Shown in pieces: positions 1 to 64,000 of a stretch of 64,000 bases of DNA. The stretch lies in the NCBI GenBank assembly GCA_048885525.1, contig JBHLLP010000011.1, positions 1,552 through 65,551 on the forward strand, in the 5' to 3' direction. The notes under the pieces were generated by a model. That model saw nothing but the letters and a program-made list of their open reading frames with translations. It made no database searches and had not been told where the DNA came from. This DNA comes from Candidatus Hermodarchaeota archaeon. GTDB taxonomy: Archaea > Asgardarchaeota > Lokiarchaeia > Sigyniarchaeales > SOKP01. Position 1 is the first letter of the stretch. Each line of letters begins with the position of its first letter. Both the position numbers and the translations under genes were made by a program.

Positions 1-813
1 TTTTTTCTTATTTTTACGCTTTCCAAAATCATTATTATTAGGAATTTCCTCTCTCCAACCAAGTAAATCATCGATTTGAGAAGCTCCAGTAATTTTCAAA
101 TATGCTTCTTCCAAATCTTTAGCATTGACAGATTCAATAATTTCTTTTGGAGTGGCTTCAATCTTCAGTTCACCATCAATTATGATACCAATTATATCAC
201 ATAATTCTTCTGCTGTATCAAGAAGATGAGTACAAATGAAAATTGTCTTATCTGCTTTCTTAGCCAGTTGGGAAATTAAATCTTTTACCATTCTAGCTGC
301 TGCTGGATCAAGATTAGAAGTTGGCTCATCTAAGAATATTATCTTAGGATCTTGAATCAATGCAGCACATAAACAGACTTTTTGTTTCATTCCTCTTGAA
401 TAGCTCTCTAAAAGATCATTTTCTCTGCCCTCCAAATTAAATAACTCTATCAATTCATCAATACGAGAGGAAATTACATCTTTTGGCAAATAATATAGTT
501 CTCCAATAAATTCTAAAAATTCTTTCGCTGTTAGCTTGGAATATAACCCCGGAGATTCTGGTAAAAAGCCACATATCATTTTAACTTTCTGACTTTCAGT
601 TACGATATCATAGCCTCCGACTGAAGCATTCCCTGAAGTCTTCGATATAATTGCATTAAGCATCCTTACAGTTGTTGTTTTTCCAGCACCATTTGGACCT
701 AAAAGGCCATATGTTTTACCGTAAGGGATATTTAATTTTATTTTATTAACAGCAAGAATATTGCCAAAACTTTTAGTAAGATCTTCGGTTTTAATTGCGT
801 GTGCTTTACTCAA
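1..813 (-). CDS. ABC transporter ATP-binding protein (ABC-2/CcmA-like), partial; C-terminus beyond window start
   Basis: The minus-strand ORF is open to the window edge, so it is absent from the ORF track. My translation from TTG at 813 (GGAGG about 9 nt upstream) reads LSKAHAIKTEDLTKSFGNILAVNKIKLNIPYGKTYGLLGPNGAGKTTTVRML (Walker A). Further on it reads YSRGMKQKVCLCAALIQDPKIIFLDEPTSNLD (signature-like motif plus Walker B). Confidence 0.9.
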   Translation of the reverse strand, partial: MSKAHAIKTEDLTKSFGNILAVNKIKLNIPYGKTYGLLGPNGAGKTTTVRMLNAIISKTSGNASVGGYDIVTESQKVKMICGFLPESPGLYSKLTAKEFLEFIGELYYLPKDVISSRIDELIELFNLEGRENDLLESYSRGMKQKVCLCAALIQDPKIIFLDEPTSNLDPAAARMVKDLISQLAKKADKTIFICTHLLDTAEELCDIIGIIIDGELKIEATPKEIIESVNAKDLEEAYLKITGASQIDDLLGWREEIPNNNDFGKRKNKKK

Positions 814-880
814 ATTTTTTTACCTCCATTTTTTTTTATTTTTTTTTAATTTTGATTTTAAATTTGGATTAAGTGATTTT

Positions 881-1984
881 TTAATTCGTAATTTTTCTAG
901 TCCCTAACCAAATAAATAGAATTAGAACTGAACCAAAACATATTAATAAAACAATGAAATACATTAAAATATTGTAAACGGCAATTTCCAAGTTTACAAC
1001 AACAGTTTGAATCAACAAAGGAATAAAAATACTAACTATACCGATAACTAGATAACCAATAGAACCAAACAATATGGGATTAGTTTGTTTTTCTCTTATA
1101 AGAGTAACCCATTCAGCATTCTGTTTTCTTAAAAATTGCCATAACCCAAAAATTAATATTCCAATTCCTACAATGAAAATAATCCAATAAGCTATATCAT
1201 ATGTAAGAGATAATGTACTATTAGCTATCAGTATTACTAAAGGTTTCGTAAATGAAATGAAATTTAGGATTCCATGAATTAACATTGAATATAATACATT
1301 TCGAGTAATCACATAAATTAAACCTAAAGAAATCCCGATAAAAAATACAGCTGATATATGCAGTATAGTCCCAGTAGGATTTGCACTTATTAAATCATCC
1401 GGCAAATGTGCTAGAGCAAATAAAAGACTTGAAAATAATATTGCGGGGGATGGACTCATTCCACGTTGTTCCAGTAAAGGAATTAATAATCTGCGGTAGA
1501 GTAATTCCTCATAAACTGCTGCTCCAATCGTGAGTGGAAGATAATAAATCAAAATATTCAATGGGTTAGCTAGATGTCCTGCGTTTAATAGGATATTAGT
1601 ATACCCACTTTGAGGGAACAAACTAAATAGTCTAAAAATATACATTAAACTAAAATTAATGCTTGTGATTAGTGTCAAAGTGCTACATATAAGAAGAATT
1701 GCTCTCAATGAATTGAAGCGTGTTAGATGACGATATTCTGAATTTTTTGCTTTAAATAAAGGAATTAGTATAAAATAAACTATTAAAGCACCAATAAGTT
1801 GAGAAAGAAAGACTATTAACAGGTTTATTATAATGTAATCAAAGTGTAAATAAATCTCTGCGACTAAAATAATTGATGCGACTAAAATGGATAAAAAACT
1901 TAATAATAATCCTCCAACTCCAACTACCATTGATGCTGTAAAGAAATTTAAAAATTTTCCATATTTTTCTTTAATTAGGATCAT
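881..1984 (-). CDS. CPBP family intramembrane glutamic endopeptidase (CAAX protease/Abi, Rce1-like)
   Basis: Polytopic membrane protein carrying the three family motifs: VYEELLYRRLL (EExxxR), LLFALAHL (FxxxH) and MLIHGILNF (HxxxN). Confidence 0.8.
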   Translation of the reverse strand: MILIKEKYGKFLNFFTASMVVGVGGLLLSFLSILVASIILVAEIYLHFDYIIINLLIVFLSQLIGALIVYFILIPLFKAKNSEYRHLTRFNSLRAILLICSTLTLITSINFSLMYIFRLFSLFPQSGYTNILLNAGHLANPLNILIYYLPLTIGAAVYEELLYRRLLIPLLEQRGMSPSPAILFSSLLFALAHLPDDLISANPTGTILHISAVFFIGISLGLIYVITRNVLYSMLIHGILNFISFTKPLVILIANSTLSLTYDIAYWIIFIVGIGILIFGLWQFLRKQNAEWVTLIREKQTNPILFGSIGYLVIGIVSIFIPLLIQTVVVNLEIAVYNILMYFIVLLICFGSVLILFIWLGTRKITN

Positions 1985-2249
1985 TTTGTGATTTCCTCAC
2001 GTATTTTCTTTTAAAATTTGTATTACTATCTTGATGATTTTTATTTTCATAAGAGACAATAAATATAAGAAAAATTATGAATAGGAAAGATTCGAAATCT
2101 ATGTTATAACTAATCCATCCAAAACTTTCTACGATAACTATAAAAATTTCTAATAGAACAAAGATTATACCAACTATACATATCCCGCATTGATCATTAA
2201 TCTCCAAATTGATTACCTCGTGTTTCGTTTTGTCTTTTATTTCTTTCAT
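1971..2249 (-). CDS. small hypothetical membrane protein
   Basis: The ORF-track entry 1971..2267 starts at TTG, and an ATG at 2249 (MKEIKDK) is more likely. It has two hydrophobic helices and overlaps the CPBP start by 14 nt. No recognisable family. Confidence 0.3.
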   Translation of the reverse strand: MKEIKDKTKHEVINLEINDQCGICIVGIIFVLLEIFIVIVESFGWISYNIDFESFLFIIFLIFIVSYENKNHQDSNTNFKRKYVRKSQNDPN

Positions 2250-2427
2250 TAAAACTATTTTTCTCAAGTCGATACTTAATTAAAAAACAAATATTCGTTG
2301 AAAGAGAAATTCCTATAAACATTCCTTCGAAAAAGCTGGTTAATGGCAGATCTGGTAGAAACATAGCTATTATAAAGGATATTGCTAAAGAACTTGACCC
2401 AATTATAAATAAAGGTTCTTTCCTCAT
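2197..2427 (-). CDS. small hypothetical membrane protein
   Basis: 76-aa ORF with two hydrophobic segments. It is the first gene of a co-directional minus-strand run ending in the CPBP and ABC ATPase genes. No recognisable family. Confidence 0.3.
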   Translation of the reverse strand: MRKEPLFIIGSSSLAISFIIAMFLPDLPLTSFFEGMFIGISLSTNICFLIKYRLEKNSFNERNKRQNETRGNQFGD

Positions 2428-2765
2428 ACTTAACCTAACCTAAATTGAACTAATCGATATAATTTAAATTTCCTTATTTTCAGTCCTTAGAGACTTTCTT
2501 AAGTCCTAATAAAATTATATGAAAGAGAATATATAAAGCTTTGTATCGCAAAGTACTTTATGATCCAATTATAAGCTTTTCTACGTTGAAAAGATAATCA
2601 TGCATAAATGGTTTAAAGCAAGGTAAAAATCTTTAAAATTTTCATGTATTTATATCAAGACTTATATTTTACTTTAGGATCAGTATTTAATAAAGAATTT
2701 TATAAATTGGAGATTGGAGGTATAAATAATAATTAGTCATATATTATATTAATCCAAAATAATAA

Positions 2766-3689
2766 TTGGTTTTAAAAATGGAAACTGATTATAATCAAAA
2801 AACAATTAGGAAAAAAGAGGATGTAGGTACCCAAGGAACAATAAGTTCATTAAAATTTACACCTGATGGAAAATATATTATCTGTGCTTCAAAAAACTAT
2901 TTTGAAATATGGGACTTTGAATCGGGAAATCAAATTAAAAAAGTCAAAGCGACCACTGGTACATTTAGTTGGGTAAATGATGTAGCAGTTTCTCCTGATG
3001 GGCGATATATTATTACTGGAATTGAGAATGTAAGAATAAAAGTATGGGATTTTTTATCTGGAAATTTAGTATGGGAAGCCAAAACGAAAGGAGCTGTTTT
3101 AAAAGTCGACGTATCTGTTGATGGGAAAATAGTTATTGGAATAGCTAGAACATTTGGAGGAATACGTATTTGGGATTTAGAAACAGGAGAAGATATTGAT
3201 AAATTCAAAACTGGTGGAGTAAGTTTGACATTAGCGATCTCATCAGATAGTAATTATATCGCCTATGTAAAGGCAAAAAAATCTATTAATATATGGGATA
3301 TATCAGCTAGATCTACTATTAGAGAATTTAAAACTAAACAATTGGGTGATATTCATTCACTTGTGATAACCCATGACATGAAATATGTCATTAGTGGTTC
3401 GTGGAACAAGCTTATTCGAATTTGGGATTTTTCTACTGGTGAATTGATTAATACACTTGATGAACATAAGGGACCAGTATATTCTCTTGCATTAAATCCT
3501 AATGAGAAATATGTAGTAAGTGGATCAGGGGATAGAACTATAAAAATATGGAAGATACCTTCAGGCCAACTAACTCATTCTTTAACGGGGCATCAAGGTG
3601 CTGTTTTTGCCGTCTCAGTTTCTCCTGATGGAAAGTATATCGCCAGCGGATCAACAGATCAGATTATAAAAATATGGGAACTTCCTTAG
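2766..3689 (+). CDS. WD40 repeat protein (seven-bladed beta-propeller)
   Basis: Seven repeats end in WD-like dipeptides: IWDFESGN, VWDFLSGN, IWDLETGE, IWDISARS, IWDFSTGE, IWKIPSGQ, IWELP. GH-type starts are present (e.g. LTGHQGAVFAVSVSPDGKYIASGS). The track start is TTG 2766; ATG at 2778 is equally likely. Confidence 0.9.
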   Translation: MVLKMETDYNQKTIRKKEDVGTQGTISSLKFTPDGKYIICASKNYFEIWDFESGNQIKKVKATTGTFSWVNDVAVSPDGRYIITGIENVRIKVWDFLSGNLVWEAKTKGAVLKVDVSVDGKIVIGIARTFGGIRIWDLETGEDIDKFKTGGVSLTLAISSDSNYIAYVKAKKSINIWDISARSTIREFKTKQLGDIHSLVITHDMKYVISGSWNKLIRIWDFSTGELINTLDEHKGPVYSLALNPNEKYVVSGSGDRTIKIWKIPSGQLTHSLTGHQGAVFAVSVSPDGKYIASGSTDQIIKIWELP

Positions 3690-3705
3690 AAAAGATTGTA
3701 TGGAC

Positions 3706-4296
3706 TTAAATTTTCCTACATACCAATTCCCCTTTACCAATAGGCACAATTAAAGCATCGACTCGCTCATCAGCTAAAGCTTTATCTAACATTGGCTTCA
3801 AAGTTTCATAATGATTAATTGCATTATCAGCAACAAGAATGCCTCCTTTTATCATATTTGGAATAACAAGATCATAACAATCATTATAAACTTCCTTTTC
3901 AGCATCTAAAAAGCAAAATGATATATTTTTATAATTTGGAATATGGTCTCGAGCGTCACCTTCAATTAATTCAATTAAGTCATTTAAACCTGTTAACTGA
4001 AAGGTTTCTCTAGCAATATCTGCTTTATCTTTTCGAATTTCAAAAGTAACTAGTTTATTATCATTGAGTTTACATGCGAGGGCTATCCAAAGAGCGGAAT
4101 ATCCAGCACTTGTTCCAATTTCTAAAAATTCTCCTTTTGGTGCACTAGCTGCAAGAAGTGATACAAACTTTCCAGTTTCAGGAGGAATTTGACGAAGTCT
4201 TTCCATTCTAGATGTTCCATCGACCCTATCCTTGGAATCTAGGTCCTCTAAATATTCCATTCGTTTCTTAATAGAATCAGATATCTTATGAAACAT
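3706..4296 (-). CDS. class I SAM-dependent O-methyltransferase (family 3, caffeoyl-CoA OMT/YrrM-like)
   Basis: SAM-binding motif [16 protein letters not shown] and downstream [11 protein letters not shown], typical of O-methyltransferase family 3. Length about 196 aa. Confidence 0.75.
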
Positions 4297-4369
4297 TTAA
4301 ATCACAGATGATAGTTTAAAAAATTTAGAGACTTTAATCTAATGAAAGAAGAATAATTAATAAAAAAAA

Positions 4370-5215
4370 CTAATTAATATCTGCTCCTGTTATTTCTGCA
4401 CAAATCTCCCATAATCGCTTAGAATATTCTCTATTATAAGATTCTTCCGAGGATTCTCGCGGTTCTTTATTTATAAAATATTTTCCTGTTACTCCCTCGA
4501 CTTCTGATGAAGATGCTAAATATATCGAAGTTTCTGCACCTTCTTCCGGACTTTTGAAAAATTTTCTAGCAAACCATTGGCTAAACTTAGACTGATCTCG
4601 CCCTAAATTAGTAGCTACAACACCAGGATGAAGAACGTTAACACTTACCCCAGTTCCTTTTAATCTTCTACTTAACTCATAAGCAATTAAGATTTCTCCT
4701 AATTTTGAATTTCCATATACTTTATTCAAACGGTATTTCTTACTTTCACATTGAAGGTCTTCAAAATCAATTTTGGCCATTTTGTGCATAGCTGAACCAA
4801 CTATAATGACACGACTAGGGGCACTCTTCTTTAACACATCAAGCAATAAAAGAGTTAATAAGAAAGGTGCGATAACATGTACAGCAAAATTCATTTCAAA
4901 TCCATCAACACATTCTATTCGATTTTTAAGCATAATACCCGCATTATTGATTAGAACATGCAAATTTTGATATTTTTGACTAAACTCATTTGCAAGCTTT
5001 CTAATTTGTTCTTGAGAGGATAAATCACAGAGAAATAAGTCAATATTTTTATTTCCTGTCTGATTGATTATTTCTTCTCGAGTTATTTCTCCACTTTCTT
5101 TATCACGACAAATCATTATAACTTTAGCATTCAGTTTTGCTAATCCTATAGCTGTTGCTTTACCTATACCAGAATTAGCACCTGTAACCATACATATTTT
5201 TCCATTCATACTCAT
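4370..5215 (-). CDS. SDR family oxidoreductase (retinol dehydrogenase-like)
   Basis: TGANSGIGKATA (TGxxxGIG), NNAG, and the catalytic YGNSK (YxxxK). Confidence 0.85.
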   Translation of the reverse strand: MSMNGKICMVTGANSGIGKATAIGLAKLNAKVIMICRDKESGEITREEIINQTGNKNIDLFLCDLSSQEQIRKLANEFSQKYQNLHVLINNAGIMLKNRIECVDGFEMNFAVHVIAPFLLTLLLLDVLKKSAPSRVIIVGSAMHKMAKIDFEDLQCESKKYRLNKVYGNSKLGEILIAYELSRRLKGTGVSVNVLHPGVVATNLGRDQSKFSQWFARKFFKSPEEGAETSIYLASSSEVEGVTGKYFINKEPRESSEESYNREYSKRLWEICAEITGADIN

Positions 5216-5337
5216 AATCTATAACCATATAAAGTATCCCAATAAGTTATTCTATCTCATTTTCTCAAATCTTTAAATTTTATTCATATTTAATATCAAT
5301 AAAATTAATTTTTTTTATATTTAATATAAGAATTTTT

Positions 5338-7350
5338 ATGAAGGTAAAAAAACGAATAACGTCTCGTAAACGTAAAATACGTTATGTTTTATTAATTATT
5401 CCAATTTTTAGCTTCTATATTTTTGTATTTCAACCCTTTTTTGGTTGTGTGTCTCCAAATAAAAATAATATTGAATATTTTGAGGGAGATCGCATAAAAG
5501 AATATCTTGATCGCGGTTTAGTTGCCATGTACATCAATAATACTCATGTCTATATAGGTTGGAGACTGCTTGAAGACGACCCAACAGATGTTTCTTTTAA
5601 TATTTATCGAGATACTGAAGAAAGCACTTCAACTAAATTAAATGTTAATCCTATTAATTTAACTACTGATTTTATTGATCAACCACCATTAAATGAAACA
5701 AATATTAGATACTGGATTCGTCCTATTATTAATAGTACAGAATTAGCAATCTCGAAAGAAACTGAAATCTTAAATAACGTAGGAGAACAATTTATTTCAA
5801 TAGATCTCAATGGAAATTATACATTTCAGAAAGTAGGAATTGCTGATCTTGATGGAGATGGAAATTTTGATTTTGTAATAAAGGAACCTAATTATAACAT
5901 TGATCCATATAGTCCTCCTTTGGGACATTGGAAACCAAGCACAGATACATACAAAATAGAAGCTTATCTTTCAAATGGAACATTTCTTTGGTGCAAGGAT
6001 CTTGGCTGGGACATTGAACAGGGAATTTGGTATTCTCCTTATATTGTCTATGATTTTAATGGAGATAATAAGGCAGAAGTTGTTATAAAAACAGGAACCG
6101 GAGATCATCGAGATATATTTGGACGCGTTCAAACAGGTCCAGAATACCTCTCGATATGGAATGGGATGTCTGGAAGTGAAATAAATCGTGTAAATTGGCC
6201 TAGTCGAATGCCCGAGATTTATAATTTTAATTCTCGAAACCAATTAGGCATAGCCTATTTAGATGGTTGTCATCCTTCCATATTAGCTGCACGAGGAACT
6301 TATGGAATAATGCAATTAGAAACATACAATTTAACAGGTAATCATCTTGTTAATCTATGGAAATGGAATAGTCGCCAAGAATGTTTCTTTAAATATTATG
6401 GACAGGGAGCTCATTATATGCATTCTGCTGATGTGGATTCTGATGGATACGATGAAGTTATATTAGGATCATGTGTTATTAATGAAAATGGTAGAGGCCT
6501 CTGGTCTACTGGATTGTCTCATCCCGATCATTGTTATGTTGGTGATATAGATCCGGGACATCCAGGACTTGAAATATATTATGGCATTGAAGGTGTAATC
6601 CATCATATTCCAAAATATGATAATGGTATCTGCTTAGTTGATGCGGCGACAGGGAATGTTTTATGGGGTATAAAGGAAAATACTTATCATATTCATAGTC
6701 AAGGATTAGTATCTGATATCGATCCTTCAAAACCAGGAATGGAATGCTATAGTGGTGAGGATAATTACCCAAAGAGATGGTTACATTCTGCAAATGGAAC
6801 GCTTATTGAAAATGAAGAACCAATTGATATTGGATTGAATCCTAAAGCTGTTTATTGGGACGCTGATCTTCAGCGTGAATTAATTCATGAAGGAAGAATT
6901 TTTGATTATGAAACAAAATATACTCATTTCTCTGGTGTTCAAGGATACCAAGTTGCTTGGGCAGATATATTAGGTGATTGGAGGGAAGAAATTATAGTGT
7001 CATTAGAAGGAGAGCTACGAATATATACAACCACCATACCCGCTCAAGATCGGCGAGTTTGTTTGATGCAAGACCCGATTTATAGACTCGATGTTGCCCA
7101 CCTTTCTATGGGATATGCGCAGGTTCCTACAACAAGTTATTGTCTTGATGATACAGTGATTAAACCTTCTATTTATGTTGAATCTGGAGATAATTTTTAC
7201 AATTTTATAATGATCTCTGTTTTAATAGCTGTGATTATTCTTAGTATTATTTCTGTAATTATGATAACATATTGGCTTGTTCTAAAAAAAAGATCAATTA
7301 TAGACAAACTTAGTACAATTTTAGTTGAAAATAAACCAAGTGAAAAATAA
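5338..7350 (+). CDS. PL11-like rhamnogalacturonan lyase beta-propeller protein, membrane anchored
   Basis: N-terminal signal/TM segment. LDRGLVAMY...GWRLLEDDP...FNIYRD resembles the YesW/YesX N-terminus as I recall it. Repeated FG-GAP/Ca-binding loops are present (DLDGDGNFDFVIK, YDFNGDNKAEVVIK, ADVDSDGYDEVILGS, ADILGDWREEIIV). The C-terminal RIYTTT...LMQDPIYRLDVA...YAQVP block is PL11-like. A C-terminal TM helix is followed by KKRS. Confidence 0.6.
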   Translation: MKVKKRITSRKRKIRYVLLIIPIFSFYIFVFQPFFGCVSPNKNNIEYFEGDRIKEYLDRGLVAMYINNTHVYIGWRLLEDDPTDVSFNIYRDTEESTSTKLNVNPINLTTDFIDQPPLNETNIRYWIRPIINSTELAISKETEILNNVGEQFISIDLNGNYTFQKVGIADLDGDGNFDFVIKEPNYNIDPYSPPLGHWKPSTDTYKIEAYLSNGTFLWCKDLGWDIEQGIWYSPYIVYDFNGDNKAEVVIKTGTGDHRDIFGRVQTGPEYLSIWNGMSGSEINRVNWPSRMPEIYNFNSRNQLGIAYLDGCHPSILAARGTYGIMQLETYNLTGNHLVNLWKWNSRQECFFKYYGQGAHYMHSADVDSDGYDEVILGSCVINENGRGLWSTGLSHPDHCYVGDIDPGHPGLEIYYGIEGVIHHIPKYDNGICLVDAATGNVLWGIKENTYHIHSQGLVSDIDPSKPGMECYSGEDNYPKRWLHSANGTLIENEEPIDIGLNPKAVYWDADLQRELIHEGRIFDYETKYTHFSGVQGYQVAWADILGDWREEIIVSLEGELRIYTTTIPAQDRRVCLMQDPIYRLDVAHLSMGYAQVPTTSYCLDDTVIKPSIYVESGDNFYNFIMISVLIAVIILSIISVIMITYWLVLKKRSIIDKLSTILVENKPSEK

Positions 7351-7402
7351 TCAATTCTTTTAAAAAATTTTTAAACCTAAGAAATGATTATATAGAAATT
7401 AT

Positions 7403-8035
7403 ATGTTAAATCGTTTTGAACTTCTTTTTTCAATATTAGGTGGATGGATAGTTTCTATTTTAATCTTAATTCCGGTGAAATTAAATTCTAGAAAAAGATT
7501 ACCAAATGGTTCAATTCATATTGAGAATGTAAATGAAGATATCATTATTTCTACGGGATACAATTTATTTTTATTAGTAGGAATGGGCATTATCTCATTT
7601 CTGAATTTTTTTGTTGTTTTTATATGTATATTTGATTTCTGGAATTTTCTTTCAGAATATTTTGCGTTTAATTTCCCAAAGTTGATAAACTGGATAGGGA
7701 TAATCGGAATTTGGATACAAGATGGATGGGGTGTGGCAGTTATTTCTTATAATGTTAATTATACTCCAGCCTATAAATCAATGAAATTAAATTATATATT
7801 AGCAACTGGAGGTCCCTATAAATATGTAAGGCATCCCATGTATATAGCAAAAGCAATCTTGGTTATTTTCTTTTTTCTAGCAACAGGAATTTGGCTGTCT
7901 CTTTTTGGAGCTTTATCTTGGTTAGGTTTATCTTCACAAGCTAGTAGAGAAGAGGAAGCTCTTGAAAAAAAATTCGGAAGTGCTTATAAAGATTATTTAA
8001 ATAAAACAGGTCGCTTCTTTCCAAAACTGAAATAA
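7403..8035 (+). CDS. isoprenylcysteine carboxyl methyltransferase (ICMT)/phospholipid methyltransferase family protein
   Basis: Polytopic membrane protein with GGPYKYVRHPMYIA and a C-terminal EEEALEKKFGSAYKDYLNKTGRFFP block. Confidence 0.8.
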   Translation: MLNRFELLFSILGGWIVSILILIPVKLNSRKRLPNGSIHIENVNEDIIISTGYNLFLLVGMGIISFLNFFVVFICIFDFWNFLSEYFAFNFPKLINWIGIIGIWIQDGWGVAVISYNVNYTPAYKSMKLNYILATGGPYKYVRHPMYIAKAILVIFFFLATGIWLSLFGALSWLGLSSQASREEEALEKKFGSAYKDYLNKTGRFFPKLK

Positions 8036-8050
8036 TATAATTATTTAACC

Positions 8051-10072
8051 TTACTCGAAAGTTTTTCGATTCATAAATTTCTTCCATACATTTTCAAACC
8101 ATCCAAAATCTTTAGGTATCTCTCTAACATCATCCCATTGAATGAGAACTTGACCATCTTTCCATTGGAGAGTTTGGATTTTTTTTGATAAATCTAAATT
8201 ATTATGAATAAACTTATATTCTTTAAGATAACTGGGAGGTAATATATACATTTCAGATAAAGTTTCTTGTAACTTATCTCTTAAAATTAAATAAGAACCT
8301 CTACTTCGCCCATTAGAAAGATGATAATTTAAAATTGATTTCAAAAAGAATAATTGAGTAAATAGAGCATCTTTAGCTCTATAAAAGTCAATAATTTGCA
8401 TTTGATTTTCTAAAGCAATTAAATTTATAATATTATTTAATTGGTTTTCTATAAGTTCAATTTCAGATTCCAAATCGTTTAATGGACGAATAATCGTAGC
8501 AAATTTTGACATCCTATTTTGAATTTTATCTAAAAGAATAAATGGTGTTAACTTATTTTCACTTGGAATATTTTCTAATAAAATCTTAAATTTTTCTTTC
8601 AAATCGAAAAGTTTTGATTTGAGAAATTTTTGAAAATGCTCAGATTGTATTAAATGGTCTCTATAGTCTGAATGAACAATCTTTTGTGAAACCCTAAATC
8701 CTCCTACTTGCCCTGCATTTAAAGATGCCCCACCAGGTCTATGAATACCATGGCTACCATTAATTTCACCGATGGCAAAAATATGTTTTACTGTAGTTGA
8801 TTCCCACCATGAATCACATGTTATTCCACCATTTAGATGCTGATTGCACACTGCAATTTCTAAAGGTTCTTTTGAAATATCTATATTATTTTTATCATAT
8901 ACCCTTATTGCCTGTTCATTCAAAATTCTCAAGCGTTTGACTGGAAGATCGACTAAAGCGTTAGATCTACTTAAATAATCTTTTGCGATGGGATGAAGCT
9001 CAGCTAAGTTAAATCCCTTTGGATTTTTTGTAAAATCTAAGAAAACATTTCGGTTTAAAGTTATAGTCTCATGAAATACAGCCAAATCAATCAATGAAGA
9101 TCCATAACCTTCAAGTAAAGTTGCATTAAAAGGCCATTGATATCCTTTTAAAAAGATTGCTCTCGATAGCTCTGTAAAAGAAGGAAAAATATCATTTAGA
9201 AATTCAATTTCATTATTATTATTATCAACTGAAAAGTAACGAGGAATCACTTGTTGATATGAACCAGAAACATTCCAACGAAATTTAGTCGATGCTAGAC
9301 CAAATTGAGATTCTGTTAGGTTCTGAAGTTTACACCCAGCTTCGATTGCTAAACTTGTAGTTCCCTTTTGAGATGTAGGGTAAACAGAATTTTTATACAA
9401 AATAGCAGGTCCACCAGTTGCAATGATAATATTTCTTACTTTGAAAATCCTTATAGAACTAAGAAAATTATCTAAATTCTTATCTCTTGATAATTTATTG
9501 GATTTAACGCATATTAAACCAATAGCTTCTGGTTTTTCAGCAGTGTCATCAATCAGTATTTTTATTGCATAATGCTTATCAAAAATCTTTATGTTTCTCT
9601 CTTTAACTGCATTTAATAGGCATTCCCCCATTTTTTGAGACGTAAAAGGACCGATAGATGTTGCTCTCTGTTTTGGATCATTATCAGTTTTATATCCTAC
9701 AAAACCACCATATTCATCATAGGGAAAAGGAACTCCAAGTTGAACCAAATGAAAAAATTCTCTTATAGAATTAGATGCCTCAATTAAGGCAATATCACCA
9801 TGCATAGCCCCTCCAGCACAGAGATCTTTAGCCATTTCATAAGGAGAATCAGCTTGATCACCGTAAATCGACAATTTATAGTAAGTTTGTTTATCTGAAC
9901 CAGCATTAAAGGAAGTTCCTCCACCTAAATTATCTGTGACAATTGCCACTTTTTCTGGAAGGAGACCTTCCATTACTAAATGAAGAGCACAATTTAATCC
10001 AGCAGCACCAGACCCTATGATAATTGAATTAAATTCATTTATTTTAAACTGATCGATATTTATATCTTCCAT
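8051..10072 (-). CDS. FAD-dependent oxidoreductase (fumarate reductase/succinate dehydrogenase flavoprotein-like)
   Basis: Dinucleotide-binding IIIGSGAAGLNCALHL near the N-terminus and a GEINGSHGIHRPGGASLNAGQV block typical of FAD_binding_2 proteins. I placed the start at ATG 10072 (MEDINID), 17 nt after the upstream SDR stop with AGGAG/AAGGA upstream. The track start 10120 would overlap the SDR gene. Confidence 0.7.
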   Translation of the reverse strand: MEDINIDQFKINEFNSIIIGSGAAGLNCALHLVMEGLLPEKVAIVTDNLGGGTSFNAGSDKQTYYKLSIYGDQADSPYEMAKDLCAGGAMHGDIALIEASNSIREFFHLVQLGVPFPYDEYGGFVGYKTDNDPKQRATSIGPFTSQKMGECLLNAVKERNIKIFDKHYAIKILIDDTAEKPEAIGLICVKSNKLSRDKNLDNFLSSIRIFKVRNIIIATGGPAILYKNSVYPTSQKGTTSLAIEAGCKLQNLTESQFGLASTKFRWNVSGSYQQVIPRYFSVDNNNNEIEFLNDIFPSFTELSRAIFLKGYQWPFNATLLEGYGSSLIDLAVFHETITLNRNVFLDFTKNPKGFNLAELHPIAKDYLSRSNALVDLPVKRLRILNEQAIRVYDKNNIDISKEPLEIAVCNQHLNGGITCDSWWESTTVKHIFAIGEINGSHGIHRPGGASLNAGQVGGFRVSQKIVHSDYRDHLIQSEHFQKFLKSKLFDLKEKFKILLENIPSENKLTPFILLDKIQNRMSKFATIIRPLNDLESEIELIENQLNNIINLIALENQMQIIDFYRAKDALFTQLFFLKSILNYHLSNGRSRGSYLILRDKLQETLSEMYILPPSYLKEYKFIHNNLDLSKKIQTLQWKDGQVLIQWDDVREIPKDFGWFENVWKKFMNRKTFE

Positions 10073-10088
10073 AATGATCCTTATTCTC

Positions 10089-10889
10089 CTATAGACGGTG
10101 TAAATGAAATCCTCCATCAATATCCAAAATTGTACCTGTAGAAAATGGTATTAAACCGCTTACAATAGCAACCACTGGTTTAGCAATATCAATGGGTTTA
10201 CCCCATCTTCTAATTGGAGATACTCCTTCATTAATTAACTTATTATATGAATCATATCGAGGTTTTGTTAAAGGGGTATCTATTATACCAGGAGATATTT
10301 CAAACACCGGAATTCCTTCTTCAGCTAATCTTACAGCGAATAGTTTAGTCATCATTGTCATTCCTGCTTTAGAAATACAATATTCTCCTCGATTGAGTGA
10401 AGCTGTGTATCTATTTATAGAAGATATATTTATAATATAAGGTTGGTAATCATCTGCGAGAGTTTTCTTTAACTCAATCATCCATTTGGCTATATTTTGA
10501 GTTAAGAAAAATGGACCTTTAAGATTGATTTCCATTACTCTATCGTAGGAGTCTTCCGTCATTTCTAACATTTCCCCTCTTTTAATCGGTCCAACTCCCG
10601 CATTATTTACTAGCACATCAATACGATTGAACTTTTTCTTAACATTTTCTATTAATTTATCTCGATCTTCTTTTTTACCCACATTAGCTTGAATAAAGAG
10701 GACTTTATCTTCAATCTCAGCTTTAAAGATATTTCTCAATTTATTTTTATAGTCGTTTGATAACTCTTTTGTCGAAGCACCGTTTATTACGACCGAGAAT
10801 CCTATTTTAGCAAGCTCTAGAACAATAGCTTCCCCAATTCCATGAGTACTGCCAGTAACTATTGCTACTTTTTTATTAACTTGACTCAT
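10089..10889 (-). CDS. SDR family oxidoreductase (3-oxoacyl-ACP reductase-like)
   Basis: VAIVTGSTHGIGEAI, NNAG, YCISKAG (YxxxK). Probably in an operon with the downstream FAD protein. Confidence 0.85.
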   Translation of the reverse strand: MSQVNKKVAIVTGSTHGIGEAIVLELAKIGFSVVINGASTKELSNDYKNKLRNIFKAEIEDKVLFIQANVGKKEDRDKLIENVKKKFNRIDVLVNNAGVGPIKRGEMLEMTEDSYDRVMEINLKGPFFLTQNIAKWMIELKKTLADDYQPYIINISSINRYTASLNRGEYCISKAGMTMMTKLFAVRLAEEGIPVFEISPGIIDTPLTKPRYDSYNKLINEGVSPIRRWGKPIDIAKPVVAIVSGLIPFSTGTILDIDGGFHLHRL

Positions 10890-11017
10890 AAAATACTATT
10901 TATTTGAGTTTATTAAAAATATTTTCAAACAGACTCAAAAATCATGAAATTAAAAGATTAAATATAAGTACATCTCTATTTTACTATAACAAAATTATAA
11001 TTTTTTAATGATTTAAA

Positions 11018-12736
11018 ATGAGACGATTTGCCAGTATTGATTTTTTACGTGGTATAGCAATTGTTTTGATGATTTTCTTGCACACTATACTCCATGTACT
11101 CGATATTGATGGGTTACTTCTTCAAATGAATGACATTCCTTTAATAAACATAGTAGCACTTATCATTTTACCTTTTTTAGGTGGTTTAGCAGGATTTTTT
11201 TTGATGGTTTCAGCTATAGGGAATATGATTAGTATGTACAGACACCTACAGGCTGGAAGAAATGTAAGGGATTTAGTGATAAGACAAATCATGGGTGGAG
11301 TATTACTTTTAATTTTTGCGATGATCGCTGAGAGCATTTTAGGTATCCATGGTGCGTTTGCAAATTTGACAAAATCATTAAATGATTTATCTGCGTGGAA
11401 TTGGCAAGTTATACTTTATAGAGGATATCACTTTGAAACGATTCATACAATCGCATGGTGTATTATCCTAAATGGTGTTGTACAAGGAATTCTTTCGAGG
11501 AAGGGTGGTTGGACTAATCCTAGAAAACTTATAAAAATATATATTATATTAATTGTAGTTGTCATAGCCCTCACACCATTATTATGGTGGTTAGTAGATT
11601 TGGTTATCCCAGGATATCCATGGGCTATAGATCCTAACACCAATGTAGATGTCCAATATCCTTACCTTGGAATTTCAGAATGGTGGAAATTCATAACTCA
11701 TTTCTTTTTAAATGCAATCGCAGGAAGAGAAGAACCGATATTCCCTTATCTCGCAGTATCATTTATGGGTAGCATCATTGGAATTATTCTGGCGCAAGAT
11801 AGAGAGACAGTAAAAAAAGACTGGTCATTTATCCCTAAAAGAACAATGCAAATAGGATTTATTCTGTTTCTGGTAGGTATAATTGGCCTTATCGTTAATT
11901 TGGTCCTTATAATGGATGAACTTGGTATGACTGCTGCTTTGAATCTTTATAAAGGTTTAGCGTTCCATCGAAACTGGGTTCCAGAAAATCCAGGGATTGC
12001 TAGTACAACATTGCCAATTTTAGGATGGTTATTCCAATTTTTAGCCCTAAATGGAACTGCAATTTGCCTTATAATGGTCGTAGTTCGAGTAGTTGAGTTT
12101 CGAGGCCGTGGAAAAGAATTTGCTGATAAAACAAGATTTTTCCGTCGATTTGGATTTGTTGCTTTTACAGTGTATAATATTCAATGGGTTTATTTCCTAA
12201 TACACTTCATTGTCTCATCGTTTATATATGGTCAACCACAAGCTCCATATTTGAAACTGGATTGGGCAGGTACATTTCTTACAATGGCTATAACCTTCGT
12301 AATATTTCACGGGATATTACTACTTTGGGAAAGAGTAAAATACATTGGAAGCTTAGAATGGACAATGGGCACGATTGCTGCTCAGATCATTCCAGCTCGG
12401 AAAGTAGCTGACCAGAAGTGGTGGCAAACAGGACAACTAAATGTTGAAGAAGCCTTTTATAATGCCGAATGGTTAAATGTTATAGAAAAAGATGAGATCC
12501 GTCATGATCGTCACGCAGATTCAATAATGACGTATAAATTATCATTTTTTGGATTTCTCTTTTTCCCTATTTCATTTATAACATTTCTTATAGCAAGAAA
12601 ATCTGTTCAAACCGAGGGAGAAAATATATATAACAAACGAGCAAAATTGATTTCATTGATAGGAATTATATTCTTCTTAGTTTGGTTAATACTCTCATTA
12701 TTCCTAAGCTTGTCAGATTTAGGGCTCTCTCTTTAA
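11018..12736 (+). CDS. polytopic membrane protein, heparan-alpha-glucosaminide N-acetyltransferase-like (DUF1624) acyltransferase
   Basis: The N-terminus RFASIDFLRGIAIVLMIFLH is the signature start of DUF1624/HGSNAT-type proteins. More than 10 hydrophobic helices. Confidence 0.5.
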   Translation: MRRFASIDFLRGIAIVLMIFLHTILHVLDIDGLLLQMNDIPLINIVALIILPFLGGLAGFFLMVSAIGNMISMYRHLQAGRNVRDLVIRQIMGGVLLLIFAMIAESILGIHGAFANLTKSLNDLSAWNWQVILYRGYHFETIHTIAWCIILNGVVQGILSRKGGWTNPRKLIKIYIILIVVVIALTPLLWWLVDLVIPGYPWAIDPNTNVDVQYPYLGISEWWKFITHFFLNAIAGREEPIFPYLAVSFMGSIIGIILAQDRETVKKDWSFIPKRTMQIGFILFLVGIIGLIVNLVLIMDELGMTAALNLYKGLAFHRNWVPENPGIASTTLPILGWLFQFLALNGTAICLIMVVVRVVEFRGRGKEFADKTRFFRRFGFVAFTVYNIQWVYFLIHFIVSSFIYGQPQAPYLKLDWAGTFLTMAITFVIFHGILLLWERVKYIGSLEWTMGTIAAQIIPARKVADQKWWQTGQLNVEEAFYNAEWLNVIEKDEIRHDRHADSIMTYKLSFFGFLFFPISFITFLIARKSVQTEGENIYNKRAKLISLIGIIFFLVWLILSLFLSLSDLGLSL

Positions 12737-12828
12737 TGAAGATTCTGAAAAAAGTAAAATTTACTATTAATCTATTTTTTTTTTAATTATTCTTTATGAT
12801 ATTAATATTTTAATTAGGAGCAATAGGG

Positions 12829-14862
12829 ATGATTGAAGTCAAAAAAGGTATGAGTGAAAAAGAAATTAAGGATTATGTCAATTTTGTACTTGATCAAATG
12901 AGTTTAAAAGAGAAAGTAGACCAAATGAAAGGTAGGAGATTTTTATTTAAAGTTATAAAAGATAGAGGACCAGGAAAACGGACATATGATGGAGCAGGTT
13001 CTGAAAGGTTTAATATTCCTTCTTTTGAATTTACCGATGGACCACGAGGAGTTGTGATTCCCGGTTCTACTTGTTTCCCGGTGTCAATGGCTAGAGGGGC
13101 ATCTTGGGATCTTGATTTAGAGGAAAGTATTGGCAATGTAATTGGGAGAGAAACACGAGCTCATGGCGGAAATCTTTATGGTGGAGTATGTATCAATCTC
13201 TTGCGTCATCCTGCGTGGGGTAGAGCTCAGGAAACTTATGGAGAAGACCCATTTTTAATTGGAGAATTCGGGGTGGCTTTAACACGGGGTTTACAAAAAC
13301 ATAATGTCATGGCAACTGCTAAACATTTTGCAGCAAATAGCATTGAAAAAGCTAGATTTAAAGTAAATGTGAAAATGGATGAGCGAACTCTTCGTGAAGT
13401 ATATCTCCCTCATTTCAAACGATGTGTTGATGAGGGGTGCGCTACCATAATGAGTGCATATAACAAATTCCGTGGTAAATATTGTGGACATAATGATTAT
13501 TTATTGAACGAGATTTTAAAAGGAGAATGGGATTTTAGGGGATTCGTCCATTCTGATTGGATGTATGGAGTAAAAGACACTGTTGAGGGAGTAACTGGAG
13601 GATTAGATGTGGAAATGCCTCGAGCTAAATATTATAAATATAAAAAAATTAAGAGTGCTTTAGATAAAGGTGAAATTACAGAAAATATGATAGATGAGGC
13701 GGTGAGGCGCGTAATGAGAACAATTCTTAAATATACTACAAAAGAAGATCCACAAAATTATGGTAAGGATCTAATTGGATGTGAAGAACACTATAAGATA
13801 GCTTTAGAAGCTGCAGAAAAAAGCATGGTTCTTCTTAAAAATGAAAATCGAATTTTACCATTGGACAAAAATGAAATTAAGAAAATAGCAATTTTTGGAA
13901 AGTATGCTAGCGTAAAAAATATAGGAGACTATGGTAGTAGTGCGGTATCAGTTAAAGAAGTTAGCACACCTCTAAAAGGTATAAGAAAGTATTTAGGAGA
14001 TTCTATAGAAATTATTAGCAGTAATGGAAAAGATTATGTTCGAGCGAAAGAAATAGCTAAAGAAGTAGATGTATCAATTGTAGTGGTTGGACTAAATTGG
14101 AGGGATGAAGGAGAATATATTAAAGAATTAAGAATTGGTGGGGATCGAGACAAACTTTCTTTACACGATAAAGATATTGAATTAATTAAGGCAGTTACTT
14201 CTGAAAATAAAAAATGTATAGTTGTCTTGATTGGTGGTAGCGCAATCACAATGGAAGAATGGAAAGATCAAGTACCTGCTATATTAATGGCATGGTATTC
14301 CGGTGTAGAAGGAGGTAATGCTCTAGCAAGAATACTCTTTGGAGATGTCAATCCTGGTGGAAAGCTACCTTTTACAATTCCTAAGGATCCTACACATTTA
14401 CCTTACTTCGATAAGAATGCAGATGAGATAGAATATGGATATTATCATGGCTATACTCTTTTTGATAAAGAGGGTTATGAAACGGCATTTCCTTTTGGAT
14501 TTGGACTAAGTTATACCACCTTTGCTTATGGTAATATAAAAATCAACGTAAAGGATGATAAAATTATTGGGTCAGTAGATGTTAAAAATTCTGGAGATGT
14601 ATCTGGAGATGAGGTGGTTCAATTATATATTGGATTTGCACAGTCTCAAATCAATCGCCCCGTTAAACTCTTGAAGGGATTTAAGCGTATCCCTCTAAAA
14701 CCAAATGAAACAAAAAACATAAAAATTGAAGTTCCAATAAAAAACCTTGCTTGGTATAATCCAGAATCTAAATCATGGGAAATTGAACATATAAAATATA
14801 CCCTTTATATGGGTAATTCATCTAGAAGTGATGATCTCCTATCAGTTCAATTTGAATTATAA
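12829..14862 (+). CDS. glycoside hydrolase family 3 (beta-glucosidase/BglX-like)
   Basis: FTDGPRGV, INLLRHPAWGRAQETYGEDPFL, KHFAANS, GFVHSDW (nucleophile Asp). The C-terminal (alpha/beta)6 and FnIII-like parts include GFGLSYTTF. Confidence 0.9.
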   Translation: MIEVKKGMSEKEIKDYVNFVLDQMSLKEKVDQMKGRRFLFKVIKDRGPGKRTYDGAGSERFNIPSFEFTDGPRGVVIPGSTCFPVSMARGASWDLDLEESIGNVIGRETRAHGGNLYGGVCINLLRHPAWGRAQETYGEDPFLIGEFGVALTRGLQKHNVMATAKHFAANSIEKARFKVNVKMDERTLREVYLPHFKRCVDEGCATIMSAYNKFRGKYCGHNDYLLNEILKGEWDFRGFVHSDWMYGVKDTVEGVTGGLDVEMPRAKYYKYKKIKSALDKGEITENMIDEAVRRVMRTILKYTTKEDPQNYGKDLIGCEEHYKIALEAAEKSMVLLKNENRILPLDKNEIKKIAIFGKYASVKNIGDYGSSAVSVKEVSTPLKGIRKYLGDSIEIISSNGKDYVRAKEIAKEVDVSIVVVGLNWRDEGEYIKELRIGGDRDKLSLHDKDIELIKAVTSENKKCIVVLIGGSAITMEEWKDQVPAILMAWYSGVEGGNALARILFGDVNPGGKLPFTIPKDPTHLPYFDKNADEIEYGYYHGYTLFDKEGYETAFPFGFGLSYTTFAYGNIKINVKDDKIIGSVDVKNSGDVSGDEVVQLYIGFAQSQINRPVKLLKGFKRIPLKPNETKNIKIEVPIKNLAWYNPESKSWEIEHIKYTLYMGNSSRSDDLLSVQFEL

Positions 14863-14883
14863 CTCCAAATTATAAAAATTTCT

Positions 14884-15918
14884 TTATAATTTTTCAATTT
14901 GTTCTTTTTTACCGGTTTCAGAAGATTTGTATAAAGCAGATATTAAACAGAGTACTTTTGCACTTTCTTCTACATTATTTAAGTAGGGTTTATCATAAAG
15001 AACCCAATTTGCAAAAGCCTTAATCAATCTCCCTAAATGAGAGAAACCCTTTGTATCTTTTTTTACTTTATATTTTTTAACACCTTTCCATTTTAATGAT
15101 GAAAATGGCCATGGTGCTTTATAATAGCACCTTCCTTTTTGTCCAAAAACTTGTAACTCAGCTCTTTCTTTAAAAATGTTGAAAGGGGGCTTAATAAACA
15201 TCGAGTTGTTTACTTGTGCATAAGTTCCATTATCAAATTCAATTATCCCGAAACCCAAATCTTCTACTTCAACGTTTTTAAATTTCGCATTATCTATTTT
15301 ACCGATTACTGATACAGGGTCTCCTAAAGCCCATATCATTATATCTAAAAAATGGGACCCGTGAGAAAGTACAGTTCCACCTCCTGCTGTTTGTTTCTTG
15401 GCTCGCCATGGTCCTTTTTCAAAATAAGTGGCATCTCTACTAAAATATATATTACAATTAGCATAATATGTTTCTCCAAGATGATTATTTTGAAGAGCTG
15501 AAGCTAAGCGATAACTTTTATGGTCATATCTATGCATATAATTAAAACCTAGCTTTAAATCACTAAATTCTTTATCTAATCGATTAATTTCACGAGCATC
15601 ATCTACTGTAATAGTAATCGGTTTTTCACATAAAACATGTTTTCCCTGCTCAAAAGCCTGCTTAATCATAGGTTTATGTAGATGAGGAGGAGTAGCAATA
15701 TATACCACGTTAAAATCTTCGTTTTCATAAAATTCTTCAATATCCTTATATGCATGCTTCCTACCGGCTATATTAATTGCTCTATCTAAGTTTAAATCAA
15801 CAGCAGCGACAATTTGTGCGTTTTTAACAACTTTATTGGCTAATTTGAAGTATTTTGAACCATATCCACATCCTATTACACCAACTTTTATGGAACTGTT
15901 TTTACTCATATGATACAC
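14884..15918 (-). CDS. Gfo/Idh/MocA family oxidoreductase
   Basis: The N-terminal Rossmann segment IKVGVIGCGYGSKYF and the EKPITITVDDA motif. It starts 8 nt after the stop of the upstream ThuA-like gene. Confidence 0.85.
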   Translation of the reverse strand: MYHMSKNSSIKVGVIGCGYGSKYFKLANKVVKNAQIVAAVDLNLDRAINIAGRKHAYKDIEEFYENEDFNVVYIATPPHLHKPMIKQAFEQGKHVLCEKPITITVDDAREINRLDKEFSDLKLGFNYMHRYDHKSYRLASALQNNHLGETYYANCNIYFSRDATYFEKGPWRAKKQTAGGGTVLSHGSHFLDIMIWALGDPVSVIGKIDNAKFKNVEVEDLGFGIIEFDNGTYAQVNNSMFIKPPFNIFKERAELQVFGQKGRCYYKAPWPFSSLKWKGVKKYKVKKDTKGFSHLGRLIKAFANWVLYDKPYLNNVEESAKVLCLISALYKSSETGKKEQIEKL

Positions 15919-15926
15919 CTATATTA

Positions 15927-16559
15927 TTATCCTTCTATTACCCATTTTACAGAATTTTGTATTATTTTACGGAAAGTTTCATTTTTCAATGATTTTGCTT
16001 GATGACCTAATGCACAAAAAGCGACTCTTCCTTTCCCGTATGTTTTTACCCAGATTATCGGTTCAGGATTAGGATCTTCTACATCATGGTAATACGCTTC
16101 TGCTAAGACATTCATATCACCTTTCATAGAAAAGTCATGTCTATAAGGTTCATCATAAAAGTTAAAGTCATTTATATTATGTGTAATTGGATGATCTTTA
16201 TCAAGAATTTTAATATCTATATTACATTTCTTTTTATGGGCAATAAACCTTCCCCCAATCATTTCATAATATTTGGGATGTTCTTTAAAAGAAGCTGAAG
16301 CTCCATGTAATCCCACAAATCCTTTCCCACTTGAAATAAAATCTAAGAGATTTTTCTCTTGTTCCTCAGTAAATTCACCGAATTGGGTAAAAAAAATGGT
16401 CGTATCATAATCAAAAAAATCTCTATTATTAAAGATTTCAACATCTTCATAATTATCAACAATAAAATCGTCCAAGATTTCTTTGAAATATGAAAAGGTT
16501 TTATTTCTCATAAAGTATCTGCCTCTTTGACATAACAATATTTTCTTTTTAATCCCCAT
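15927..16559 (-). CDS. ThuA domain-containing protein (trehalose-utilisation-like)
   Basis: About 210 aa, KKILLCQRG start, GFVGLHGASASF block. The pairing with a Gfo/Idh/MocA gene is classic. Confidence 0.6.
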   Translation of the reverse strand: MGIKKKILLCQRGRYFMRNKTFSYFKEILDDFIVDNYEDVEIFNNRDFFDYDTTIFFTQFGEFTEEQEKNLLDFISSGKGFVGLHGASASFKEHPKYYEMIGGRFIAHKKKCNIDIKILDKDHPITHNINDFNFYDEPYRHDFSMKGDMNVLAEAYYHDVEDPNPEPIIWVKTYGKGRVAFCALGHQAKSLKNETFRKIIQNSVKWVIEG

Positions 16560-16617
16560 AAATCATCATTAGAAAAAATGAAAAGTTCTTTATTAAGGGT
16601 TCTCTAGTTATAATGTA

Positions 16618-17991
16618 ATGAGTTTAAATCCATCTCATGAACAATTTGAGACCTTTTCTTTCAGAAAATTAAATGATTTAGAAAAAAAAATAGATGAATT
16701 GGGATTGGATATTCCAATATATCCTAGAGTGGAAATTTTACAACAAAGAGTACATGTCCATAACTTATTTGTACCGAATAGATTGGCAATTCAGCCAATG
16801 GAAGGCTTCGATGCGAATTCAGATGGATCTCCTGGAAAATTGACTTATAGACGATATGAAAGGTATGCTAAGGGAGGAGCAGGGCTAATATGGTTTGAAG
16901 CTACATCAATCAAGCATGATTGTTGCTCAAATCCACATCAATTGGTATTATCGGAAAAGAATTATGAAAAATTTGAAAAGCTCGTTTCATCTGTAAGAAA
17001 TATTTCTAATAAAACTCTTAAAGAATTAGGTTTTGTAAATAAAAGTATTTTAATACTCCAATTGAACCATTCTGGAAGATATTGTGTAAGAGATGGTAAA
17101 AAATACCCTATAAGGGCTTTTCATAATCCTGAGTTAAATGATGCAAAAAAACTCTCAGAAATGGAAGGTACTATAATAACTGATGATGAATTAAAAGATT
17201 TAGAGGATATTTGGGTTCAGAAGGCAATTTTGGCAAAAGAGGTTGGTTTTGATGGGGTAGACGTTAAAGCTTGCCATGGTTATTTAATTCATGAATTGTT
17301 TTGTTCAAGACACCGAAATAGTTCTAAATATGGCGGAGAATCTCTTGAAAATAGAGCAAGATTATTTCTAAATATTATAAAGAAATTGAATAAAGAACTG
17401 AAAAATGAGAGGAATTTTATAATAACGACAAGAATGAGTGTTTATGATGGTATTCCCTTTCCAAATGGATTTGGAGTCAAATCATTAGAAAACGAAATTT
17501 TTCCAGCATCAATAGACCTTACTGAGCCTTTAGAAATAATCAATAAGCTTTATAAACAAGGAATAAAGCTAATAAATATTTCAGCTGGAAATCCTCATTA
17601 CCAACCTCAAATTACACGACCATTTGATACCCCCATAAAGGGAGGCATTTTCCCTACTGAACATCCTTTATATGGTGTAAATAGGCTTTTAAATTTAGCA
17701 ACTATAATCAAAAATCATTTGCCAGACGATATGGTAGTTGTAGGTTCAGGTTATTCATATTTACGCCAATTTGCAGGTTATATCGCAGCGGGCATGGCCC
17801 ATGAAAAAAGAGTGGACATTTGCGCATTTGGAAGAATGGCACTCGCAAATCCTGATTTTCCAAAACAAATTTTCCAAAATGGAAAAATTGATAAAAATCA
17901 AGTATGTATTACATGCTCTAAATGTTCAGAATTAATGAAACTTCAACAAAATGTAGGGTGTGTAACGAGGGATCCGCAATATCAGAAATAG
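16618..17991 (+). CDS. NADH:flavin oxidoreductase (Old Yellow Enzyme family)
   Basis: NRLAIQPMEG, GFDGVDVKACHGYLIHELF, KYGGESLENRARLFLNII. The C-terminal Cys cluster CITCSKCSEL...GCV is also present. Confidence 0.8.
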   Translation: MSLNPSHEQFETFSFRKLNDLEKKIDELGLDIPIYPRVEILQQRVHVHNLFVPNRLAIQPMEGFDANSDGSPGKLTYRRYERYAKGGAGLIWFEATSIKHDCCSNPHQLVLSEKNYEKFEKLVSSVRNISNKTLKELGFVNKSILILQLNHSGRYCVRDGKKYPIRAFHNPELNDAKKLSEMEGTIITDDELKDLEDIWVQKAILAKEVGFDGVDVKACHGYLIHELFCSRHRNSSKYGGESLENRARLFLNIIKKLNKELKNERNFIITTRMSVYDGIPFPNGFGVKSLENEIFPASIDLTEPLEIINKLYKQGIKLINISAGNPHYQPQITRPFDTPIKGGIFPTEHPLYGVNRLLNLATIIKNHLPDDMVVVGSGYSYLRQFAGYIAAGMAHEKRVDICAFGRMALANPDFPKQIFQNGKIDKNQVCITCSKCSELMKLQQNVGCVTRDPQYQK

Positions 17992-18069
17992 ATTTTTTTT
18001 GAGAAAGTTATTTTAATCCATAAATCGAATTTAATTTATTATAAATTTATAACATGTTCAAATTAGAAT

Positions 18070-20412
18070 ATGAAGGAATTATTCAAAAATCGTAAGATTA
18101 TCATTAAATCTCTCTTATATTTAATATTGGTTATTATAGTTCTTATTTCTTTTTGGAAAATTATTTTCCCAAGCAGTATCGGAGGCTTTTTTATATTCAT
18201 TGCCTTTGGATTATATTATGTAATATCAACTAATGTTTTTAGCAATATTATAATCATTTTATTTTTAATATATTTATTTTATAAGATTTTCAGCTTAAAG
18301 ACTCATAGAAACAAGAAAAAAAAACAATTTCCAAAATTATTTTTTTTATTTATAATATTGATCTCACCCCAATTCTTTATTTCTGACCAAGATTTTATTG
18401 CCCCTAAATTAAGTCAAGGAGAGTGGGAATTCTCAATGAGAACTAATTTCACTCGTACTATCGATTTATTTGAATCTTTTAACGCTACTCAGGGATACAA
18501 ACAACGCAAGACTATATATTTAAATGGTACTAAAAATAGTAATAATGTTTATGCACAACCTGCTCGAGTTTATCAAAATTTAAATATTAGTGAAATTGAC
18601 ATCGAGACATCACTTTATAGAATTTATAATTTTCAGGATTGTCTTGATTTTACATTGAATTCTCTTGTGCGTCTAATTTATATTGACATAAATAGGAGTG
18701 TCTTAAGTTCATCAATAAGAAGTAAAGTCTGTGATGCTTTTGGTAAAGCACAGTATTGGTATACAGAAGGAAGAAGAAGTGATCAAATATTTTATACTGA
18801 AAATCACCAAATTCTCTATCACACTGCTGAATTGCTCATAGGGCAATTATTTCCAAATGATACTTTCGTTAATTCAAACATGACTGGAAATGAGCATGTT
18901 AACCACGCATTACCATTAATAAAAAGATGGCTTAATTGGCGAGCACAATTTGGTTTCTCCGAGTACCATTCTGATACATATTATATCTATGATATTGCAG
19001 CACTTGTTAATTTAGCAGACTTTTCCGAAGATCCTGAAATTATTTATAAAGCGGCTATGGTATTGGATATTATAGCTTTTGATTTTGCCAATAATTATTT
19101 CAAGAGTAGGTTCGCTACAACTCATGGTCGAGTTTATGATCGTACAAAAGTAGGAAGAGGCATGGATTCTCCAGCTTCCCGTGATAGTACTTCAGAGGCT
19201 GCATGGATGATGTTAGGAATTGGAGAACATAATCCAAATGATAGAAGTAATATTGCCGCAATTGCTTTAGCTACGAGTGATTATTATGCACCTCCTCCTA
19301 TCTTAGAGGCCATAGCAATCAATATAACTCAATTTAATGAACATAAAGAATGTAATAGTATTAATATGAATGAAGGTCCGATTTATAATCTCAATTATAA
19401 TGAAGAAGATCTTATGTTTTGGTTAGGAATGACTGCTGTTTATGCTCCACAAACTGTAAAAGAAATCTTTGATCTTGTAGATAAGTACAATATAAAATCA
19501 GATACAATTTATGGTCCTGAACTTCTAAGGGATTTTTTCACGGTATCTTCTTTTTTACATGGATTAACTCTTAGTGAATACTCTGACAAAATGAAATTAA
19601 TTACTCAAGGTATTTGTTTAGAAACTTCAAATACATATACATATAGAACTCCGTATTTTCAACTTTCTGGTGCCCAAGATCATAAAAAAGGGATGAATAC
19701 TTATCAAGAACACGTTTGGCAAGCCACTCTAGACAACAATGCTTTTGTTTATACCAATTCACCTGGAGGTGTTACTAAAGAGCTTGAACAAGAATATGTT
19801 GGAGGATGGAATCCTCGTGCTACATTATATAAGAATGTAGGAATCATTCAATATGACCGTGAAACATTACCGTTAGAGGGAGAACTTCTTTTATACTTTT
19901 TAAATCTCATCATGGGGAATAAGTTTTATCAACATGCATATTTTCCTCGTTGGGCTTTTGACTATTGGGAGCAGCATGGTAAATGGACATTTGGAGCTAA
20001 AGGTAACGGATATATTGGATTATATTCTTATATGGATACTTATTGGGCTTCAAATTATGAACTTCGAGTAAATGGTTTCAAAAATCTTTGGATAGTTGAA
20101 TTAGGAAGTGCTGATGAATACGGATCATTTGACCAATTTATATCAGATATTCGGCAATCTCATATTCAAGTGACCCCTCAAGCATTAGGGTACAGTATAC
20201 GTTATACATCTCCCTCTCAAGGACAGATCAGTGTAGCGTGGGAAGGTCCAATGAAAGTAGATGGTAATGAAGTTGACTTAGGTCCATATCCTCGTTTTGA
20301 AAATGATTTTTGTTATCAAGATTTCGGCACTAAAAACACTCTGATACAGTTTGGTAACCAGAGCTTAGTCTTAAATTTCGATACTGTTTCAAGGATATAT
20401 CAAATTACTTAA
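18070..20412 (+). CDS. membrane-anchored hypothetical protein; possible alpha/alpha-toroid plus beta-sandwich (heparinase II/III- or alginate-lyase-like) ectodomain
   Basis: Four N-terminal hydrophobic helices and a poly-K stop-transfer (HRNKKKKQ). A roughly 650-aa domain follows, with a helix-rich first half (TENHQILYHTAELLIGQLF, WLNWRAQFGFSEYHSDTYY) and a strand-rich second half. The lyase assignment is only a guess. Confidence 0.3.
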   Translation: MKELFKNRKIIIKSLLYLILVIIVLISFWKIIFPSSIGGFFIFIAFGLYYVISTNVFSNIIIILFLIYLFYKIFSLKTHRNKKKKQFPKLFFLFIILISPQFFISDQDFIAPKLSQGEWEFSMRTNFTRTIDLFESFNATQGYKQRKTIYLNGTKNSNNVYAQPARVYQNLNISEIDIETSLYRIYNFQDCLDFTLNSLVRLIYIDINRSVLSSSIRSKVCDAFGKAQYWYTEGRRSDQIFYTENHQILYHTAELLIGQLFPNDTFVNSNMTGNEHVNHALPLIKRWLNWRAQFGFSEYHSDTYYIYDIAALVNLADFSEDPEIIYKAAMVLDIIAFDFANNYFKSRFATTHGRVYDRTKVGRGMDSPASRDSTSEAAWMMLGIGEHNPNDRSNIAAIALATSDYYAPPPILEAIAINITQFNEHKECNSINMNEGPIYNLNYNEEDLMFWLGMTAVYAPQTVKEIFDLVDKYNIKSDTIYGPELLRDFFTVSSFLHGLTLSEYSDKMKLITQGICLETSNTYTYRTPYFQLSGAQDHKKGMNTYQEHVWQATLDNNAFVYTNSPGGVTKELEQEYVGGWNPRATLYKNVGIIQYDRETLPLEGELLLYFLNLIMGNKFYQHAYFPRWAFDYWEQHGKWTFGAKGNGYIGLYSYMDTYWASNYELRVNGFKNLWIVELGSADEYGSFDQFISDIRQSHIQVTPQALGYSIRYTSPSQGQISVAWEGPMKVDGNEVDLGPYPRFENDFCYQDFGTKNTLIQFGNQSLVLNFDTVSRIYQIT

Positions 20413-20432
20413 ATAGGTGAAAAACCATAACT

Positions 20433-21296
20433 GTGAGAATTAGAAAATATTTAAAAATAGGTAAACCATCAGTAAAAGGAGCGATAATGGTGCTCTTTGG
20501 TATTTTCAATTCTCGGATAGGCATAGGGGTTGAAATCTTCACTATAAATCTTATTTATGGGCCTTTAGCATATCTCTTTCTAGCGCTATCAGGAATATTG
20601 ACAATTAAACTAGTTCAGATTTTAGATAATCCGTCTTATAGTGGTATATTTTCTAAAAAGAGAGCGTTAATTATGTTTGGGGTACTTTTTCTTATTTGTT
20701 TTATTCTAATCATTGTTAATGTAATTGAGAACATGATTATCTATTACTTCAATATAGTTATTATATTTTTTACAGTCTCTATTGGCATTCTTTGGAGTTT
20801 TCTAGGTTTTATTGGTTATAAGAATAAAAAAAAGGTCGGATATATAAATATTTTAATTATATCTCTTACATTTTCAATCGGATTAATTTACGGAGCTTTA
20901 TTAAATACGTTAATTATACCTATCTACATTTATTTCTTCTTTTTATCTACTCTCTTTCTACAACTTTCGCGAGAATTAGTAAAAGGTTTTAAAATAAATG
21001 ATATAACTGATGATTTTTTAGGATTAGATAGTCGTAATAACCAAAAAAAAGTTTTAAAAGTTTCTTTAATTTTCCAGATTTTAGCAATTGTTTTCTTTAT
21101 ACTTCCCATTTACTCTAATATCTCTTATCCTATCTTGTTTATTGTTTTAATGATTATTGGTATATTTTTTATAAGTTTAGCAGGAATTTTAACATTAAAG
21201 AGCATTTTAGAAAATAATATTTTTCATAGAATAAGTTTAATTTTAAAAATCGGAATACTTTTTGAACTTATCACTCTTCTTATAATTGGTAGTTGA
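20433..21296 (+). CDS. UbiA prenyltransferase superfamily-like membrane protein with degenerate Asp-rich motifs
   Basis: The layout aligns by eye to DGGGP-synthase-type UbiA proteins. KYLKIGKPSV sits at the N-terminus. YSGIFSKKRALIMFGVLF sits where PxSGxxSxxxAl normally follows motif 1. LSRELVKGFKINDITDD sits at the motif-2 position. The NDxxDxxxD motif itself is replaced by QILDNPS. GTG start; alternative ATG at 20487. Confidence 0.45.
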   Translation: MRIRKYLKIGKPSVKGAIMVLFGIFNSRIGIGVEIFTINLIYGPLAYLFLALSGILTIKLVQILDNPSYSGIFSKKRALIMFGVLFLICFILIIVNVIENMIIYYFNIVIIFFTVSIGILWSFLGFIGYKNKKKVGYINILIISLTFSIGLIYGALLNTLIIPIYIYFFFLSTLFLQLSRELVKGFKINDITDDFLGLDSRNNQKKVLKVSLIFQILAIVFFILPIYSNISYPILFIVLMIIGIFFISLAGILTLKSILENNIFHRISLILKIGILFELITLLIIGS

Positions 21297-21448
21297 AGAA
21301 ATTGTATAATTTATTCAAGAAATTTTACTAGTAAGGATCAAATTTAAAAGAAGTAATAAAATCTTGACATATTTTCATACGAAGACAAGGATATATTTAT
21401 AATATATATTAACAAAGAGATATATAATTAGAGATAAATTTATCTAAG

Positions 21449-24400
21449 ATGGTTATTTTGAGGTTACTTTCCCTTAATAAAATGTATAGAAGAAAGAGTA
21501 TTTCTTTTATAAAAGCAAATAAAAAGAAGTTTTTAGCAATCTCATTAATTTCAATTATCTTATTTCAGGTACCAATAGTAAATATAACTAACGTTATTTC
21601 TGAAGAAATCACAAAACCTGAAAATATAAGATCCTCTATTCCAGTAGAAGATGAAGTAGATCAATTTTCGAATTCAACAGAGGAAAAATCAAATATTGAA
21701 AGTATAGTACCGCCTGCTCCGCCTGAAGATATTGTAATCCAATTTTCAAATTCACCCGATGTGGTTTTTGATATTAATTATTATTTTGCTCAAGAAAAAG
21801 TGCAAATAAATATAAGATTAAGGAATAATCTTACTAACCCAATATCTCTTCTTAATTTATGGATACAAGTGAATAAAAGCGATCCAGATGAAAGAATATT
21901 ATTATCTGCTACATTTATTAGTGAGGAGTCTGAAAAATTATCTTTATCTACATTTGATACTTCTGAATCGATGATCTTTCATATAAAATTATATGAAGGA
22001 GAAATAATAGAAGTAAACGAAGAATTTGATGAAGTATTTTTAACTTGGGTTGATCCAGATGGGATTTTTGCTCAGTATAATCCAAATTTACTCTATAATG
22101 ATATTGCAGATGATATTGAGGCTTATTTTGAATATTCAATAGATACAGAAGAACCACAACTTTTTCCACTTATAGAACGTCAATTTTATCAATTTAGAAC
22201 ATTAATGTTTTGTGTTGATTTTAGGATCACTAATTTAATGTCAACTGATTTAGATGTTTTTAATTTTACTTACGTAAAAATCAAAGATTTCACCTCTGAA
22301 CAGTACTTGGATCTTAGTATTCAATCTCCATTTTTATCAAGTTCAGAAATTTCCAATATTGAATTAAGCTATTCTGTATTTAATGACAGAATTGAATATT
22401 ACATAAGTTTTAGCCAAAATGTTATTCTAAGTCCAAATGAATGGTTTAAAATTTTAACTAAATGGGCAGGAGTGCCAGGTGAATCTACAATTGGGCGTGA
22501 TCTAATTATATGGAACACTGGTGACGATGACCCATTTAATTTTGGTTATCCTTTTTATGATATAGGAGATCCATTTTATCCAGTTCTATCACCAGCAGAA
22601 CCAATTGTGGATATTGATTATGATGGTGACGGACTTAGGAATAATGTTGAAATTAGTAATGGATTAAACCCTTATGTGCAAGAACCATGGTTAACTTGGG
22701 AAACCTTAAGAAGTAACCATTATGTTGCCGCACAATATTCATCGGGTCTTGAACTAGGAGGAAAAATAGGGATAGTAATTCCCTCCGATTTCTCTAATAA
22801 TGAGCTAATTATGGATGTCCAATCTCTAGGGGTGCAGGATACTCTAAAGAACATAACTGTTAATAATGAACTTATTTATAATGATATTACCTCTATAGGG
22901 AGATTCAGTCTTGCAAACCCCGCGAATGATTACGTCTATAAAATAAAATTAAGAGTTTCTCATGATGTATATGGAAATATGGTTGCATCAACTTTTTCTA
23001 TAAAATTTTTGATAGGGAATACTGAGATTATTGATATGAGTTCATTTTTTCAACTTGATTCTGATGGGGATGGTTTAATAGATGATTTAGAGGAAAGTGC
23101 CTATGTTGAAGTCCCTGACGTTGATAATGATGGATTAATTGATGGAAGCGATGTCATGCCTTTTACTAAAATTGAATGTGCACCAAATGAAATCTATAAA
23201 CTAAATTTTCCAATATATGATACTAATTCAGAAATTGGAGTAAATATTCAAATTAAACCAACTATAGATGACTATACTGAAACTTTCGATTACCGCGGAA
23301 ATGAACTTTATATATTGCCAGGTTTGCGGATTTATAGTTTAAATGTTGGAGGAGATTATTTACCTGATAATTGTTTTTCAATAGATGATGGTTTAACTGG
23401 GCTTATTAGATTAGTACCTCTTAATAGTTTTGGAAATGAGAAACCATATACCTGGTCTAAGACGTTAATATATGAATCTGCAAATTTAGCAAAAAATGAT
23501 AACCAAATTACATTAAGATTTCAATTATCATGGCTTATTTTTGAGCATGATCCAATAAAAATGGAATCAAAACTGTTGCATATATATGATAACACAAATC
23601 AATATACAATTCAAGGAATTTCAATTACAGAAAATCACCCAACAAATATTGTATTAGGTCTGGTTGATGATGGTAGTGATTATCGAAACACAGGAAAGAA
23701 TGCATTATTAGCAACGTATGATCAAGTATCAAATATTGCTTATGATCCAAATAATTACCCATCAATGGAGTTATTTCCAGCTTCTTGTAATGATCTTAGT
23801 GATGTAAATAATACTAGAGATGAATTACGTAATTATATTTTAGAACAGAAAAATCTAGACATTGCAACTACTAATTTTATTTATCTTACCTATGGATATA
23901 CAATGACCTATAATTTTAAATTATTAATTGATGAATTTGGAAATATTCAAGAAAAATATTATACACCAACAGAAATCAATAATTTCTATTCTCTCCCTGA
24001 AACTTCATTTTTTGGCATTATTACAACCCAACTTATAAGAGATGATTATATTGAATTCGTTAAACAATTTACATATGCTTACAAAAATAAGACTGTTGAA
24101 TCTTTACTTTTCAATATTCAATTTTCAAAATGTAAATATGTTGCTTCTGGATCTGATGAAATTTATTGTTTTGAGGGCATAAAAGAAGAGAGTAATGTAT
24201 GGATCTTTTGGTTTGATTTTAAAGAAAAAGAAAATTTGATAAAAATTCGTAATGCAGAAAGTTTTCAATTTACTTGGAATTTACCTATTTTTAGCTTATC
24301 ATTATCTGGACCAACTAACGAGACTTTGATTGAATTTACAGGACTCTATGACGATATACCTATATTAGGAGATATGTTTAATACATATCTTAAAAAGTAT

Positions 24401-27301
24401 GAAGGTGATAAAGCTATAGGGCAAATACCTGTTAAACTGGCTGAAATTGGAGTATTCATAGGCGCTATTTTAGAAGCTATGGGAAAGTTTGTAGATTGGG
24501 GAGGGCGTGTAGGGTTATTATCAAAAGGTATGGGAGTTTTTAGTTTAATAGTTGGTGGATTGAGATTAGGTTATGGAATTGATCTAATTAATCAAGGAGC
24601 ATATAAAACAGGGATGGCTGAAGTGAATCGAGCGGTAATGTCGATTTATTCAGGTATTTTAGCATTTTGTCCTGCTAATCCCGTGACTTTAGTCCTTACT
24701 GCAATAGTTCTTGTTGTAACGCTGGTAGATTGGATTTGTAGCCTATTTGGGTATGATATGTGGGGTGAGTTATTGGAGTGGTGTGGCCTTGAAGATGCAA
24801 ACCCGGCGTATGAAATCACTGACTATTATTTAAGTTATGATACAGCTTTATTAAAACATCAAGGAAGTTTTAGGGTAGGAGATCAGGTTTCATTTCATCT
24901 TGCATATAAGAATACTGGAAATACAAAAATGTGGCTTAGAGTTAAAATAGGTGCTGGATACCTAGGTGAGTGGGGAGAGGAAACGGAAATGTATACCCGA
25001 GGGGGAAAATATTTTAAAAATGAAGACCAGACAACGGTTACCGATACTTTTGAAGTAGCGTATCCCATGACAGTAATAAAGATTTACACCTCATTAAATT
25101 GGTACTATGATGAGTCAGGTGCGGTTATCGTTGTTGCATATCCTCCATTTATTATATACTATGATCCAGATCCAGTTTGGGGAGGACCTTATTCTAATGT
25201 TGAAGAGGTTACGTTTGATATGCCCGTAATGCCTCAAAACATAAATGAGTTTATATATCTTCTTAGGTCTGGTTTATGGTTCCCAGATTGGATAGCCAGT
25301 CCACCAGAAACCAGTGTTACCCCTATTAAAGATGAAATTATCCCAATTTTTTCTGAGGATTTAGCATATTGGATTAGAATCACGAATAGATTATCCAGTG
25401 AACAAACATTTGATCTTATTGGCTCAAATGAAGAAATGTGGGACTATACTTTTTATAAAAGAAATTTTCTAGGTTATTACACTATTCCAACAACTGAAAT
25501 TACACTTGATCCCTGGGAACAGAAAAAGATCAAAGTTTGGATAACCCCCACTTCAATAAATCCACTCCGACCTGGCAATCATACTTCAATTGTGAGAGTT
25601 CAGAGTCAAGAAGCATCATTCATCAGATCTAATGTTAATTTGGATTATGAAATAATTCCACTTATAGGTTTTAAAGTTGATTTTGACCCGATCTTAATTG
25701 AAGGGTTGGATTTAGGAGGAGATGATTATTTGGCATATTTTATAAATGTTACAAACACAGGGAATTTACATGATAATTATACAGTTGAAATTTTGAATTT
25801 AGATATTGATCTTTATGACCTATATAAATCTGCATTATCCGCTTATCCCTTGAGAATGGATTCATCGTTAATTGTATTTTATATTCCATGGGGTAAAATA
25901 GTATTTCCTGGAGAAATATATTTCAATATTAAAGTAAGTTCACATGCAGATCCTAACCTGATAAAGATGTTTAATTGCATCCTTGATATTCAAGAATACC
26001 ATAGAATGAGCTTTTTCGTTGAGGAAGCCAATTTAACATTAACAGATAGTGATATTTTTGATTATAATTTGCATCTCACTAATTTAGGAAATGTTGAAGT
26101 ACCTTTTAATATATCATATACTAATGTGAGTTTTGCCAATACTTTCATCCCGCAGAGTTCCTATATAATGATTCCTGGTCAATATGAAAATTTTAATTTA
26201 ACTATGATACCATTCGAATTAGGTACTGATTCATTTACCATAACAGCAACAACTCCTTATATTTCCAAAACTATTGAAGCGTATATTACAGTACTTGATG
26301 ATGATATATTACCTCCGTGGTTTGAAGCTGTAATAATCAAAGATAATTGTTTCTTCCTTAATATTTCATTTTTAGCATTTGATGAAGTGGAATGGCATAG
26401 TGATGATATTGGAATAGCAAATATATCTATTTATGTAGATGATGTGCTTATTCATAATTATTTACCCACTCCCTCTGAAACAGAATTCAACTTTACTTTT
26501 ACAAATGATTGGATAATGGAATACGGAAACCATACAATTCGTATAGAAATAACTGATGCTGATAATGATAGGCCGAATGACGCTTTAACTACCATCTTAG
26601 AAGCCACTTTTGAAGTTACTCCTGATGAAATGATGGAATATATTCTATGGGAACTTAGTGAACTTGAGGATTATATAGAAGATGTACTCCCATTTTGCTT
26701 TAATAGACCACTTATTAATCATCTTCACAGAGCTCAATGTAAAGTTTGGTGGGCTTTATATTTCTATAATTTTGGATATGATTCAAAGGCAGTACTTTTA
26801 GATATGTTAGCTAAAGCTAGTTTGGAGTTTTATGATATGTTTATATATGTAGTATTAAAACATCATAGAATTTCTGAAGAAGTTGGAGATTATATTTTAG
26901 CTCAAGTTCATAAAATACGTGATCATTTATCCCTTACTATGGGAGCAATAGTTGGAACTGAAACGGCTCTAGAAATTGCTAATATAATCGTAGAGATTTC
27001 TCAATTCGTGGATAACTTCTCCATATACCATAATTTCTGTTTATATATGGCAATTCAACACTATATTAGATGCGCTATTGGTGAATTAGAGTTTGTTCTT
27101 TATTTAATGAGTAAAGGTTATCTACCAGAATGCTTTATTCTTGAACATATTTCTCACGCAATTTTTAAATTAGAATTAACTCAAAAGAAAATTGAGTGCC
27201 TAGTTAAATGTGGCAAAATATCTGAAGAATGTGGTTTATTGCTTATCGAAAAGATCGAATATTTTATTAGTAAAATTAGTAATTTAGAGAATTTTTTATA
27301 G
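21449..27301 (+). CDS. giant (1950-aa) cell-surface protein with a central TM cluster
   Basis: N-terminal signal anchor (KKFLAISLISIILFQVPIV). DxDxDG Ca-binding loops (DIDYDGDGLRNN, DSDGDGLIDD, DVDNDGLIDG). Gly-rich hydrophobic cluster at about aa 990-1110. CARDB/NEW3-like beta-sandwich signatures (VTNTGNLHDNYTVEI, LHLTNLGNVEVPF, PGNHTSIVRVQS). Helical tail of about 220 aa. Many N-x-S/T sequons. Alternative start at ATG 21482. Confidence 0.7.
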   Translation: MVILRLLSLNKMYRRKSISFIKANKKKFLAISLISIILFQVPIVNITNVISEEITKPENIRSSIPVEDEVDQFSNSTEEKSNIESIVPPAPPEDIVIQFSNSPDVVFDINYYFAQEKVQINIRLRNNLTNPISLLNLWIQVNKSDPDERILLSATFISEESEKLSLSTFDTSESMIFHIKLYEGEIIEVNEEFDEVFLTWVDPDGIFAQYNPNLLYNDIADDIEAYFEYSIDTEEPQLFPLIERQFYQFRTLMFCVDFRITNLMSTDLDVFNFTYVKIKDFTSEQYLDLSIQSPFLSSSEISNIELSYSVFNDRIEYYISFSQNVILSPNEWFKILTKWAGVPGESTIGRDLIIWNTGDDDPFNFGYPFYDIGDPFYPVLSPAEPIVDIDYDGDGLRNNVEISNGLNPYVQEPWLTWETLRSNHYVAAQYSSGLELGGKIGIVIPSDFSNNELIMDVQSLGVQDTLKNITVNNELIYNDITSIGRFSLANPANDYVYKIKLRVSHDVYGNMVASTFSIKFLIGNTEIIDMSSFFQLDSDGDGLIDDLEESAYVEVPDVDNDGLIDGSDVMPFTKIECAPNEIYKLNFPIYDTNSEIGVNIQIKPTIDDYTETFDYRGNELYILPGLRIYSLNVGGDYLPDNCFSIDDGLTGLIRLVPLNSFGNEKPYTWSKTLIYESANLAKNDNQITLRFQLSWLIFEHDPIKMESKLLHIYDNTNQYTIQGISITENHPTNIVLGLVDDGSDYRNTGKNALLATYDQVSNIAYDPNNYPSMELFPASCNDLSDVNNTRDELRNYILEQKNLDIATTNFIYLTYGYTMTYNFKLLIDEFGNIQEKYYTPTEINNFYSLPETSFFGIITTQLIRDDYIEFVKQFTYAYKNKTVESLLFNIQFSKCKYVASGSDEIYCFEGIKEESNVWIFWFDFKEKENLIKIRNAESFQFTWNLPIFSLSLSGPTNETLIEFTGLYDDIPILGDMFNTYLKKYEGDKAIGQIPVKLAEIGVFIGAILEAMGKFVDWGGRVGLLSKGMGVFSLIVGGLRLGYGIDLINQGAYKTGMAEVNRAVMSIYSGILAFCPANPVTLVLTAIVLVVTLVDWICSLFGYDMWGELLEWCGLEDANPAYEITDYYLSYDTALLKHQGSFRVGDQVSFHLAYKNTGNTKMWLRVKIGAGYLGEWGEETEMYTRGGKYFKNEDQTTVTDTFEVAYPMTVIKIYTSLNWYYDESGAVIVVAYPPFIIYYDPDPVWGGPYSNVEEVTFDMPVMPQNINEFIYLLRSGLWFPDWIASPPETSVTPIKDEIIPIFSEDLAYWIRITNRLSSEQTFDLIGSNEEMWDYTFYKRNFLGYYTIPTTEITLDPWEQKKIKVWITPTSINPLRPGNHTSIVRVQSQEASFIRSNVNLDYEIIPLIGFKVDFDPILIEGLDLGGDDYLAYFINVTNTGNLHDNYTVEILNLDIDLYDLYKSALSAYPLRMDSSLIVFYIPWGKIVFPGEIYFNIKVSSHADPNLIKMFNCILDIQEYHRMSFFVEEANLTLTDSDIFDYNLHLTNLGNVEVPFNISYTNVSFANTFIPQSSYIMIPGQYENFNLTMIPFELGTDSFTITATTPYISKTIEAYITVLDDDILPPWFEAVIIKDNCFFLNISFLAFDEVEWHSDDIGIANISIYVDDVLIHNYLPTPSETEFNFTFTNDWIMEYGNHTIRIEITDADNDRPNDALTTILEATFEVTPDEMMEYILWELSELEDYIEDVLPFCFNRPLINHLHRAQCKVWWALYFYNFGYDSKAVLLDMLAKASLEFYDMFIYVVLKHHRISEEVGDYILAQVHKIRDHLSLTMGAIVGTETALEIANIIVEISQFVDNFSIYHNFCLYMAIQHYIRCAIGELEFVLYLMSKGYLPECFILEHISHAIFKLELTQKKIECLVKCGKISEECGLLLIEKIEYFISKISNLENFL

Positions 27302-27510
27302 AACTATTATTTTTGTTTTTATTCTTCTTCTAAATTTTTAGAAATCGTGGATCTTTCTTAAATCTGAATTTCTGAAGAATTTCATCAAGGTTCGATTATA
27401 AGAGTTGGTATGAAAAAATTATAAGAAAATATGAAAAATTGGTCTATATAAAAATTAAATAATAAGAAGCAAAATCTGTAAAATAAGAATCTCTGAATAG
27501 TTGATTTAAA

Positions 27511-28008
27511 ATGAATGGAAAAAGACATGAAGGTCATGAAAGAGAAATACCACATGGGCATATATATCATGCGGTAATGCCAATAGTTTTTGTCTTAATG
27601 TGGATTTTAGATTCAATTATATTTAAAATATCGACAATTTTAAACAATTATGTCCCATTTATAATTCGATTAATATTATTTATATTGGTTTTTGGCATTG
27701 CTCTTATTTTTATTGAACTATCGCATCGAGCTTTATTTAAATCACATAAACCTTCTGATTCATTGATTACCAACGGAATCCTTGGTCATGTGAGAAATCC
27801 AATGTATTCTGGAATATTATTAATTTATGTAGCATTCATACTGTTGTCTATTTCCATAATTAGCATCTTTCTTTTCATTCCAGTTTTCTTAGTCTACAAT
27901 TGGATGGCAAATTTTGAAGAAAACATACTTGAAGATATGTTTGGTGATGAGTATATCCAATATAAAAAGAGAGTACCAAAATGGATTCCTAATCCATTTA
28001 AAAAATAA
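27511..28008 (+). CDS. ICMT/phospholipid methyltransferase family protein
   Basis: LITNGILGHVRNPMYSGILLIY plus the C-terminal EENILEDMFGDEYIQYKKRVPKWIP. Confidence 0.8.
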   Translation: MNGKRHEGHEREIPHGHIYHAVMPIVFVLMWILDSIIFKISTILNNYVPFIIRLILFILVFGIALIFIELSHRALFKSHKPSDSLITNGILGHVRNPMYSGILLIYVAFILLSISIISIFLFIPVFLVYNWMANFEENILEDMFGDEYIQYKKRVPKWIPNPFKK

Positions 28009-28011
28009 AAT

Positions 28012-28647
28012 CTAAGATTTTTCTATCGCTTTTTTTAATAATTTTTGATTAGAATCTGGATAATATTGGGCATATTGTAGTATTTTTTCTTCAGATATTC
28101 CTTCCAATAATTTAGACACCTCAATCAATATTCTATTTTCATTAAGGTGATTAAATTCCCACAAATAAATTAAATCTAAAATTGTTTTTTCATGATCTGA
28201 ATATCTGATTTTATTTTGTATTATACCAAAATTAAAAAGAGCATTTTTGAATCTCAAAAATCTAAACATTTTACCTAAAATCTTTATAGGCTGATTTTTA
28301 AAAATGTAATCATTAATTAAGTACAGACATTTATCTTTGTGATTGTGTTTAATGTTGTTTATATTTAATGCTGTGTATAGCCCAAAATACCAATTATCAA
28401 TTTTTTTTAATTTTAATCCTTTTGCTACAAATTCTAAAATAGAATATTTTAAATGGTTTTTTCTAATTTCGGAAATTGTTTTCATATAGTAAATATCTTC
28501 AATAATATTGACTAAATGTCCACGAGAAGTAAGATAATCCATCGTCCGCCTATAATCGATATACAAATCCTCACAATGCTTTTTCAATTCCTCAGAAGTA
28601 AAAAATTCTTTATTTTCTTTACCTAATTGATCCAAAACGCGACTCAT
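28012..28647 (-). CDS. hypothetical protein, possibly AbiEi-like antitoxin/transcriptional regulator
   Basis: The N-terminal FFTSEELKKHC...YLTSRGHLVNIIEDIYYMK resembles the AbiEi wHTH plus the 'rG.Y' segment. DHEKTILDLIYL resembles the conserved C-terminal block. The similarity is recalled from memory and weak. Confidence 0.3.
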   Translation of the reverse strand: MSRVLDQLGKENKEFFTSEELKKHCEDLYIDYRRTMDYLTSRGHLVNIIEDIYYMKTISEIRKNHLKYSILEFVAKGLKLKKIDNWYFGLYTALNINNIKHNHKDKCLYLINDYIFKNQPIKILGKMFRFLRFKNALFNFGIIQNKIRYSDHEKTILDLIYLWEFNHLNENRILIEVSKLLEGISEEKILQYAQYYPDSNQKLLKKAIEKS

Positions 28648-28902
28648 AAAAAAATCTCAAAAATGTATTTGAATTTAAATAAGTAATAAATTCTGAGTAA
28701 TAATTTTCACTACATTACTAATTAAGATAACATAACTTTTTATCTTTTTGATAAAAAATTTATACAAAATTGGTTTCTTAATTTTAATTTTCCGATTTCA
28801 CCTAATAATATCATCTAAATTTTATTTTAAATATATTAAATGTAATTTAAAAGAAAACTATGATTAAATAAATTTAATATTTAACAAAGAGAAGAAATTA
28901 AT

Positions 28903-29796
28903 ATGAAATTGCTACGTACCGCAGAAAAGAGATTTAAGAACCTTCCAGATTTTCCATTTAAACCTAATTATTTAGATGTTGATGGAATTAGAATTCATTA
29001 TATAGATGAGGGATCGAAAAATACCGAAGTCATCCTTCTCATGCACGGAGAACCCTCATGGTCTTTTTTATATAGACATATGATCCCTATTTTAGTCCAA
29101 GCGGGTTATAGGACTGTTGCCCCTGATTTAGTTGGATTTGGACGATCCGATAAACCAACTGAACAAAGTGATCATTCTTACCGTAGACATGTTGAGTGGA
29201 TAACAAAAGTAGTCATTATGCTCGATCTCAAAAATATTACATTATTTTGCCAAGATTGGGGTTCTTTAATAGGGTTAAGAGTTGCTATTGAAAATCAAGA
29301 ACGTTTTAGTAGGATTGTACTATCAAATGGAGGATTACCCACAGGAGAACAGAAATTAAGTAAGGCTTTTTTAGAATGGCAACATTTTTCTAAGAATACT
29401 ACTAAATTTTACGTCGGTAGGATTATACAGGGAGCTACAATTACTAAATTGCCTAGAAATGTGATCAAAGCATATGATGCACCGTTTCCAGGTAAAAAAT
29501 ACAAAGCGGGGGCTAGAATTATGCCTTCATTAGTTCCGACTACAAAAGATGATCCAGAGCATATTAAGAATAAAAATGCGTGGGAACAGTTTTTTCAATG
29601 GAAGAAACCATTTTTAACTGCTTTCTCTGATAGTGATCCAATTACTAGAGGAGGAGATAAATTTTGGCAGGAAAAAGTTCCAGGCGCTCAAGGGCAAAAT
29701 CATACTACTATAAAAAATGCTGGACATTTTGTTCAAGAAGATAAAGGTCCTGAACTAGCTAATCTAATAATACAATTTATTAAAAAGAACACTTAA
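28903..29796 (+). CDS. haloalkane dehalogenase (HLD-I, DhmA/DhlA-like alpha/beta hydrolase)
   Basis: RIHYIDEG, LMHGEPSWSFLYRHMIP, nucleophile elbow CQDWGSLIGL, acid FSDSDPIT, catalytic His in NAGHFVQED. Confidence 0.85.
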   Translation: MKLLRTAEKRFKNLPDFPFKPNYLDVDGIRIHYIDEGSKNTEVILLMHGEPSWSFLYRHMIPILVQAGYRTVAPDLVGFGRSDKPTEQSDHSYRRHVEWITKVVIMLDLKNITLFCQDWGSLIGLRVAIENQERFSRIVLSNGGLPTGEQKLSKAFLEWQHFSKNTTKFYVGRIIQGATITKLPRNVIKAYDAPFPGKKYKAGARIMPSLVPTTKDDPEHIKNKNAWEQFFQWKKPFLTAFSDSDPITRGGDKFWQEKVPGAQGQNHTTIKNAGHFVQEDKGPELANLIIQFIKKNT

Positions 29797-29815
29797 TCGT
29801 CCTTATATTATTTTT

Positions 29816-31144
29816 TTATTTCAATTTTCTTTTTCTTATAGCCTCTCTTTTCCTTCTAATTCTTTCATGGGCATAAAGTTTTGGATGATATTTAATGTCT
29901 AAATAACCTATAATCAAAAGTATTAATGCTAAAAACACATTAGTAAATCCAATCAAATGGTAAGAATCTAAAAATATGAAAGCAATTGTAATTCCACCCA
30001 TTTGTAAAAAACTATAAGCAATTAAAGGCGCTATTATTTGTGAAACTGCTTGAAAATTAGTTGACCATCCACTTAAAACACCTTGTTGATCAAGTCTTAC
30101 TGCTTTGGTCATATTAGTAGTAATAAGAGGTCTCATAAAAGCAACTACAAATGAATAAGGAAGAATAAATACAAAAACCATCCATAATTCGTATAAATAG
30201 GGATAGAACAAGAAGACAATTATAAAAAGAATGAATGTCGTAATTAAAAGTCGCTTTTCTCCTAACTTTTTAATCAATGGTTTTATAAGAATACCACCAT
30301 AGATCATTACAGCAAATCCCGCTACGGCCATAACTAATCCAGTTGTGGAAGGTCCCGCATTGTATCTTTTTAATATTACTAATGCTGCACTTGAAGTAAA
30401 TATAAAACTTATAAGAGAAAATATGAATGTTTGGATCATCCGAATAATTACTTCCTTATTCCAAATACTTTTCTTTTCTCCTGGATTGGTTTGAGTTAAA
30501 AGAAGCTGAGCTTTAATTTCAATTCTCCTTTCATTGGGCATACTCTCAACTATAATTGTTAGTGTCATAATCATCAAAACAATAGTTAAACCACTAGCTA
30601 AATATGGTGGAAACCGCCAATGGATTGAACCTAAAAAGCCTCCAACTAACGGACCTAAAGTCATGCCTAACGTATATCCAACCATTATCTTTCCCATATG
30701 GGTTGCTCTTGTCTGCGGAGTTGTTATGTCAGTAATATAAGCACGAATAACAGGAATTTGACCTCCAAAGAAACCATCTATAATCCGAGCTATAAGAATT
30801 ACTTCGATTGAATTTGATATGGCTAATATTAAGAAAGATATACCTGTACCAGCTTGAGAAATTAATAAAATTGGTTTACGTCCATATTTATCACTTAATT
30901 TACCCCAAATTGGAATAAAAAGCAAGGCAGCAAGTGCATTTGAAGATATTAAAACTCCAATCATAAAATCTGCTGCTCCAAGATCTGTTGCAATACTTGG
31001 TAATAACGGAAGTACCATAGTATAACCAAAAATATCAAGCAAAATGCTAAGGATAATAGTAAACATAGCGCGCTTCTGATTTATCTTAAATTTCTTTAAA
31101 TATTCTATATGCTCTTCTTTATCATGGAAATTTTGGATGGACAT
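29816..31144 (-). CDS. MFS transporter (drug:H+ antiporter-like)
   Basis: About 12 TM helices, with MFS motif A GKLSDKYGRKPILL between TM2 and TM3. Confidence 0.85.
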   Translation of the reverse strand: MSIQNFHDKEEHIEYLKKFKINQKRAMFTIILSILLDIFGYTMVLPLLPSIATDLGAADFMIGVLISSNALAALLFIPIWGKLSDKYGRKPILLISQAGTGISFLILAISNSIEVILIARIIDGFFGGQIPVIRAYITDITTPQTRATHMGKIMVGYTLGMTLGPLVGGFLGSIHWRFPPYLASGLTIVLMIMTLTIIVESMPNERRIEIKAQLLLTQTNPGEKKSIWNKEVIIRMIQTFIFSLISFIFTSSAALVILKRYNAGPSTTGLVMAVAGFAVMIYGGILIKPLIKKLGEKRLLITTFILFIIVFLFYPYLYELWMVFVFILPYSFVVAFMRPLITTNMTKAVRLDQQGVLSGWSTNFQAVSQIIAPLIAYSFLQMGGITIAFIFLDSYHLIGFTNVFLALILLIIGYLDIKYHPKLYAHERIRRKREAIRKRKLK

Positions 31145-31333
31145 GACTTTTGCGTACTAGAAGAATAGTTAAATTTGGATTGGAAAATTAAGCAATATAT
31201 TTAAAATTTAATTTCTGTAGAATGACTCTAAAAAGAATATATAGTAAAGCACTTTTTTAAATCGAGAAATCTTATTTTAAGGTTCCTTTTTTAAATCTAA
31301 CTTTCAAAACTATTAATAAAAATACTTGTGAAA

Positions 31334-32155
31334 TTATAGAAAGAAATCAAGATATAATTTGGAATTAGGATCAACAGAATATTTCTTTAAATCAGTTATC
31401 CCATGTTCCAATAAGATTTCTTCATCTATGAAAAAGTTGCCTGTACACGTTTTACTTGGCCTAGTTAAAATTAAATAAGCTGCATCTGCAACAATTTCTG
31501 GTTTTCTTGAATGTTTTACTGCAGATTCTCCACCTAATAAATTTTTCACAGCTGCTGTAGCTATAGATGTTTTAGGCCATAAGGCATTAACTGCAATTCT
31601 ATCTTTCCTAAATTCTTCTGCCATCCCCAGAACGCACATACTCATTCCATATTTTGCCATAGTATAGGGTAAATTATTTTTAAACCATTTTGAATCCATA
31701 TTTAGAGGAGGTGATAAATTCAATATATGAGGATTTTCTGCTTTTTTCAGAAAGGGAATACACAATTTTGAACATAAAAAGGTTCCACGTACATTAACAG
31801 AAAACATGAGATCATATCTCTTCATTTTGATTTCTAAAGTTGGAGATAAATTTATCGCACTGGCATTATTAATAAGTACATCTATACCCCCAAATCTATC
31901 CACTGTTGCTTCAATAGCAGATTGAATTTGATCTTCAAATCTTATATCAGCAATGCATGGAATTGCATTACCTCCAGTAGATTCAATATCTTCTACAGCA
32001 GTATATACTGTTCCAGGTAATTTTGGATGAGGTTCTTTAGTCTTAGCAACTACAGCAATATTAGCTCCATCCATAGCTGCTCGCAAAGCTATAGCTTTTC
32101 CTATCCCTCTACTAGCACCTGTAATGAAAATTGTTTTTCCTTTTAGAGTGGTCAT
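31334..32155 (-). CDS. SDR family oxidoreductase (HSDL2-like)
   Basis: LKGKTIFITGASRGIGKAIALRAA...VAKT..PHPKLPGTVYT is the HSDL2-type N-terminus. NNAS and YTMAKYG (YxxxK) are also present. Confidence 0.85.
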   Translation of the reverse strand: MTTLKGKTIFITGASRGIGKAIALRAAMDGANIAVVAKTKEPHPKLPGTVYTAVEDIESTGGNAIPCIADIRFEDQIQSAIEATVDRFGGIDVLINNASAINLSPTLEIKMKRYDLMFSVNVRGTFLCSKLCIPFLKKAENPHILNLSPPLNMDSKWFKNNLPYTMAKYGMSMCVLGMAEEFRKDRIAVNALWPKTSIATAAVKNLLGGESAVKHSRKPEIVADAAYLILTRPSKTCTGNFFIDEEILLEHGITDLKKYSVDPNSKLYLDFFL

Positions 32156-32285
32156 TTCTAAAAACTTATTTAATGAATTAAAATTTTAAAATATATTATA
32201 ATTTTTAATTTAAAACAATTTTAAATAATTTATATTAATATTTCATAAAAAAAAAGTTTAAACGTCATTCTTAAATATTTTAGAA

Positions 32286-32756
32286 TTGATAATGTCAAAT
32301 CTAAATCCTGATAAATTGAATGTAATTAGTAATCACTCTGTGGAATCTAATAATTTAAAATTACCACGTAAATATACTTTAACTCATTCTGATTCAACGG
32401 GTGATCTATTTTTGACTATAAGCAGTGAGTATGACTTAAAGCAAATATCAAACATTTATACTCGCTTTATGAGAGATGAAGTATTAGCTGAATGGAAAAA
32501 AAAAAATGAGCAGTTTGAATTGCATCTCTACGTTCATGTGAGCGGAGGGTTTGTATTTGGATGGGCAAGTATGAGAAACAGAATATTTCGTAGACATTTG
32601 CCACTCGTTTTTCAAACAATTCGATATGGAGATAAGAAATTATTTGAGAAATTTCCGAAACTTAAAGAAGCACAAATTTTTGTCCATTTTCAATCAAAAA
32701 ATAAGAAATACAATAAGATTGAAAATTTTGGGCAAATAAAAGAGATTCAATATTAA
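32286..32756 (+). CDS. Stay-Green (SGR) family protein, Mg-dechelatase homolog
   Basis: Four blocks match plant SGR as I recall it. LPRKYTLTHSDSTGDLFLTI matches LPRTYTLTHSDITAKLTLAI. RDEVLAEWKK matches RDEVVAEWKK. LHLYVHVSGG matches LHVHCHISGG. LPLVFQTIRYGDKKLFEKFPKLKEAQIFVHFQS matches LPVVLKAFVHGDGNLLNNYPELQEALVWVYFHS. The likely start is ATG 32292. Confidence 0.8.
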   Translation: MIMSNLNPDKLNVISNHSVESNNLKLPRKYTLTHSDSTGDLFLTISSEYDLKQISNIYTRFMRDEVLAEWKKKNEQFELHLYVHVSGGFVFGWASMRNRIFRRHLPLVFQTIRYGDKKLFEKFPKLKEAQIFVHFQSKNKKYNKIENFGQIKEIQY

Positions 32757-32868
32757 TTAATATAAATTTATTATCTCTTTTAATTAATTTCTATAATACT
32801 AATGCTTTATCTTAGTAATAAAATATTATCCATACTTAGAAAAGTGAAAGTTATCATAATTTATTATA

Positions 32869-33471
32869 ATGAAAGAAATAAGTAAACTAGTCGAACAAGG
32901 CTATAATAAAATAGCAATCGATTATTATAGATATCGCGATATAAATAAGTTTAATCATGAATTGGAAAAATTCTTATCTCTTCTTCCTAAAGAAGCTCAT
33001 ATATTAGATGTTGGCTGTGGGGCTGGTATACCAACTGCTAGGTTCTTAGTTAAGAAAGGAATTAAGGTGACCGGTATTGATTTATCTGATACTATGCTTG
33101 AATTGGCTCGAGAGAATGTACCTAACGCTGAGTTCATTAAAATGGATATAAATGACATTACATTTGATGAAAATACCTTTGATGGTGCAATCAGTGTCTA
33201 TACTATCTTTCATTTACCAAAAAAAAATCATTTTTTGATATTTAAAAAGCTCTTTGAAATACTTAAACCTGGAGGAGTCTTGTTAATAAATACAGGGATA
33301 TCAGAATCAGAAGGAACCAGTAATTTTTTTGGCGTTCCAATGTTTTGGAGTAATTATGAGCCAGAAACTACTTTAGATCTCGTAAAAAAAGCAGGATTTT
33401 CAATTATCTCTGAAGGAGTATTAGAAAGGGGTGGTGAATATCAATATTGGGTTTTTGGAAAAAAAATTTAA
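32869..33471 (+). CDS. class I SAM-dependent methyltransferase
   Basis: ILDVGCGAGIPT (motif I), the acidic GIDLSD (motif II), and LKPGGVLLI. Confidence 0.8.
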   Translation: MKEISKLVEQGYNKIAIDYYRYRDINKFNHELEKFLSLLPKEAHILDVGCGAGIPTARFLVKKGIKVTGIDLSDTMLELARENVPNAEFIKMDINDITFDENTFDGAISVYTIFHLPKKNHFLIFKKLFEILKPGGVLLINTGISESEGTSNFFGVPMFWSNYEPETTLDLVKKAGFSIISEGVLERGGEYQYWVFGKKI

Positions 33472-33506
33472 ATTGAATTTAATAAAAAACTAAAATAATA
33501 CGAAAA

Positions 33507-33752
33507 ATGAAATATAATTCTGCTGAAAAAGTAATACTATTCACTGGAATTTTATTAATAATATTATCGTTTATTAGTGAACTTAATTTTCATTATATTC
33601 AAGGATTTATGCCAGAATTAGTAGAATCTGATACATTTTGGAGAGCTGAAGCCGCCGAAGTTTTTAACTCTATGAGTTTTTTGATTTTGGGTGTCGCATT
33701 AATTATAATAGCTTTAAGGCTTTCAAGAAAGAGGGTATCTAGCGAAAAATAG
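33507..33752 (+). CDS. small hypothetical two-TM membrane protein
   Basis: 81 aa with two hydrophobic helices. No recognisable family. Confidence 0.35.
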   Translation: MKYNSAEKVILFTGILLIILSFISELNFHYIQGFMPELVESDTFWRAEAAEVFNSMSFLILGVALIIIALRLSRKRVSSEK

Positions 33753-33891
33753 AAAAAACTATTGATTATTGGATTTAAAATCTACGATTAAATGAATTAA
33801 CAAATTATTAACTTTATATTTATATAATTCATATCATTTCATTCATTAGAAAATTTTAGAAAAAGTCCATGCAACAAGGAGAAAACTAAGA

Positions 33892-35136
33892 ATGTTAAAA
33901 TTTAGCATTAAGAATGCTTTTAGAAAGAAATCTACAGCTATCTTATCTAGTATAGGTGTTGGTATTGGTTTAATGTTAGTATTTGTTATTGGTGCCTTTA
34001 CAGCGGGAGTGACCTCTCAATTTCAGGAAAATTTATCTGAGACAATTGGTATCGTTGAAATCCTTGAAAAAGACGTATTAGGCAGAGAAAATAGTCATTT
34101 ACCAAAAGATTTCACTAAAGATCTTTATAATACTCCTAATATAGGAGAAGATATATCAAAACTTACTTATGAAACGCAGGCACCGTTTTTCTTTACATCT
34201 AATTATTCTGGTGAAGATAAACTAGTAAATGCTCAAGATACTTTAACTTTAATAGGGATAAATTTAACTTTAGATCAAGAATGGGGTGGTCCCACTACTA
34301 AGATTCTGGAAGGAAACATTTTCAATTTGGATAGAAATGAGATTATTATTGATTCAAGATTACTGTCTGTAGCAAAATTTCCTATTTCTATTGCTGAGAC
34401 CATTAAAATAAAGTTAGATCTTGGTGGGACAATTTTAGAGAACTTAACTATAGTAGGTGTTTATCAAGAAGATGATATTGGCGCACCTTCATTTGTTCCA
34501 AGACAATACTATATTTATACAGATATACAGAGTTTATGGAATTTATTGAATATATCTGGTTTAGAAACAAATACCTACTCTTCGATAAAACTTAGATTCA
34601 ATGTTAAAACTACTGAGGAGACTGAAAATTATGCTGAAGAAATAAACATTTATTCTGAAAGTGGAGGATATGCTCCCGTTTATGTGACAGCTACAGCTTT
34701 ATCTGCTTTCTTTGAGTCTATTGAGGAGACTTTTGCTATATTTGATGCTTTTGCGGGAATAATTGGGTTTATTGCAGTTTTAGCAGGCGGGACAGCTATA
34801 ATTGTTACACAATTAATGTCAGTTACTACTCGATTGAAAGAATTTGCAATATTAAAATCTACAGGTTGGAAAAATCGTCATATTTTCGCAAATGTTATCT
34901 TTGAATCATTAACTCTTGGAATATTAGGAGCTATAATTGGGTTAACTTTAGGAATTATTTTGGTAATGTTTTTTAGCAGTGGTGGGAGTCCATTTGGAGG
35001 AGCATCAGCTATTATTACTTTAGAAGGAATAATTGAAGTTGTTGCCTATGCTTTAGGATTAGGGATTCTTGGGGGTTTATATCCCGGCATTAAGGCAGCT
35101 AGAGTAAGACCTGTAGTAGTTTTAAAAGGAGAATAA
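33892..35136 (+). CDS. ABC transporter permease, FtsX/MacB-like
   Basis: N-terminal TM, an extracytoplasmic domain of about 250 aa, and three C-terminal TMs with the FtsX-type LKSTGWKNRHIF segment. Translationally coupled to the ATPase gene. Confidence 0.75.
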   Translation: MLKFSIKNAFRKKSTAILSSIGVGIGLMLVFVIGAFTAGVTSQFQENLSETIGIVEILEKDVLGRENSHLPKDFTKDLYNTPNIGEDISKLTYETQAPFFFTSNYSGEDKLVNAQDTLTLIGINLTLDQEWGGPTTKILEGNIFNLDRNEIIIDSRLLSVAKFPISIAETIKIKLDLGGTILENLTIVGVYQEDDIGAPSFVPRQYYIYTDIQSLWNLLNISGLETNTYSSIKLRFNVKTTEETENYAEEINIYSESGGYAPVYVTATALSAFFESIEETFAIFDAFAGIIGFIAVLAGGTAIIVTQLMSVTTRLKEFAILKSTGWKNRHIFANVIFESLTLGILGAIIGLTLGIILVMFFSSGGSPFGGASAIITLEGIIEVVAYALGLGILGGLYPGIKAARVRPVVVLKGE

Positions 35137-35144
35137 GGAGGTGA
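35135..35144 (+). promoter_or_regulatory. Shine-Dalgarno site (AAGGAGGTGA) for the ABC ATPase gene, overlapping the permease stop codon
   Basis: AAGGAGGTGA lies 5 nt upstream of TTG 35150. The TAA of the permease (35134-35136) is inside it. Confidence 0.6.
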
Positions 35145-35149
35145 AATAA

Positions 35150-35869
35150 TTGTCATTGATAATTTTAAAAGATGTAAGTAAACTTTATGGGGAAGAAAGA
35201 ACTCTAATTAAGGCTTTAGATCATATCGATTTAGAAATTGAAGAAGGCAAAATTATAACAGTTATGGGTCCTTCTGGTAGTGGAAAAAGTACTCTTTTAA
35301 ATATTTTAGGGGCTATGGATACACCCTCATCAGGACAAGTATTAGTTAACGAAATTGATATCGGAAAACTTCCTGAACGTAAATTAGCTAATTATAGAAA
35401 ATATCAAATTGGATTCGTGTTTCAATCCTTTTATTTAATTCCAAATCTAGATGTGCTTGGTAATGTTTTATTACCCAAAGTACCATATGGAATTAAAGAT
35501 CAAGATCGTAAACGAGCTCAAGAATTATTAGAAATTGTAGGCTTAGGAGATAGAGGGCATAGTAAGGTAGGTAAATTATCTGGGGGTGAATCTCAAAGAG
35601 TAGCTATAGCAAGAGCCTTAATAAATGACCCAAAGATTATTTTAGCTGATGAACCAACAGGGAATTTAGATTCAGAGACCGGCAAGTCAATTATAGAATT
35701 ATTGATTAAGTTAGCAGAAGAAGGAAAAACTATTGTTATAGTTACGCATGATCCAAGAATTGCTCAAGTAGTTGCAGAACATCCACTCGGAAAAAATATT
35801 TGGATTAAAGATGGGCAACTTAGTGATGAACCAACCTATGATATGTACTGTTGGGATTCAGATTCATAA
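35150..35869 (+). CDS. ABC transporter ATP-binding protein (MacB/LolD-like)
   Basis: GPSGSGKST (Walker A), LSGGESQRVAIARAL (signature), ILADEPTGNLD (Walker B), VTHD (H-loop). TTG start with a strong SD. Confidence 0.9.
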   Translation: MSLIILKDVSKLYGEERTLIKALDHIDLEIEEGKIITVMGPSGSGKSTLLNILGAMDTPSSGQVLVNEIDIGKLPERKLANYRKYQIGFVFQSFYLIPNLDVLGNVLLPKVPYGIKDQDRKRAQELLEIVGLGDRGHSKVGKLSGGESQRVAIARALINDPKIILADEPTGNLDSETGKSIIELLIKLAEEGKTIVIVTHDPRIAQVVAEHPLGKNIWIKDGQLSDEPTYDMYCWDSDS

Positions 35870-36070
35870 AAAACCTTATATTTAAAGAGGCCACATGTGA
35901 ATATCATACATTATCACTATTAAACTCTAAACTCTAAAGTTATATAATCCTTCTCATTTACTAATTTTCAAAAATACCACTCCAAAAATTCCAAAAATAT
36001 TTATATATTAAATCAACCTAACTACAATAGAAGGAAACGACAATATTGTTAAAAAAGAGGAGTTAAAATT

Positions 36071-36541
36071 GTGATATATAACAACCCAGAGGAACACATG
36101 TCTGAATATGAAGAAACAATTAATAAATTATCAGATCAGATAAAAGACTTATTTTCTAAAATTCATTTTTATCAAGCTCTTGTTGCGGAAAAAGAACATC
36201 AAATATCCCAGTTAGCTAAAGAAAATCAAAAATTGCTCGCTAAAATTCAAGAATTAACATATCTTTCAACTCCAGCTCCTCCTCCAAGTCAGCAATCTTA
36301 TACACCTCCTCCACCCCCAAATAAACACTCTTATACTCCACCAGTTTTTCCATCAAGACAACCCTCCATATCTGAATCCATTGAAGATTCTCGGATTAAT
36401 AAAAGAGTATGTCCCAACTGTGGTGCTATGGGTTTTGCGATAAGAGAAGTAGATGATAAATCAAAGGTAATTAGTTATACTCCAAGACGTATGTATGCTA
36501 AAAAGAAAGCATGTACTAAGTGTAGATATGAATGGAGCTAG
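36071..36541 (+). CDS. hypothetical coiled-coil / Pro-rich / C-terminal zinc-ribbon protein
   Basis: GTG start with AGAGGAG 8 nt upstream. Heptad-like N-terminus (QISQLAKENQKLLAKIQEL). Duplicated PPPxxxSYTPP segment. CPNCG...CTKC ribbon. Confidence 0.5.
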   Translation: MIYNNPEEHMSEYEETINKLSDQIKDLFSKIHFYQALVAEKEHQISQLAKENQKLLAKIQELTYLSTPAPPPSQQSYTPPPPPNKHSYTPPVFPSRQPSISESIEDSRINKRVCPNCGAMGFAIREVDDKSKVISYTPRRMYAKKKACTKCRYEWS

Positions 36542-36543
36542 TT

Positions 36544-37497
36544 TCATAAAAAAACTTTTAAATTTCTGGGGATAATCTCCAAATAACTAACCAGATCAAA
36601 TTTTTCTATTTTCTCTTTAGTCTTTATGGGAAGATCATCGATATTAGTTCCATTTAATATCAATTTTGTTTCTTCTTCACTGAAATCAGGTCCCGGTTCT
36701 GTCCAATTTATAATTTTCTTATTAACAGGGCATATTTTCTGACAATGAAGACAGCCAACTAAACAATTATGCCATGTAGGATCAATCCATTCTGGAAATG
36801 GAGTCTCTGGAGGATGTTCATTATGAAATGTAATACAGCGTTCGGCGCGCAAAAGAAAACGATCAGTTGGAATTGCTCCTGTAGGGCATTTTTGTGTACA
36901 TGCTGAGCATTCCTTACATAATTCCATCATTTGTAATTCGTGCCAATTATCCTCCTCAGTAGGATAATCTGAATATAGAGTGGTTAAACGATGGAAACTA
37001 CCCATTCCCTCAACGTAAGTAATATTATTTCTACCATACTTAGCTAATCCACTACGCACGGCTAATGTTTTCTGAGGTAAAGTTGCATAAGCAACATGGT
37101 AACCCTCTGGCTGTAATATCCCATTTAGAAGCTCTATCATTTGGTTACTTACTTTTCGTCCATATAAGTATGTAGGAGGTATCAATAAGGAGATCTTATT
37201 GTTATTCCAGTGAAATATAGCTTCAAATTGAGGCTGTGGAAGTGATATAATAAAAAGAGATTTTATCTTAGGAAAATCCACATCCGGTTCAAATTCAAAA
37301 AATTGTTTATATTCCCTATAAAATTCTGGATCTAAAAGCTTTTGTTCATTGTATTTTATAAGATCCTTACGTAAATCCGGAATATGTTTTGCTGACACGA
37401 TTTTTCCCTTATATCCTTTTGCTTCCAAGCTATTATAAAAATTTTGTACAACTTTTTCTTTATTAATCATAATTATCTTTCTCTTAAAATAGTCCAA
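36544..37497 (-). CDS. QueG (epoxyqueuosine reductase)/reductive-dehalogenase-family 2x[4Fe-4S] protein
   Basis: LPQKTLAVRSGLAKYGRNNITYVEGMGSFHRL, CKECSACTQKCPTGAI, RAERCITFHNE and VGCLHCQKICPVN follow the QueG block order as I recall it. Confidence 0.55.
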   Translation of the reverse strand: MDYFKRKIIMINKEKVVQNFYNSLEAKGYKGKIVSAKHIPDLRKDLIKYNEQKLLDPEFYREYKQFFEFEPDVDFPKIKSLFIISLPQPQFEAIFHWNNNKISLLIPPTYLYGRKVSNQMIELLNGILQPEGYHVAYATLPQKTLAVRSGLAKYGRNNITYVEGMGSFHRLTTLYSDYPTEEDNWHELQMMELCKECSACTQKCPTGAIPTDRFLLRAERCITFHNEHPPETPFPEWIDPTWHNCLVGCLHCQKICPVNKKIINWTEPGPDFSEEETKLILNGTNIDDLPIKTKEKIEKFDLVSYLEIIPRNLKVFL

Positions 37498-37563
37498 TAT
37501 TTTTTTTTAATTTATATGATGAATATGTAGTCAAACCGAATATCTTGAATCATTTACTAGGGA

Positions 37564-38010
37564 TTATAAAACAATTCTAGGATCCTCTTTTATTGTCTTA
37601 AAAGCAATAAGAGATTCCATATTTCTAATACCAGGTATTTTACTAATTTCTTTTGTAAGGTCATGCAATTCTAGGTTATCCTCCACCTTAACTTTTATTA
37701 ATATATCCCATTCACCAGATATTTCATAAACTTCCATTGTATTCTTATTTCTGGCTACTTCCTCTGCGAAATCACAACAATCTGTATCTATATCAAGATC
37801 TATTTTAATCCAAGCAGTGGTAGCTTTTCCTACAGCCCTAGGAGAAACTAAAGGGATTATACTTGTTATAACTCCAGAATCTTTCATTTGTTTAATTCTT
37901 GAAAATACTGTTGATGCAGGTTCACCAAGTTTCTCTGCTAATTTTCTATAGGTTTGAGTAGCATCTTTCTGATACTCTTTTAAGATGCTTTTGTCTAAAT
38001 CATCAATCAT
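37564..38010 (-). CDS. Lrp/AsnC family transcriptional regulator
   Basis: N-terminal HTH (LDKSILKEYQKDATQTYRKLAEKLGEPASTVFSRIKQM) plus a C-terminal RAM/AsnC_trans_reg-type domain. 148 aa. Confidence 0.85.
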   Translation of the reverse strand: MIDDLDKSILKEYQKDATQTYRKLAEKLGEPASTVFSRIKQMKDSGVITSIIPLVSPRAVGKATTAWIKIDLDIDTDCCDFAEEVARNKNTMEVYEISGEWDILIKVKVEDNLELHDLTKEISKIPGIRNMESLIAFKTIKEDPRIVL

Positions 38011-38193
38011 TTTTAATTGAATATTTTGTTGTCTAGGTTTTCTTATAAATATTAAATATGATGCAAAATATTTAAATATTTCTGAACCTTATGCAATAAT
38101 ATTACAAAAAAAAAAAACAATTCAAAAAATTTACTGAAATTCTAATAAATGTTAGAAAATTATTTTACATCATATTATTGGAGGGTTTTTAAA

Positions 38194-38661
38194 ATGACTG
38201 ACATTAAAAGGGAACTTTTATCTCCATGTGGCTTGTATTGTGGCGTATGTAGAATATATAAGGCTCATAAGGACAATGATTTAGAATTCAAAAAAGAAAT
38301 CTTGCATACACATGAGGAGTTTGGTGCAAAAAATGTGGATGATATTGCTTGTACAGGGTGTTTATCTGATGGTGTTATATTTTATTTCTGTCAAACATGT
38401 CCTATTAAAGAATGTATAATGAATAAAAAAATTGAAGGATGTTATCTATGTAATGATTTTCCATGTAAAATGATTATAAATTGGCCAGATCCTTTAGATA
38501 AAAAAGTCATGCTTCGTACAGTTCCTACTTGGCGTGAATTTGGAACTGAAAAATGGATTCAAATGGAAGAGAAAAGGTATCGATGCCCAAATTGTGGGGA
38601 ACTCTTGTTTCATGGGGCTAAAAAATGCAAAAAATGTAATTTTAAGGTAGATTTAGATTGA
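38194..38661 (+). CDS. DUF3795 domain-containing Cys-rich protein
   Basis: The CGLYCGVCRIY start motif and further Cys pairs (CTGC, CQTCPIKEC, CYLCNDFPC, CPNCG, CKKC). The start is set at ATG 38194 (TGGAGGG 7 nt upstream) rather than the track start 38149. Confidence 0.7.
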   Translation: MTDIKRELLSPCGLYCGVCRIYKAHKDNDLEFKKEILHTHEEFGAKNVDDIACTGCLSDGVIFYFCQTCPIKECIMNKKIEGCYLCNDFPCKMIINWPDPLDKKVMLRTVPTWREFGTEKWIQMEEKRYRCPNCGELLFHGAKKCKKCNFKVDLD

Positions 38662-38673
38662 ATCTACACAATT

Positions 38674-39198
38674 CTATTTTCTTTTTAAATCATAATTGGG
38701 TTGTATTTTGTATCCCTCAGGTATTCTATCTTCTTTATATGGAATCTCTCCTAATTCAAACCTAAAGCCGACAATATCATTAGCTTCCAACATATAAACA
38801 GGGGGAATATCTGGGCGTAGATCTTCTGGATCAATAAATTGGGTCCTATCTACACGTAATTTAAATAGCGTTTTGAGTCCTTCTTCTTTAAAGACTTTTG
38901 CCACTTCTTTTACATCTTTAACATGAAAATTAAGATTGTGAACTCCTGGACCTTTTTCTTTCAAATGGTCTGACCATAGAGTCCCCTCCTTCAGTGGTTC
39001 AATAAACTGTAAAATAACATTTCCAAGTTGTACATGCACAACTTTCACAGCAGGACTGCGAGATAGATAATTAGCTAAATCTTCTTCGACCTTTTTTGCT
39101 CCAAATACTCTATTTAAAAATTCAAAGGCTTTTTCAGCGTCTGGAACAACAATTTCAATATGGACTAATGGAGATACTTCTATTACCATCATAATCAC
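38674..39198 (-). CDS. VOC family protein (glyoxalase/methylmalonyl-CoA epimerase-like)
   Basis: HIEIVVPDAEKAFEFLNRVFGA and GPGVHNLNFHV metal-ligand blocks. Confidence 0.6.
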   Translation of the reverse strand: MIMMVIEVSPLVHIEIVVPDAEKAFEFLNRVFGAKKVEEDLANYLSRSPAVKVVHVQLGNVILQFIEPLKEGTLWSDHLKEKGPGVHNLNFHVKDVKEVAKVFKEEGLKTLFKLRVDRTQFIDPEDLRPDIPPVYMLEANDIVGFRFELGEIPYKEDRIPEGYKIQPNYDLKRK

Positions 39199-39384
39199 TT
39201 AAATTTATCTTTTTGTATTATATTTAGATTGAAAAAGCATCCTTATAATAATCTTTTCTAAATCTTTAAAATCTAATCCTGAGGTGAGAATATAATTGGA
39301 CAAATATAATACCTTTAAATATTACTTCACTTTACTTTTCGTACCTTAATTCTAAAGTAATTAAAAAAAATTGAGACGAAAATT

Positions 39385-39714
39385 ATGGTTTTAATTGTTG
39401 CTAAAGTCGTGTTTCCCCATGCGAAATCAAATAAAGTGGCGAAAAAGAACATAGAAATGATTCAAAAATATCCTGCTGATCCATCTATTGGTAAAACACT
39501 GGTGATTGGAGTTAAAGCAACGGTGGAGGCCATGGAAGTTTTAGCTGTAGGAGAGGTTAAAAAGGGTAAAGTTGAAGAGTTTATGTCGAGGCTTGCGACC
39601 CAATATCAAGAATATGCTCTACAAATTGATGGATTTAAATATCAGATGGAGACATATTTCTCAATAGCAGAAGCATACAAAATTCTGGGAATGGAACCGC
39701 CTCCAGAAGAATAA
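39385..39714 (+). CDS. hypothetical protein (paralog of 47044..47343)
   Basis: 109 aa, alignable by eye to the 99-aa ORF at 47044..47343. The N-terminal blocks VVFPHAKSNKVAKKNIEM and GTFPGHRASEVGKKFLEL correspond. So do the C-terminal blocks IDGFKYQMETYFSIAEAYKILGME and IEGYEYTLFPVLEAKDALKIIGLS. Confidence 0.5.
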   Translation: MVLIVAKVVFPHAKSNKVAKKNIEMIQKYPADPSIGKTLVIGVKATVEAMEVLAVGEVKKGKVEEFMSRLATQYQEYALQIDGFKYQMETYFSIAEAYKILGMEPPPEE

Positions 39715-39739
39715 ATTAAGACTTAATTCTTTTTTTTTT
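39715..39739 (+). terminator. short hairpin plus T10 tract, candidate terminator of 39385..39714
   Basis: AATTAAGACTTAATT (imperfect small hairpin) is immediately followed by C and then ten T residues (39730-39739), directly after the stop codon. Confidence 0.45.
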
Positions 39740-39833
39740 AATTTACAAAATTTTTGAAATGTTTAAATCGAATCTTTTGTATATAAATATTTTTTTTGTT
39801 TTAATATATTATCGAGATTTACTTTCATTTTAT

Positions 39834-40988
39834 TTAATTTCTAGGATAAATAGCTGAATCTGGGGAAACTTCTTTTTGAAGCATTTTGAATGCTCTTTTA
39901 GAAGATGAGAAGGTCTTAGCGTTATATTTTTTAACTAATTCAACAAGTTCTTCATCAAAAACTCGTACAAACACTCGAATGAATGGATAGCGTAAATGAA
40001 TTTTTGCTGTTAGATAGAGCAATTCATCAAATTCTGAATCTTTTTTCCAACAAATGAATATCTGAGAAACATTTTCGAGATTTACGTGAGCACGTAAATC
40101 ACTTAAAAAGCGAGCGAATTCATTGATAATATGTAATCTCTCATTTACGATAAACTCGATTCCATCATTTTCGTCATCAAAAAGAAAAACCTCACGGTCT
40201 GGTTGTGTAGAGATATGATAGGCAATTCGATGAGTTAGGCTGTCACGACCAATCACAATCGCATTCCCGGTTTTATCTTTTGTCCATTTATGAATACCGT
40301 CCATTGTCCATTTCGATGTGGAAAATGGAAATGCATTTAATGGAGACGCTCTGAGATACTCTTGAACATGGTCTTCAAACGCACGTACATAAATAGGAAC
40401 TTTTGGATTCATTTTACGTATTTTTTCAGTACAAATTAACGCAACTCTAACGTCTCCAACATTAATAAAGACTTCTTTTGCTCGCTTTAAATTGGCATGA
40501 TTGAGATTAGTTATTTCAGTAGCATCGCCAACTACTATTGGTTGCCCCGCATTAATTAAATCTTCGACTGCTTCTTCATTATCTTCTATAAGACAGAAAG
40601 GTTTTTTATTTTCGATACATAATTCAATTATTCTTTTAGAAAGATGATGATATCCAATAATTACTGTGTGATTTTTCTTATGACTAGCCAAAATTCTACT
40701 TGTTATAAGGGGATTATACTTTTCCAATAATTCTCCAATTATGAAACCAAATACTATAACTTCCAATAAAATTGGCCATAGTAATGCATATAAATTCGCA
40801 AAATCACTTGCATCAGGGGGAAATCGCACAGTTAAAGAGTATAAGAAAATAATTCCAATATTTTGGCCGGACTCAGTAATAAGAAAGAAAAGAAAACCAC
40901 CAAACCAAAATAAAAATAGAAAAATAAAAGCTATCTTGTATTGCTTTAGCTTAAGCCTGAATTCAATGAAAAAGTTTACTAATTTCAT
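39834..40988 (-). CDS. 2-TM channel-like membrane protein with cytoplasmic RCK/TrkA-N domain(s); no canonical K+ filter
   Basis: Two N-terminal TM helices flank a re-entrant-like segment YSLTVRFPPDASDF. A Rossmann segment HTVIIGYHHLSKRIIELC...VVGDATE (TrkA-N) follows, and a second, similar-sized domain comes after it. Confidence 0.5.
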   Translation of the reverse strand: MKLVNFFIEFRLKLKQYKIAFIFLFLFWFGGFLFFLITESGQNIGIIFLYSLTVRFPPDASDFANLYALLWPILLEVIVFGFIIGELLEKYNPLITSRILASHKKNHTVIIGYHHLSKRIIELCIENKKPFCLIEDNEEAVEDLINAGQPIVVGDATEITNLNHANLKRAKEVFINVGDVRVALICTEKIRKMNPKVPIYVRAFEDHVQEYLRASPLNAFPFSTSKWTMDGIHKWTKDKTGNAIVIGRDSLTHRIAYHISTQPDREVFLFDDENDGIEFIVNERLHIINEFARFLSDLRAHVNLENVSQIFICWKKDSEFDELLYLTAKIHLRYPFIRVFVRVFDEELVELVKKYNAKTFSSSKRAFKMLQKEVSPDSAIYPRN

Positions 40989-41194
40989 AAATTAAGATAA
41001 AACACTCCAATATAAAAAAGATTTGATCTAATTTATGTGAGAATTCCAATTAATTTTTTGTCAAATGGGGAAGTTTATACCCGATTGCTTTTTATACAAA
41101 AAAATTATTAAAAAATGTCTCTAATCTAGTCTTTTATTCTTAAAATATTGAAATTCAACTAAATATTGGGAATTTACTATTTATTCAATTAAGT

Positions 41195-43045
41195 TTATTG
41201 AGAATATTGAGAGTTATCAGTTTCTACAGTAATTTCTCCATTAATTTCAAGTAATTTTGAACCACAATCCTCACAATAAACGGGTATCCCGCCCAATATT
41301 TTTCTAACGAGCTCTACTGGCAAGTTTTCTCGACATTCAGGACAATTTTGTGGACTAATCGAATTTTCAAATTCAGACATAATAGAAGGAGTCATATCCT
41401 CGTCCTCAGCAAATATATCCACTTTCAAAACTGAAAATTGCTCATCTTTGTTTCCATTTAGAGTTAATAGTAATCCAACAGAATGTTTGCTAAAAGTACC
41501 TTCAGCATAACCTTTGATAAATCCATGGAATTTTCCTTCTAATTCTTCTTTTTCAGAATCAATGATTGCAAAATTTTTCCTTTTTAAAAGATTAGATAAT
41601 TTTTGGTACAATTGAATGGCATTATATGGAATTGTAAATTCTTGTCCAACTTTTTTGAATGTAAGAAGATCTTTAGTGAGATTTTCAAAATCTTCATTTG
41701 ATACTATCTTTGGTCTTAATAGTCCACATATCATTCGGATCTCATGTGGTTCTACATTGATGGTATCGATCTGATCTTTTTCATTAATAAAATTAACTAC
41801 AGCATGAACAGTTCCTTTGATACAATCTTTTTTTGGCTTAAAAACGAAAGTGGGGCTTACAAATCCTCCACCTTTTGAAATTTTGTGAAATTTTGCACTG
41901 TCTGGAGAAAATTGTGGATGTCCATCTACACGTGATAAGATTAAACTTTCCTCTGGATATGAAAGTATATTTATATTGATATTAGTAATGTTAAAGTTTC
42001 TGTTATTAATAACTTTGATCTTGAAGAGATATTCACCTCCCTCAATCTGTCCTCCCCTAAGCACTCGTATATCTGGAGATTTCACATCCGGTTCAGCTGG
42101 AATTGGGGTTGAACTAGAAACACTTTCGCCTTGGGTTGTGTTTGAAGGTTCAATAATTTGTTTAGTTTTGAGAGTTTGCGATTCTAAAGCAAATTTTTTA
42201 CTTGGCATTTCGATAAGATCGCTCTTATCACCTTTAACTAATTTGAAAAGAGAAATTTTATTTTTTGAAGCTGCTACCAAAAGTACGTTTTCTTTTTGTT
42301 CTGAAGAGATTGTATAAGTATCAAGACACTGAATTTTTACCCCTAATTTATGATTGCCAATAATCTCTTCATTTAAATTAATAGCATTTAAAAATCCGTT
42401 TTTATCACCTACAATTAAGATGGGTTGGTTATATATATTACAAAATGTTAGGCATATCGGTTGATACTGTAAGTCAAAAACCAATTCTGAATCTATATCA
42501 TTAATAACATTAAGAATTTTCCCTGATTTAAGTAAAACAAAGATTTTTTTTGTGATATCATTAGATAAATTACCGATAGTGCAATCCATGACTGGTTCAG
42601 GGGCTTTAAATTCTAAAAATTTATTTCCTTTATTATCTAGTCCAAATATTCGTTGATTTTCTAAACCAACTATAATTTCATCTCTACTATCGTCTCTTAA
42701 ATCGCCAGTTTCCATACAAATTACTGGGGAATTTAGATTTGTTGACCAGATTGGATTTCCTTTTTTATCCATTACATAGATATTTCCATCCAACGCTCCT
42801 GATATTAATTCAATATTATCTTTTTTACTTACAGATGCTATTTCGAAGCAGGTTATATTCGAAGCGAATTCAGTGTTAAAAACTTCATTACCTTTTAGAT
42901 CAAAAGCTTTCATTTCTGCATTGAATGAACATCCAATTATTTCAGGTTCTGAGTCCCCTAATAGATTTGCGATTATACAAGAATAGACAGATTTTTGAAA
43001 TTGACGTACCCAAAGTAATTGTAGTTTAATGTATTGCAATGTCAT
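41195..43045 (-). CDS. cytoplasmic beta-propeller (FG-GAP/PQQ-like blades) - S/T/P linker - beta-sandwich - alpha/beta domain - C-terminal zinc ribbon protein
   Basis: No signal peptide. Blade-like repeats are present (GDSEPEIIGCS..AFDLKGNEVF; ALDGNIYVMDKKGNPIWS; GDLRDDSRDEIIVGLENQRIFGLDNKGNKF; ILIVGDKNGFLNAINL). The linker is TTQGESVSSSTPIPAEPDVKSPD. IRVLRGGQIEGGEYLFKIKVINN marks a beta-sandwich. The ribbon is CPECREN...YCEDCGSKL. Confidence 0.6.
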   Translation of the reverse strand: MTLQYIKLQLLWVRQFQKSVYSCIIANLLGDSEPEIIGCSFNAEMKAFDLKGNEVFNTEFASNITCFEIASVSKKDNIELISGALDGNIYVMDKKGNPIWSTNLNSPVICMETGDLRDDSRDEIIVGLENQRIFGLDNKGNKFLEFKAPEPVMDCTIGNLSNDITKKIFVLLKSGKILNVINDIDSELVFDLQYQPICLTFCNIYNQPILIVGDKNGFLNAINLNEEIIGNHKLGVKIQCLDTYTISSEQKENVLLVAASKNKISLFKLVKGDKSDLIEMPSKKFALESQTLKTKQIIEPSNTTQGESVSSSTPIPAEPDVKSPDIRVLRGGQIEGGEYLFKIKVINNRNFNITNININILSYPEESLILSRVDGHPQFSPDSAKFHKISKGGGFVSPTFVFKPKKDCIKGTVHAVVNFINEKDQIDTINVEPHEIRMICGLLRPKIVSNEDFENLTKDLLTFKKVGQEFTIPYNAIQLYQKLSNLLKRKNFAIIDSEKEELEGKFHGFIKGYAEGTFSKHSVGLLLTLNGNKDEQFSVLKVDIFAEDEDMTPSIMSEFENSISPQNCPECRENLPVELVRKILGGIPVYCEDCGSKLLEINGEITVETDNSQYSQ

Positions 43046-43201
43046 TTTAAATCCTTATCTGAAAAATTCTATTTATGTTCAATATAATATAAATTGACTT
43101 AATCATAAAAATAAATCTAAAAGAATTATTCGATAAAAATAATATCCTATCACAAAAAGTAATAAAAAAAAAGAACTTAGAGGAATCTCTGTATTTTCTT
43201 A

Positions 43202-43666
43202 TCATTCTGGCTTTTCTTCTACATCTTCTTTGACTTTCTTTACTAATTTTTTAAAAGCTTGTGTTAAACTACCTATTTCAGGATCTTGTTCTTCTAATTC
43301 TTTATCGAAATCTGTATCAATCTCTTGAAAAGATAGAGTTTTGAGATCGTGGGTGCATAGCTTTAAAGCAATATTTGTTAATTTATGAATTGGATTTACT
43401 ATTGAATCGGAGAGTTTCAAACCAATAAAAAGACTTATTACGATAATTTGCCATAGTGATATAAAGATTATTGCTAATTCTATCTCAAGAGTTTCAGTAA
43501 TTTTAGCTTGATCCTCAGGTGTAGCACCAACAATACTGTTACCAATAACCTCATTAAATATTGCGGCAATAATAGCAATACTCCCCAACGCTATTACACA
43601 AACTATAACGAAACTCAAAAGAATTTCTTGTCTAACCCCAAATTTTCTTTTTTTTTGTTGAACCAT
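43202..43666 (-). CDS. two-TM protein with a divergent HAMP-like cytoplasmic domain
   Basis: TM1, a short external loop (GATPEDQAKITETLE) and TM2. Then IVNPIHKLTNIALKL...DPEIGSLTQAFKKLVKKV (P-helix...EIGxLxxxF, HAMP-like). The ATG is 2 nt after the upstream stop, with GAGGAGGG in the upstream gene's last codons. Confidence 0.55.
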   Translation of the reverse strand: MVQQKKRKFGVRQEILLSFVIVCVIALGSIAIIAAIFNEVIGNSIVGATPEDQAKITETLEIELAIIFISLWQIIVISLFIGLKLSDSIVNPIHKLTNIALKLCTHDLKTLSFQEIDTDFDKELEEQDPEIGSLTQAFKKLVKKVKEDVEEKPE

Positions 43667-43668
43667 CT

Positions 43669-45393
43669 TTATCCCTCCTCTGGTACAAAACCTTCTATTT
43701 CTGATGACACCATTATTTCCTTAACCTTTGTAAAAGCATCAGCGATTCTCTTTGAAACGTTTTTAGCAGAATAAATTGTGATATATTTACCAAGTGGAGT
43801 TGCATTAACAATTTCTGTCATTTTTCGATGAACGCGTTTTAGTTCGGGTCCAACTCCAATTAAAATAATATTGAGGGGAGGCTCAACTTTTTTTATATAA
43901 TTTGCAACTTTGCGAGAATTATACTTTTTACTTTGATTATCTTCTCCATCTGTTAGAGTTACAATCCATTTCTGTCGTTCTTGAGTTTTTTGTTCTGAAA
44001 TTGGTGGTGCTCCCAATAATATATCTATTGCATTAGCTATTGCATCATATAAACTAGTTTGATAAGGTAAAAAGTCCATTTTTTTAAATATATTAGTAAT
44101 TTGCGATACATTACCTTTTTTCTCTGTTAATTTGAGATGGTTATGTACAATAGAATCAAAACCAATAATTGCAACTCTATCTCCAATGTTTATTGTTTCA
44201 TTGAAGACTCCCAAAGCTCCTGTTCGAGCTGCCCCCATTTTTCCCCACATGCCCATGCTCCCAGATTGATCAATTACAAAAACCACATCTTTTTTACGAA
44301 CCAGTACATCATCTACTTTTGAAAGTTCAAGCTCTGCTTTATGATGAAGAGTTGTATTATCCTGACTTTCATATAATTGAACCATAACTTCAAGGACATT
44401 TTTCATTAAAGGATAATTCCCAAGATTTTCTGCTAATTTCAAAGCATTTTTAAAATGATCCTCTGCAATCCCTGGATTGTTTTTTAATATATTTAGCCTC
44501 CCTAGTTGAAATTCATCTTCTGATAATCCTACATTATTTTCCCATTTACTATCAAGTCTAAATGCCTCATCAAGTTGTTCTTGAGCGAGATTCAATTCAT
44601 TTTTTAACATGTGAAGTACTCCTATATTTCTTTTTCTTGAAGCAATTCCTAACTTATCTCCCAACTCATTGTCAAGTTTAAGAGCTTTGTTAAAATCGTC
44701 CATTGCTTCTTGCCATCGTTCTTCTGAAAGAAAAAGAAGAGCACGATTGTTATATCTGGCACTTAATGCTCCAATATCCTCCTGTTCTTCACCAATTTTA
44801 ATCGCCTTATTATAACTTTTCCTTGCTTTATCAATATCACCCCAATTCCTGTAAATATTTCCAAGATTATTTAAACACATGCTCTCTCCATGAAGATTTT
44901 TTGTTGTTTGAAATAATTCTAAAGCAGCATTATAGTTTCTGAAAGCAAGCATCAAATTACCTTGATAATAACTTTTATTCCCTAAACGCATTGTAACCAA
45001 TAAACTCTGAAAAGATTGGGCAAGTACACCAATTTCATTTCTTCTCATTCTTCCACTCATAGGAATTTCTTGGGTTAAATCACCTTCAGATATTTGTTCT
45101 ATTGAATGTGTTAGCTCTATAATTGGTTTGGTTATTCTTCTGGAGATACCATTTACAGCAAAAAATATGATAATACCGGTTATAGCTGATCCAATAATGA
45201 TGGTTATGATTAAAGGGCTTTTTAAAGCTTCAAGTGAACTGTACCCTAATCCTATAAAATAGTCAATATTTGTTAAGAGTTGATACGCTAAGAAAATTGT
45301 TAAAAGTATGAAGGGGATTGAAATACAGGTAATCATAACAATGAAGAGCCGTTGTCGTAATGTTCTTCTTTTTCTTATTTTTTTAACTTCCAT
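43669..45393 (-). CDS. TM-HAMP-TPR-vWA (intact MIDAS) membrane protein
   Basis: Two TM helices. A canonical HAMP (ITKPIIELTHSIEQISEGDLTQEIP...RNEIGVLAQSFQSLL). About 6-7 TPR units (e.g. AFRNYNAALELFQ, ARKSYNKAIKI, AMDDFNKALKL, AEDHFKNALKLA). A vWA domain with VVFVIDQSGSMG (DxSxS), QTSLYDA (Thr) and TLTDGEDN (Asp). Confidence 0.75.
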   Translation of the reverse strand: MEVKKIRKRRTLRQRLFIVMITCISIPFILLTIFLAYQLLTNIDYFIGLGYSSLEALKSPLIITIIIGSAITGIIIFFAVNGISRRITKPIIELTHSIEQISEGDLTQEIPMSGRMRRNEIGVLAQSFQSLLVTMRLGNKSYYQGNLMLAFRNYNAALELFQTTKNLHGESMCLNNLGNIYRNWGDIDKARKSYNKAIKIGEEQEDIGALSARYNNRALLFLSEERWQEAMDDFNKALKLDNELGDKLGIASRKRNIGVLHMLKNELNLAQEQLDEAFRLDSKWENNVGLSEDEFQLGRLNILKNNPGIAEDHFKNALKLAENLGNYPLMKNVLEVMVQLYESQDNTTLHHKAELELSKVDDVLVRKKDVVFVIDQSGSMGMWGKMGAARTGALGVFNETINIGDRVAIIGFDSIVHNHLKLTEKKGNVSQITNIFKKMDFLPYQTSLYDAIANAIDILLGAPPISEQKTQERQKWIVTLTDGEDNQSKKYNSRKVANYIKKVEPPLNIILIGVGPELKRVHRKMTEIVNATPLGKYITIYSAKNVSKRIADAFTKVKEIMVSSEIEGFVPEEG

Positions 45394-45426
45394 TTTATTT
45401 TTTCACTCTCTTATTTCTTATAAAAA

Positions 45427-46182
45427 TTAAACTCCCTTGTCTATTCCTTCATATATTAGAAAGATCGATGTAAAAATAGAAGCTTTAACAATAGCTAAAC
45501 CAATCAATGGCATATCAGAAACACCTGCATCAATGATTCCAAAAAGAGAAACAAACATTATACCTAATCCCATTGAATATCTCCTCCATTTAGCGGTTTT
45601 ATCCTCGAGTTTTGACCCAGATTGAAGAATAGCCGGTCCTAAGATTACCATCATAATAACCAGCACCACCCCCAATAATGCCAATGCCAAACCTTTAATC
45701 CCTGTAGATGGTAAACCTCCACCTATTTCCTCGGATGGTTTCCAGGAAGTATATGTTGAAGGATTGGAATAAATTAAAATAGCGAAAATTATACTCACTA
45801 TTCCTACTATGCCTGTAATTGGGATTTTATAACGACCTTCTTTAAACAAATCTGAAGCTATATATGCCCAAATGGTTGCACCTAAAGCAGGACCCCAAGC
45901 ATATCCAAGAACGCCGATATTTGGATCACCATCCGGATACCCTAATGGAGGAAAACCGAAAATCATTAATAAAAAACTTGCAGAGACTCCAAACCAAGCG
46001 TGAAAAACGGAGATTAAACCAATTCCACTTAATATTAATCTTTTTTTAACTTTTATATCAGTTGCTTTTCTAGCATGCTTAAAAATGAGGATAAAAGCTA
46101 ATATATAACCAGCGGCAATAATTTCAAGACCTGTGAGTCCATTTATTATATCAATATTTGGAAGAACCATATATGTTAACAC
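45427..46182 (-). CDS. polytopic (about 7-TM) hypothetical membrane protein
   Basis: 251 aa with about seven hydrophobic helices and no recognisable motif. Its stop lies 33 nt upstream of the HAMP-TPR-vWA gene start, on the same strand. Confidence 0.5.
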   Translation of the reverse strand: MLTYMVLPNIDIINGLTGLEIIAAGYILAFILIFKHARKATDIKVKKRLILSGIGLISVFHAWFGVSASFLLMIFGFPPLGYPDGDPNIGVLGYAWGPALGATIWAYIASDLFKEGRYKIPITGIVGIVSIIFAILIYSNPSTYTSWKPSEEIGGGLPSTGIKGLALALLGVVLVIMMVILGPAILQSGSKLEDKTAKWRRYSMGLGIMFVSLFGIIDAGVSDMPLIGLAIVKASIFTSIFLIYEGIDKGV

Positions 46183-46291
46183 CCCTTATTTACATGAACA
46201 TCCATAATTAAAATTTTTTTATTAATAATTTTTATAAACTCCAACTAATATTTTGATGGAGTAATATATAAATTTAGTATGTAGCTATTAA

Positions 46292-46340
46292 TGGTAAATC
46301 AATATATTTTGGTGGTAAAGTTTTATAGATTACTGGTAAA
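46292..46340. promoter_or_regulatory. three direct TGGTAAA repeats about two helical turns apart, upstream of the 46182 minus-strand cluster
   Basis: TGGTAAA occurs at 46292-46298, 46314-46320 and 46334-46340 (spacing 22 and 20 nt). This is 110-160 nt upstream of the start of 45427..46182. Confidence 0.25.
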
Positions 46341-46505
46341 ATTATAACAATTTTTAATAGTGAAAACTATTTTCCATAAAAACACTAATTTGTAAAAATC
46401 AGATAATTGATATTATATAAATATCGTACTTTGCCCTGTAAAAGACTTCTTAATTGACATTCAAATAAGTTAATATTGAAATTCAAATAGACAATGAGTA
46501 GTAGT

Positions 46506-46952
46506 TTAACTCTTTTTTTTTAACCATTTTGGAATTCTATAATTATCTACTGTAATACAAACCCCATGTTCCCAATCTGGAAAAGGTTTAATATCTAACA
46601 CAGGTGTACCATCAAGAGCATCAAGACCCTTTACCCAAAGCACACTTTTTTCATGCTTTATTAGCTCAACTAGAGTTAAACCAAAAGGATTTGGATGAAT
46701 TGGGGCCCTTGTTGCAAAAATACCTAATGGCTTCGAATCTACTGTTTTCCCTGGATGATGTAAATAGGTGGTATCCTTAACTTTATCCATCCAAAAGATA
46801 ACATAAATATGAGAGAACCCTTCAATGCCATCTAAAGCCTTAGTTAAACGCTTATCAATTATTATCTTTGAAATAAGGCTCCGATCTTTATCATCCTCGT
46901 TAGATGATTGCCTTTTTACAAAACCTATTGGATTAATTTGAATTGGGGTCAT
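46506..46952 (-). CDS. trmO: tRNA (N6-threonylcarbamoyladenosine(37)-N6)-methyltransferase TrmO/TsaA (YaeB) family
   Basis: NPIGFV, GIEGFSHIYVIFW, GIFATRAPIHPNPFGLTLVEL, LDALDGTPVLDIKPF. Confidence 0.8.
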   Translation of the reverse strand: MTPIQINPIGFVKRQSSNEDDKDRSLISKIIIDKRLTKALDGIEGFSHIYVIFWMDKVKDTTYLHHPGKTVDSKPLGIFATRAPIHPNPFGLTLVELIKHEKSVLWVKGLDALDGTPVLDIKPFPDWEHGVCITVDNYRIPKWLKKKS

Positions 46953-47043
46953 AAGCTAAAATAAACTAGGTTAAAATAAAAATAGTCTGGTTTCATCAAG
47001 ATGATAAAAAAAAAAAAGGAGTTTATATATAGGAATATTGGGT

Positions 47044-47343
47044 TTAACTTAATCCTATAATTTTAAGGGCATCTTTTGCTTCTAACACAGGAAACAATGT
47101 ATATTCATATCCTTCGATATCCATATATCCCGCAAATCTAGTAACTATTGCTTTTATTGCTTCAAAATATTTATCTTCTTCCGTGATTTCGTAAATTGTA
47201 AAGAATCTATAACCTTTATCCGCTGTATTGAAAACGTGCTCAGTTTTAATATAATCAGGTAATTTGGGGAGTTCTAGAAACTTTTTTCCTACTTCAGAGG
47301 CTCGATGCCCTGGAAATGTACCAGTAACAACTACATATGCCAT
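47044..47343 (-). CDS. hypothetical protein (paralog of 39385..39714)
   Basis: See 39385..39714. Same length class and alignable blocks. Confidence 0.5.
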   Translation of the reverse strand: MAYVVVTGTFPGHRASEVGKKFLELPKLPDYIKTEHVFNTADKGYRFFTIYEITEEDKYFEAIKAIVTRFAGYMDIEGYEYTLFPVLEAKDALKIIGLS

Positions 47344-47490
47344 AATATGATTTAACCTCTATTTTTACTTCTAGAGTATAGTTAAATTGCCAAATTATTC
47401 TTTTTAAAACAATTTATTATTAGATTTCGTTTGAATTAAGTATAGTTTTATAATGTATATATTCTTTTTTTTTCAAGGGATTTAAAAAAG

Positions 47491-48609
47491 TTGAAAAATC
47501 AAGACCGTATTTTAAATACATTTTCTCATAAACCATTGGATAGGATAGTTTTTTCACCTCGGCTTTATTATTGGTATCGGGGAAATAAATTATGGAAGAG
47601 ACCGCGAACAGATAAAAATTGCGCTGGAAAGATACCTGCTTATATTTCAAGACAAACCATGCTAAAAATTTATGATCATCTCGAAGCCAGTCCTAGATAT
47701 GTAATAGAAGATTTTTACATTCCAATAATTTGGCCAAGAAAAAAAGTAAAATATATCCAAATTGGATGGAGCTTTGATAAACAGGATAGAACGCTAATTA
47801 CTGTTTATAAAACCCGACTGGGGAAATTATATAAAAAAAGTAGAGCGGGACACCTTGTAGAATACCCCATAAAAACAATTCATGATATTAAAATTATGAA
47901 ATATATTCTAGAGCACTCAAAATTCCATTTTTTTTTACCGATGTTTAAACTAGCACAGAGAATAATCGGAGATAGAGGCGTAGTAGGTACTTATTTTGCT
48001 AGAAGTGCATATATGAGGCTGATAATAGAGTATATGGGATTTGAACGTACCATATTATTTTTAAAGAAATTTCCAAGTGAAATTCATAATTTTATGCATT
48101 TTATAGACGAATGTGATAATGAGATGTTTAAAATCCTATGTAACTCCTCCATTCAAATTTTAAATTTTGGTGAAAATATCGATGCTAATTTAGCACCACC
48201 AAAATATTTTGAAAAATATCTAATTCCTCATTATGAAAAAAGAGTAAAACAATTACATAAGTTTGGGAAGTTTTGTCATATTCATATGGATGGATCTTTA
48301 AGAGATCTACTGCCTTATTTAGAAGATTTACCATTTGATGGATTAGAAGCCCTTACTGCCAAACCTCAAGGAGACGTAACTCTGAAAGAATTACAAGAAT
48401 CTATTGGAAGTAAAGTTTTATTGGATGGAATTCCGGCTATCCTTTTTCTACCTCAATATTCATTTAAATATGTTAGACAATATACGTATGATGTCTTAGA
48501 AATGTTCTCTCCAAATTTAATATTAGGAGTTTCAGATGAATTACCTCCAAACTCCGATTTTAGAAAAGTAGAAATGGTAGCCGGTATTGTAAAGAATTTT
48601 AATCCATAA
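47491..48609 (+). CDS. uroporphyrinogen decarboxylase (URO-D) family protein (MtaA/CmuA-like TIM barrel)
   Basis: TTG start. ILNTFSHKPLDRIVF at the N-terminus and HIHMDGSLRDLLPYLEDLPFDGLEALT plus GVSDELPPN resemble URO-D-family barrels. Assignment is from memory. Confidence 0.45.
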   Translation: MKNQDRILNTFSHKPLDRIVFSPRLYYWYRGNKLWKRPRTDKNCAGKIPAYISRQTMLKIYDHLEASPRYVIEDFYIPIIWPRKKVKYIQIGWSFDKQDRTLITVYKTRLGKLYKKSRAGHLVEYPIKTIHDIKIMKYILEHSKFHFFLPMFKLAQRIIGDRGVVGTYFARSAYMRLIIEYMGFERTILFLKKFPSEIHNFMHFIDECDNEMFKILCNSSIQILNFGENIDANLAPPKYFEKYLIPHYEKRVKQLHKFGKFCHIHMDGSLRDLLPYLEDLPFDGLEALTAKPQGDVTLKELQESIGSKVLLDGIPAILFLPQYSFKYVRQYTYDVLEMFSPNLILGVSDELPPNSDFRKVEMVAGIVKNFNP

Positions 48610-48730
48610 AAATCTAATGTATTTTTAAAAAATATTATAAAGAATATCTGGAATATAATATCATAATAATTTATTGTATACCAATAAACTAGTGAAAAAT
48701 AGAAATTAATAAGATAAAGTGAGAAATATA

Positions 48731-50224
48731 ATGTCTGATAATATTACAATTCAAGTATTTTTCATTGGAAAACCACAATGGGAAGGTGGGTGGCCTTATG
48801 TAGGCTTTGATAATGAATCATTGATAAAATCCATTCTCGATCACTTAAATGAGAAATTTCCGAAAATTGAGTTTAAGGCTAATGAGATGATTGGAACTTA
48901 TGATAAAAATTTAGTGGAGAAAATTAAAAAAGAAATATTGGAAGCAGATGGTTTGATAATTTATACAATTGGGCACTACGGTGACCCTGGTTTAATTCAA
49001 TCTGGTATTGAAATAATAGAATGTAGAAGACTTCCTATAATCCTTGCTAATCTTATTTATGCAGGTGATCATACATTTACAAAAATTTTTGTAGGTATTA
49101 AGGACAAAAATTTGCCTGTCTATGCAATATCTTCCAAAAATTTGGAAGATTTTGACAAACCAATTGAAATAATGCATAATATCTTGAGAATAAAAGAAAA
49201 AAGAATCTCAGTTTATGCTAGTGATTCAAGTGAGATGAATTGGAAGGTCATCTTAGGATTAATAAATCCAGAACGTAAAAATGTCGTGAAAGAATTTCCT
49301 GATTTTATTGAACAGGTTGGAAAACTAAGTGATGAGAAATTTGAATTTTACACAGACTTCGCTGGAATTGACCAAGCCCATCAATGGAGAATAGATGAAA
49401 AAAAATATCAAGAAAATTTAAAAAATATTTTTGGCGTTGAGATGATAAGAGAAAATCCAGATGATATCCTTAAGTATTACAATGAAGCAGACAAAGAAGG
49501 AGCTAGGAAAATAGCAGAAAAGTGGACAGAAAATGCAAAAATTGTTGAACCAACTGAAAAAACAATATTAAATTCCGCTAAATTATATCTTGGATTTAAA
49601 AACATGATAAGGGATAAAAAATCTGAGATCTTTACACCAGATTGTGGAACATTTCTATTAACAGGTAAAATGCCGGCGTTTCCTTGTATGGCTTTTTTTG
49701 AATTAACAAATGAGGGACATTATGGAATTTGTGAATCCGATATGGACTCAGCAATAAGTTATTTATTCGGTTTATATTTAACTAATAGACCTGGATTTGT
49801 ATCAAACCATACTCTTGATACAGTTAATAATCAAATCACTTATATGCATTGTGTTGGGGCAAATAGGTTATTGGGTATTGATGGTCCACCTGCAGAATAT
49901 GACATCATACATCATGGAGAATCTGGCTTTATAGGTGCTTGTCCTAGGATTAAATTTCCAATAGGTGAGATAGTAACAACTATTAAAATCAGCGTATTCG
50001 AAGGAAAAATTGAAATTAGGCAAGGTAAAATTATCGGTAATCCTGAGGATAAAGGAGGATGTGTATCTAAAATGCTTGTAGAAAGTAATGTCAATAAGAT
50101 TTTAGAAACATATGATTGGGAAACTTTTGGGTGGCATCGCATTAGTTTTATTGGAGATTGGAAAGAAGAATTCATGATTGGCGCCAAATTACTAGGATTA
50201 AAAATTATTGACCAAACTAACTAA
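48731..50224 (+). CDS. L-fucose/L-arabinose isomerase family-like protein (COG2407-like)
   Basis: N-terminal Rossmann-like part with ADGLIIYTIGH. The GHYGICESDMDSAISYL block resembles the catalytic CE.D segment. C-terminal GWHRISFIGDW. The start is set at ATG 48731 (the track start is GTG 48719). Confidence 0.4.
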   Translation: MSDNITIQVFFIGKPQWEGGWPYVGFDNESLIKSILDHLNEKFPKIEFKANEMIGTYDKNLVEKIKKEILEADGLIIYTIGHYGDPGLIQSGIEIIECRRLPIILANLIYAGDHTFTKIFVGIKDKNLPVYAISSKNLEDFDKPIEIMHNILRIKEKRISVYASDSSEMNWKVILGLINPERKNVVKEFPDFIEQVGKLSDEKFEFYTDFAGIDQAHQWRIDEKKYQENLKNIFGVEMIRENPDDILKYYNEADKEGARKIAEKWTENAKIVEPTEKTILNSAKLYLGFKNMIRDKKSEIFTPDCGTFLLTGKMPAFPCMAFFELTNEGHYGICESDMDSAISYLFGLYLTNRPGFVSNHTLDTVNNQITYMHCVGANRLLGIDGPPAEYDIIHHGESGFIGACPRIKFPIGEIVTTIKISVFEGKIEIRQGKIIGNPEDKGGCVSKMLVESNVNKILETYDWETFGWHRISFIGDWKEEFMIGAKLLGLKIIDQTN

Positions 50225-50367
50225 TCTGTTTTGTCATTACTTACAAAATATTTGTTTTAATTTTTGCAATTTTAGAGGAATAAGATTTAAAATAAATAAA
50301 TGAATTCATTTTAATTATACTTTTAAAAATTCTTTATAAGAAATCTAAGAAAAAAGTAGAAATAATT

Positions 50368-51720
50368 ATGACTGAAACAGAAATTATAACAAGAGGTAAA
50401 AGTCCAAGAAGTAAATTTTTCTTATTTGGATTACCCAAGTTTGGAACAAATATTCTCATGGGCTTCGCAGATTTTGCTTTAGCTACTCTCTACATTCTAG
50501 CTTTTCAAGTTACACCATTTCTAGTTGGGTTTGCCTTAGCTATGGGGAAGCTCACTATTGCTCTCTCTCAGTTCGGTTTCGGTTGGATAAGCGATGCTAA
50601 ATATACCCGTTGGGGGAGAAGAAAACCCTATTTAATTTTTTTAAGTCCTATTCTTGGATTATCATTCTTTTTTTTATTATTGCCGAATTTAATAATTGAT
50701 CTTGCTGATAAAACTGCACTATTTCTTTGGTTATTAATCTTGTATCAAATTTTTAACATTAGTTATGGTATTACATCTCCATATGGTTCATGGATGGCAG
50801 AACAGTTTTCTACTGATGAACGCCCCAGAGCATCTTATTACGAACAAATAATTGGTTTTATAGGATCAGGTGCGATGTCGATATTTTCAATGATAATTCT
50901 AACAGGAGTTATCGAGGAAATTCAGAGTAATCCCAATGTTATGCCTATAGAATATTTTCTTTCTGTTACAATCTTTGGAATTATCCCTATAGTACTCTTT
51001 TATTTAGTGAGTTTCTTAATGCCCACAGAGCCACATTTTAAGATAGATTCAAACATATTTCAAAATTTAAAAATAATTATAAAAAACAGAAATTATTTAC
51101 TCGTAAATTTAATGATTGGTATTGCTAGTATCGCATGGATAATGGTAGGATCTTTACTTCTCTCATACATAGAAGTTGTATTAGCTTTTGAGCAAATGTA
51201 TTATTATATGGCGGCTGGTTTCTTCTTGATAGGGATAGTTGGGTTCCTCTATTTGTGGCGAAAATTGACATCTAAATTAGGGAAGAAACAGAGTGTATTA
51301 TATATTTTCTTGGTAGCAATAATTTTTCTTCCCTTCTCCTTACTTGGCTTAATCCCAATGGATCCATCTTTTATTTTTGGATTGATTTTTATCATTGGAT
51401 TAACAGGATGTTTAGCTGGTTGGTTTTTACTCCCTTCCATTATCATAGCAGATATAACTGAGGATGATCAAAAAACAACTGGAGAGTTAAGAGCAGGGAT
51501 ATATAAAGGCTTTCCTAGTATAATTCTAAACCTCTTCCAAACTTTTGGGTTATTACTTATGGGAGTAATTTTAGAATTGCCAGATATTACCGTTGGAACT
51601 TCAACCTTTTCTTGGGGTTATGTTATATGGGGTCCCATCTGTTCGGTAATTCTAATTGGAGCATATTTATACTCACGAAAATTTGTACAACTTGATTTTG
51701 AATGGGAAAAAACTGAATAA
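50368..51720 (+). CDS. MFS/GPH family glycoside-pentoside-hexuronide:cation symporter-like transporter
   Basis: About 12 TM helices, with the GPH-type loop motif SDAKYTRWGRRKPYL after TM2. Confidence 0.75.
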   Translation: MTETEIITRGKSPRSKFFLFGLPKFGTNILMGFADFALATLYILAFQVTPFLVGFALAMGKLTIALSQFGFGWISDAKYTRWGRRKPYLIFLSPILGLSFFFLLLPNLIIDLADKTALFLWLLILYQIFNISYGITSPYGSWMAEQFSTDERPRASYYEQIIGFIGSGAMSIFSMIILTGVIEEIQSNPNVMPIEYFLSVTIFGIIPIVLFYLVSFLMPTEPHFKIDSNIFQNLKIIIKNRNYLLVNLMIGIASIAWIMVGSLLLSYIEVVLAFEQMYYYMAAGFFLIGIVGFLYLWRKLTSKLGKKQSVLYIFLVAIIFLPFSLLGLIPMDPSFIFGLIFIIGLTGCLAGWFLLPSIIIADITEDDQKTTGELRAGIYKGFPSIILNLFQTFGLLLMGVILELPDITVGTSTFSWGYVIWGPICSVILIGAYLYSRKFVQLDFEWEKTE

Positions 51721-51929
51721 TGAACTTTCATTTATTTCAGTTTCTTTTTTTTTATTTTAATTCAATGAAAGGAATTCTATATAACTATTATATAACATCA
51801 CCTTTTGAGGTGTATTAATTTAAAAGAAATTCTCTCATCATATTATACAAGCGTTTATATTTTCTAAAATTTAGATAAAATATCATAAAAATGAAATACC
51901 AATTGTTAGAATAAAAAGGTTGAAAAAAT

Positions 51930-52106
51930 ATGAAAGATAATGATCTAAATGCTAGGAAACTTTTAGGAATCCTCCTGATTTATCTCGCAATCCAAACGCC
52001 TATATCGGCTCTTATAAACAATTTTGAGAGTTTTACTTTTGCATTATTGATATCAGTTTTTATTGCTCTTTTCGGAATCTTATTAGTCTTCTCTCCTAAG
52101 CCATAA
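51930..52106 (+). CDS. possible small (58-aa) two-TM protein
   Basis: My own translation (below the track cut-off): MKDNDLNARKLLGILLIYLAIQTPISALINNFESFTFALLISVFIALFGILLVFSPKP. AAAGG lies 9 nt upstream. Confidence 0.25.
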   Translation: MKDNDLNARKLLGILLIYLAIQTPISALINNFESFTFALLISVFIALFGILLVFSPKP

Positions 52107-52227
52107 TTAAACAATAAAAGAAAAAATCTTTTTTTTTAATTTTATTTAGATTGTGGTTTTCAAACAATCGTTTTATTGTCTTCCTAAAAGTCATTTTTAA
52201 ATAGGATTGGAAGGTTAATTAAATTAT

Positions 52228-53094
52228 ATGAAGGGTCTAGAAAAATTAAAAGAAAAGTTACCAGATTATCAAGGAAAAAGAATCTTAAAAATTTTGATAA
52301 TAACTGCTGCTATTGTTATAAGCTCCTTGTTTTTTCAATTTATAATGGATTCAATACCTCGGATTCTTGGTAATATCGTCTTCTTGCAGATTTTAGCTCC
52401 ATTAACTCCTATATTGGGTTCATTAATTATAATAGTAATTGGTTTTATGCTAGTTTATTCTTTCTGGCGATCTCGAGATAAATATTTGAGTAAATATGGT
52501 GAATTAGCTTACCAAAGAGCATTTAAATTTGTAGTAACTGGTGTACCGATGGTAATTACGGTTGTAATCCACAGCTTTTTCCCGACTGATTTAATTGTAC
52601 CTTATCAGAATACCCACAACCTTACTTGGTATTTGGGAACCCCAATTCTGGATATATTATTCGGCTTTTCTATATTAGTTTTGTGTGTTAGATTAATACT
52701 AGGGATAATTTTTGTAGGTTTAGGGATGGCTGTTGTCCGGAAAGCTATAAAGATTTTCGGTATCGACTATATGGGATTAGTTTATATATATTATCCTGAG
52801 CAGTCTACACTCCAAGATCATGAAATCTACTCTATATTACGTCATCCAACTTATCATACTTTAATGCTATTTAGTTTTGGAAGCATTTTTTTTCGATTCT
52901 CAATCTATTCTATTATCTATTTTATCATATTTATAATTGGAATTAATTTACACTTGAAATTTGTAGAAGAAAAAGAATTAATTCAAAGATTCGGAGAACA
53001 ATATAAAAAATATAAAGAAAACGTCCCTGCTTTATTTGTAAGATATAAAGATCTTAAACGATACTTTTCAATAATCTTCAAAAAAAGTATTTAG
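52228..53094 (+). CDS. ICMT/phospholipid methyltransferase family protein (long N-terminal membrane extension)
   Basis: HEIYSILRHPTYHTLMLF plus VEEKELIQRFGEQYKKYKENVPALF. Confidence 0.75.
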   Translation: MKGLEKLKEKLPDYQGKRILKILIITAAIVISSLFFQFIMDSIPRILGNIVFLQILAPLTPILGSLIIIVIGFMLVYSFWRSRDKYLSKYGELAYQRAFKFVVTGVPMVITVVIHSFFPTDLIVPYQNTHNLTWYLGTPILDILFGFSILVLCVRLILGIIFVGLGMAVVRKAIKIFGIDYMGLVYIYYPEQSTLQDHEIYSILRHPTYHTLMLFSFGSIFFRFSIYSIIYFIIFIIGINLHLKFVEEKELIQRFGEQYKKYKENVPALFVRYKDLKRYFSIIFKKSI

Positions 53095-54014
53095 GGGTTA
53101 TAATCAGGATGAATTACTCCTAGATCTTCTAATAACGGAACCAGGAACAGATTATAAAAATCTTTGATATGTAATAATTTCCCTAAATATACATTTAAAA
53201 AATCCTGTATTTCATAGTTGATTTTATTGATATCAATAAAGCTGTATTCTGGTTCAATTTGAATCCTATTTAGATTTAGAGGAGTTAATTGTTTAATTAT
53301 TAAATATAGCATAAATTGAGTAAAGGTGCTCTCAACTAACTGTTCCTCCTCTTCAGCTAGTTCATATGCTTCATGTGTTATTTTATTTCTTAGTTCTCTT
53401 ACTTTTTTTGTTAATATTTCAAGGTTTTGTGGTAAGTGTAATTCCTCAATTTTTTGGATCACTGATTTATTATTATGATCCTCAACTTGTGAATTTAAGT
53501 ATTCTACTAAAGTTGTGTAAAAGTGAATCAAGAATTTAAAAGAATCAATAGATTTATCTTCTTTCCACTTATTATAGGAAGTTCCCCAATCGTTGAAATT
53601 AACTTCATCTAAAGCATTTTTAATATTTTTCTTAATTTTATCAACCTTCTCTATAAAATAATCTGAATAATCCATATAGGGTTTCTCATTCGAGATAAAC
53701 TGGTATTTATATGTCTTCCCAAATTCCTTAATTGCACCCAATTTTTTAATAAGAGATGGATCTTCTATTTTTTCTTTTTTCCCGATTTCTGAAACAAATT
53801 TTATTAGATATCCACATTCTGGACAATATGTTACATATGAACCTCGAAATGAAGTGAATGGTTTAAGCTCAAGCTGATGCTTCCCATTTGGGAACTCTAT
53901 AAGATCACCCTGGGATTCTAAGGGATCAAAATGTGTTTTTTCATAATGAAAAGATACTGGAATAAATTTATAATTACAAACTGGACAATTCACTTTTTCT
54001 TTCCTTTGTTTCAT
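53091..54014 (-). CDS. zinc-ribbon protein with a HEPN-like (RNxxxH) helical C-terminal domain
   Basis: CPVCNYKF ... YCPECGY forms a split ribbon. The helical C-terminal half contains KKVRELRNKITHEAYEL (an R-x4-H HEPN-type motif, RN..TH). It overlaps the convergent ICMT gene by 4 nt. Confidence 0.45.
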   Translation of the reverse strand: MKQRKEKVNCPVCNYKFIPVSFHYEKTHFDPLESQGDLIEFPNGKHQLELKPFTSFRGSYVTYCPECGYLIKFVSEIGKKEKIEDPSLIKKLGAIKEFGKTYKYQFISNEKPYMDYSDYFIEKVDKIKKNIKNALDEVNFNDWGTSYNKWKEDKSIDSFKFLIHFYTTLVEYLNSQVEDHNNKSVIQKIEELHLPQNLEILTKKVRELRNKITHEAYELAEEEEQLVESTFTQFMLYLIIKQLTPLNLNRIQIEPEYSFIDINKINYEIQDFLNVYLGKLLHIKDFYNLFLVPLLEDLGVIHPDYNP

Positions 54015-54443
54015 AGTATATCGTAAGTTTTATTTTTGTATTGATAAAAACCAAGTTACTAAATAATAAAACCTTCTATATTAGGTTTATTAAAAGAGAA
54101 TCCTAGTAAAGTCTGAAATTGGTTTGAATCTTCTTAATTATTTACGTTTAAATATAATTTTTTTTAAATTTTTCACACTTGAATTAAAATTTGTATCTAA
54201 TTTTAATCTTAATATATTTTTTGTTAAATAAGTTGGATTTTCCAGGAGATATTAAAGATTAAGTAATATATATTAAAAAATACGTCAAAAGTCTAAAAAA
54301 TCTCAAGACAATCTCGAAATATCTGAAAATTTTAAAAAAAATAAATTTAATTCACGAAGACAAAATAGATAATCAATTATTATACTTCTTAAAAGAAGAA
54401 TACTTAATACAGAATAATTGATTTATCAAAGGTTTGAAGTGAA

Positions 54444-55112
54444 TTGAGTTTGGATAAAAGAGGAAAGAGAATAATTTACTTAAGTCATTGTCTAGTTAAC
54501 CAAAACTTAAGATTTCCTGGTATTGCTGTAGAAAGTGGAGCAATACAAGAGCTTATAATTCCTATTATAAAAAATGGAATAGGAATAGAAACTCTACCTT
54601 GTCTTGAGAGATTAGGATGGGGTGGTATTAAAAGGAAAGCTTTTTTCAAATATTATCCAATGATTTCTAGAAATATAGGTTTATTAAAATTTTCAATAAT
54701 CAAGCTTTTTCTAAGAATGTGGTTAAGAAAATTTAAGAATCTCTGTAAGAAAGAAGCAAAAAAAGTCGTTCTGCAAATGCAAGATTATTTAAATTCAGGA
54801 TATTCAATTTTGGGGATTATCACTTCAAATGACAGTCCTACGTGTGGTTATACTAAAACAATTAATTTCCTAAGACTAGTATCAAAATTTAAGGATTTAG
54901 ATATAAAAGAAGAATTTCAAAATCCTACACTCGAAAGAATGAAAAATGTTATTCCTAATCTTTGTGAAAATGGTACTGGCTATTTTATATCGGAAATTGC
55001 AAAGCTAATGAAAAAAAGAAAGCTTGAAATAAATGTCATTGGATTCAACATTTGGAATAATCTACTTAAAGAAACTCAAAAAATATTAAGCAAATTGAAT
55101 CTAAACAATTAA
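54444..55112 (+). CDS. hypothetical protein, possibly DUF523-like
   Basis: TTG start. IIYLSHCLVNQNLRFPG and SNDSPTCGY loosely resemble the DUF523 SaCLlG..vRy.G / SPSCG blocks. Confidence 0.3.
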   Translation: MSLDKRGKRIIYLSHCLVNQNLRFPGIAVESGAIQELIIPIIKNGIGIETLPCLERLGWGGIKRKAFFKYYPMISRNIGLLKFSIIKLFLRMWLRKFKNLCKKEAKKVVLQMQDYLNSGYSILGIITSNDSPTCGYTKTINFLRLVSKFKDLDIKEEFQNPTLERMKNVIPNLCENGTGYFISEIAKLMKKRKLEINVIGFNIWNNLLKETQKILSKLNLNN

Positions 55113-55146
55113 TACTCCAAATAGTTTTTATTTATCATAACTATTT

Positions 55147-55887
55147 TTAATTAGGAAATTTATTTTCTTCAAGATCTTCAGGAGGCCAACCTCTTGGTGT
55201 TTTGTAATCCTTAATAAATCGAAAGTCGCAAATATCTGCTCCTGCTGCTAAAGTTTTGGTTCTTTTAAACCCTATACCAAGAGCTCTCATTCTAGCATAA
55301 TCACATAAACATACATAAGGGGCAAATTCTCCAACATTTTCTTTATCTATAAGTTTAAGCCAACCACACTCAGTAAAATTAAAACCATAATTGAATGATT
55401 TATCATCACTTTCTACAAATTCACCAACCCAATTTTCTGTATATAAGTTCTTTTGAGTCTTCTTTAACCAATTTTTCCAATAATTTTTCATCTTTTTAGA
55501 GAAAATAGCTTTTCGATATAGCCATTTTTTAAGCGGAGAGATAGATTGAACATATTTTTCAGCAATATCATATATTAATTTTCCCAATTCTCGCTCAGAT
55601 AAGTTGATAGATTTACAAGCTTTATAAAATGCTAGAGTCTCTGCTGATTGGATCATTAATGAAGTGAAAGGTGATTTATCACCTCCCACATACGGAAGTC
55701 TTGAAAGAAGGTGCTCAAGCTCATGAAAAGCATTTTTTATAATATCTTCAATCAAATCTTCATCATAATTTAGTAATACATTTTGTTTTGCAATTTTAAC
55801 CAACGAATCAAATTGTTTTAAAATTTTCTTTTTATGTTTTATGTAATATCCTTTAGTTTCTTCAATTTTCTTATCATCTTTAGTCAT
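55147..55887 (-). CDS. L-2-amino-thiazoline-4-carboxylic acid hydrolase (ATC hydrolase)-like protein
   Basis: The C-terminal Cys-containing block FTECGWLKLI...APYVCLCDYARMRALGIGFKRTKTLAAGADICDFRF is characteristic of that family as I recall it. Confidence 0.5.
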   Translation of the reverse strand: MTKDDKKIEETKGYYIKHKKKILKQFDSLVKIAKQNVLLNYDEDLIEDIIKNAFHELEHLLSRLPYVGGDKSPFTSLMIQSAETLAFYKACKSINLSERELGKLIYDIAEKYVQSISPLKKWLYRKAIFSKKMKNYWKNWLKKTQKNLYTENWVGEFVESDDKSFNYGFNFTECGWLKLIDKENVGEFAPYVCLCDYARMRALGIGFKRTKTLAAGADICDFRFIKDYKTPRGWPPEDLEENKFPN

Positions 55888-55963
55888 AATTACTATTCAT
55901 GAATTACATTTAAGATGTATTTTCTATATATTATTTAAAATCTCGTTTATATTAACTAATTTT

Positions 55964-56407
55964 TCATAAATTCTCTAAAATTATTTTCAAATTTTGACCT
56001 TCTTCAATCATATGCTGAACAATTTTTCCTACTGTTTTTTTCGCAACTTTTGAAAGAAATTTTCCCATCCGGAAATCTAAAGTTGCAGTAAAAATACTAC
56101 AATTTTTAGAGGTTTCAATTTCAAAACTACCCCCAATAAGAATGAGTTTTAAAGAACCTACAGTTTTGAATTTATATAATTTATTTAGAATAAGATCTGT
56201 CACTCTTGATCTCATTTTTAATAATTCTCCCTTAATATTTTCTTCAGAATACAAGATTGATCCAATTTTATTTGGCTCACCTTCTTCCCAATAAGATTTT
56301 ATATGAGAAGGATGCCATTCACAGTAATTATCTGTGAAATTTAAGAGCCATTCCCATATATTTTCAGGAGGGACATTTATTTCGATAGATTCTTTTAGAG
56401 TTTTCAT
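55964..56407 (-). CDS. SRPBCC (START/polyketide cyclase-like) family protein
   Basis: 147 aa. The IEINVPPENIWEWL start is typical of SRPBCC ligand-binding proteins. Confidence 0.6.
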   Translation of the reverse strand: MKTLKESIEINVPPENIWEWLLNFTDNYCEWHPSHIKSYWEEGEPNKIGSILYSEENIKGELLKMRSRVTDLILNKLYKFKTVGSLKLILIGGSFEIETSKNCSIFTATLDFRMGKFLSKVAKKTVGKIVQHMIEEGQNLKIILENL

Positions 56408-56568
56408 GATTTAGATGATAATTTAATCATTATTAAAATTAATTGATTTTAAATTTAGAATTCTAATTATTTTCAATAAAAGAGAAAAATTACATTAATA
56501 TAAAGTATCCAGTAATTTATCTTAAAGGTACTTTACTTTTTTACACTAGTTTTAATTTTATAAAAGAT

Positions 56569-57009
56569 TTATTTTGCAGGAATATCTGCTAAATAATATA
56601 TCAAAATTAAAGAGAGCTCAACAAAACCTTTCCCTTTATGACTAAGATTATAAAGAACTGATGGAGGATGTGTATCTTGGACAGTTCGAGTAATTAATTC
56701 AAGTTCAAGAAGCTGTTTAAGGCAATCAGATAATGTTCTTGATGAGATCTTTTCTAAGTGGCGCGTGATATCATTAAAAGTTAGTCCATTATGAATTTCC
56801 AGTTCATATAGAATTTCTACATTCCATTTTTTAGTTACAAACTTAAATATATTCAAAAAAAATCTAATTTCATCAATTTTCCTTTTTTCATCATGTATAG
56901 TTTCTGTAAAATGCTTATCTAATGCCTTTCTGATAAGTGGTCTTGAAGTTTTAATAATTTCCTTAAAAGATTCAAATTCATTATATTTAAATATCTCCAT
57001 AGTTATCAA
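56569..57009 (-). CDS. HxlR family winged-helix transcriptional regulator
   Basis: KKWNVEILYELEIHNGLTFNDITRHLEKISSRTLSDCLKQLLELELITRTV matches the HxlR core. There is an N-terminal extension of about 50 aa. Confidence 0.75.
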   Translation of the reverse strand: MITMEIFKYNEFESFKEIIKTSRPLIRKALDKHFTETIHDEKRKIDEIRFFLNIFKFVTKKWNVEILYELEIHNGLTFNDITRHLEKISSRTLSDCLKQLLELELITRTVQDTHPPSVLYNLSHKGKGFVELSLILIYYLADIPAK

Positions 57010-57082
57010 GAAAAGTTTTTTTAATCAGATAAAACGACAAGTAGCTTATAATAAACATATATATTTTAGGTTTTTTAAAATG

Positions 57083-57099
57083 ATGGTAACAATTACCAT
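57083..57099. promoter_or_regulatory. inverted repeat ATGGTAA-CAA-TTACCAT in the HxlR / radical SAM divergent intergenic region (candidate operator)
   Basis: Perfect 7-bp arms with a 3-nt spacer. A further TTACCAT half-site lies at 57161-57167. Confidence 0.35.
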
Positions 57100-57222
57100 A
57101 AAACTTCTCATCGTTAAATTTTTTGAAAATTCCCTTTTCTATCATGGAGATATTGAATTTTTACCATAAATGTTAAAAAAACAACAAATAATAATAGGAA
57201 TAAATCCATAAATATCATTATC

Positions 57223-58653
57223 ATGGTTAATCCACTTAATTTACCTTTACTTAAACAATCAATTCAAGGATTCGGAAGAAATCTCACTAAAGATTGTAAT
57301 AAATGTGGATCTAACCGATTTGATTCAATTATATATTATATTTTTAAAAAGAAAAACAATATTTGCTTCAATTGTCGAACGCAGGCAAAATTTTTTAAGT
57401 TTGTAATGTTTAGATGGTTATCTTTTAATAAAGCTGAATCTCAAACCCTTTACAACATATCTGCAAATACAGAAATTCGAAAGGTTCTAAAAAATATATT
57501 TAAGGGATTTGCTTTATTTGGTTTGAGAGCCCCATTTGTAACTGGAGCACCCTTAAGTGTTGTTTGGAACTATACTAAGAAATGCAATTTAAAGTGTTCT
57601 CATTGTTTTTCAGATTCAAAGTTTAATCAGAAATCAAAAAAAGAGTTATCTACTGATGAGGCTAAACAAGTAATTGATATTTTTGCAGTTAATGATGTTG
57701 TTACAGTGAATTTTTGTGGTGGAGAGCCATTAACTCGAGATGATTTACTAGAGGTTATGAGTTATACCCAAAAAAATGATATTTGTCCCTCTTTATCTAC
57801 TAATGCTACTTTGTTAACTAAAGATATGTGTAAAAAGATATATGATGTAGGAGTTAGAAGTATTTCAATAAGTTTAGATAGTATTTCTGCATTTAAACAT
57901 GATTCATTACGAAATGTTTCCGGGGCATATGATATGGCTATTAATGGAATAAATAACGCTGTTGAGTTTGGAAAATTTGATGAATTAATAATTAATACTA
58001 CATTGACTGATTTCAATTATGAAGAAATCCCACAGATATATGAGTATGTAAAAGACTTAGGAATTAAACGGTATTATGTGTCCCGTATCTTACCTGTTGG
58101 TAGAGGACAGTATTATATGGAGCACGATGTCAGTAATGAAAATAAGAGAAAAATTATGAGGTTTATGGCGGAAAAATTTATAGAAAATGTTGAAAATAAT
58201 TTTCCTTTAGAAGTTTTAGGAAGGGGAATGCCATACTTTAGTAGACCATGTTACGAATTAAGTGATGGAAATGTCTATCCTTTATGTGAGATATTAACTG
58301 GACATGAAACTAAGTATCAGGATTTATTTAATGGCAATACAGTAAGTTTTTTACACCGTCTTAATAAATACTTTAGTGGCTGCGCTACTGGTTTATTTTA
58401 TTGCGGATTAGACTGTGATGGAAATGTAATTCCATGTGCTCCCGCGGGTAACATAAAATTAGGAAATATTTTAGAAAAAGGTTTGGAGCATATATGGATT
58501 TATAGTCCTATTTTAAATAAAATAAGAAAACGTAATAAGGTTAAAGGTAAATGTTCAAGTTGTTATATGGGAAAAATCTGTGGTGGATGTCGCTTAACTG
58601 CATATGGATTAACTGGGGATTGGTTAGAGAGTGATTTGAGTTGTCCTTATTGA
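57223..58653 (+). CDS. radical SAM/SPASM domain protein with an N-terminal Zn-ribbon extension
   Basis: CNLKCSHCF (CxxxCxxC). The C-terminal SPASM-type Cys clusters are CATGLFYCGLDCDGNVIPC and CSSCYMGKICGGCR. The N-terminal extension of about 100 aa carries CNKCG...CFNC. Confidence 0.85.
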   Translation: MVNPLNLPLLKQSIQGFGRNLTKDCNKCGSNRFDSIIYYIFKKKNNICFNCRTQAKFFKFVMFRWLSFNKAESQTLYNISANTEIRKVLKNIFKGFALFGLRAPFVTGAPLSVVWNYTKKCNLKCSHCFSDSKFNQKSKKELSTDEAKQVIDIFAVNDVVTVNFCGGEPLTRDDLLEVMSYTQKNDICPSLSTNATLLTKDMCKKIYDVGVRSISISLDSISAFKHDSLRNVSGAYDMAINGINNAVEFGKFDELIINTTLTDFNYEEIPQIYEYVKDLGIKRYYVSRILPVGRGQYYMEHDVSNENKRKIMRFMAEKFIENVENNFPLEVLGRGMPYFSRPCYELSDGNVYPLCEILTGHETKYQDLFNGNTVSFLHRLNKYFSGCATGLFYCGLDCDGNVIPCAPAGNIKLGNILEKGLEHIWIYSPILNKIRKRNKVKGKCSSCYMGKICGGCRLTAYGLTGDWLESDLSCPY

Positions 58654-58722
58654 AATTGTTGAAGAATAATCTTCACTTAATAACCAATCGAAAAAGTATT
58701 TGAAACAACTAATATATATTTC

Positions 58723-59322
58723 TTAAATGAAGATTGCTCCTATTATCATAAAAAAAATTAAGAATATAATTACAATCTTCATTTTTGTTGTAAAGAACCG
58801 ATTTTTGACTTGTTCCATGTACTTTCTGTATTTTTCTCCAAATACTGGAAATAATATCTTCTTTTCTTCATACAAAGTTAGTAATGCGAAAACCAGAGCA
58901 AATAATATAATTAAAGTAATTCCTATTAGTGAACTTATCATAAAAAAAAATGAAAGTATGATTAAGAAAAATCTAGCCGTCATTGGATGCCTCACCTTCG
59001 CGTAATAACCAGAATCAAGAAGTTTTTTCGGTTAATTTTTCGCCTCATGAGCTTGATTATTTATTTTAATTATTTCGATACATTGGTAAAAATATAAACA
59101 AAAGATGATAGCTCCTACAATTAAATGAATAAGAAAAAAGAGGGTTATACTGATAAACCCATAAAAAAGAACAAGATCGATAGATTTCCATAAAAATAAT
59201 TGTTGATATTCCAATCTGCTGAGTAAGCTACTTATAATTGAGATAATCGTAGCTCCAATTGATATTATTACTAAAAAAATTTTAAATTTATCCAATAATA
59301 ACTGAAAAAATTCAAATTTCAA
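58723..59322 (-). pseudogene. ICMT-family methyltransferase interrupted by one in-frame TAA
   Basis: Track ORFs 59032..59322 and 58723..58995 are in the same frame. Reading through the TAA at 59032-59034 gives ...QAHEAKN*PKKLLDSGYYAKVRHPMTARFF... This aligns with the paralog FKSHKPSDSLITNGILGHVRNPMYSGIL. The N-terminal part has only a TTG start. Confidence 0.65.
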
Positions 59323-59418
59323 AAATTTTATGATATTAAGAGAAATTCGACCTTAACCAGTTAAGTTCCTATAAAAAATAAGGAAAAATAATTAAAACTA
59401 TTCTTTATGGTCTAAATT

Positions 59419-59589
59419 ATGGACAACGAGAAGAAGACTTTTACTTTAGAAAATAAAAAACTAGCTTCAATGGGACCAGATTATGTGATCATTATACCTA
59501 GAAAACTAATTCAGTATAAGGTAATTGATCCAAACAAAATGTATAACATCCATTTTGAAGAAATTCAAGAAGATCAAATAGAAAAATAA
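59419..59589 (+). CDS. possible small (56-aa) ORF, weakly AbrB/SpoVT-like
   Basis: My translation: MDNEKKTFTLENKKLASMGPDYVIIIPRKLIQYKVIDPNKMYNIHFEEIQEDQIEK. The 'v.IPrk' segment is reminiscent of swapped-hairpin antitoxins. No obvious RBS. Confidence 0.2.
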   Translation: MDNEKKTFTLENKKLASMGPDYVIIIPRKLIQYKVIDPNKMYNIHFEEIQEDQIEK

Positions 59590-59785
59590 GATTAAATTAC
59601 TTCTATTTTGGAAATTTTATTTCGCTTATTTATTCTTTTTGCATTTACTAAGATTTTAGCTTAATTTATAATCGACCTCATTAGTTTCATGTTGGCCAGA
59701 AATGGAATACAATGGTTTATTACAAAAAGCTTTTATAGAATAGCTTATAGAGGAATCTATAGTGAGCGCTTAATTATTTTTAGAC

Positions 59786-59811
59786 AAAAACTCCTAGTAT
59801 AGGCAGGAGTT
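59786..59811 (-). terminator. hairpin (AACTCCT / AGGAGTT, 9-nt loop) followed by a T-run on the minus strand
   Basis: The minus strand reads AACTCCTGCCTATACTAGGAGTTTTTGTC, about 45 nt downstream of the flavodoxin-like remnant. Confidence 0.4.
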
Positions 59812-59854
59812 ATTTAAAAAAAATATTTTTAGATTTAAATAAATGTTAAATGTC

Positions 59855-60084
59855 TTATTTCAAAAATAGTTGTAATGTTTCAAGATATTCTCTAATTTTT
59901 ACATCTGCACCTTCTACGGCTAGTCCTTCAGCTGTTTGCATTTTTACTTCAAGATATTCGGGGCAGATCTCCTCAACACATCCAACTTTTTCAAGAGTCT
60001 TCCCTTTAAACCCTCAGCAAGCTGTTTTGAAATTTTTTCAGAGTTTCCATGTTCAGAGTTATGGATTATCCAAATCTTTTTCAT
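59855..60084 (-). pseudogene. flavodoxin-like gene remnant with a frameshift
   Basis: The minus-strand ATG at 60084 gives MKKIWIIHNSEHGNSEKISKQLAEGLKG, a flavodoxin N-terminus with a phosphate-loop-like S.HGNSEK. That frame stops after 46 codons. A shifted frame continues GKTLEKVGCVEEICPEYLEV... to a TAA at 59855. The total of 230 nt is not a multiple of 3 and is far shorter than a flavodoxin. Confidence 0.3.
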
Positions 60085-60193
60085 AATTATAAGCTCATAT
60101 TGTAATTAAAATTAATATTCATTTTATTTGTGTAATTGGGAAAGAGGAATACAATTGGAAATTTTAATAGTCCAATATTTGCGAGTTAATAAA

Positions 60194-61336
60194 TCATCTT
60201 TTAGTTTTAGGGCCCCCCTTCGAACCCTTTAATTTTTTTGCATCGATTTTTTTTACTTCTTCAAGAAATTTTGGATCATAATCTACTGCATTTTTATAAA
60301 TTCGAGAAAGGAATAATGTCATCCAAGGAGAAGGCTCCTTTTTTTGCCCAAAAGAATAATTCTTAAAATATAGATAAACGGTTTTAGGAATAAAAGTACC
60401 ATTTATATTGAATTCCAATAGACTAATAGCAGCTAATTCTCGAAATGACTGAGTTTTTACCAAAGTTGGATAGTGTCTAACAGAATCTAAAATAGTTCCA
60501 ATATTATACCAAAAAAATGGCGCTCTAGGTAACCGAAATTTCTTACCGTGCCCAAACATATAGGATTTTTCCTCTGCTCTGTTGCTCCAGCAATTTAATA
60601 ATGTTTTTCCTGCTTGAATTAAATCATTAGGCCATTTATTTTGATTTATTACCCAATAACCTCTTAATGCATCAGCTATAATCATGGGGCATACATCGTT
60701 TACTCTTCCGGGACCTCGACGCTTGTAATAGAGCCATGGTTCGCACTTCCAACCTTTGCCTTGAGTAGTGTCTTTTAATAACTCATTCATTCTTTTGAGA
60801 CCAAATTGAACGCGTTTATCCTTCTCTAATCCTGCTATCAAAAGAACAGAAACTATAATATTATGATCGCATAAGGCACTGGACCACATTGGATTTTTTT
60901 TCTTTGTTTTTCGATCGTATGCTTCGATATATGCCAGAAATTGTCCATTTTCTTCATCTTGATGTGAAAGGATTTTATCGATTGCTTTTTGCATCCGTTT
61001 ATCATCTTCTGGTTTTACACCCCAATCTAATAACAACCATAATTGGTTTGGGAGATAATCTGCTTTATTGTGTGCTTTTGTGAGATCTTTTTCCCAATCT
61101 GAAAGATTATCTAACAAAAAATTTACAAGTGGATCTTTTAGAACAAGATTATGAGCTTTTACTACATCAGGATGTTCTAAGGGTAAATCAAATAGATCAG
61201 TTAACGTTCGATATACTGAGAATGATTCTCCTGATTCGATAAGGTATTTTCTTGGATCATTAGGAAGCAATTTAAGCCATTCTGCTTCTCCATGAACTTT
61301 TTCTTGAATATCACTTGAAGTAAAATCAATTTCCAT
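60194..61336 (-). CDS. hypothetical protein, possibly alpha/alpha-toroid (prenyltransferase/terpene-cyclase-repeat-like)
   Basis: Helix-rich 380-aa protein. LSHQDEENGQFLAY resembles a QxxxGxF/W repeat. Lys-rich C-terminal tail (KKLKGSKGGPKTKR). The fold call is weak. Confidence 0.3.
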   Translation of the reverse strand: MEIDFTSSDIQEKVHGEAEWLKLLPNDPRKYLIESGESFSVYRTLTDLFDLPLEHPDVVKAHNLVLKDPLVNFLLDNLSDWEKDLTKAHNKADYLPNQLWLLLDWGVKPEDDKRMQKAIDKILSHQDEENGQFLAYIEAYDRKTKKKNPMWSSALCDHNIIVSVLLIAGLEKDKRVQFGLKRMNELLKDTTQGKGWKCEPWLYYKRRGPGRVNDVCPMIIADALRGYWVINQNKWPNDLIQAGKTLLNCWSNRAEEKSYMFGHGKKFRLPRAPFFWYNIGTILDSVRHYPTLVKTQSFRELAAISLLEFNINGTFIPKTVYLYFKNYSFGQKKEPSPWMTLFLSRIYKNAVDYDPKFLEEVKKIDAKKLKGSKGGPKTKR

Positions 61337-61365
61337 AATTATATTTTTTACGTCTTTTTGTTAAT

Positions 61366-61914
61366 TTATTTCTTTGATTCAAATAAGTTTACAGAAATAT
61401 CAAGAATATCTCTACTAGATTTCCCATCTTTAATCATTTTTTCTATTTTTGATATTACTTGATCTTTCTGTCCTTTATTAAGTGCAATCAAATTTTGAAC
61501 GTTCCAATTCTGATATCTTTTAGAAAGACCTTGGAAAAATATTGGAGCAGGGGGCATTATGGGTGATTTCGGTTGTTCTGGAATTGCTTTACATATACCA
61601 GCTTCTAAATCTAAAAATTCACATTCACTACATGAGGTAATGTCTTTTTGTTTAGCACATTGATTAATCACACAATCCTTTCTTTCTTGACAACCAGGGC
61701 ATGAAGGATAATCTTTTAAAAGTTCTAAAGTCTCTTTAAATCCCAGAAAATTCTCTTTTTTAAATTCTGGGTTAAACATCAAAATTACTCCTTGGAACAT
61801 CGGGTCTTCAAACATTTCAGATAAATATTTTGCTGAATCTTGCATCTTAGTGGTATTACTATCACATAAATCACAACTTACACCGCATGTAGTTAATTCA
61901 TAATCCTTAGTCAT
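61366..61914 (-). CDS. DUF3795 domain-containing Cys-rich protein
   Basis: CGVSCDLCDS start motif, CPGCQERKDCVINQCAKQKDITSCSECEF. Second copy of this family in the window. Confidence 0.65.
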   Translation of the reverse strand: MTKDYELTTCGVSCDLCDSNTTKMQDSAKYLSEMFEDPMFQGVILMFNPEFKKENFLGFKETLELLKDYPSCPGCQERKDCVINQCAKQKDITSCSECEFLDLEAGICKAIPEQPKSPIMPPAPIFFQGLSKRYQNWNVQNLIALNKGQKDQVISKIEKMIKDGKSSRDILDISVNLFESKK

Positions 61915-62074
61915 GTTGACTCACAATTTTTATACTATTTTTTAATAACTATTAAAATTGTTAATTATTTTATTATAAATACTTCTACAATTTAAAGAAT
62001 TTTGTAAGATAAGAGTAAAGAAAGCGAAATTTTAAATTAGATAATGTCCATTTTTTTTTAATATAACCTCATAG

Positions 62075-62974
62075 ATGGGACATATAGTGGATGAGAAAGA
62101 TTTTGAAATATTGAAAATTTTAGATAAGAACTGCCGTATCTCATACTCTAAAATTGCAGAAAGGTTAAAATCACCAGTAAGGAATATATCAAACAGAATT
62201 GATAACTTAATCAATGAGAATGTAATTGAGCGTTTTACAGTACAATTTAATTATAATTCCTTAGGATTTAGACACTACATTGGTTCAGCAAGTCCACCAA
62301 AAGGGAAAACATCTTTAAATCTCTTTCAAGAACTTCAACTTATTTCTGAAATTTATCGAATATGGGAATTAATTGATGGATCAATAACGATATCCTTTTT
62401 CTGTAGAGATGCTAAACACCTAGAGGAGGTTATCAACAACATCTTAAATACAGGGGCTGAATTACATAGCTATACAGAAACAAGGGTTCATTTTACATTA
62501 GACATTCCTTACTCAATTAATGATTGGCAAATTATTTTCTATTTATTGAATAATAGTAGAGCCTCTAAAAAAGAAATTGCTCAAGTATTAAATATCAGTG
62601 AAAAAACTGTTAATCGTCGAATAAATAGGATGGTAAATATGAAACTAGTCTCATTTATACCAGAAATTAATTTTGAAGCTATTTCGGGTGTTATTCCAGC
62701 AGTTATTTTTTTAGAAACCGTAGGACCTTCAAAGCAAGTCTATTTGAGGATAAAAGAAGACCAATCAATTAAATATTGGAGAAATGCAGGAGCCGTTTCA
62801 CCATCAATTGTATTGTTTGTATATGGGAAAAACTTAACAGAAATTTATAACATATACCAAAAACTTAAAAAAAAGAAAGATATAAAAGAAGCTAGCTTAA
62901 CCTTTATTGTTAGGAATGCTGAAAATTCCACGTTAATTGAGGATGCTGTCTTAGAGAAAATCCAGAATGGATAA
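62075..62974 (+). CDS. tandem-duplicated Lrp/AsnC-like regulator (two wHTH + ligand-domain units)
   Basis: First unit: FEILKILDKNCRISYSKIAERLKSPVRNISNRIDNLINENVIERF. Second unit: DWQIIFYLLNNSRASKKEIAQVLNISEKTVNRRINRMVNMKLV. Each is followed by a segment of about 80 aa. Confidence 0.6.
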   Translation: MGHIVDEKDFEILKILDKNCRISYSKIAERLKSPVRNISNRIDNLINENVIERFTVQFNYNSLGFRHYIGSASPPKGKTSLNLFQELQLISEIYRIWELIDGSITISFFCRDAKHLEEVINNILNTGAELHSYTETRVHFTLDIPYSINDWQIIFYLLNNSRASKKEIAQVLNISEKTVNRRINRMVNMKLVSFIPEINFEAISGVIPAVIFLETVGPSKQVYLRIKEDQSIKYWRNAGAVSPSIVLFVYGKNLTEIYNIYQKLKKKKDIKEASLTFIVRNAENSTLIEDAVLEKIQNG

Positions 62975-63032
62975 TCAATTCCTATTCTAGATATGAAATG
63001 TCCTTGTCTTGTATTATATCAATTTTTAATTT

Positions 63033-63647
63033 CTATTCACTTGTACGATATGTCTTGAAAGCAAGAACAAACGTATACTGACCATTAATTATAATAACAA
63101 ATCGTTCAGCCAAGCCCATAACTGGCGAACCAGCTGCAAATACCAACCACATTGTAAAGATTAATGCAAGAATGAAAGTTATCAATGAATAAAGGCTATA
63201 ACCCTTCCAATCATCTACTCTTTTTAATCCCCGCCACATTACAATCATCCCTCCAAGAGCAATAAAACCTGTTATCATTACAATTATTAGATGCATTATC
63301 CCTGTAAATCCTGTAGGTTCACCACCATAATTTAATGGGAAAAAGATTGGTACTATAATCCCTAAAATTTTACCACTAAGGAGTATAGCAGGTCCAGCAA
63401 TAGATCCATTTAACTCTTTTATTACTATTATTAATCCAATAAAAAAGATGATCTCAAGAATAAAACTTACTATATTCATCAAATCGAATAATAATTTATT
63501 GGGTGCTCCAAGAGCCATGAGAGAACTCACGTCATTTCGGATGTGATCATAACCAGGTTGTATAAACCCTGCAATAATCCAAATTAGATTGAATACTATG
63601 GGGCTCAACATTCCGCAAATAGCATATATTTTTTGATTTTTTACCAT
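63033..63647 (-). CDS. hypothetical 6-TM membrane protein (possibly DUF998-like)
   Basis: 204 aa with six hydrophobic helices. GGAGGAAG lies 6 nt upstream of the ATG. The family call is weak. Confidence 0.35.
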   Translation of the reverse strand: MVKNQKIYAICGMLSPIVFNLIWIIAGFIQPGYDHIRNDVSSLMALGAPNKLLFDLMNIVSFILEIIFFIGLIIVIKELNGSIAGPAILLSGKILGIIVPIFFPLNYGGEPTGFTGIMHLIIVMITGFIALGGMIVMWRGLKRVDDWKGYSLYSLITFILALIFTMWLVFAAGSPVMGLAERFVIIINGQYTFVLAFKTYRTSE

Positions 63648-63649
63648 AT

Positions 63650-64000
63650 TTATCTTCCTCCAATTTTATTATTAATAAAATATTCAATAAAGTCGTTGGA
63701 GTAATCTTTAACTAATTTAAGAGCGTTCTTTTCTAGGGTCAATCCTCCTTTTTCAAGTTTTAATTGAAGAAAAGGTGGAAAGATTGATAAAGAAAAGTTA
63801 TTCTCTCGAAAAAAGTTCATCCAGAGATATTTGATATCAACGTCGGTAGAAGTTATACAATAAAATGAGATAGATTTAATAATTAACTGGTTTCTTTTAC
63901 AATGTTCTGAAAATTTTACTAAAAAAGCATGTATTTCCGGACTTGGTATTTTTTCTTCTTCTATAACATCTCCAATTATAAGGTAATCTAACTTTTCTTC
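63650..64000 (-). CDS. flavodoxin-domain-like protein, partial (N-terminus beyond window end)
   Basis: My translation: ...EEKLDYLIIGDVIEEEKIPSPEIHAFLVKFSEHCKRNQLIIKSISFYCITSTDV...IEYFINNKIGGR*. YLIIG...I..FL...... is the flavodoxin_5-type 'yD.vviG...y.g......fl' segment. The TAA stop is at 63650-63652. Confidence 0.4.
   Translation of the reverse strand, partial: EEKLDYLIIGDVIEEEKIPSPEIHAFLVKFSEHCKRNQLIIKSISFYCITSTDVDIKYLWMNFFRENNFSLSIFPPFLQLKLEKGGLTLEKNALKLVKDYSNDFIEYFINNKIGGR

Follow-up and report, generated by a model that had tools for sequence, protein, structure and literature searches.

How is a polypeptide of 1950 residues held at the cell surface when its strongest internal hydrophobic cluster lies in mid-chain, between two halves that both look extracellular? 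We analysed an open reading frame of this kind in a 64,000-nucleotide stretch of DNA from Candidatus Hermodarchaeota archaeon (the window, to which nucleotide positions refer unless another contig is named).

A conserved giant protein of Asgard archaea

The gene comprises:

21449 to 27301, plus strand: complete open reading frame; 1950 amino acids, stop codon included, ATG start, with full-length homologues

Met12 is a possible alternative start. About 20 homologues from independent assemblies (29-67% identity, 1850-1950 amino acids) support the predicted frame and repeat the whole architecture, central cluster included. A chimeric assembly, or an artefactual fusion of two surface-protein genes near 24.4-24.8 kb, is therefore a practically negligible possibility. 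Homologues that are collinear over the full length were recovered from NCBI, ENA, JGI and Logan assemblies of differing samples and lineages, with the central module at a constant position; a profile of that module picked out 8 cluster representatives from 1.84 billion and no others, every match lying mid-chain in a giant protein; and base composition shows no break across the junction.

Every homologue with a named source belongs to a MAG of Promethearchaeota, Thorarchaeota or Odinarchaeota. No match at threshold was found in Pfam for the protein and 15 homologues, or in NCBIfam for four family members. Sequence-profile searches of the PDB with the full-length protein, the central module and the C-terminal module returned nothing significant (0 matches at E <= 1 for the full-length family profile and 0 at E <= 10 for the central module). 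Judged by sequence comparison, the gene is a real, conserved one with an Asgard-only distribution; it encodes a giant surface or envelope protein that fits no described family and may serve in a surface coat or in adhesion.

The N-terminal half and its putative calcium loops

The N-terminal part of the protein contains the following features.

21530 to 21586, plus strand: N-terminal hydrophobic segment (residues 28-46), a signal peptide or signal anchor, preceded by a Lys/Arg-rich n-region
21587 to 24403, plus strand: putative N-terminal ectodomain half (residues 47-985), with beta-sandwich domains and one alpha/beta domain (about 745-846)
22616 to 22651, plus strand: DxDxDG loop 1 (D390-E401); D390, Y391, D392, D394, G395, L396, N398 and E401 invariant
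23057 to 23152, plus strand: DxDxDG loops 2 and 3 (D537-E548 and D557-D568), thrombospondin-type-3-like; ligand positions all invariant

The hydrophobic segment has a Kyte-Doolittle (KD) value of 2.32 in this protein and a family-averaged peak of 2.29. An h-region, only 12-14 amino acids long in distant homologues, and a positively charged n-region are present in every complete homologue; no lipobox Cys is found at this segment in the window protein. The positive charge ahead of the h-region would place the N-terminal half outside. This half is the best-conserved part of the protein, with many invariant columns. Its AF2 model (md7e37e41953c; pLDDT 68) gave weak Foldseek matches to Bap BSP, integrin legs, mu-homology and CBM3 domains. 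N-x-S/T sequons are present here without enrichment (8, against 10.5 expected).

The calcium-type loops expected in this half are present, three of them, within the predicted ranges. Each 12-residue loop (390-401, 537-548 and 557-568) fits the pattern D-x-[DN]-x-D-G-x-x-[DN]-x-x-[DE], and in all three, positions 1, 3, 5, 6, 9 and 12 are invariant in 15-17 homologues. They share with thrombospondin type-3 and dockerin-type EF-hand loops the Asp, Asn or Glu at positions 1, 3, 5, 9 and 12 and the Gly at position 6. Unlike bacterial TSP3 repeats, the three loops are isolated in low-confidence linkers rather than forming a repeat array, and the match of the family to Pfam TSP3_bac is insignificant (weak, in one of the 15 members searched, E = 0.065). 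The three loops are putative Ca2+-binding sites.

The C-terminal half and its helical domain

Three features, of which the second spans the end of the first and the whole of the third, make up the C-terminal half.

24806 to 26620, plus strand: putative C-terminal ectodomain (residues 1120-1724), an Ig-like or DUF11/CARDB-like beta-sandwich array with NxGN motifs and enriched sequons
26345 to 27298, plus strand: shared C-terminal module (residues 1633-1950), the last Ig-like domain plus the helical domain, found also in P0018, in the L007 giants and in L013-L016
26621 to 27298, plus strand: C-terminal all-helical domain (residues 1725-1950), eight helices of 22-27 residues (AF2 pLDDT 80-90)

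The original prediction had proposed CARDB/NEW3-like beta-sandwiches here. AF2 indeed predicted a tandem beta-sandwich array, and Foldseek matched it to HYDIN/ASH and complement MG arrays, with a DUF11 protein as the top BFVD match (E = 1e-15, TM 0.11). Membership of the named families did not hold: with limits of E <= 1 for the window protein and E <= 0.1 for 15 family members, Pfam gave no match to CARDB (PF07705) or DUF11, and neither search matched NEW3 (PF10633). DUF7507 gave matches only at E = 0.012-0.12. The best Pfam match, Big_7 (PF17957; residues 1651-1698, E = 0.0063), reached 17.6 bits against a cutoff of 24.1 bits and was weakly matched in 4 of the 15 members. The Foldseek matches of both half-models have TM-scores of 0.1-0.2, obtained with multidomain queries, and point to generic tandem beta-sandwich arrays; for the modelled C-terminal half, such low scores allow only a generic fold assignment.

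The motifs NTGNT, NTGNL and NLGNV are conserved in this half; beta-sandwiches of this type with NxGN motifs are of a sort known from extracellular proteins. The dense sequons noted before are a measurable excess, with 11 in the beta region 1111-1725 against 5.3 +/- 2.1 expected, some of them conserved.

The tail had been described as all-helical, rich in Cys, His and Tyr, and of no recognised family. The eight helices agree with this, as does the composition of the last 225 residues of the window protein (8 Cys, 10 His, 14 Tyr), and the domain has no significant PDB or Pfam match. The Cys/His richness, by contrast, is not a family feature: no Cys column is conserved, distant homologues have 0-2 Cys, and Cys-richness is specific to the clade of the window protein. 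A metal- or disulfide-based role for the tail was therefore rejected, for lack of any conserved Cys. The best PDB match of the C-terminal module, influenza HA2 (E = 0.15), was treated as noise. The window protein has no PGF-CTERM-like archaeosortase sorting signal and no NCBIfam match to one; its C terminus is an amphipathic helix without a transmembrane (TM) segment.

Paralogous giants and gene context

The C-terminal Ig-plus-helical module is common to otherwise different Asgard giant proteins. A scan of a genome collection for the C-terminal domain used two peptide patterns only and was non-exhaustive; a word-indexed protein search with the module returned 7 fragments only and missed known members, and so is uninformative on distribution. 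Three paralogous giants were compared with the window protein, two on L007 (3163-9804 and 17528-24418) and one on the Thorarchaeota contig L013 (6861-13400). In common with it they have a signal segment, homology to residues 386-737 in a TSP3-like region, a hydrophobic cluster at the centre with an N/D-x-P motif after it, and the C-terminal Ig-plus-helical module (29-42% identity). They differ in having larger central clusters, with five hydropathy peaks and KD up to 2.7, and N-terminal halves that are mostly different. The central-module profile did not recover these paralogues.

In the window, the gene lies near genes for a 780-amino-acid membrane protein, a UbiA-like protein and a PEMT-like protein, an arrangement common only to the relative with 67% identity. 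Distant homologues are instead accompanied by a secreted protein of 287-337 amino acids and an LVIVD protein of roughly 1020 amino acids, neither of which was found in the window. No toxin, immunity or secretion genes are linked. Since the neighbourhood is not conserved across the family, gene context lends no functional support and allows no operon-level inference.

A glycine-rich helical module in mid-chain

The stretch on which the original prediction focused corresponds to residues about 991-1114 (nt 24418-24790). AF2 places the following helices in and around it.

24359 to 24781, plus strand: central helical module with flanking amphipathic helices (residues 971-1111)
24425 to 24484, plus strand: helix 1 (993-1012), moderately hydrophobic, with conserved E998 and E1008
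24500 to 24592, plus strand: helix 2 (1018-1048), with the Gly heptad G1036-G1043-G1050
24602 to 24661, plus strand: helix 3 (1052-1071), after a conserved QGA turn, with the Gly heptad G1055-1062-G1069 and conserved E1058 and R1061
24680 to 24745, plus strand: helix 4 (1078-1099), the most hydrophobic and of TM grade, with conserved D1094 at its end, followed by an acidic flank and a DANP motif

In total, about six helices are modelled within about 140 residues, including a helix-turn-helix at the QGA turn where the Gly heptads are kept. AF2 confidence falls below 50 for residues 952-1018, helix 1 included. The family-averaged KD profile of the whole protein has five clear 19-residue peaks, one N-terminal (2.29) and four central (1.47, 1.53, 1.30 and 2.11). 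The next-highest peak is 1.01, at 1830-1848; with a protein mean of -0.12 and sd of 0.54, the central peaks stand 2.6 to 4 sd above the mean.

Helix 4 has a KD of 2.48 and a Hessa-type insertion free energy sum of about 0.1 kcal/mol. For helices 1-3 of the window protein and the 40%-identity clade, the Hessa-scale sum is +2 to +10 kcal/mol and the Eisenberg <H> 0.43-0.52; the Hessa-type sum and the Eisenberg thresholds are crude versions and no substitute for DeepTMHMM. Conserved E998, E1008, R1037, E1058, R1061 and D1094 interrupt the region and leave uncharged stretches of only 10-17 residues, along with one of about 32 residues (1062-1093) that is split by a PANP/PDPTG turn and flanked at matching depth by R1061 and D1094. 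Charged residues make up 10-14% of the region in most members; its charge content is roughly half that seen elsewhere in the protein. On simple hydrophobicity scales the window protein has one clear TM-grade helix, the fourth, whereas the other three are borderline and have conserved charges. Of the three to four hydrophobic helices proposed before, four thus exist as helices and as family-wide peaks, but only one is clearly TM-grade in this protein. With helices 1-3 marginal and charged, the module may cross the membrane four times, twice or as a re-entrant element. In P0020 (38% identity over its full length), the four equivalent helices have KD 2.0-2.5 and are all TM-grade, and P0020, P0022 and the paralogues have several strongly hydrophobic central helices (KD 2.0-2.7).

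Glycine accounts for 15.2% of the module, against 5.1% protein-wide. The proposed glycine-zipper spacing did not stand: GxxxG occurs 3 times, against 2.7 +/- 1.4 in shuffled sequences, and small-xxx-small 10 times, against 8.7 +/- 2.2, which amounts to no enrichment of GxxxG or of (G/A/S)xxxG. The conserved glycines are spaced by 7 instead (G1036/G1043/G1050 and G1055/1062/G1069), around the QGA turn.

Topology of the protein

The central cluster is most plausibly a conserved, hydrophobic, Gly-rich helical module that is seated in the membrane as a mid-chain anchor, as the original prediction had allowed. The relative P0022 (29% identity) bears on the side of the membrane that follows: it aligns over residues 21-1638 and then continues into a hydrophobic helix (KD 2.76) and a Lys-rich tail, and this type-I anchor arrangement therefore places the beta region of the C-terminal half outside. 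Together with the charged n-region ahead of the N-terminal half, it makes the earlier view that both halves are extracellular the best reading. We infer this topology and mode of anchoring for the 1950-residue protein, and on balance think it probable that it is a giant, Asgard-restricted envelope protein with a Gly-rich mid-chain anchor and both halves outside.

Such a protein would be exported by the Sec pathway through its N-terminal signal-type segment. About 940 residues of N-terminal half would then lie outside the cell, their beta-sandwich domains stiffened by the three loops if these bind Ca2+, as would about 600 residues of Ig-like/DUF11-like beta-sandwiches and the 225-residue helical bundle of the C-terminal half. 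The Gly-rich module would hold the chain in the membrane as two antiparallel helical hairpins, helices 1-2 and 3-4, with helices 2 and 3 packed tightly through their heptad-spaced glycines around the QGA turn, and the number of times it crosses or dips into the bilayer would be even. After cleavage of the signal peptide, should this occur, the module would be the sole membrane anchor. The shared C-terminal Ig-plus-helical module may dock the giants to one another or to a partner they share in a coat lacking an S-layer.

Several observations touch on anchoring and sidedness. On the side of an anchor are the single N-terminal and four central family-averaged peaks, with nothing else above 1.01; the lack of a C-terminal TM helix, lipobox or PGF-type tail in the window protein; and the recurrence of the plan in the L007 and L013 paralogues, whose central clusters are more hydrophobic. 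Marginal helices 1-3, uncharged stretches of 10-17 residues and low AF2 confidence at helix 1 weigh on the other side. The acidic flank after helix 4 agrees with two external halves; the five hydropathy peaks of the paralogues, which if all TM would put the halves on opposite sides, and a positive-inside rule that the sequence around helix 1 does not clearly satisfy, do not.

The module might alternatively be a latent membrane-insertion element, in which a hydrophobic hairpin of helices 3 and 4 is shielded by amphipathic helices in the manner of colicin, the diphtheria-toxin T domain or Bcl-2-type domains. The protein would then be secreted, or tethered by its N terminus only, until a trigger made the module insert into the cell's own membrane or that of a partner cell, to bring about contact, fusion or a pore. 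Such an element would fit a module that packs about six helices into about 140 residues, with only helix 4 strongly hydrophobic and helices 1-3 marginal; it would also fit the uncharged stretch 1062-1093 with its PANP/PDPTG turn and the flanking R1061 and D1094. We nevertheless consider it quite unlikely, as the helices of P0020, P0022 and the paralogues (several with KD 2.0-2.7) resemble ordinary TM helices, no toxin, immunity or secretion gene is linked, and the best 50 PDB matches from Foldseek contain no pore-forming or translocation fold (colicin, diphtheria T domain, large clostridial toxin delivery region), in line with a lack of sequence similarity to such domains. The pore-like role once suggested finds no backing in anything tested. 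A fusexin or class II fusogen was also rejected, with no such structure among the Foldseek matches.

Less likely still is a soluble Gly-rich helical linker with a hydrophobic core and no membrane contact, the protein being released or held only by an uncleaved N-terminal signal anchor. The short, signal-peptide-like h-region of distant homologues would then leave them no anchor at all, and a hydrophobicity 2.6 to 4 sd over the protein mean, a charge content roughly half that of the remaining protein and a KD of up to 2.5 for helix 4 are also difficult to reconcile with a linker, even though most members have 10-14% charged residues, with conserved charges inside the helices, and heptad-spaced small residues occur in soluble antiparallel coiled coils too.

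The least probable of these alternatives is an odd number of crossings (for example, helices 2, 3 and 4), which would leave the N-terminal half outside and the whole C-terminal half in the cytoplasm, linking the surface with the cell interior. Helix 1 is the least convincing TM helix, with its two conserved Glu and pLDDT <50, and the paralogues have five hydropathy peaks. The top structural matches of the C-terminal half are cytoplasmic ASH/HYDIN arrays, but at TM-scores of 0.1-0.2 these indicate generic tandem beta-sandwiches, not specific homology. The Cys-rich helical tail of the window clade, without conserved Cys pairs, would also fit a cytoplasmic location. Against it are the type-I anchor and Lys-rich tail that follow the homologous beta region in P0022, the acidic flank after helix 4, the enriched and partly conserved sequons, and DUF11/CARDB-like beta-sandwiches with NxGN, a sort known from extracellular proteins.

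Discussion

The favoured arrangement, a mid-chain anchor with both halves outside, has partial counterparts among known proteins. CARDB/DUF11-type adhesin-like surface proteins of archaea and bacteria also have a signal sequence, long beta-sandwich arrays, NxGN motifs and N-glycosylation sequons, and Foldseek links the window protein to a DUF11 protein, Bap BSP, pilins and integrin legs. It differs from them in lacking a Pfam or NCBIfam match at threshold, in an anchor that appears to be mid-chain rather than N- or C-terminal, in an N-terminal half unusually conserved for a stalk, and in a novel helical bundle at the C terminus. MacB/FtsX-type permeases, RND/SecDF proteins and eukaryotic prominin have two large extracytoplasmic domains flanking TM hairpins. 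By analogy, the topology proposed here, with an even number of helices between outside domains, would resemble theirs; they differ in having transport cores or more TM helices, and there is no sequence or fold relationship.

Giant proteins of Omnitrophota ('archaeovorins') carry numerous internal TM regions (bioRxiv 10.1101/2023.11.21.568195). They too are very large prokaryotic proteins whose mostly extracellular, largely unannotated domains are interrupted by internal TM helices. Unlike the present family, they are bacterial, more than 10 times larger and equipped with SecA-like and enzyme domains, and no homology was detected; the window protein has a single compact four-helix module between two ectodomains. 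With these reports, and with the same plan in paralogous Asgard giants, the view that an internal membrane hairpin is unusual for a giant adhesin-like protein needs to be softened.

Cultured Lokiarchaeia have a single membrane without an S-layer; their cell bodies and protrusions bear unidentified 'complex surface proteins', which are thought to mediate the contacts between cells that matter for eukaryogenesis (PMC9834061). A conserved family of giant envelope proteins that is restricted to one lineage and has a shared docking-type C-terminal module provides concrete candidates for these surface densities, and adds two helical modules without known relatives and a probable mid-chain attachment to the membrane, which is uncommon. 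It seems rather unlikely that this family and the paralogous giants with the C-terminal docking module form an undescribed, Asgard-specific 'split-ectodomain' class that builds the Lokiarchaeia surface densities. The central module, with its buried Glu, Arg and Asp and its Gly-heptad packing, would in that case do more than anchor the chain. It could be a unit that oligomerises or conducts signals or ions, coupling the two ectodomains, or it could act on membranes where the cells touch syntrophic partners. Should the protein prove to be just an adhesin whose anchor is odd, the finding would mainly serve annotation, defining a new domain family that covers about 20 or more 'hypothetical proteins'.

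Sequence relatives of the giant protein

The ORF at 21449-27301 (+) is uninterrupted and encodes 1950 aa. When 5.8 billion proteins were searched by word index, 17 homologues emerged, 1338-1952 aa long and 38-67% identical to the query, which 15 of them cover to 95-100%; there was also one partial relative, and a profile search recovered the same set. The named homologues, from Promethearchaeota and Odinarchaeota MAGs, are annotated solely as 'hypothetical protein'. The original prediction had proposed looking for homologues that retain the central hydrophobic cluster, and a profile of this module alone, run exhaustively with HMMER against 1.84 billion cluster representatives, found eight, all of them large proteins with the module mid-chain. 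The newly found ones align to the window protein well outside the module (P0020 over its full length, 38%; P0022 over residues 21-1638, 29%). The suggestion that the ORF might be an assembly chimera is therefore refuted, as homologues are collinear and the module lies mid-chain in independent large proteins.

In GTDB species genomes, scanned with two peptide patterns from the C-terminal domain, relatives turned up only in MAGs of Promethearchaeota and Thorarchaeota and, as far as the databases searched show, the family is restricted to Asgard archaea. Pfam gave below-threshold matches only (DUF7507, and Big_7 at 17.6 bits where 24.1 is the cutoff), NCBIfam gave none, and PDB profile searches with the full length, the central module and the C-terminal module found nothing significant. 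Neither the family as a whole nor its central or C-terminal helical module (the latter assigned to no recognised family from the outset) has a counterpart in the libraries searched here.

Architecture of the two halves

The AF2 models divide the protein as follows.

Residues 47-985: N half, five or six beta-sandwiches plus a single alpha/beta domain (pLDDT 68)
Residues 971-985 and 1104-1111: shorter amphipathic helices flanking the central module
Residues 993-1012, 1018-1048, 1052-1071 and 1078-1099: central helices H1-H4
Residues 1120-1724: C half, array of Ig-like sandwiches (residues 940-1950 model, pLDDT 74.5)
Residues 1725-1950: C-terminal domain, eight long helices (pLDDT 80-90)

The original coordinates hold for the DxDxDG loops, for the hydrophobic cluster (residues ~991-1114) and for the last 225 residues. 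A Lys/Arg-rich n-region at the N terminus precedes a hydrophobic segment (Kyte-Doolittle hydropathy, KD, 2.3), whose h-region is only 12-14 residues in distant homologues and looks signal-peptide-like. Conservation is highest in the N half, where well over 100 columns are invariant; it contains three 12-residue DxDxDG loops with liganding positions invariant throughout. Its Foldseek matches (Bap BSP, integrin legs, mu-homology, CBM3) were generic and weak. The beta-sandwiches predicted for the C half were reproduced by AF2 but, because TM-scores to HYDIN/ASH and complement MG arrays (PDB) and to a DUF11 protein (BFVD) were low, are supported as a generic fold only. The C half has conserved NxGN motifs and, as predicted, dense N-x-S/T sequons (11 versus 5.3±2.1 expected), which are partly conserved; sequons are not enriched in the N half. 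The tail is all-helical, as expected, although its Cys-richness is confined to the window protein's clade (4-12 Cys versus 0-2 in distant members), and no Cys column of this domain is conserved among family members. Run against PDB, a profile of the domain (alignment A5; window 26606-27298) picked up the long helix of influenza haemagglutinin HA2 below significance (E = 0.15, 14.9 bits), most likely noise owing to helical composition.

The central module

Kyte-Doolittle hydropathy averaged over 16 aligned family members (1950 positions) has only five clear peaks, one N-terminal and four coinciding with H1-H4, at 2.6-4 sd over the protein mean; the next-highest reaches 1.01 at 1830-1848. The 3-4 hydrophobic helices originally predicted are thus matched by four, although by crude hydrophobicity scales H4 is the one helix of the window protein that clearly reaches TM grade (KD 2.48, Hessa-type sum ~0). 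H1-H3 are marginal and include the conserved E998, E1008, R1037, E1058 and R1061; R1061 and D1094 (in H4) are equidistant from the H3-H4 turn. The equivalent helices of P0020 and P0022 are far more hydrophobic (KD 2.0-2.5). The charges within the helices leave some room for a soluble linker, a rival that the grade of H4 makes unlikely.

The module has three times the protein's average Gly content and about half its charge. GxxxG spacing is not enriched, contrary to the glycine zipper first proposed; the conserved glycines are instead spaced by seven, flanking an invariant QGA turn (G1036-G1043-G1050 and G1055-1062-G1069). Five are fully or nearly invariant, and position 1062 is Gly in 81% of members and Ala in the window protein. 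From this spacing we infer that H2 and H3 form a tightly packed antiparallel hairpin. In P0010, otherwise a full-length homologue, a gap of ~51 residues takes out helix 2 together with the QGA turn (columns of family alignment A1 equivalent to residues 1013-1063), whether as a genuine deletion variant or through faulty assembly.

Topology

Since a positive n-region precedes the signal segment and calcium loops follow, the N half should be outside the cell. P0022, whose gene is complete on its contig, is collinear to residue 1638 and then continues with an fn3-like stretch, a strongly hydrophobic helix (KD 2.76) and an extended tail rich in Lys, a C-terminal end that by its sequence has the signature of a type-I anchor. 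Together with the strongly acidic flank C-terminal to H4 and the C-half sequons, this places the C half outside too. The predicted extracellular location of both halves is thereby favoured; the module would then make an even number of membrane crossings, enter and leave the bilayer on the same side, or stay uninserted. Four crossings fit the four hydropathy peaks best, with two crossings or re-entrant hairpins possible.

The best-supported reading of the module is an anchor, mainly because the protein would have no other if its signal peptide is cleavable. The likeliest of the rivals, though itself unlikely, is a latent membrane-insertion element, which would suit a module with only one strongly hydrophobic helix but is disfavoured by the hydrophobic central helices of P0020 and P0022. 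An odd-crossing topology, another unlikely rival, conflicts with two external halves; the P0010 deletion, if real, would leave an odd number of helices.

Related giants and gene neighbourhood

Three paralogous giants were found, the first two adjoining or flanking family member P0006.

L007:3163-9804: 2213 aa
L007:17528-24418: 2296 aa
L013:6861-13400: 2179 aa (Thorarchaeota MAG)

Each carries a signal segment and shares with the window protein a TSP3-like region and the C-terminal Ig-plus-helical module; the central cluster differs, being more hydrophobic and showing five hydropathy peaks. P0018, which has its own hydrophobic helices at 657-837, and the proteins of loci L014-L016 likewise terminate in the C-terminal module (last Ig-like plus helical domain, residues 1633-1950 of the window protein). 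The L016 protein has no central cluster; counted from the first Met, the L014 and L015 ORFs are short, at ~860-910 aa, and could be partial. In their helical domains, L013-L016 are only 22-25% identical to the window protein and look much nearer to the distant (40%-identity) clade. The recurrence of this module in otherwise different giants, and this resemblance, suggest that it may contact a conserved partner.

G+C is ~30% across the whole window, in which no tRNA or Rfam elements were found. Genes near the giant ORF are ordinary metabolic or membrane ones (ThuA, GFO/IDH/MocA, OYE-type oxidoreductase, alpha/beta hydrolase, MFS transporter, PEMT-like protein). Two further ones lie directly upstream on the same strand.

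18070-20412 (+): 780-aa membrane protein, N-terminal TM helices, no Pfam match
20433-21296 (+): weak UbiA-like membrane protein, 287 aa, directly upstream of the giant gene

This pair also precedes the giant gene of the closest (67%) relative, L001 (77% and 67% identity), and is absent beside distant homologues. Neighbourhood is thus not kept across the family: the genes on either side in the 40%-identity clade encode a divergently transcribed secreted protein (287-337 aa; 57-77% identity among loci) and, downstream, an LVIVD-repeat protein (~1020 aa), neither with homologues in the window.

L002:6036-6899(-), L003:8946-9869(-), L004:6336-7349(-): secreted protein
L002:12798-15914(+), L003:15776-16635(+), L004:13228-16281(+): LVIVD-repeat protein (C-terminal TM helix in L002; L003 copy cut by contig end)

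A 2138-aa NosD/beta-helix/cadherin-like giant surface protein (L001:19165-25581) lies ~3 kb downstream of the 67% relative; Asgard genes for giant surface proteins seem to cluster. Three further window genes are unrelated to the giant protein.

2766-3689: WD40 beta-propeller protein
5338-7350: family-11 rhamnogalacturonan lyase with FG-GAP repeats
43669-45393: HAMP-TPR-VWA protein

Overall, the evidence best supports a giant envelope protein of Asgard archaea in which a mid-chain membrane module lies between two ectodomain halves. The putative internal membrane region, originally called unusual, is indeed a conserved mid-chain module, but among giant prokaryotic proteins those of Omnitrophota are likewise reported to have internal TM regions (bioRxiv 10.1101/2023.11.21.568195); given this precedent we rate the protein as of a surface adhesin-like kind, not as categorically new. 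A non-crystalline surface coat has been described in Lokiarchaeia (PMC9834061), and the protein probably contributes to a coat of this type.

Follow-up and report, generated by a model that had tools for sequence, protein, structure and literature searches.

A Staygreen-family magnesium dechelatase homologue, associated with light-related genes, in an Asgard archaeon that makes no tetrapyrroles

A member of the Promethearchaeota that makes neither chlorophyll nor any other tetrapyrrole nonetheless keeps an intact gene of the Staygreen (SGR) family, and across Asgard archaea this gene is found repeatedly in the company of heliorhodopsin, DNA photolyase and type-1 rhodopsin. The gene lies in a stretch of 64,000 nucleotides, analysed here as a whole and called the window, from a lokiarchaeial Asgard archaeon whose assembly spans 3.58 Mb and is 99.3% complete; NCBI places the Promethearchaeota in the Asgard kingdom Promethearchaeati. 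Co-occurrence and adjacency with light genes narrow the substrate towards exogenous chlorophyll in a context of light stress, and we infer, at roughly even chances, that the protein carries out a light-linked removal of Mg from scavenged chlorophyll as a defence against a photosensitiser.

The initial annotation of this DNA had read the open reading frame at 32286-32756 (+) as a 156-aa Stay-Green homologue. The reading frame is there, and every sequence block quoted from it (LPRKYTLTHSDSTGDL, RDEVLAEWKK, LHLYVHVSGG, LPLVFQTIRYGDKKLF and PKLKEAQIFVHFQS) occurs in its translation, but translation most likely begins at the ATG at 32292, because homologues are almost always 154 aa long and the same 154-aa gene has been called in two NCBI assemblies. 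A TTG at 32286 is an alternative start that would add two residues. The family assignment stands well above cut-off: the PF12638 Staygreen profile matches over its full length (E 1.5e-51; score 174.6 bits, cut-off 27; profile positions 1-146 of 147), there being no NCBIfam model available for the family. The genome holds a single Staygreen copy, and its dN/dS of 0.13-0.25 (Nei-Gojobori, against 15 orthologues including congeners) indicates purifying selection on the gene. Close homologues come from metagenome-assembled genomes named Promethearchaeota, Promethearchaeia or Lokiarchaeota, and their NCBI name is already 'staygreen family protein'. The window SGR is an intact and selectively maintained but ordinary member of its family, in a lineage already annotated for it, and archaeal SGR homologues have already been published.

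By sequence, the protein matches PDB entry 7Y5Y, the SGR homologue AbSGR-h of an Anaerolineae bacterium (E 5e-48, residues 3-153), and with the start at ATG 32292 its residue numbering is identical to that of AbSGR-h. An AlphaFold2 model built on a 38-sequence alignment (pLDDT 83.2) was used in place of a single-sequence model, which was discarded (pLDDT 46.9). Foldseek aligns this model to 7y5y_A with TM 0.93, rmsd 1.5 Å, E 4e-21 and 48% identity; no other PDB entry comes near, the next match having an E of 0.012. The catalytic loop of AbSGR-h has been described as an incomplete MIDAS-like motif, in which D34N, like D62N outside it, abolishes activity while leaving the protein soluble, H32A and T29A weaken activity, and R26, Y28 and T29, together with D114, are required for solubility (PMC8531759). 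The window SGR keeps R26, Y28, T29, T31, H32, D34, R61, D62, E63, R95 and D114, so that the conserved His and Asp positions to which the initial annotation had referred, here H32, D34 and D62, are retained on alignment to AbSGR-h. The catalytic-loop columns do not vary among 38 archaeal and bacterial (Chloroflexota) homologues (alignment A2) and are 96-99% conserved over 164 family representatives, and R26, Y28, T29 and D114 are also invariant in a second alignment (A1) of 22 diverse prokaryotic homologues, the window protein included. Taken together, the residues probed by mutation in AbSGR-h vary little or not at all in any of these three sets. Judged by alignment and model, the window SGR has the fold, and carries all of the experimentally essential residues, of the active AbSGR-h, which in vitro dechelates chlorophyll a, chlorophyllide a, protochlorophyllide a and chlorophyll b/c (PMC11006732).

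The two proteins are of similar size (161 aa in AbSGR-h, 154 aa here), neither has a transit peptide and both hosts are non-phototrophs. The window SGR is archaeal, however, and belongs to an Asgard clade that does not include AbSGR-h. This placement comes from a quick maximum-likelihood tree of 164 plant, bacterial and archaeal SGR sequences, a comparison proposed at the outset, in which only the plant, green-algal and Clostridia clades were labelled. The window SGR sits in an Asgard clade with SH-aLRT 96, one of two to three such clades, whose membership agrees with taxonomy; a Clostridia/Lachnospiraceae clade is also present, and AbSGR-h lies among other short prokaryotic sequences. Plant and green-algal SGR make up a single clade of 73 rows that lies within the prokaryotic sequences, apart from the window's Asgard clade and not sister to it. 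Because the backbone of the tree is unresolved, we make no claim about the donor of eukaryotic SGR. Plant SGR1, SGR2 and SGRL share with the window SGR the Pfam domain and the YTLTH(S/C)D and RDE motifs, but they are 250-310 aa long with an N-terminal extension, whereas in the window SGR the domain begins at residue 1. With no chloroplast-targeting extension and a position outside the Viridiplantae clade, the window SGR does not belong to the plant-type SGR/SGRL group.

The host genome was searched for genes of tetrapyrrole and chlorophyll metabolism. With positive controls that worked in each search, we found no CobN/Mg-chelatase H, no BchM and no type I or type II reaction centre, and for the DPOR subunit BchL no match above cut-off. 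ALAD and ferrochelatase were not found either. The window itself contains no phototrophy genes, as the initial annotation had stated, and the same now holds for the chlorophyll pathway and reaction centres across the whole genome. No Rfam RNA family was found within the window. Because ALAD, chelatases and ferrochelatase are all missing from the host, any tetrapyrrole substrate of SGR comes from outside the cell. Among the substrates first suggested, scavenged chlorophyll is accordingly favoured as the putative substrate and an endogenous Mg or other metal tetrapyrrole is unlikely.

To place the gene in a wider context, we compared the neighbourhoods (±8 kb) of SGR at 37 Asgard loci, identifying recurrent neighbours by Pfam, and scanned all 379 Asgard genomes with a completeness of 70% or more for genes of SGR, heliorhodopsin, photolyase and type-1 rhodopsin. 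Recurrent neighbours include heliorhodopsin (PF18761, E 1e-97), DNA photolyase, a bacteriorhodopsin-like type-1 rhodopsin, an AhpC/TSA peroxiredoxin, a PNPOx-like protein and a fasciclin protein; in one family (f18) rhodopsin, fasciclin, peroxiredoxin and SGR follow one another in this order, and a photolyase is convergent. SGR is present in 106 and heliorhodopsin in 128 of the 379 genomes, and the two occur together in 80 where 35.8 are expected (odds ratio 14), counts that carry no phylogenetic correction and are inflated by shared ancestry and shared habitat. Heliorhodopsin is thus found in 80/106 SGR-positive against 48/273 SGR-negative genomes, and at least one of heliorhodopsin, type-1 rhodopsin and photolyase in 96/106 against 86/273. 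At the level of genera, heliorhodopsin occurs in 10 of the 12 that are SGR-positive and in 19 of the 71 that are SGR-negative (p 3e-4). The association also holds within three genera, g12 and g47 among them; in the window's genus 35 genomes have both genes, 3 have SGR only, 3 have heliorhodopsin only and 11 have neither. Two discordant cases are pseudogene fragments, of SGR in genome G179 and of heliorhodopsin in genome G215.

Physical linkage follows the same pattern. Within 12 kb of SGR there is a heliorhodopsin in 31 genomes, a photolyase in 16 and a type-1 rhodopsin in 6, and some light gene is this close in 40 of the 106 SGR-positive genomes, against a chance expectation of about 0.7% per genome; because many contigs are short, 40/106 is a lower bound. 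Nine pairs of SGR and a light gene have starts about 1 kb apart or less, at least six of them co-directional with spacers of 60-210 bp. On the SGR tree, adjacency to heliorhodopsin requires four or more changes of state and adjacency to a light gene of any kind six or more, and SGR-heliorhodopsin adjacency is not a single inherited arrangement. Outside the Archaea, three Anaerolineae loci (L110, L129 and L142) also have heliorhodopsin adjoining SGR, and a further six Chloroflexota loci have a photolyase no more than 8 kb from it.

The window's genome (G000) encodes both SGR and heliorhodopsin, on separate contigs. The window's contig has no heliorhodopsin, photolyase or rhodopsin, so that SGR is not within a few kb of any of them; the heliorhodopsin is at C27:17720-18478, where its neighbours are a peroxiredoxin-like fragment, an α/β hydrolase, a PNPOx-like gene and, beside it, the UV-damage endonuclease UvdE. 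With heliorhodopsin and UvdE together on C27, we therefore take the host to sense light and to repair UV damage, with SGR unlinked in this genome and the putative light sensor separated from the SGR locus. In sister species the genes are clustered (genomes G209 and G199): one locus (L038) reads SDR<, SGR>, methyltransferase>, FtsX>, ABC transporter>, heliorhodopsin>, and another (L039) SDR<, SGR>, methyltransferase>, heliorhodopsin>. The window locus has the L038-type order as far as the ABC transporter, with the heliorhodopsin missing. Gene neighbourhoods in which heliorhodopsin keeps company with photolyase, UvdE, carotenoid and redox genes have been described before (Bulzu 2021, PMC8612252). 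The host heliorhodopsin, with its UvdE and peroxiredoxin-like genes, resembles them, as do the clusters of heliorhodopsin, photolyase and SGR in other Asgard genomes; they differ in that Staygreen goes unmentioned there and that SGR in the window stands apart from heliorhodopsin. Our literature search found no paper joining heliorhodopsin with staygreen or dechelatase.

Table 1. Features at and around the SGR gene, in window coordinates
Feature	Position	Strand	Evidence
DHA1-type MFS efflux transporter (Tet(A)/Bcr-like)	29816..31144	-	MFS_1 E 1e-61
HSDL2-like short-chain dehydrogenase (SDR, PRK08278 subfamily)	31334..32155	-	NF006133, 449 bits (cut-off 250); human HSDL2 (structure 3kvo), E 1.5e-103
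Conserved 45-nt block between the divergent SDR and SGR genes	32219..32263	+	Conservation in 10 congeneric loci
SGR-family (Staygreen) Mg-dechelatase homologue, 154 aa	32292..32756	+	PF12638, 7y5y match, model, NCBI gene calls, dN/dS
Catalytic loop codons R26-K-Y28-T29-L-T31-H32-S33-D34-S-T36	32367..32399	+	Residue-for-residue match to AbSGR-h
R61-D62-E63 codons (D62, second essential aspartate)	32472..32480	+	Columns invariant in 38-homologue alignment A2
Class-I SAM-dependent methyltransferase, 200 aa	32869..33471	+	Methyltransf_25/11 E 1e-22
81-aa two-TM protein, no family	33507..33752	+	Family F11, after the methyltransferase in 7 loci of the genus

Where the initial annotation had seen a stand-alone gene, SGR in this genus belongs to a conserved unit in which an HSDL2-like SDR is divergent from SGR and a methyltransferase follows it (Table 1), in addition to its association with light genes across Asgard archaea. 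At 10 of the genus's 11 loci the SDR lies about 135 bp upstream of SGR on the opposite strand, and many other loci also have it directly upstream and divergent. As a general partner of SGR it was rejected: PRK08278 proteins occur only in the window's order and adjoin SGR only within the genus, so that this adjacency represents synteny and not phylum-wide linkage. The block between the two genes contains a palindrome, GTTTAAAC, and, some 60 nt before the SGR ATG, a TATA-like TTTATATTAATA, and it is conserved across the 10 congeneric loci despite near-saturated synonymous sites (dS up to 1.6). In a whole-genome scan, a position weight matrix made from this block scores 51.8 at SGR and at most 18.2 elsewhere; going by these sequence features, the block is probably the SGR promoter. 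Upstream of heliorhodopsin the same matrix scores -9, which gives no evidence of an operator shared with SGR, and a shared light regulon was rejected.

The methyltransferase is the generic neighbour that had been recognised from the start, it reaches the cut-off of no NCBIfam model, and its position after SGR recurs in the window's genus, where it is the usual arrangement, and in genus g12. It is the genome's top match to BchM/ChlM, yet it scores 50-51 bits against a cut-off of 158.9 and other methyltransferase models score it at least as well, and a BchM identity was rejected. The small two-TM protein has no match in Pfam or NCBIfam. The MFS exporter, 1.1 kb from SGR and with a single paralogue elsewhere in the genome, matches the Tet(A)/(B)/(C) model at the family level only (173.9 bits, below the cut-off of 475); its relatives recur no more than 8 kb from SGR in genera g1, g12 and g47 and at four Chloroflexota loci. 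An SDR, methyltransferase and exporter of these kinds have not been described beside AbSGR-h.

If the window SGR does act on scavenged chlorophyll, the soluble protein would bind Mg-chlorins (chlorophyll a, chlorophyllide and their relatives) derived from the detritus of phototrophs, which would reach the cell from outside and partition into its membrane. It would exchange the central Mg2+ for two protons by way of H32, D34 and D62, and this removal of Mg would be the first step of a light-stress defence that clears a photosensitiser. On this reading the gene has been gained and lost along with heliorhodopsin across Asgard archaea, and it lies repeatedly beside heliorhodopsin, photolyase, type-1 rhodopsin and peroxiredoxin genes. 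More speculatively, the pheo-pigment product may be modified by the HSDL2-like SDR and the SAM-dependent methyltransferase, expelled by the Tet(A)-like MFS exporter, or both. Pheophytin and pheophorbide are also photosensitisers, and for that reason Mg removal alone would not end photosensitisation; the lack in the host genome of the downstream catabolic enzymes that we searched for (PAO, chlorophyllase) counts against our reading. So do the distance of SGR from any light gene in the window, the restriction of the SDR adjacency to one genus and the failure to find a promoter motif common to SGR and heliorhodopsin. The wider proposal, that SGR in non-phototrophic archaea and bacteria is the enzymatic arm of a heliorhodopsin-associated light-stress programme, in which heliorhodopsin would sense light and thereby set off Mg removal from scavenged chlorophyll and the product would then be modified or exported, is tentative and more apt to be wrong than right. 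In mammals, ABCG2/BCRP exports dietary pheophorbide a, which offers a likeness in that a non-phototroph there sheds a chlorophyll-derived photosensitiser and a drug-type MFS exporter recurs beside SGR here; as ABCG2 is an ABC transporter and the protein beside SGR an MFS transporter, this is an analogy only.

The alternative that survives best is promiscuity, a term taken from the title of Obata et al. 2019: the native job of the protein would not involve chlorophyll, being perhaps the removal or insertion of metal in another planar ligand or the binding of a hydrophobic cofactor, and dechelation would be a side activity later recruited by plants. Homologues have been reported to differ considerably in activity and specificity and to have no established physiological relevance (PMC8531759). 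Members of the Staygreen family also occur in strict anaerobes of dark habitats, among them Clostridium saccharobutylicum and Lachnospiraceae, and light genes are absent near SGR in Bathyarchaeia, which fits promiscuity and counts against a role in light. Most Dehalococcoidia loci, with no light genes nearby, also count against that role, as do the 10 of 106 SGR-positive Asgard genomes with none of the three light genes. The conserved partners, a lipid-type SDR and a generic methyltransferase, are not pigment enzymes either. Against this, the chlorin-binding and catalytic surface defined on AbSGR-h is wholly invariant in the window SGR, the host has no tetrapyrrole synthesis of its own, and the strong link to light genes suits a photosensitiser better than it suits a generic metabolite. 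We regard promiscuity as possible, though on balance doubtful.

It is improbable, in our estimation, that SGR is instead an accessory protein that binds heliorhodopsin, as has been reported for other heliorhodopsin partners, and not a free-standing enzyme. Pairs of heliorhodopsin followed by SGR are co-directional with spacers of 60-170 bp in several genera, both genes have been lost together within genera, and heliorhodopsins have been argued to be sensory switches tied to oxidative-stress genes (Bulzu 2021, PMC8612252), but the two genes are unlinked in the window's genome and in about 60% of SGR-positive genomes. Family f18, moreover, has SGR with heliorhodopsin in 0/19 genomes, and pure binding would not need the strict conservation of catalytic residues that is observed.

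Nutritional salvage, in which Mg removal would let a tetrapyrrole auxotroph draw tetrapyrrole, Mg, phytol or carbon from scavenged chlorophyll, has a very small probability in our view. A host that lacks ALAD and with it tetrapyrrole synthesis might profit from such a source, AbSGR-h accepts protochlorophyllide too (PMC11006732), and a 2026 preprint on prokaryotic chlorophyll a degradation includes one Sigynarchaeales genome with SGR and the full predicted enzyme set. The host has no ferrochelatase with which to re-metalate a porphyrin, however, and salvage to haem was rejected. Nor does it have a CobN-type chelatase, a PAO (no match to PF08417) or a chlorophyllase (PF07224, best score 18.8 bits, below cut-off), and so the PAO/phyllobilin breakdown pathway, searched for by these last two enzymes, was not found. 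In plants, SGR serves this pathway and works on the cell's own chlorophyll. The genomic company of SGR is one of light repair and redox defence, not of catabolism. That the gene is an ordinary chlorophyll-turnover gene of a phototroph, or lies on a contig contaminating the assembly from one, is already refuted to the point of negligible probability by a 99.3%-complete genome with no reaction centre, Mg-chelatase, DPOR or BchM and by the recurrence of the locus and its neighbours in dozens of Promethearchaeota assemblies.

The role of SGR in non-phototrophs has been open since 2019 and that of heliorhodopsin since 2018, and the tie between SGR and light genes makes a function testable. A conserved dechelatase in an organism that makes no tetrapyrroles implies that its substrate is external, and its genomic setting is one more indication that many Asgard archaea inhabit places within reach of light. 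If the wider, more tentative proposal of a heliorhodopsin-associated light-stress programme is correct, environmental chlorophyll would be a significant phototoxin for the microbes of sediments and mats, and a native function would be in hand for the orphan prokaryotic SGR homologues and for at least some heliorhodopsins. The senescence enzyme of plants would then descend from a photoprotective enzyme of detoxification.

The heliorhodopsin gene of the window's own genome is present as a single copy, and it lies inside a small light-damage island in which the neighbouring genes encode, by Pfam assignment, a 93-aa AhpC/TSA-like fragment, an alpha/beta hydrolase, a PNPOx-like protein and the UV endonuclease UvdE. 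Searches of the same genome for photolyase and type-1 rhodopsin found neither. In the Asgard family f18, a type-1 rhodopsin, a fasciclin-domain protein, a Bcp-type peroxiredoxin and the Staygreen homologue (SGR) form a compact conserved cluster at five loci (L053-L056 and L062), with a photolyase convergent to it. No heliorhodopsin was found in this family.

A protein of 152 aa that Pfam links weakly to the ATP10-like family PF05176 (E 6e-8) recurs between or beside heliorhodopsin and SGR. The same gene occurs with heliorhodopsin, SGR and photolyase, in the Asgard arrangement, at L102, a locus on a contig labelled Nanopelagicaceae (Actinomycetota), where SGR is 58% identical to that of the window. 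The contig may be Asgard DNA that was mis-binned, or the island may have been transferred.

Coordinates of the heliorhodopsin island, ATP10-like loci and decaying gene copies
Feature	Locus or genome	Position	Basis
Small light-damage island around heliorhodopsin	L147 (C27:10000-28000)	7706-11841	Pfam
152-aa ATP10-like protein by heliorhodopsin and SGR	L083, L094, L095, L097, L103, L105		
Decaying SGR fragment	G179	C1:1569031-1569264	internal stop codons
Decaying SGR fragment	G056	C1:90359-90781	internal stop codons
Decaying heliorhodopsin fragment	G215	C51:18936-19142	internal stop codons

Among the other genes of the window, an alpha/beta hydrolase (28903-29796) scores 449 bits against PRK00870, a subfamily model for haloalkane dehalogenase with a cut-off of 265, which is an unusual assignment for an Asgard sediment archaeon, and its synteny is limited to the closest relatives. 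A 156-aa protein (36071-36541) is kept in 9 loci around SGR; it has a coiled coil at its N-terminus, then a linker rich in proline, and a CxxC...CxxC zinc ribbon at its C-terminus, and a Pfam search gave no convincing family for it. The 1950-aa ORF at 21449-27301, a gene call also present in NCBI assemblies, returned nothing from Pfam except a sub-threshold Big_7 match. Finally, a 7-TM protein adjoins HAMP-TPR-vWA and beta-propeller/BBS-like proteins (41195-46182); no Pfam family was found for it, and neither the heliorhodopsin nor the type-1 rhodopsin search picked it up.

The unit of HSDL2-like short-chain dehydrogenase, SGR and SAM methyltransferase occurs twice in the closed chromosome of G180, at sites ~2.6 Mb apart (C1:596973, L069, and C1:3184683, L081), and the SGR match of the second unit contains one TAA stop. 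Three further genomes carry decaying fragments of SGR or heliorhodopsin. Heliorhodopsin was not found in either genome with a decaying SGR fragment (G179 and G056), nor was SGR found in G215, the genome with the heliorhodopsin fragment. The remnants in these three genomes look like joint decay of the gene pair.

Follow-up and report, generated by a model that had tools for sequence, protein, structure and literature searches.

Four co-directional genes, A to D, on the minus strand of the window (the whole stretch of 64,000 nucleotides of Candidatus Hermodarchaeota archaeon DNA that was analysed) may encode an Asgard-specific membrane signalling module, in which a kinase-less receptor formed by B and C engages the soluble protein D as a hub or adaptor through a TPR-vWA arm. 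We give this reading, the mechanism of which we infer, a probability of about 0.5. Judged by the named homologues, every one of which is an Asgard MAG protein, the A-B-C-D cluster is found only in Asgard archaea.

Gene order and conservation of the cluster

An open reading frame check placed A at 45427..46170 (247 amino acids from a conserved ATG), B at 43669..45393 (574 amino acids), C at 43202..43666 (154 amino acids) and D at 41195..43045, all on the minus strand. A and B are 33 nt apart, the TAA of B is followed after 2 nt by the ATG of C, and 156 nt separate C from D. Coordinates, strand and gaps given in the preliminary description were reproduced exactly, with one correction at the start of A. 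This had been set at a GTG at 46182 (A at 45427..46182), which is an alternative start; since all A homologues start at MVLPNID, A itself probably begins with the ATG at 46170. Each of the four has 80-100 conserved homologues, and we therefore consider A-D to be real genes.

The B-C-D order is present in 16 of the 18 species-representative loci anchored on D, and B-C also lies upstream of D in L026-L028. In loci anchored on B, the B-C pair was found in six out of six and D came next in four; since the other two (L005 and L007) have no D after B-C, D is not obligatory. The flanking genes of L001, L003 and L004 are unlike one another, and thus the B-C-D order is kept independently of wider synteny. 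These adjacencies bear out the proposal that the genes form a conserved module. The genes that flank the cluster in the window are housekeeping or metabolic.

The loci occur in two forms, with either dCache ectodomains or short loops on both B and C; the ectodomains of the two proteins always match, and the window locus is of the short-loop form. A lies directly 5′ of B in all 10-11 short-form loci whose contig extends that far and in none of the seven dCache-form loci. The conserved A-B-C(-D) order put forward earlier thus holds for its B-C-D core, but A is a member in the short-loop form only; this association may go back to one evolutionary event. D identity follows the form of B (at least 58% in short-form loci, 31-46% in dCache-form loci), and the adjacency and orientation of D relative to B-C are kept over 31-85% D identity. 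The only D gene without B-C (L011) lacks the first 40 residues.

A scan of 24 neighbouring window ORFs and the related loci revealed no partner of the histidine kinase, MCP, GGDEF, MoxR or Bat type, as had been noted for the immediate neighbourhood.

The membrane proteins A, B and C

B has two TM segments (TM1, 45292-45348; TM2, 45154-45210), with a HAMP domain directly after TM2 (44998..45147, residues 83-132; Pfam 6.2e-10, 39.7 bits against a cut-off of 25). Next come a TPR array (44359..44985, residues ~137-345), which matches several Pfam TPR families (TPR_12, 3.5e-20) and, in a PDB profile search, LGN/Pins and kinesin-light-chain-type TPRs, and a vWA domain (43813..44289, residues 369-527; Pfam VWA 2.5e-11). 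The MIDAS, with its DQSGS motif at 44257-44271, is complete, D375, S377, S379, T446 and D482 being invariant in 23 B relatives of 28-100% identity. The HAMP, TPR and vWA calls made from the letters of the window therefore withstood profile searches. By its predicted topology, the TPR-vWA arm lies on the cytoplasmic side. About 100 homologues have the full architecture of B, the named ones all from Asgard MAGs. Since the TM1-TM2 loop is as short as 27 residues, the window form of B has no sensor domain.

C contains two TM segments (43568-43624 and 43421-43477) and a HAMP-like region (43229-43405), for which the window protein remains under the Pfam threshold (E 0.052). The HAMP assignment is nevertheless confirmed by invariant signature residues (P92; E130-x-G132-x-L134...F138) and by hhalign of the C profile to the TM-HAMP module of the B profile (probability 100%, E 1.7e-65, 436 columns), so that both the description of C as a HAMP-like two-TM protein and the pairing of B and C hold. 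The B and C proteins of a dCache-form pair match by BLASTP at 8e-25, and in NCBIfam C matches N-terminal TM-HAMP regions of histidine kinases (1.6e-6). Judged by its sequence, C is a paralogue of the N-terminal sensor-HAMP module of B.

The Shine-Dalgarno-like GAGGAGGG is present, as claimed, inside the last B codons (43673..43680), before the 2-nt B-C junction. This junction measures 2 nt or is an overlap (-1) in 12 out of 12 short-form loci, and in the dCache form it is 6-15 nt long and carries a GGAGGT-like element (GGAGG/GAGGT); the adjacency and tight spacing of B and C are consistent with translational coupling. B ends with a conserved acidic-aromatic tail, SSEIEGFVPEEG (43672..43707), in which E567 and G568 are invariant and F569 and P571 nearly so. 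The tail also persists in the dCache form, whose Shine-Dalgarno sequence sits in the B-C spacer, and it is therefore a peptide motif and not just a ribosome-binding site.

The product of gene A is an orphan membrane protein, and its seven hydrophobic segments agree with the 7-TM assignment; the positive-inside rule suggests an N-out/C-in topology. No match to it was found in Pfam, NCBIfam or PDB. Its homologues, about 90, are at least 56% identical throughout, and those with names all come from Asgard MAGs.

Sensory rhodopsin II (SRII) feeds the HAMP transducer HtrII laterally in the membrane, and accessory membrane proteins supply input to intramembrane-sensing kinases (BceS/BceAB, LiaS/LiaF), where the polytopic partner is thought to supply the stimulus. 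B resembles HtrII and other HAMP transducers (MCPs, sensor kinases) in having two TM segments and a HAMP domain directly after TM2, and the dCache ectodomain of the sister form is found in many MCPs and kinases. The short loop and adjoining 7-TM gene of the window form recall SRII/HtrII, suggesting lateral signalling within the membrane. Unlike these transducers, B has no MCP signalling domain, kinase or cyclase, its output part being TPR and vWA, and it is always encoded together with C, a HAMP paralogue that has no output part. A also differs from rhodopsin in that it has no Pfam or PDB match and that the TM7 Lys is replaced by Arg in one A member. Since A and the short form are strictly correlated, the locus also resembles BceS/BceAB and LiaS/LiaF, in which the gene of a minimal-loop sensor is coupled to that of a polytopic membrane protein, but here there is no kinase, and A is an orphan 7-TM protein rather than a transporter. 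The eukaryotic alpha2-delta/CACHD1 proteins likewise unite a MIDAS vWA with Cache domains, and their chains are matched by the dCache portion of the B profile at E ~1e-16; in alpha2-delta/CACHD1, however, both domains are extracellular and there is no HAMP, whereas the B vWA is cytoplasmic.

The soluble protein D

D lacks a signal peptide, a TM segment and any other hydrophobic stretch, and is therefore taken to be cytoplasmic. Its N-terminal beta-propeller (42233..43045, residues 1-271) consists of six repeats of ~44 residues, modelled by AlphaFold as 24 strands with pLDDT 80-94. A disordered hinge (42080..42232, residues 272-322, pLDDT 25-30), with low-complexity, weakly conserved columns, connects the propeller to an appendage-like region of the predicted models (41408..42070), made up of an Ig-type beta-sandwich (41729-42070, residues 326-439) and an alpha/beta platform (41408-41713, residues 445-546). 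A C-terminal Zn ribbon, CPEC-x19-CEDC, follows (41264..41344, residues 568-594). The earlier picture of a propeller and Zn-ribbon protein is thus right about both parts but incomplete, since it lacked the hinge and the appendage-like region.

The D models are of moderate confidence (mean pLDDT 74.7 and 72.1). When the full-length model was compared with PDB, BBSome chains filled all nine top places (E 3e-17 to 2e-13, 525-693 columns), followed by DDB1 and IFT-A at ~7e-12; the best full-length structural matches are BBS9, BBS7, BBS2 and BBS1 (6VBU, 6XT9, 6VOA). With the C-terminal half alone, the top Foldseek match was the AP2 alpha ear (3e-7, ~250 columns), and the beta2 ear and COPI gamma appendage were also among the top matches (7OHI, 1W80, 1E42, 1PZD; E 3e-7 to 6e-5), which span the Ig sandwich and the platform. 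Differences in domain orientation keep the TM-scores low (0.2-0.35) against chains of the BBSome and the adaptins. The appendage-like region matches no Pfam or PDB sequence profile, the likeness being structural only. A passing remark on the vocabulary of eukaryotic coat components therefore suits D better than expected.

D and the BBSome subunits share the order of N-terminal beta-propeller, linker, GAE-type beta-sandwich and platform, and two Pfam models match the D propeller above threshold, Beta-prop_BBS7 at 30.9 bits (cut-off 27) and PHTB1_N (BBS9) at 29.2 bits (cut-off 28.6). BBS propellers have seven blades, whereas D has six repeats; a disordered hinge stands in place of the BBS coiled coil, and a Zn ribbon in place of the alpha-helical C-terminal domain. 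With TM-scores of ~0.3 and a sequence match confined to the propeller, homology is not established, and the genes near D include no counterpart of BBS4/5/8 or ARL6. As in adaptins, a flexible hinge precedes the appendage region, but D has an N-terminal propeller instead of a HEAT/alpha-solenoid trunk and an extra Zn ribbon, sequence similarity is undetectable, and the orientation of the subdomains differs from that in the AP2/COPI appendages (rmsd ~15 Å).

Appendage domains are known to serve as interaction hubs. Proteins with adaptin appendage regions, proposed to be such hubs, were described in archaeal ESCRT neighbourhoods by Makarova et al. 2024 (PMC10936438) as Meth_adaptin, Halo_adaptin and Asgard Vps28-C/appendage/longin. 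Like D, they combine Ig and TBP folds, a Zn ribbon being present in one type and a WD40/PQQ-like propeller at the N-terminus of another. Those proteins are tied to Vps4 and ESCRT-III genes, whereas D is tied to the HAMP-TPR-vWA receptor pair, and no ESCRT gene was found near D in the window neighbourhood or in related loci. The main text of PMC10936438 mentions neither vWA nor a B-C-D operon; archaeal appendage-like domains have thus been published, while the A-B-C-D operon appears not to have been.

The appendage-Zn-ribbon module forms the C-termini of 455 protein clusters with highly varied N-terminal parts, which is what a hub module would show, and its commonest attachment is to membrane proteins. 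Propeller-only D variants (L006, L027) still lie 3′ of B-C. Of all C-terminal elements, it is the Zn ribbon that persists most among D variants (D′ of L006, the C fusion of L007); in L007, D is absent and the C homologue is fused to a D-type Zn ribbon (hhalign probability 96%, E 2e-9).

The proposed mechanism and its alternatives

We envisage B and C as an asymmetric heterodimeric receptor, in which one B chain and one C chain would form one four-helix HAMP bundle with a single output arm. The extracytoplasmic input suggested in the preliminary description finds support in the sister form, with dCache on both B and C, where an extracellular small ligand would be sensed, while the window form has short loops; there, the 7-TM protein A may give the input laterally within the membrane. 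HAMP switching would move the TPR-vWA arm, and D would be bound or released through the MIDAS-bound metal and/or the EIEGFxPEE tail of B. We infer that it is the vWA/TPR arm that recruits D. The propeller of D would provide the system-specific contact, and its hinge-appendage-Zn-ribbon part would act as a generic interaction hub recruiting partners, possibly membrane-remodelling or trafficking-type proteins. The output would then be regulated protein recruitment at the membrane, rather than phosphorylation or a second messenger.

The same conservation evidence would also fit an anti-factor logic, in which B/C keep D tethered to the membrane until a signal frees it to act in the cytoplasm; free D could target nucleic acid or a regulator via the Zn ribbon, and the persistence of this element is in line with such a role. 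We consider this unlikely, since domain searches of D revealed none that would bind DNA or RNA, the appendage-Zn-ribbon module is mostly found on membrane proteins, which suggests action at the membrane, and in L007 the Zn ribbon forms a fusion with C, itself a membrane protein.

It is improbable that the cluster is a conflict or immune system following the logic of vWA ternary or TIR systems, with B as a vWA/TPR sensor scaffold and D as an effector-adaptor. The vocabulary of vWA, TPR, beta-propeller and Zn ribbon does overlap that of the systems in PMC7159879, one D variant (P0141, in L026) carries a TIR_2 domain in its hinge within an otherwise normal A-B-C-D operon, and one genome has two paralogous systems (L012, L023). 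However, no locus encodes MoxR, STAND or another NTPase, PADLOC models matched nothing in the four proteins except TPR repeats, and effectors do not vary within what is a fixed architecture: among ~80 D clusters, just one represents the TIR variant, and an effector on B was never seen. The high conservation (exemplified by A), the housekeeping or metabolic flanks and the dCache sensors that the sister form carries outside the cell, which point to small-molecule sensing, also argue against it. What stands of the earlier relay reading is the HAMP pair, the conserved module and the lack of a known enzymatic output; its conflict-system idea is not supported.

Bat (BatA-E), MoxR-vWA operons and the vWA-MoxR ternary systems (PMC7159879) likewise have a membrane-associated full-MIDAS vWA with TPR, but MoxR AAA+, VMAP, iSTAND and variable effectors are all missing here. 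There is little chance that B is a Bat-like or MoxR-type scaffold on which membrane or surface proteins are assembled or quality-controlled, and that D is a propeller assembly factor akin to BamB. Membrane-anchored TPR and vWA do resemble BatB and BatC, but the NCBIfam matches to BatC (23 bits) and, for D, BamB (19.6 bits) are far under the cut-offs (175 and 423 bits), and MoxR, BatA and BatD are not adjacent. In addition, D and the TPR-vWA arm are both placed in the cytoplasm, and HAMP and dCache belong to signalling, not assembly.

The C-D gap (43046..43201) contains, as read from the sequence, an oligo-T run just after C (43152-43175) and a TATA-like TTTATATTATATTG (43080-43093), 35-48 nt 5′ of the D ATG, which may serve as terminator and promoter, respectively. 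The gap is 72-164 nt long in 19 out of 19 loci compared, most of which have a run of at least seven T after C. D may therefore be transcribed separately, and it probably has a promoter of its own. That D is merely a conserved neighbour, functionally unlinked to A-B-C, is nonetheless very improbable even with this gap and the absence of D in L005 and L007, since it stays next to B-C in the same orientation in 16 of 18 D-anchored loci although the flanks change, its divergence parallels the B/C form, it is truncated where B/C are lost, and its Zn ribbon is joined to C where D is missing.

The signalling module that we favour suggests a receptor-to-adaptor device in Asgard archaea, the closest prokaryotic relatives of eukaryotes: a sensor without enzyme output and, as its partner, a soluble protein predicted to fold most like eukaryotic BBSome subunits and clathrin-adaptor ears.

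Gene order and distribution of the cluster

ORF calling bore out the four minus-strand genes of the preliminary description: A (45427..46182), which encodes a 7-TM protein, B (43669..45393), a 2-TM HAMP-TPR-vWA protein, C (43202..43666), a 2-TM HAMP protein, and D (41195..43045), a soluble protein with a propeller and a Zn ribbon. The gene A stands, but the GTG start at 46182 assigned to it earlier probably does not, since every A homologue begins with MVLPNID, which makes the ATG at 46170 (247 aa) the most likely start. In the window, whose G+C content is ca. 30%, A and B are separated by 33 nt and C and D by 156 nt; the ATG of C lies 2 nt downstream of the TAA of B, and GAGGAGGG is located within the last codons of B.

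Two versions of the B-C system were encountered, a short form, to which the window belongs, and a long form. At the B-C junction, the former has 2 nt or an overlap; the latter has 6-15 nt and a Shine-Dalgarno element resembling GGAGGT. The gap between C and D is 72-164 nt across all loci compared, and a T-run directly follows C in most of them. In the window sequence, a TATA-like TTTATATTATATTG can be read on the minus strand 35-48 nt upstream of the D ATG. Oligo-T terminators and TATA boxes are archaeal transcription signals, and by likeness to them the T-run and TTTATATTATATTG suggest that D may have a promoter of its own.

Searches retrieved ca. 100 homologues of B with the full architecture and ca. 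80 of D, the named ones all from Asgard MAGs; outside the full-architecture set, B was matched via its TPRs only. Exact copies of A, B and D were found as Asgard MAG proteins under the submitter names Hodarchaeota and Hermodarchaeota. In each of the six B-anchored loci (B homologues of 31-84% identity), the gene after B is of the C type, and in four of them D comes next; flanking genes differ between loci L001, L003 and L004. When one genome of every GTDB species was scanned with an alignment of the D C-terminal part, 18 D-anchored loci were obtained, all of them Asgard, and ORF-by-ORF BLAST placed B-C immediately upstream of D on the same strand in 16. The genes, whose conserved order had been proposed as a check, are thus neighbours beyond the window genome, and the same order is present in three additional loci (L026-L028). 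As to the four-gene module put forward earlier, its B-C-D part holds; A is a member in the short form only.

The exception at L024 is an 8-TM protein with the appendage part only and not a D orthologue. The sole D orthologue without upstream B-C (L011:8173-9867) lacks its first 40 codons and adjoins a TrmO/TrkA flank that is inverted and whose genes are also the neighbours in the window; A, B and C leave no trace in the L011 locus examined. This D is probably a decaying remnant. An Arf-like ORF located 3.5 kb from it is probably coincidental. All genomic contexts derive from MAGs, and since the genome scan was performed with exact degenerate patterns, which divergent copies can escape, it does not show that cultured Asgard strains lack the operon.

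Several other window ORFs were recorded. At E 1e-3, Pfam gave nothing for two large plus-strand ORFs, 21449-27301 (1950 aa) and 18070-20412 (780 aa). Genes for polysaccharide use cluster at 5338-14862; they encode a GH3 glycosidase, a rhamnogalacturonan lyase of family 11 that carries FG-GAP repeats, and a membrane acetyltransferase resembling HGSNAT. The 156-aa product of 36071-36541, also without a Pfam match, has a coiled coil and a repeat rich in Pro (PPPP..SYTPP), and a CxxC...CxxC ribbon lies at its C-terminus. No Pfam match was found either for 48719-50224 (501 aa), 39385-39714 (109 aa) and 47044-47343 (99 aa), of which only 39385-39714 has an L001 counterpart (108 aa), by size and position alone.

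The B-C pair and gene A

The HAMP domain of B (residues 83-132), located immediately after TM2 (62-80), scored 39.7 bits against Pfam (6.2e-10; cut-off 25), and B also passed Pfam thresholds for several TPR families (TPR_12, 3.5e-20) and for VWA (2.5e-11). Residues D375, S377, S379, T446 and D482 are invariant among 23 relatives down to 28% identity. The HAMP and MIDAS calls made earlier for B thus survive the profile search and the alignment of relatives, and the vWA domain carries a complete MIDAS pattern (DxSxS plus Thr and Asp), a putative metal site as judged from sequence. The basic N-terminus of B, the 27-residue spacing of its hydrophobic segments and the position of HAMP after TM2 argue for a cytoplasmic TPR-vWA arm. 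This arm is the whole of the output region of B, and C stops after HAMP; no enzymatic or MCP signalling output domain was detected in either protein by Pfam, NCBIfam or the alignment of C.

The hallmarks of a HAMP domain are its position right after TM2, a Pro that opens AS1, and DExG..L..F in AS2. In the window C protein the Pfam match is sub-threshold (E 0.052, 14.3 bits). An alignment of 18 C sequences revealed an invariant signature, with P92 opening helix 1 and E130-x-G132-x-L134...F138 in helix 2, and a lengthened connector between the helices. When the profiles of C and B were compared by hhalign, they matched with 100% probability (E 1.7e-65) over 436 columns across TM1, dCache, TM2 and HAMP, and B and C of locus L004 matched each other directly in BLASTP (8e-25). 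The HAMP pair recognized earlier is therefore sustained, and C is, by sequence comparison, a paralogue of the N-terminal module of B.

In the short form, B (ca. 575 aa) and C (ca. 150 aa) both have short extracellular loops, while in the long form (B ca. 870 aa, C ca. 500 aa) a dCache_1 domain lies between the TMs of each. The ectodomains of B and C thus always match. One MAG contains both forms (L012 and L023). The dCache columns of the long-form B-family profile match eukaryotic alpha2-delta calcium-channel subunits and CACHD1 (E ~1e-16), proteins that share the combination of vWA and Cache with the long-form B family. The C-terminal tail of B, SSEIEGFxPEE (SSEIEGFVPEEG in the window protein, minus strand), is conserved, and is retained where the ribosome-binding site falls outside the coding region.

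In three lineages, dCache-form B-C(-D) has arginine/ornithine decarboxylase genes as its immediate downstream neighbours (L004:13160-13798, L027:7171-7800 and L005:11218-14567). This adjacency could be a hint of amine or amino-acid sensing, or chance; such neighbours are limited to L004, L005 and L027/28 and missing from L020-L025, and we regard a recurrent link as unproven.

Gene A codes for seven hydrophobic segments, and the basic loops of its product point to an N-out/C-in topology. It has ca. 90 homologues, all named ones being Asgard MAG proteins, and no relative in Pfam, NCBIfam or PDB (the latter searched to E 5). A is found directly upstream of B in all short-form loci with a long enough contig (10-11 loci) and is missing from all seven long-form loci that have upstream sequence; an A-like gene upstream of the dCache-form B of L006 proved unrelated (hhalign probability 1.5%). 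We infer that A takes over the input role of the dCache ectodomains, and a single evolutionary event may lie behind its association with the short form. Polar residues E16, D214 and K229 (counted with the ATG at 46170 as start) are conserved inside predicted TM helices. A Lys in TM7, which in microbial rhodopsins binds retinal, and the N-out/C-in 7-TM topology are rhodopsin-like traits; assignment of A to microbial rhodopsins or another known 7-TM family was rejected, as no match was found in the three databases and the TM7 Lys is replaced by Arg in the related protein P0285.

Predicted structure and variants of D

D contains no hydrophobic segment. Its AlphaFold2 model, built from 36 sequences, is of moderate confidence (mean pLDDT 74.7; 72.1 for a model of the C-terminal half). 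On this model, a confidently predicted propeller of 24 strands (residues 1-271), with six sequence repeats of ca. 44 residues each, is followed by a disordered hinge (272-322; pLDDT <30), a beta-sandwich (326-439), an alpha/beta domain (445-546) and a CxxC...CxxC ribbon (568-594), all encoded on the minus strand. The propeller and Zn ribbon noted earlier are thus retained, and that picture was incomplete: the model adds the hinge and an appendage-like region.

The Foldseek comparison suggested in the preliminary description was run for D. The top nine PDB matches of the full model were BBSome chains (6vbu 9/7/2/1, 6xt9_I and chains of 6voa/6vnw), with E-values of 3e-17 to 2e-13 over 525-693 columns, the best of them ca. 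five orders of magnitude ahead of the next matches, DDB1 and IFT-A. From the chain naming of the entry and chain lengths, we take 6vbu chains 9, 7, 2 and 1 to be BBS9, BBS7, BBS2 and BBS1. With the C-terminal half alone, the top match was the AP2 alpha ear in its full extent (3e-7, ca. 250 columns), other leading matches were the beta2 ear and the COPI gamma appendage, and the BBSome match was weak (6voa_D, 3e-3, 114 columns). TM-scores to the matches were low (0.2-0.35), which we attribute to differing domain orientations.

Sequence signals were confined to the propeller. Beta-prop_BBS7 (30.9 bits, cut-off 27) and PHTB1_N (29.2, cut-off 28.6) were matched in Pfam, with similar scores for other propeller families, and the D profile gave weak propeller matches only (Vps15, ITFG2) among solved structures. 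Since no Pfam or PDB sequence-profile match, adaptin-ear families included, was found for residues 320-560, the appendage similarity is structural only. From the model, Foldseek and the propeller-only sequence signals, we describe D as a predicted propeller-hinge-appendage-Zn-ribbon protein, its layout nearest BBS2/7/9 and its ear nearest adaptin/COPI ears. The earlier architectural remark about coat components thus finds a counterpart in the predicted fold; homology to BBSome or adaptin proteins is not proven. A BamB identity was discarded because the NCBIfam match lies far below the cut-off.

A profile of the D C-terminal half (window 41264-42070) retrieved 455 protein clusters, 142 of them at E <1e-30; proteins P0291-P0436 carry the module, and the named members are of Asgard MAG origin. 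The appendage-Zn-ribbon module is placed C-terminally in proteins of 264-2867 aa, behind N-terminal partners that include NosD/beta-helix, SBBP, LVIVD, TSP3, LRR, solute-binding and TPR domains, and TM segments precede it in ca. 60% of members. Given these many partners and the preceding TM segments, the module resembles a cytoplasmic tail or hub in common use among Asgard membrane and surface proteins, and the propeller of D looks like the part that belongs specifically with B-C. D variants with only the propeller still follow B-C in L006 and L027. In L007, D is absent, a C homologue of 191 aa (9435-10010) ends in a Zn ribbon like that of D (hhalign 96%, E 2e-9), and a small 2-TM protein upstream of B likewise has terminal Zn ribbons. 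In the 783-aa D of L026 (3258-5609, P0141), a TIR_2 domain interrupts the disordered hinge, and the A-B-C-D operon to which this D belongs is otherwise normal; by eye, a Glu presumably occupies the position of the TIR NADase catalytic residue.

Comparison with known systems and a possible mechanism

Known HAMP receptors signal through kinases, methyl-accepting domains or cyclases. B shares the 2-TM plus HAMP architecture of these transducers, and their enzymatic or MCP output is absent from B and C. As described earlier, neither a kinase nor a MoxR partner is present among the window ORFs scanned, and the same holds for ESCRT and GTPase genes, ESCRT being absent from B-anchored loci as well.

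Structural parallels were found for D. It shares with BBS1/2/7/9, at the structural level only, the GAE beta-sandwich and platform that follow the propeller; BBS propellers have seven blades, whereas D has six repeats, and the coiled coil and alpha-helical C-terminal domains of BBS proteins contrast with its disordered hinge and Zn ribbon. BBS4, BBS8, BBS5 and ARL6 have no counterparts in the loci examined, and compared with the BBSome TPR subunits, the TPRs of B are generic TPR_12-type repeats. The adaptin/COPI ear, an Ig-like sandwich and TBP-like platform after a flexible hinge, has the same layout as predicted for D; adaptins carry an N-terminal alpha-solenoid trunk where D has a propeller. 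Makarova et al. 2024 (PMC10936438) described adaptin-appendage regions of archaea that are linked to ESCRT genes; one of these regions comes with a Zn ribbon, another with a WD40/PQQ propeller. D shares their fold and not their neighbouring Vps4/ESCRT-III genes.

Two vWA systems do not fit. The domain vocabulary had earlier been likened to that of conflict systems, and the vWA-MoxR ternary systems outlined in PMC7159879 do combine MoxR, a vWA protein whose C-terminal effectors vary, and a third component (VMAP, iSTAND or FtsH). That likeness does not extend to the cluster, which has no MoxR and no variable effectors, the architecture of B being invariant across ca. 100 homologues, and a PADLOC scan of A-D returned a generic TPR model only. 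Nor are B and C part of a complete Bat/MoxR-vWA operon: no MoxR-type AAA+ or BatA-E-type partner is found among the window ORFs scanned or the related loci, and the NCBIfam BatC model scored 23 bits, far short of its cut-off of 175.

A literature search on Asgard BBSome-like proteins and on HAMP/vWA/TPR combinations found no account of the operon. Since ESCRT, MoxR, kinase and GTPase genes are absent and the composition of a conflict system is not found, we rate the operon as a HAMP/dCache receptor system that is new in its non-enzymatic output and its adaptin/BBS-like partner. B and C would probably form a heterodimeric receptor with a single output arm, its input being a ligand on the dCache domains in the long form and the 7-TM protein A in the short form of the window. 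HAMP switching would alter how the TPR-vWA arm of B engages D; the SSEIEGFxPEE tail might serve as an intrinsic ligand of the MIDAS or as a motif that binds the ear or propeller, and D might act as a hub via its ear and Zn ribbon. On the broadest reading, D would be a true evolutionary relative of BBSome propeller-GAE-platform proteins and adaptor/coat appendages, and the operon a receptor-gated adaptor system in which ligand-sensing B/C, taking its input from A or dCache, recruits a proto-coat or adaptor to the membrane via the MIDAS/TPR arm. We give this reading roughly a one-in-five chance; if true, cargo- or receptor-driven adaptor recruitment would be older than eukaryotes and already present in Asgard archaea.

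A widespread receptor family with a TPR-vWA protein-binding arm as sole output, always paired with an output-less twin, would represent a different route for transmembrane signalling. To our knowledge, prokaryotic counterparts of BBSome or adaptin-ear proteins are few, and none is known in a signalling operon. Appendage-Zn-ribbon tails on many Asgard membrane proteins hint at a shared docking system, and if the link between B/C and D is physical, the operon would offer a testable Asgard candidate for the pre-eukaryotic coupling of receptor or cargo recognition to adaptors and coats.

Follow-up and report, generated by a model that had tools for sequence, protein, structure and literature searches.

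Most prokaryotic FG-GAP proteins are extracytoplasmic. The window considered here, a stretch of 64,000 nucleotides from a Candidatus Hermodarchaeota archaeon, contains on its minus strand (41195..43045) an open reading frame whose product of 616 residues was described in an initial annotation as an FG-GAP-like propeller devoid of a signal peptide, fused to a beta-sandwich, an alpha/beta module and a terminal zinc ribbon. The question raised by this locus is what such a propeller could be doing inside the cell, and with which partners.

Domain architecture of the propeller protein

Homologues of this protein form about 80 clusters of roughly 600 amino acids, exclusively in Asgard archaea, and M1, W12 and all four cysteines are invariant in a 24-sequence alignment. 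Such conservation shows that the gene is genuine and its start codon correctly assigned. The protein begins with MTLQYIKLQLLW and carries the motifs CPEC (568-571) and CEDC (591-594) close to the C-terminus. No hydrophobic segment was found, the Kyte-Doolittle mean over 19 residues peaking at 0.95 versus 2.7-3.0 in the neighbouring membrane proteins, and in the AlphaFold2 model residues 5-15 constitute a strand of the propeller and not a leader. Hydropathy, which predicts neither a signal peptide nor a transmembrane (TM) segment, agrees with the proposal that the protein is probably cytoplasmic. Judged from its sequence, the product of 41195..43045 is a soluble cytoplasmic protein without leader or TM segment. 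The model distributes the chain into 24 strands (residues 5-272), a disordered stretch (282-323), a sandwich (326-439), an alpha/beta module (453-561) and a zinc ribbon (565-607). The open reading frame, the conserved homologues and the model are thus in agreement with the series of domains initially described.

The propeller (residues 1-275; 42221..43045, minus strand) is six-bladed and, by its Pfam matches, of the FG-GAP/BBS-ITFG2 type. It contains 24 DSSP strands and, in register, six repeats each about 44 residues long, in which the FG-GAP-like motif quoted in the initial annotation recurs; it is from sequence and from secondary structure that six blades are counted. The last blade is probably completed by the N-terminal strand (residues 5-15). 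The propellers of BBS proteins, ITFG2 and integrins have seven blades, and ITFG2 is not known to possess an ear or a zinc ribbon. With respect to Pfam, the propeller matches Beta-prop_BBS7 (30.9 bits, cut-off 27) and PHTB1_N (29.2 bits, cut-off 28.6), matches that overlap others of similar strength to ACSF4, CGLA, Itfg2 and IFT propellers; those to BBS2_Mid and Itfg2 are below threshold. Searches of PDB sequences, with the single sequence or with profiles, yielded weak matches only, the best hit of the family profile being ITFG2 (E 3.7e-4), with BBS1 at E 0.011.

When the full-length model was compared with the PDB using Foldseek, the nine best matches were BBS9, BBS7, BBS2 and BBS1 (E 6e-17 to 5e-13), in alignments spanning 530-700 columns. 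The architecture, which had not been recognised at the outset, therefore matches the BBSome by fold and domain order, though secure membership by sequence was not obtained. This goes part of the way towards the refuting case named in the initial annotation, a full-length match to a characterised family.

Between propeller and sandwich lies a disordered hinge rich in S, T, P and E (residues 276-323; 42077..42220, minus strand). Its pLDDT in the AlphaFold2 model is below 50 over residues 282-323, and its mean pairwise identity in the family is 22%, versus 55-73% for the folded domains. A flexible hinge of this sort is a property of adaptin/COPI appendage domains.

The ear and its mobile cassette

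The hinge is followed by an Ig-like, GAE-like beta-sandwich (residues 324-445; 41711..42076, minus strand), delimited from an ear-only model and Foldseek, and by an alpha/beta platform of TBP/helix-grip-like type (residues 446-563; 41357..41710, minus strand), delimited by Foldseek. No other part of the protein is as well conserved as the sandwich (73% mean identity). Sandwich residues D407-C408 and C440 are invariant in 25 diverse cassettes, which also share the motifs NF..., G.AEGKY and D..M.P.

An AlphaFold2 model of the sandwich and the alpha/beta module alone reached a pLDDT of 89. Its 13 best Foldseek matches are the ears of beta-COP, AP2 alpha, AP2 beta2 and gamma-COP (E 3.6e-11 to 5e-7), and these alignments span 245-259 columns, covering sandwich and platform together; for beta-COP the TM-score is 0.73 and the rmsd 3.6 A over 253 columns. 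BBS7 appears at rank 22 (E 2e-4). Since the segment co-aligns with two-subdomain appendages, its alpha/beta part corresponds to the platform subdomain of an adaptin-type ear. As modelled, the sandwich and the alpha/beta module are an adaptin/COPI-type appendage (ear). The Ig-like unit that had been proposed after the linker is thus seen as a sandwich in the model. The Roadblock- or longin-like fold that had been considered for the next segment gave way to an appendage platform: no Roadblock/LC7 or longin structure is present among the 50 best ear-only Foldseek matches for residues 446-563.

At the sequence level the relationship is fainter. The cassette profile gave a sub-threshold match to residues 826-911 of beta-COP (E about 0.1) among PDB sequences, and GAE_BBS1 was sub-threshold in three of the 25 cassette relatives (best E 0.0097). 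Neither Alpha_adaptinC2, B2-adapt-app_C nor the COPI ear models were listed at E values up to 1 for the protein or the 25 relatives. The ears of beta-COP, gamma-COP, and AP2 alpha- and beta2-adaptin (PDB 9QPQ_H, 1PZD, 1B9K, 1E42) also consist of two subdomains placed after a disordered hinge. However, they sit on the HEAT/ARM trunk of a heterotetramer, whereas the ear described here sits on a propeller and has a zinc ribbon added.

This C4 zinc ribbon (residues 564-607; 41225..41356, minus strand) is built around C568, C571, C591 and C594. The CxxC...CxxC pattern is invariant among relatives, as anticipated for a terminal ribbon, and Pfam Zn_ribbon_9 matches 11 of the 25 cassettes. Of the 76 Thorarchaeota genomes that were searched, 72 contain ear and zinc ribbon together, usually in the form of a tail immediately inside the membrane. 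In relatives that are surface proteins, the cassette follows the last TM helix, on the opposite side from the extracellular domains. The ear cassette occurs in fusion with over 100 other architectures in Asgard archaea, where ear plus zinc ribbon is a widespread, mobile and promiscuous unit. For this reason, the presence of the ear says little about the pathway in which this protein acts. Only one strong copy of the cassette exists in the genome of origin and, therefore, there is no local array of paralogues. A locus search with a narrower cassette alignment retrieved almost only Thorarchaeota records, with a few from Promethearchaeota or labelled 'uncultured archaeon', and homologue searches (word index) by ear region or by cassette-only protein added almost no diversity.

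Neighbouring genes and proposed function

Upstream of the propeller gene, and on the same strand, lie three genes for membrane proteins, called here N1, N2 and N3. N1 (45427..46182, minus strand), the first gene of the cluster, encodes a multi-pass membrane protein of 251 amino acids, as deduced from hydropathy. It has no family match in Pfam, PADLOC or NCBIfam, and orthologues (E 1e-111 to 1e-115) at the corresponding position were seen in the close subfamily alone (loci L001 and L005). N2 (43669..45393, minus strand; 574 amino acids) contains two TM helices followed by HAMP, TPR and VWA domains (Pfam HAMP, TPR_12 and VWA). The MIDAS of its VWA domain is complete, DxSxS...T...D (D375, S377 and S379 in N2) being kept in all six aligned orthologues, and the TPR and VWA domains are the sole output domains of N2. 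N3 (43202..43666, minus strand; 154 amino acids) has two TM helices, predicted by hydropathy, and a weak HAMP match. The cytoplasmic parts comprise residues about 85-574 of N2 and about 88-154 of N3. In sister subfamilies N3 is a protein of about 510 amino acids with dCache and HAMP domains, and dCache ligand sensors are found in both N2 and N3; in the close, Loki-type versions of the two proteins the extracytoplasmic loops are only short. The idea of an N2/N3 HAMP heterodimer finds no support in the sequences, as N3 is not a detectable paralogue of the N2 N-terminus (BLASTP E 0.049, Loki-type operon). A known conflict or defence system was also discarded, because PADLOC and NCBIfam returned neither a defence system nor a named family for the four genes.

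The association of these genes is strict. In 17 of 17 loci (that of the window included), which cover three subfamilies at 40-85% identity, the propeller gene is immediately preceded by a co-oriented N3 orthologue, and N2 was found in every examined locus that extends far enough upstream. The genes flanking the cluster vary between subfamilies. A survey of 121 genomes belonging to the same family found N2 in 16 and the propeller in 15, both on one contig in 14; the three mismatches all fall at contig ends. The module is thus patchy (about 13% of related genomes), and its function therefore accessory. The propeller gene is separated from N3 by 156 nucleotides, so it may have its own promoter. 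Among the variants of the operon the propeller is constant and the C-terminal end is swapped: it can be the ear and zinc ribbon, a winged-helix-like domain, or the zinc ribbon alone, and ear-less variants retain the operon.

The constant adjacency to two membrane sensor genes points to a probable cytoplasmic adaptor of an archaeal signalling module. On balance, we favour, with moderate confidence, the view that the protein is a soluble adaptor or scaffold subunit of a conserved membrane-signalling module of Asgard archaea. The propeller would dock on the TPR/VWA arm that the receptor pair extends into the cytoplasm, by analogy with the propellers of BBS1 and BBS9 upon the TPR superhelices of BBS4 and BBS8, and signals transmitted through the HAMP domains would alter this docking. 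The ear and zinc ribbon, placed on a flexible hinge, could be the recruiting or dimerising end. The pockets of adaptin and COPI ears, in platform and sandwich, bind short linear motifs of the FxDxF, DPF/W and FxxxW types; like adaptin ears or BBS GAE domains, the archaeal ear might bind short motifs or other ear-bearing proteins. In this way a signal from outside the cell or from the membrane may lead, through the module, to assembly of a protein complex at the membrane instead of to phosphorylation. For the BBSome, propeller-TPR docking and GAE-GAE dimerisation have been described (PMC7018512).

Comparison with known adaptors

Among the nearest known systems, the BBSome subunits BBS1, BBS2, BBS7 and BBS9 (PDB 6VBU, 6XT9) share with this protein an N-terminal FG-GAP-like propeller, a linker, a GAE-type sandwich and a platform. 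BBSome subunits partner TPR proteins and handle membrane receptors (PMC7018512), and the operon described here encodes a TPR protein and receptors. However, this protein differs from BBS2, BBS7 and BBS9 by the lack of a coiled coil and of a C-terminal helical domain, instead of which it carries a zinc ribbon. In place of Arl6, BBS4, BBS8, BBS5 and BBS18, its putative partners comprise a VWA domain and HAMP/dCache receptors. No specific similarity to BBS4 or BBS8 was found in the TPR protein of the operon. ITFG2 of KICSTOR (PDB 9V9N and others) is also a cytoplasmic FG-GAP-type propeller; it aligns with the propeller part only, at a TM-score of about 0.5.

Appendage domains have already been reported in Asgard archaea (Eme 2023, PMC10307638; Makarova 2024, 10.1101/2024.02.06.579148). 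According to the accessible parts of both sources, these 'adaptin appendage region' proteins carry a similar cassette with IG-like and TBP-like parts and often a zinc ribbon, either standalone or fused to Vps28-C, longin, TPR, GOLD and similar domains in an ESCRT context; the adaptin appendage is described as an interaction hub (10.1101/2024.02.06.579148). The same parts do not mention a fusion to a BBS/ITFG2-type propeller or a HAMP-TPR-VWA operon. A 2026 preprint mentions a BBS7/ITFG2-like Asgard cluster (10.64898/2026.10.28.762692), and the main text of Kostlbacher 2026 mentions neither BBS, propeller nor adaptin. No published description was found of the propeller-hinge-ear fusion itself, nor of its strict operon with TM-HAMP-TPR-VWA and TM-(dCache)-HAMP proteins.

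The protein could be a true relative of the BBSome core (BBS1/2/7/9) on an archaeal stem, that is, a coat-like cargo adaptor which sorts membrane receptors, with the TPR protein of the operon akin to BBS4/BBS8. The shared order of propeller, flexible linker, GAE-like sandwich and platform, the nine best full-length structural matches, the Pfam BBS7 and BBS9 propeller models slightly exceeding their cut-offs, the TPR protein and membrane receptors encoded alongside, and the 'BBS7/ITFG2' structural cluster, exclusive to Asgard archaea and eukaryotes in the preprint cited above, are all consistent with this. Such a relationship is nevertheless unlikely. The propeller has six blades and not seven, coiled coil and helical domain are missing, and the ear alone is much nearer to COPI and AP2 ears than to BBS7. 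Furthermore, the sequence signals are marginal (1-4 bits over cut-off) and overlap those of other propeller families, the distribution in Lokiarchaeia is patchy, and independent assembly is easily possible with so promiscuous an ear cassette, which makes convergence plausible. Common ancestry with the BBSome is, therefore, unproven. A bolder extension holds that the three conserved genes form a prokaryotic receptor-adaptor machine, in which the TPR-VWA arm of ligand-gated dCache/HAMP receptors recruits the propeller-hinge-ear protein, which in turn dimerises or recruits partners at the membrane, and that this pairing of TPR and propeller-ear was the source of the BBSome core (BBS4/8 with BBS1/2/7/9). 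We consider it less likely still; if true, a receptor-sorting adaptor would be older than cilia.

A different proposal leaves the neighbours aside: the protein would be one of the Asgard appendage proteins for which Makarova et al. suggest a role as ESCRT-0-like cargo adaptors, whose propeller binds cargo and whose ear and zinc ribbon provide a link to ESCRT and ubiquitin. It draws on relatives in which the cassette is joined to an EAP30/Vps36-family ESCRT-II domain (P0116) or to HEAT repeats (P0148), and on the study of Makarova et al. (10.1101/2024.02.06.579148), which ties Asgard appendage regions to Vps28-C, longin and zinc ribbons, and propeller-plus-IG proteins of Halobacteria to ESCRT loci. 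Yet no gene for ESCRT, the ubiquitin system or a GTPase adjoins the propeller gene in any examined locus, the strict linkage is with HAMP proteins instead, and the operon is kept when the ear is lost, so this proposal is as doubtful as kinship with the BBSome core. An extracytoplasmic propeller protein of FG-GAP/PQQ type (adhesin, BamB-like factor or PQQ enzyme) is suggested by the blade motif, and by weak matches to ACSF4, a PQQ-like propeller (E 3e-9 and 37 bits, where the cut-off is 133), and to BamB (19.6 bits, where it is 423). This reading is extremely improbable given the lack of signal peptide and TM segment, the many conserved cysteines, the C4 zinc ribbon, the cytoplasmic-type ear and the position of the cassette across the membrane from extracellular domains in relatives; the extracellular FG-GAP, PQQ-enzyme and BamB assignments were set aside because of topology and scores far below cut-off.

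The role of cytoplasmic adaptor in a membrane-signalling module is the reading retained. How much weight the finding can bear is limited by the promiscuous nature of the cassette and by the patchy occurrence of the module, and the interaction with N2 and N3 is putative, being drawn by analogy. Asgard archaea are a search ground for the forerunners of the eukaryotic trafficking machinery. Ears and BBS/ITFG2-like propellers had previously been listed apart; here they occur in one chain, in the domain order of the BBSome, and the gene is genetically locked to membrane receptors and a TPR-VWA protein. In this module, HAMP signalling may have as its output the assembly of proteins (TPR/VWA) and not a kinase, chemoreceptor or cyclase; we know of no described HAMP pathway with such an output. 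As a system of three or four genes that can be expressed in the laboratory, it could reveal what an archaeal "adaptor ear" binds, and would permit a test of whether propeller-TPR docking is older than eukaryotes.

Gene context of the propeller protein

The propeller gene (41195..43045, minus strand) was recovered in the open reading frame listing of the window, whose G+C content is about 30%, and its translation has 616 residues. A search of 5.8 billion proteins returned homologues in about 80 clusters; almost all are about 600 residues long and unnamed, and the labels, where given, are Lokiarchaeota, Promethearchaeota, Hermodarchaeota or Thorarchaeota. Across 24 aligned members (40-85% identity), M1, W12, C568, C571, C591 and C594 never vary, which shows that the start and the CxxC...CxxC at the C-terminus are genuine. 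The CPEC...CEDC pair described in the initial annotation is thus confirmed by four cysteines kept in 24/24 members, and its view of a probably cytoplasmic protein without a hydrophobic leader also holds, since no hydrophobic stretch is present (maximum 19-residue hydropathy, 0.95). Clear transmembrane (TM) helices are found by hydropathy in the three upstream neighbours.

Four co-directional genes on the minus strand end with the propeller gene. The first (45427..46182) encodes a multi-pass membrane protein of 251 aa, the second (43669..45393) is N2, a TM-TM-HAMP-TPR-VWA protein of 574 aa, and the third (43202..43666) is N3, a TM-TM-HAMP protein of 154 aa that is separated from the propeller gene by 156 nt. 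None of the four has a family match in PADLOC or NCBIfam. When 17 loci from three subfamilies, including that of the window (L008), were compared, an N3 orthologue was located directly upstream of the propeller gene and on the same strand in all of them, and an N2 orthologue preceded N3 at every locus whose DNA extends far enough. The flanks differ among most of these loci, but a few close relatives have downstream genes in common. The VWA MIDAS motif (DxSxS, T, D) is kept in the six N2 orthologues aligned.

Within the window's own family (121 genomes), N2 is present in 16 genomes and the propeller in 15; both occur in 14, on the same contig and a few kb apart, and all three mismatches (G240, G328 and G255) fall at contig ends. 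Neither gene was found in the remaining 104 genomes, and the module is thus accessory and patchy, yet inherited as a unit, the 121 genomes being related rather than independent.

The Loki-type N2 and N3 have just 10-15 residues or so between their two TM helices, and therefore no sensor domain. dCache sensor domains have been gained by both HAMP proteins of the more distant subfamilies, and are complete in the sister-subfamily orthologues. The 251-aa multi-pass protein has been seen only with the sensor-less HAMP type, to which it may supply input. Synteny of a channel-like TrkA_N (RCK) gene downstream of the propeller gene (39834-40988, minus strand) is confined to the closest relatives (L007 and L014), which makes its membership of the module improbable; a different subfamily (L006, L079 and L080) has a pyruvoyl-dependent arginine decarboxylase gene after the propeller. 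Two orthologues contain in-frame stops, one TAA at L007 (G255:C64) and one TAG plus one TAA at L015 (G165:C241). Decay of these copies or errors in assembly could explain the stops, which are consistent with the patchy distribution of the module.

Domain architecture and structural relatives

A full-length AlphaFold2 model built with the family alignment (mean pLDDT 75) divides the protein into a propeller region of 24 β-strands (residues 5-272), a disordered hinge (282-323), a β-sandwich (326-439), an α/β module or platform (453-561) and a small zinc ribbon (565-607). The N-terminal part is built of six repeats in register, each about 44 residues long and bearing the FG-GAP-like blade motif already quoted in the initial annotation. 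From sequence and secondary structure, it would form a six-bladed propeller whose ring is closed by the N-terminal strand. Mean identity is highest in the sandwich (73%), followed by the platform (59%), propeller (55%), zinc ribbon (53%) and hinge (22%).

The propeller scores weakly, above the cut-off, against Pfam Beta-prop_BBS7 (30.9 bits, cut-off 27) and PHTB1_N/BBS9 (29.2 bits, cut-off 28.6), with sub-threshold matches to BBS2_Mid, Itfg2 and several other propeller families. Against PDB sequences, the family profile finds ITFG2 (E 3.7e-4) and BBS1 (E 0.011). In Foldseek comparisons of the full-length model with the PDB, ranks 1-9 are occupied by BBS9, BBS7, BBS2 and BBS1 (E 5.8e-17 to 5.2e-13; 530-700 aligned columns), while IFT-A, DDB1, COPI β-prime, ITFG2 and ordinary WD40 proteins rank below them.

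Residues 320-616 were also modelled without the propeller, using a deeper, 39-row alignment that includes Thorarchaeota and Helarchaeota relatives (pLDDT 89, pTM 0.73). Appendage domains with two subdomains fill the first 13 places among its PDB matches, headed by β-COP (E 3.6e-11, TM-score 0.73, rmsd 3.6 Å, 253 columns) and followed by AP2 α, AP2 β2 and γ-COP; BBS7 appears at rank 22 (E 2e-4). The α/β segment had been suspected to be Roadblock- or longin-like, a proposal that gains no support, no such fold being found in the top 50 matches. These matches indicate that the sandwich and α/β module are the two halves of a predicted adaptin/COPI-type ear. The ear is barely visible in sequence: the profile reaches β-COP 826-911 at an E of about 0.1, and GAE_BBS1 matches 3 of 25 relatives of the ear and zinc ribbon.

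The ear and zinc ribbon as a mobile cassette

Searched with the family profile, 1.84 billion representatives yielded 1909 proteins at E up to 1e-3; most of them match only profile positions ~320-600, at the C-terminus of chains of 260 to 2870 aa. TM helices precede this ear and zinc ribbon cassette in most of 123 representatives, often just 20-60 residues upstream; some carry two tandem cassettes, and in others a different C-terminal domain replaces the zinc ribbon. Fusion partners include FG-GAP/Big surface proteins, SBBP and WD40 propellers, HEAT repeats and an EAP30/Vps36 ESCRT-II domain. For instance, the cassette is joined to HEAT repeats in P0148, as an adaptin-like trunk plus ear, and to EAP30/Vps36 in P0116, and it is the cytoplasmic tail, directly after the last TM helix, of the giant FG-GAP/Big, SBBP and WD40 surface proteins P0090, P0112 and P0106. 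In the β-sandwich of the ear (41711-42076, minus strand), the Asp-Cys pair D407-C408 (KDC.xG) and a second cysteine, C440 (xxC.LL), are invariant in 25/25 very diverse cassette proteins (26-52% identity to the propeller protein). Such conservation is uncommon in Ig-like domains of the cytoplasm and might mark a metal or redox site, or else a core that is tightly packed.

In a survey of 301 genomes from the phylum, one family possesses the cassette in 72 of its 76 genomes, often in tandem gene arrays. This family is probably Thorarchaeota, since a separate scan of named genome records with the same cassette type returned almost only Thorarchaeota, and its arrays are a large lineage-specific expansion. 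Arrays of at least three genes are found, for example, at G275:C15:183007-188045, G087:C18:43174-47344 and G140:C2:25737-30701. In the genome of the window itself, the cassette occurs as one strong copy and a second, very divergent one. Outside the window, this genome encodes a standalone, very divergent sandwich, α/β module and zinc ribbon (C6:37125-38114, plus strand, 329 aa) and two further cytoplasmic FG-GAP/ITFG2-like propellers, one alone (C8:89962-91086, minus strand, 374 aa) and one with an acidic/Lys-rich, winged-helix-like tail (C58:10402-12072, plus strand, 556 aa).

The mobile cassette matches two published reports. Eme et al. 2023 (PMC10307638) found Asgard adaptin ear domains that were "not fused to each other", and Makarova et al. 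2024 (10.1101/2024.02.06.579148) described, for Asgard as well as other archaea, "adaptin appendage regions" that are IG-like plus TBP-like, frequently carry zinc ribbons and are viewed as interaction hubs linked to ESCRT. A "BBS7/ITFG2" structural cluster of Asgard archaea and eukaryotes is mentioned in a single line of a 2026 preprint (10.64898/2026.10.28.762692) and was matched to the Kostlbacher 2026 catalogue. Asgard ears and this cluster are known already. The searchable literature gave no description of the propeller-hinge-ear-zinc ribbon chain as a BBS-like architecture, nor of an operon joining it to HAMP/dCache receptors and to a TPR-VWA output.

Origin and possible role of the propeller protein

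A true BBSome ancestry would fit the order of the domains, the ranking of the structural matches and the presence of a TPR partner. However, the blades number six (as inferred), coiled coil and helical domains are absent, the ear resembles those of COPI and AP2 more than those of BBS proteins, and the cassette is so promiscuous that convergence would be easy; we regard such descent as unlikely. An ESCRT-0-like adaptor acting independently of the neighbouring genes is suggested by cassettes fused elsewhere to ESCRT-II domains but is at odds with the gene context at these loci, and appears equally doubtful. An extracytoplasmic FG-GAP or PQQ protein, rejected for its topology, is hardly credible.

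Some relatives lack the ear: P0077 and P0088 consist of propeller, linker and a winged-helix-like domain, and P0086 and P0087 of propeller and zinc ribbon alone. Upstream context was taken from P0077 (L006) and P0076 (L080). Both sit behind dCache-HAMP genes, with a full N2 and N3 pair annotated for P0077 and the gene at the N2 position cut by the contig end for P0076. Since these genes are kept while C-termini are swapped, what stays constant is the propeller with the HAMP proteins, and what is exchanged is the C-terminal module.

Five points are taken as established: what the domains are, that the protein is cytoplasmic, that the genes are strictly linked, that the MIDAS site is intact and that the C-terminus is exchangeable. 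From these, we propose with moderate confidence that the propeller protein is a receptor-docked adaptor. The BBSome offers a comparison: its BBS1 and BBS9 propellers attach to BBS4 and BBS8 at the ends of their TPR superhelices, and its GAE domains pair with one another (PMC7018512). By analogy with this precedent, the propeller would dock onto the receptor pair at its cytoplasmic TPR/VWA arm, HAMP signaling might modulate this docking, and the ear and zinc ribbon, on their flexible hinge, may recruit other proteins at the membrane or dimerise with them.
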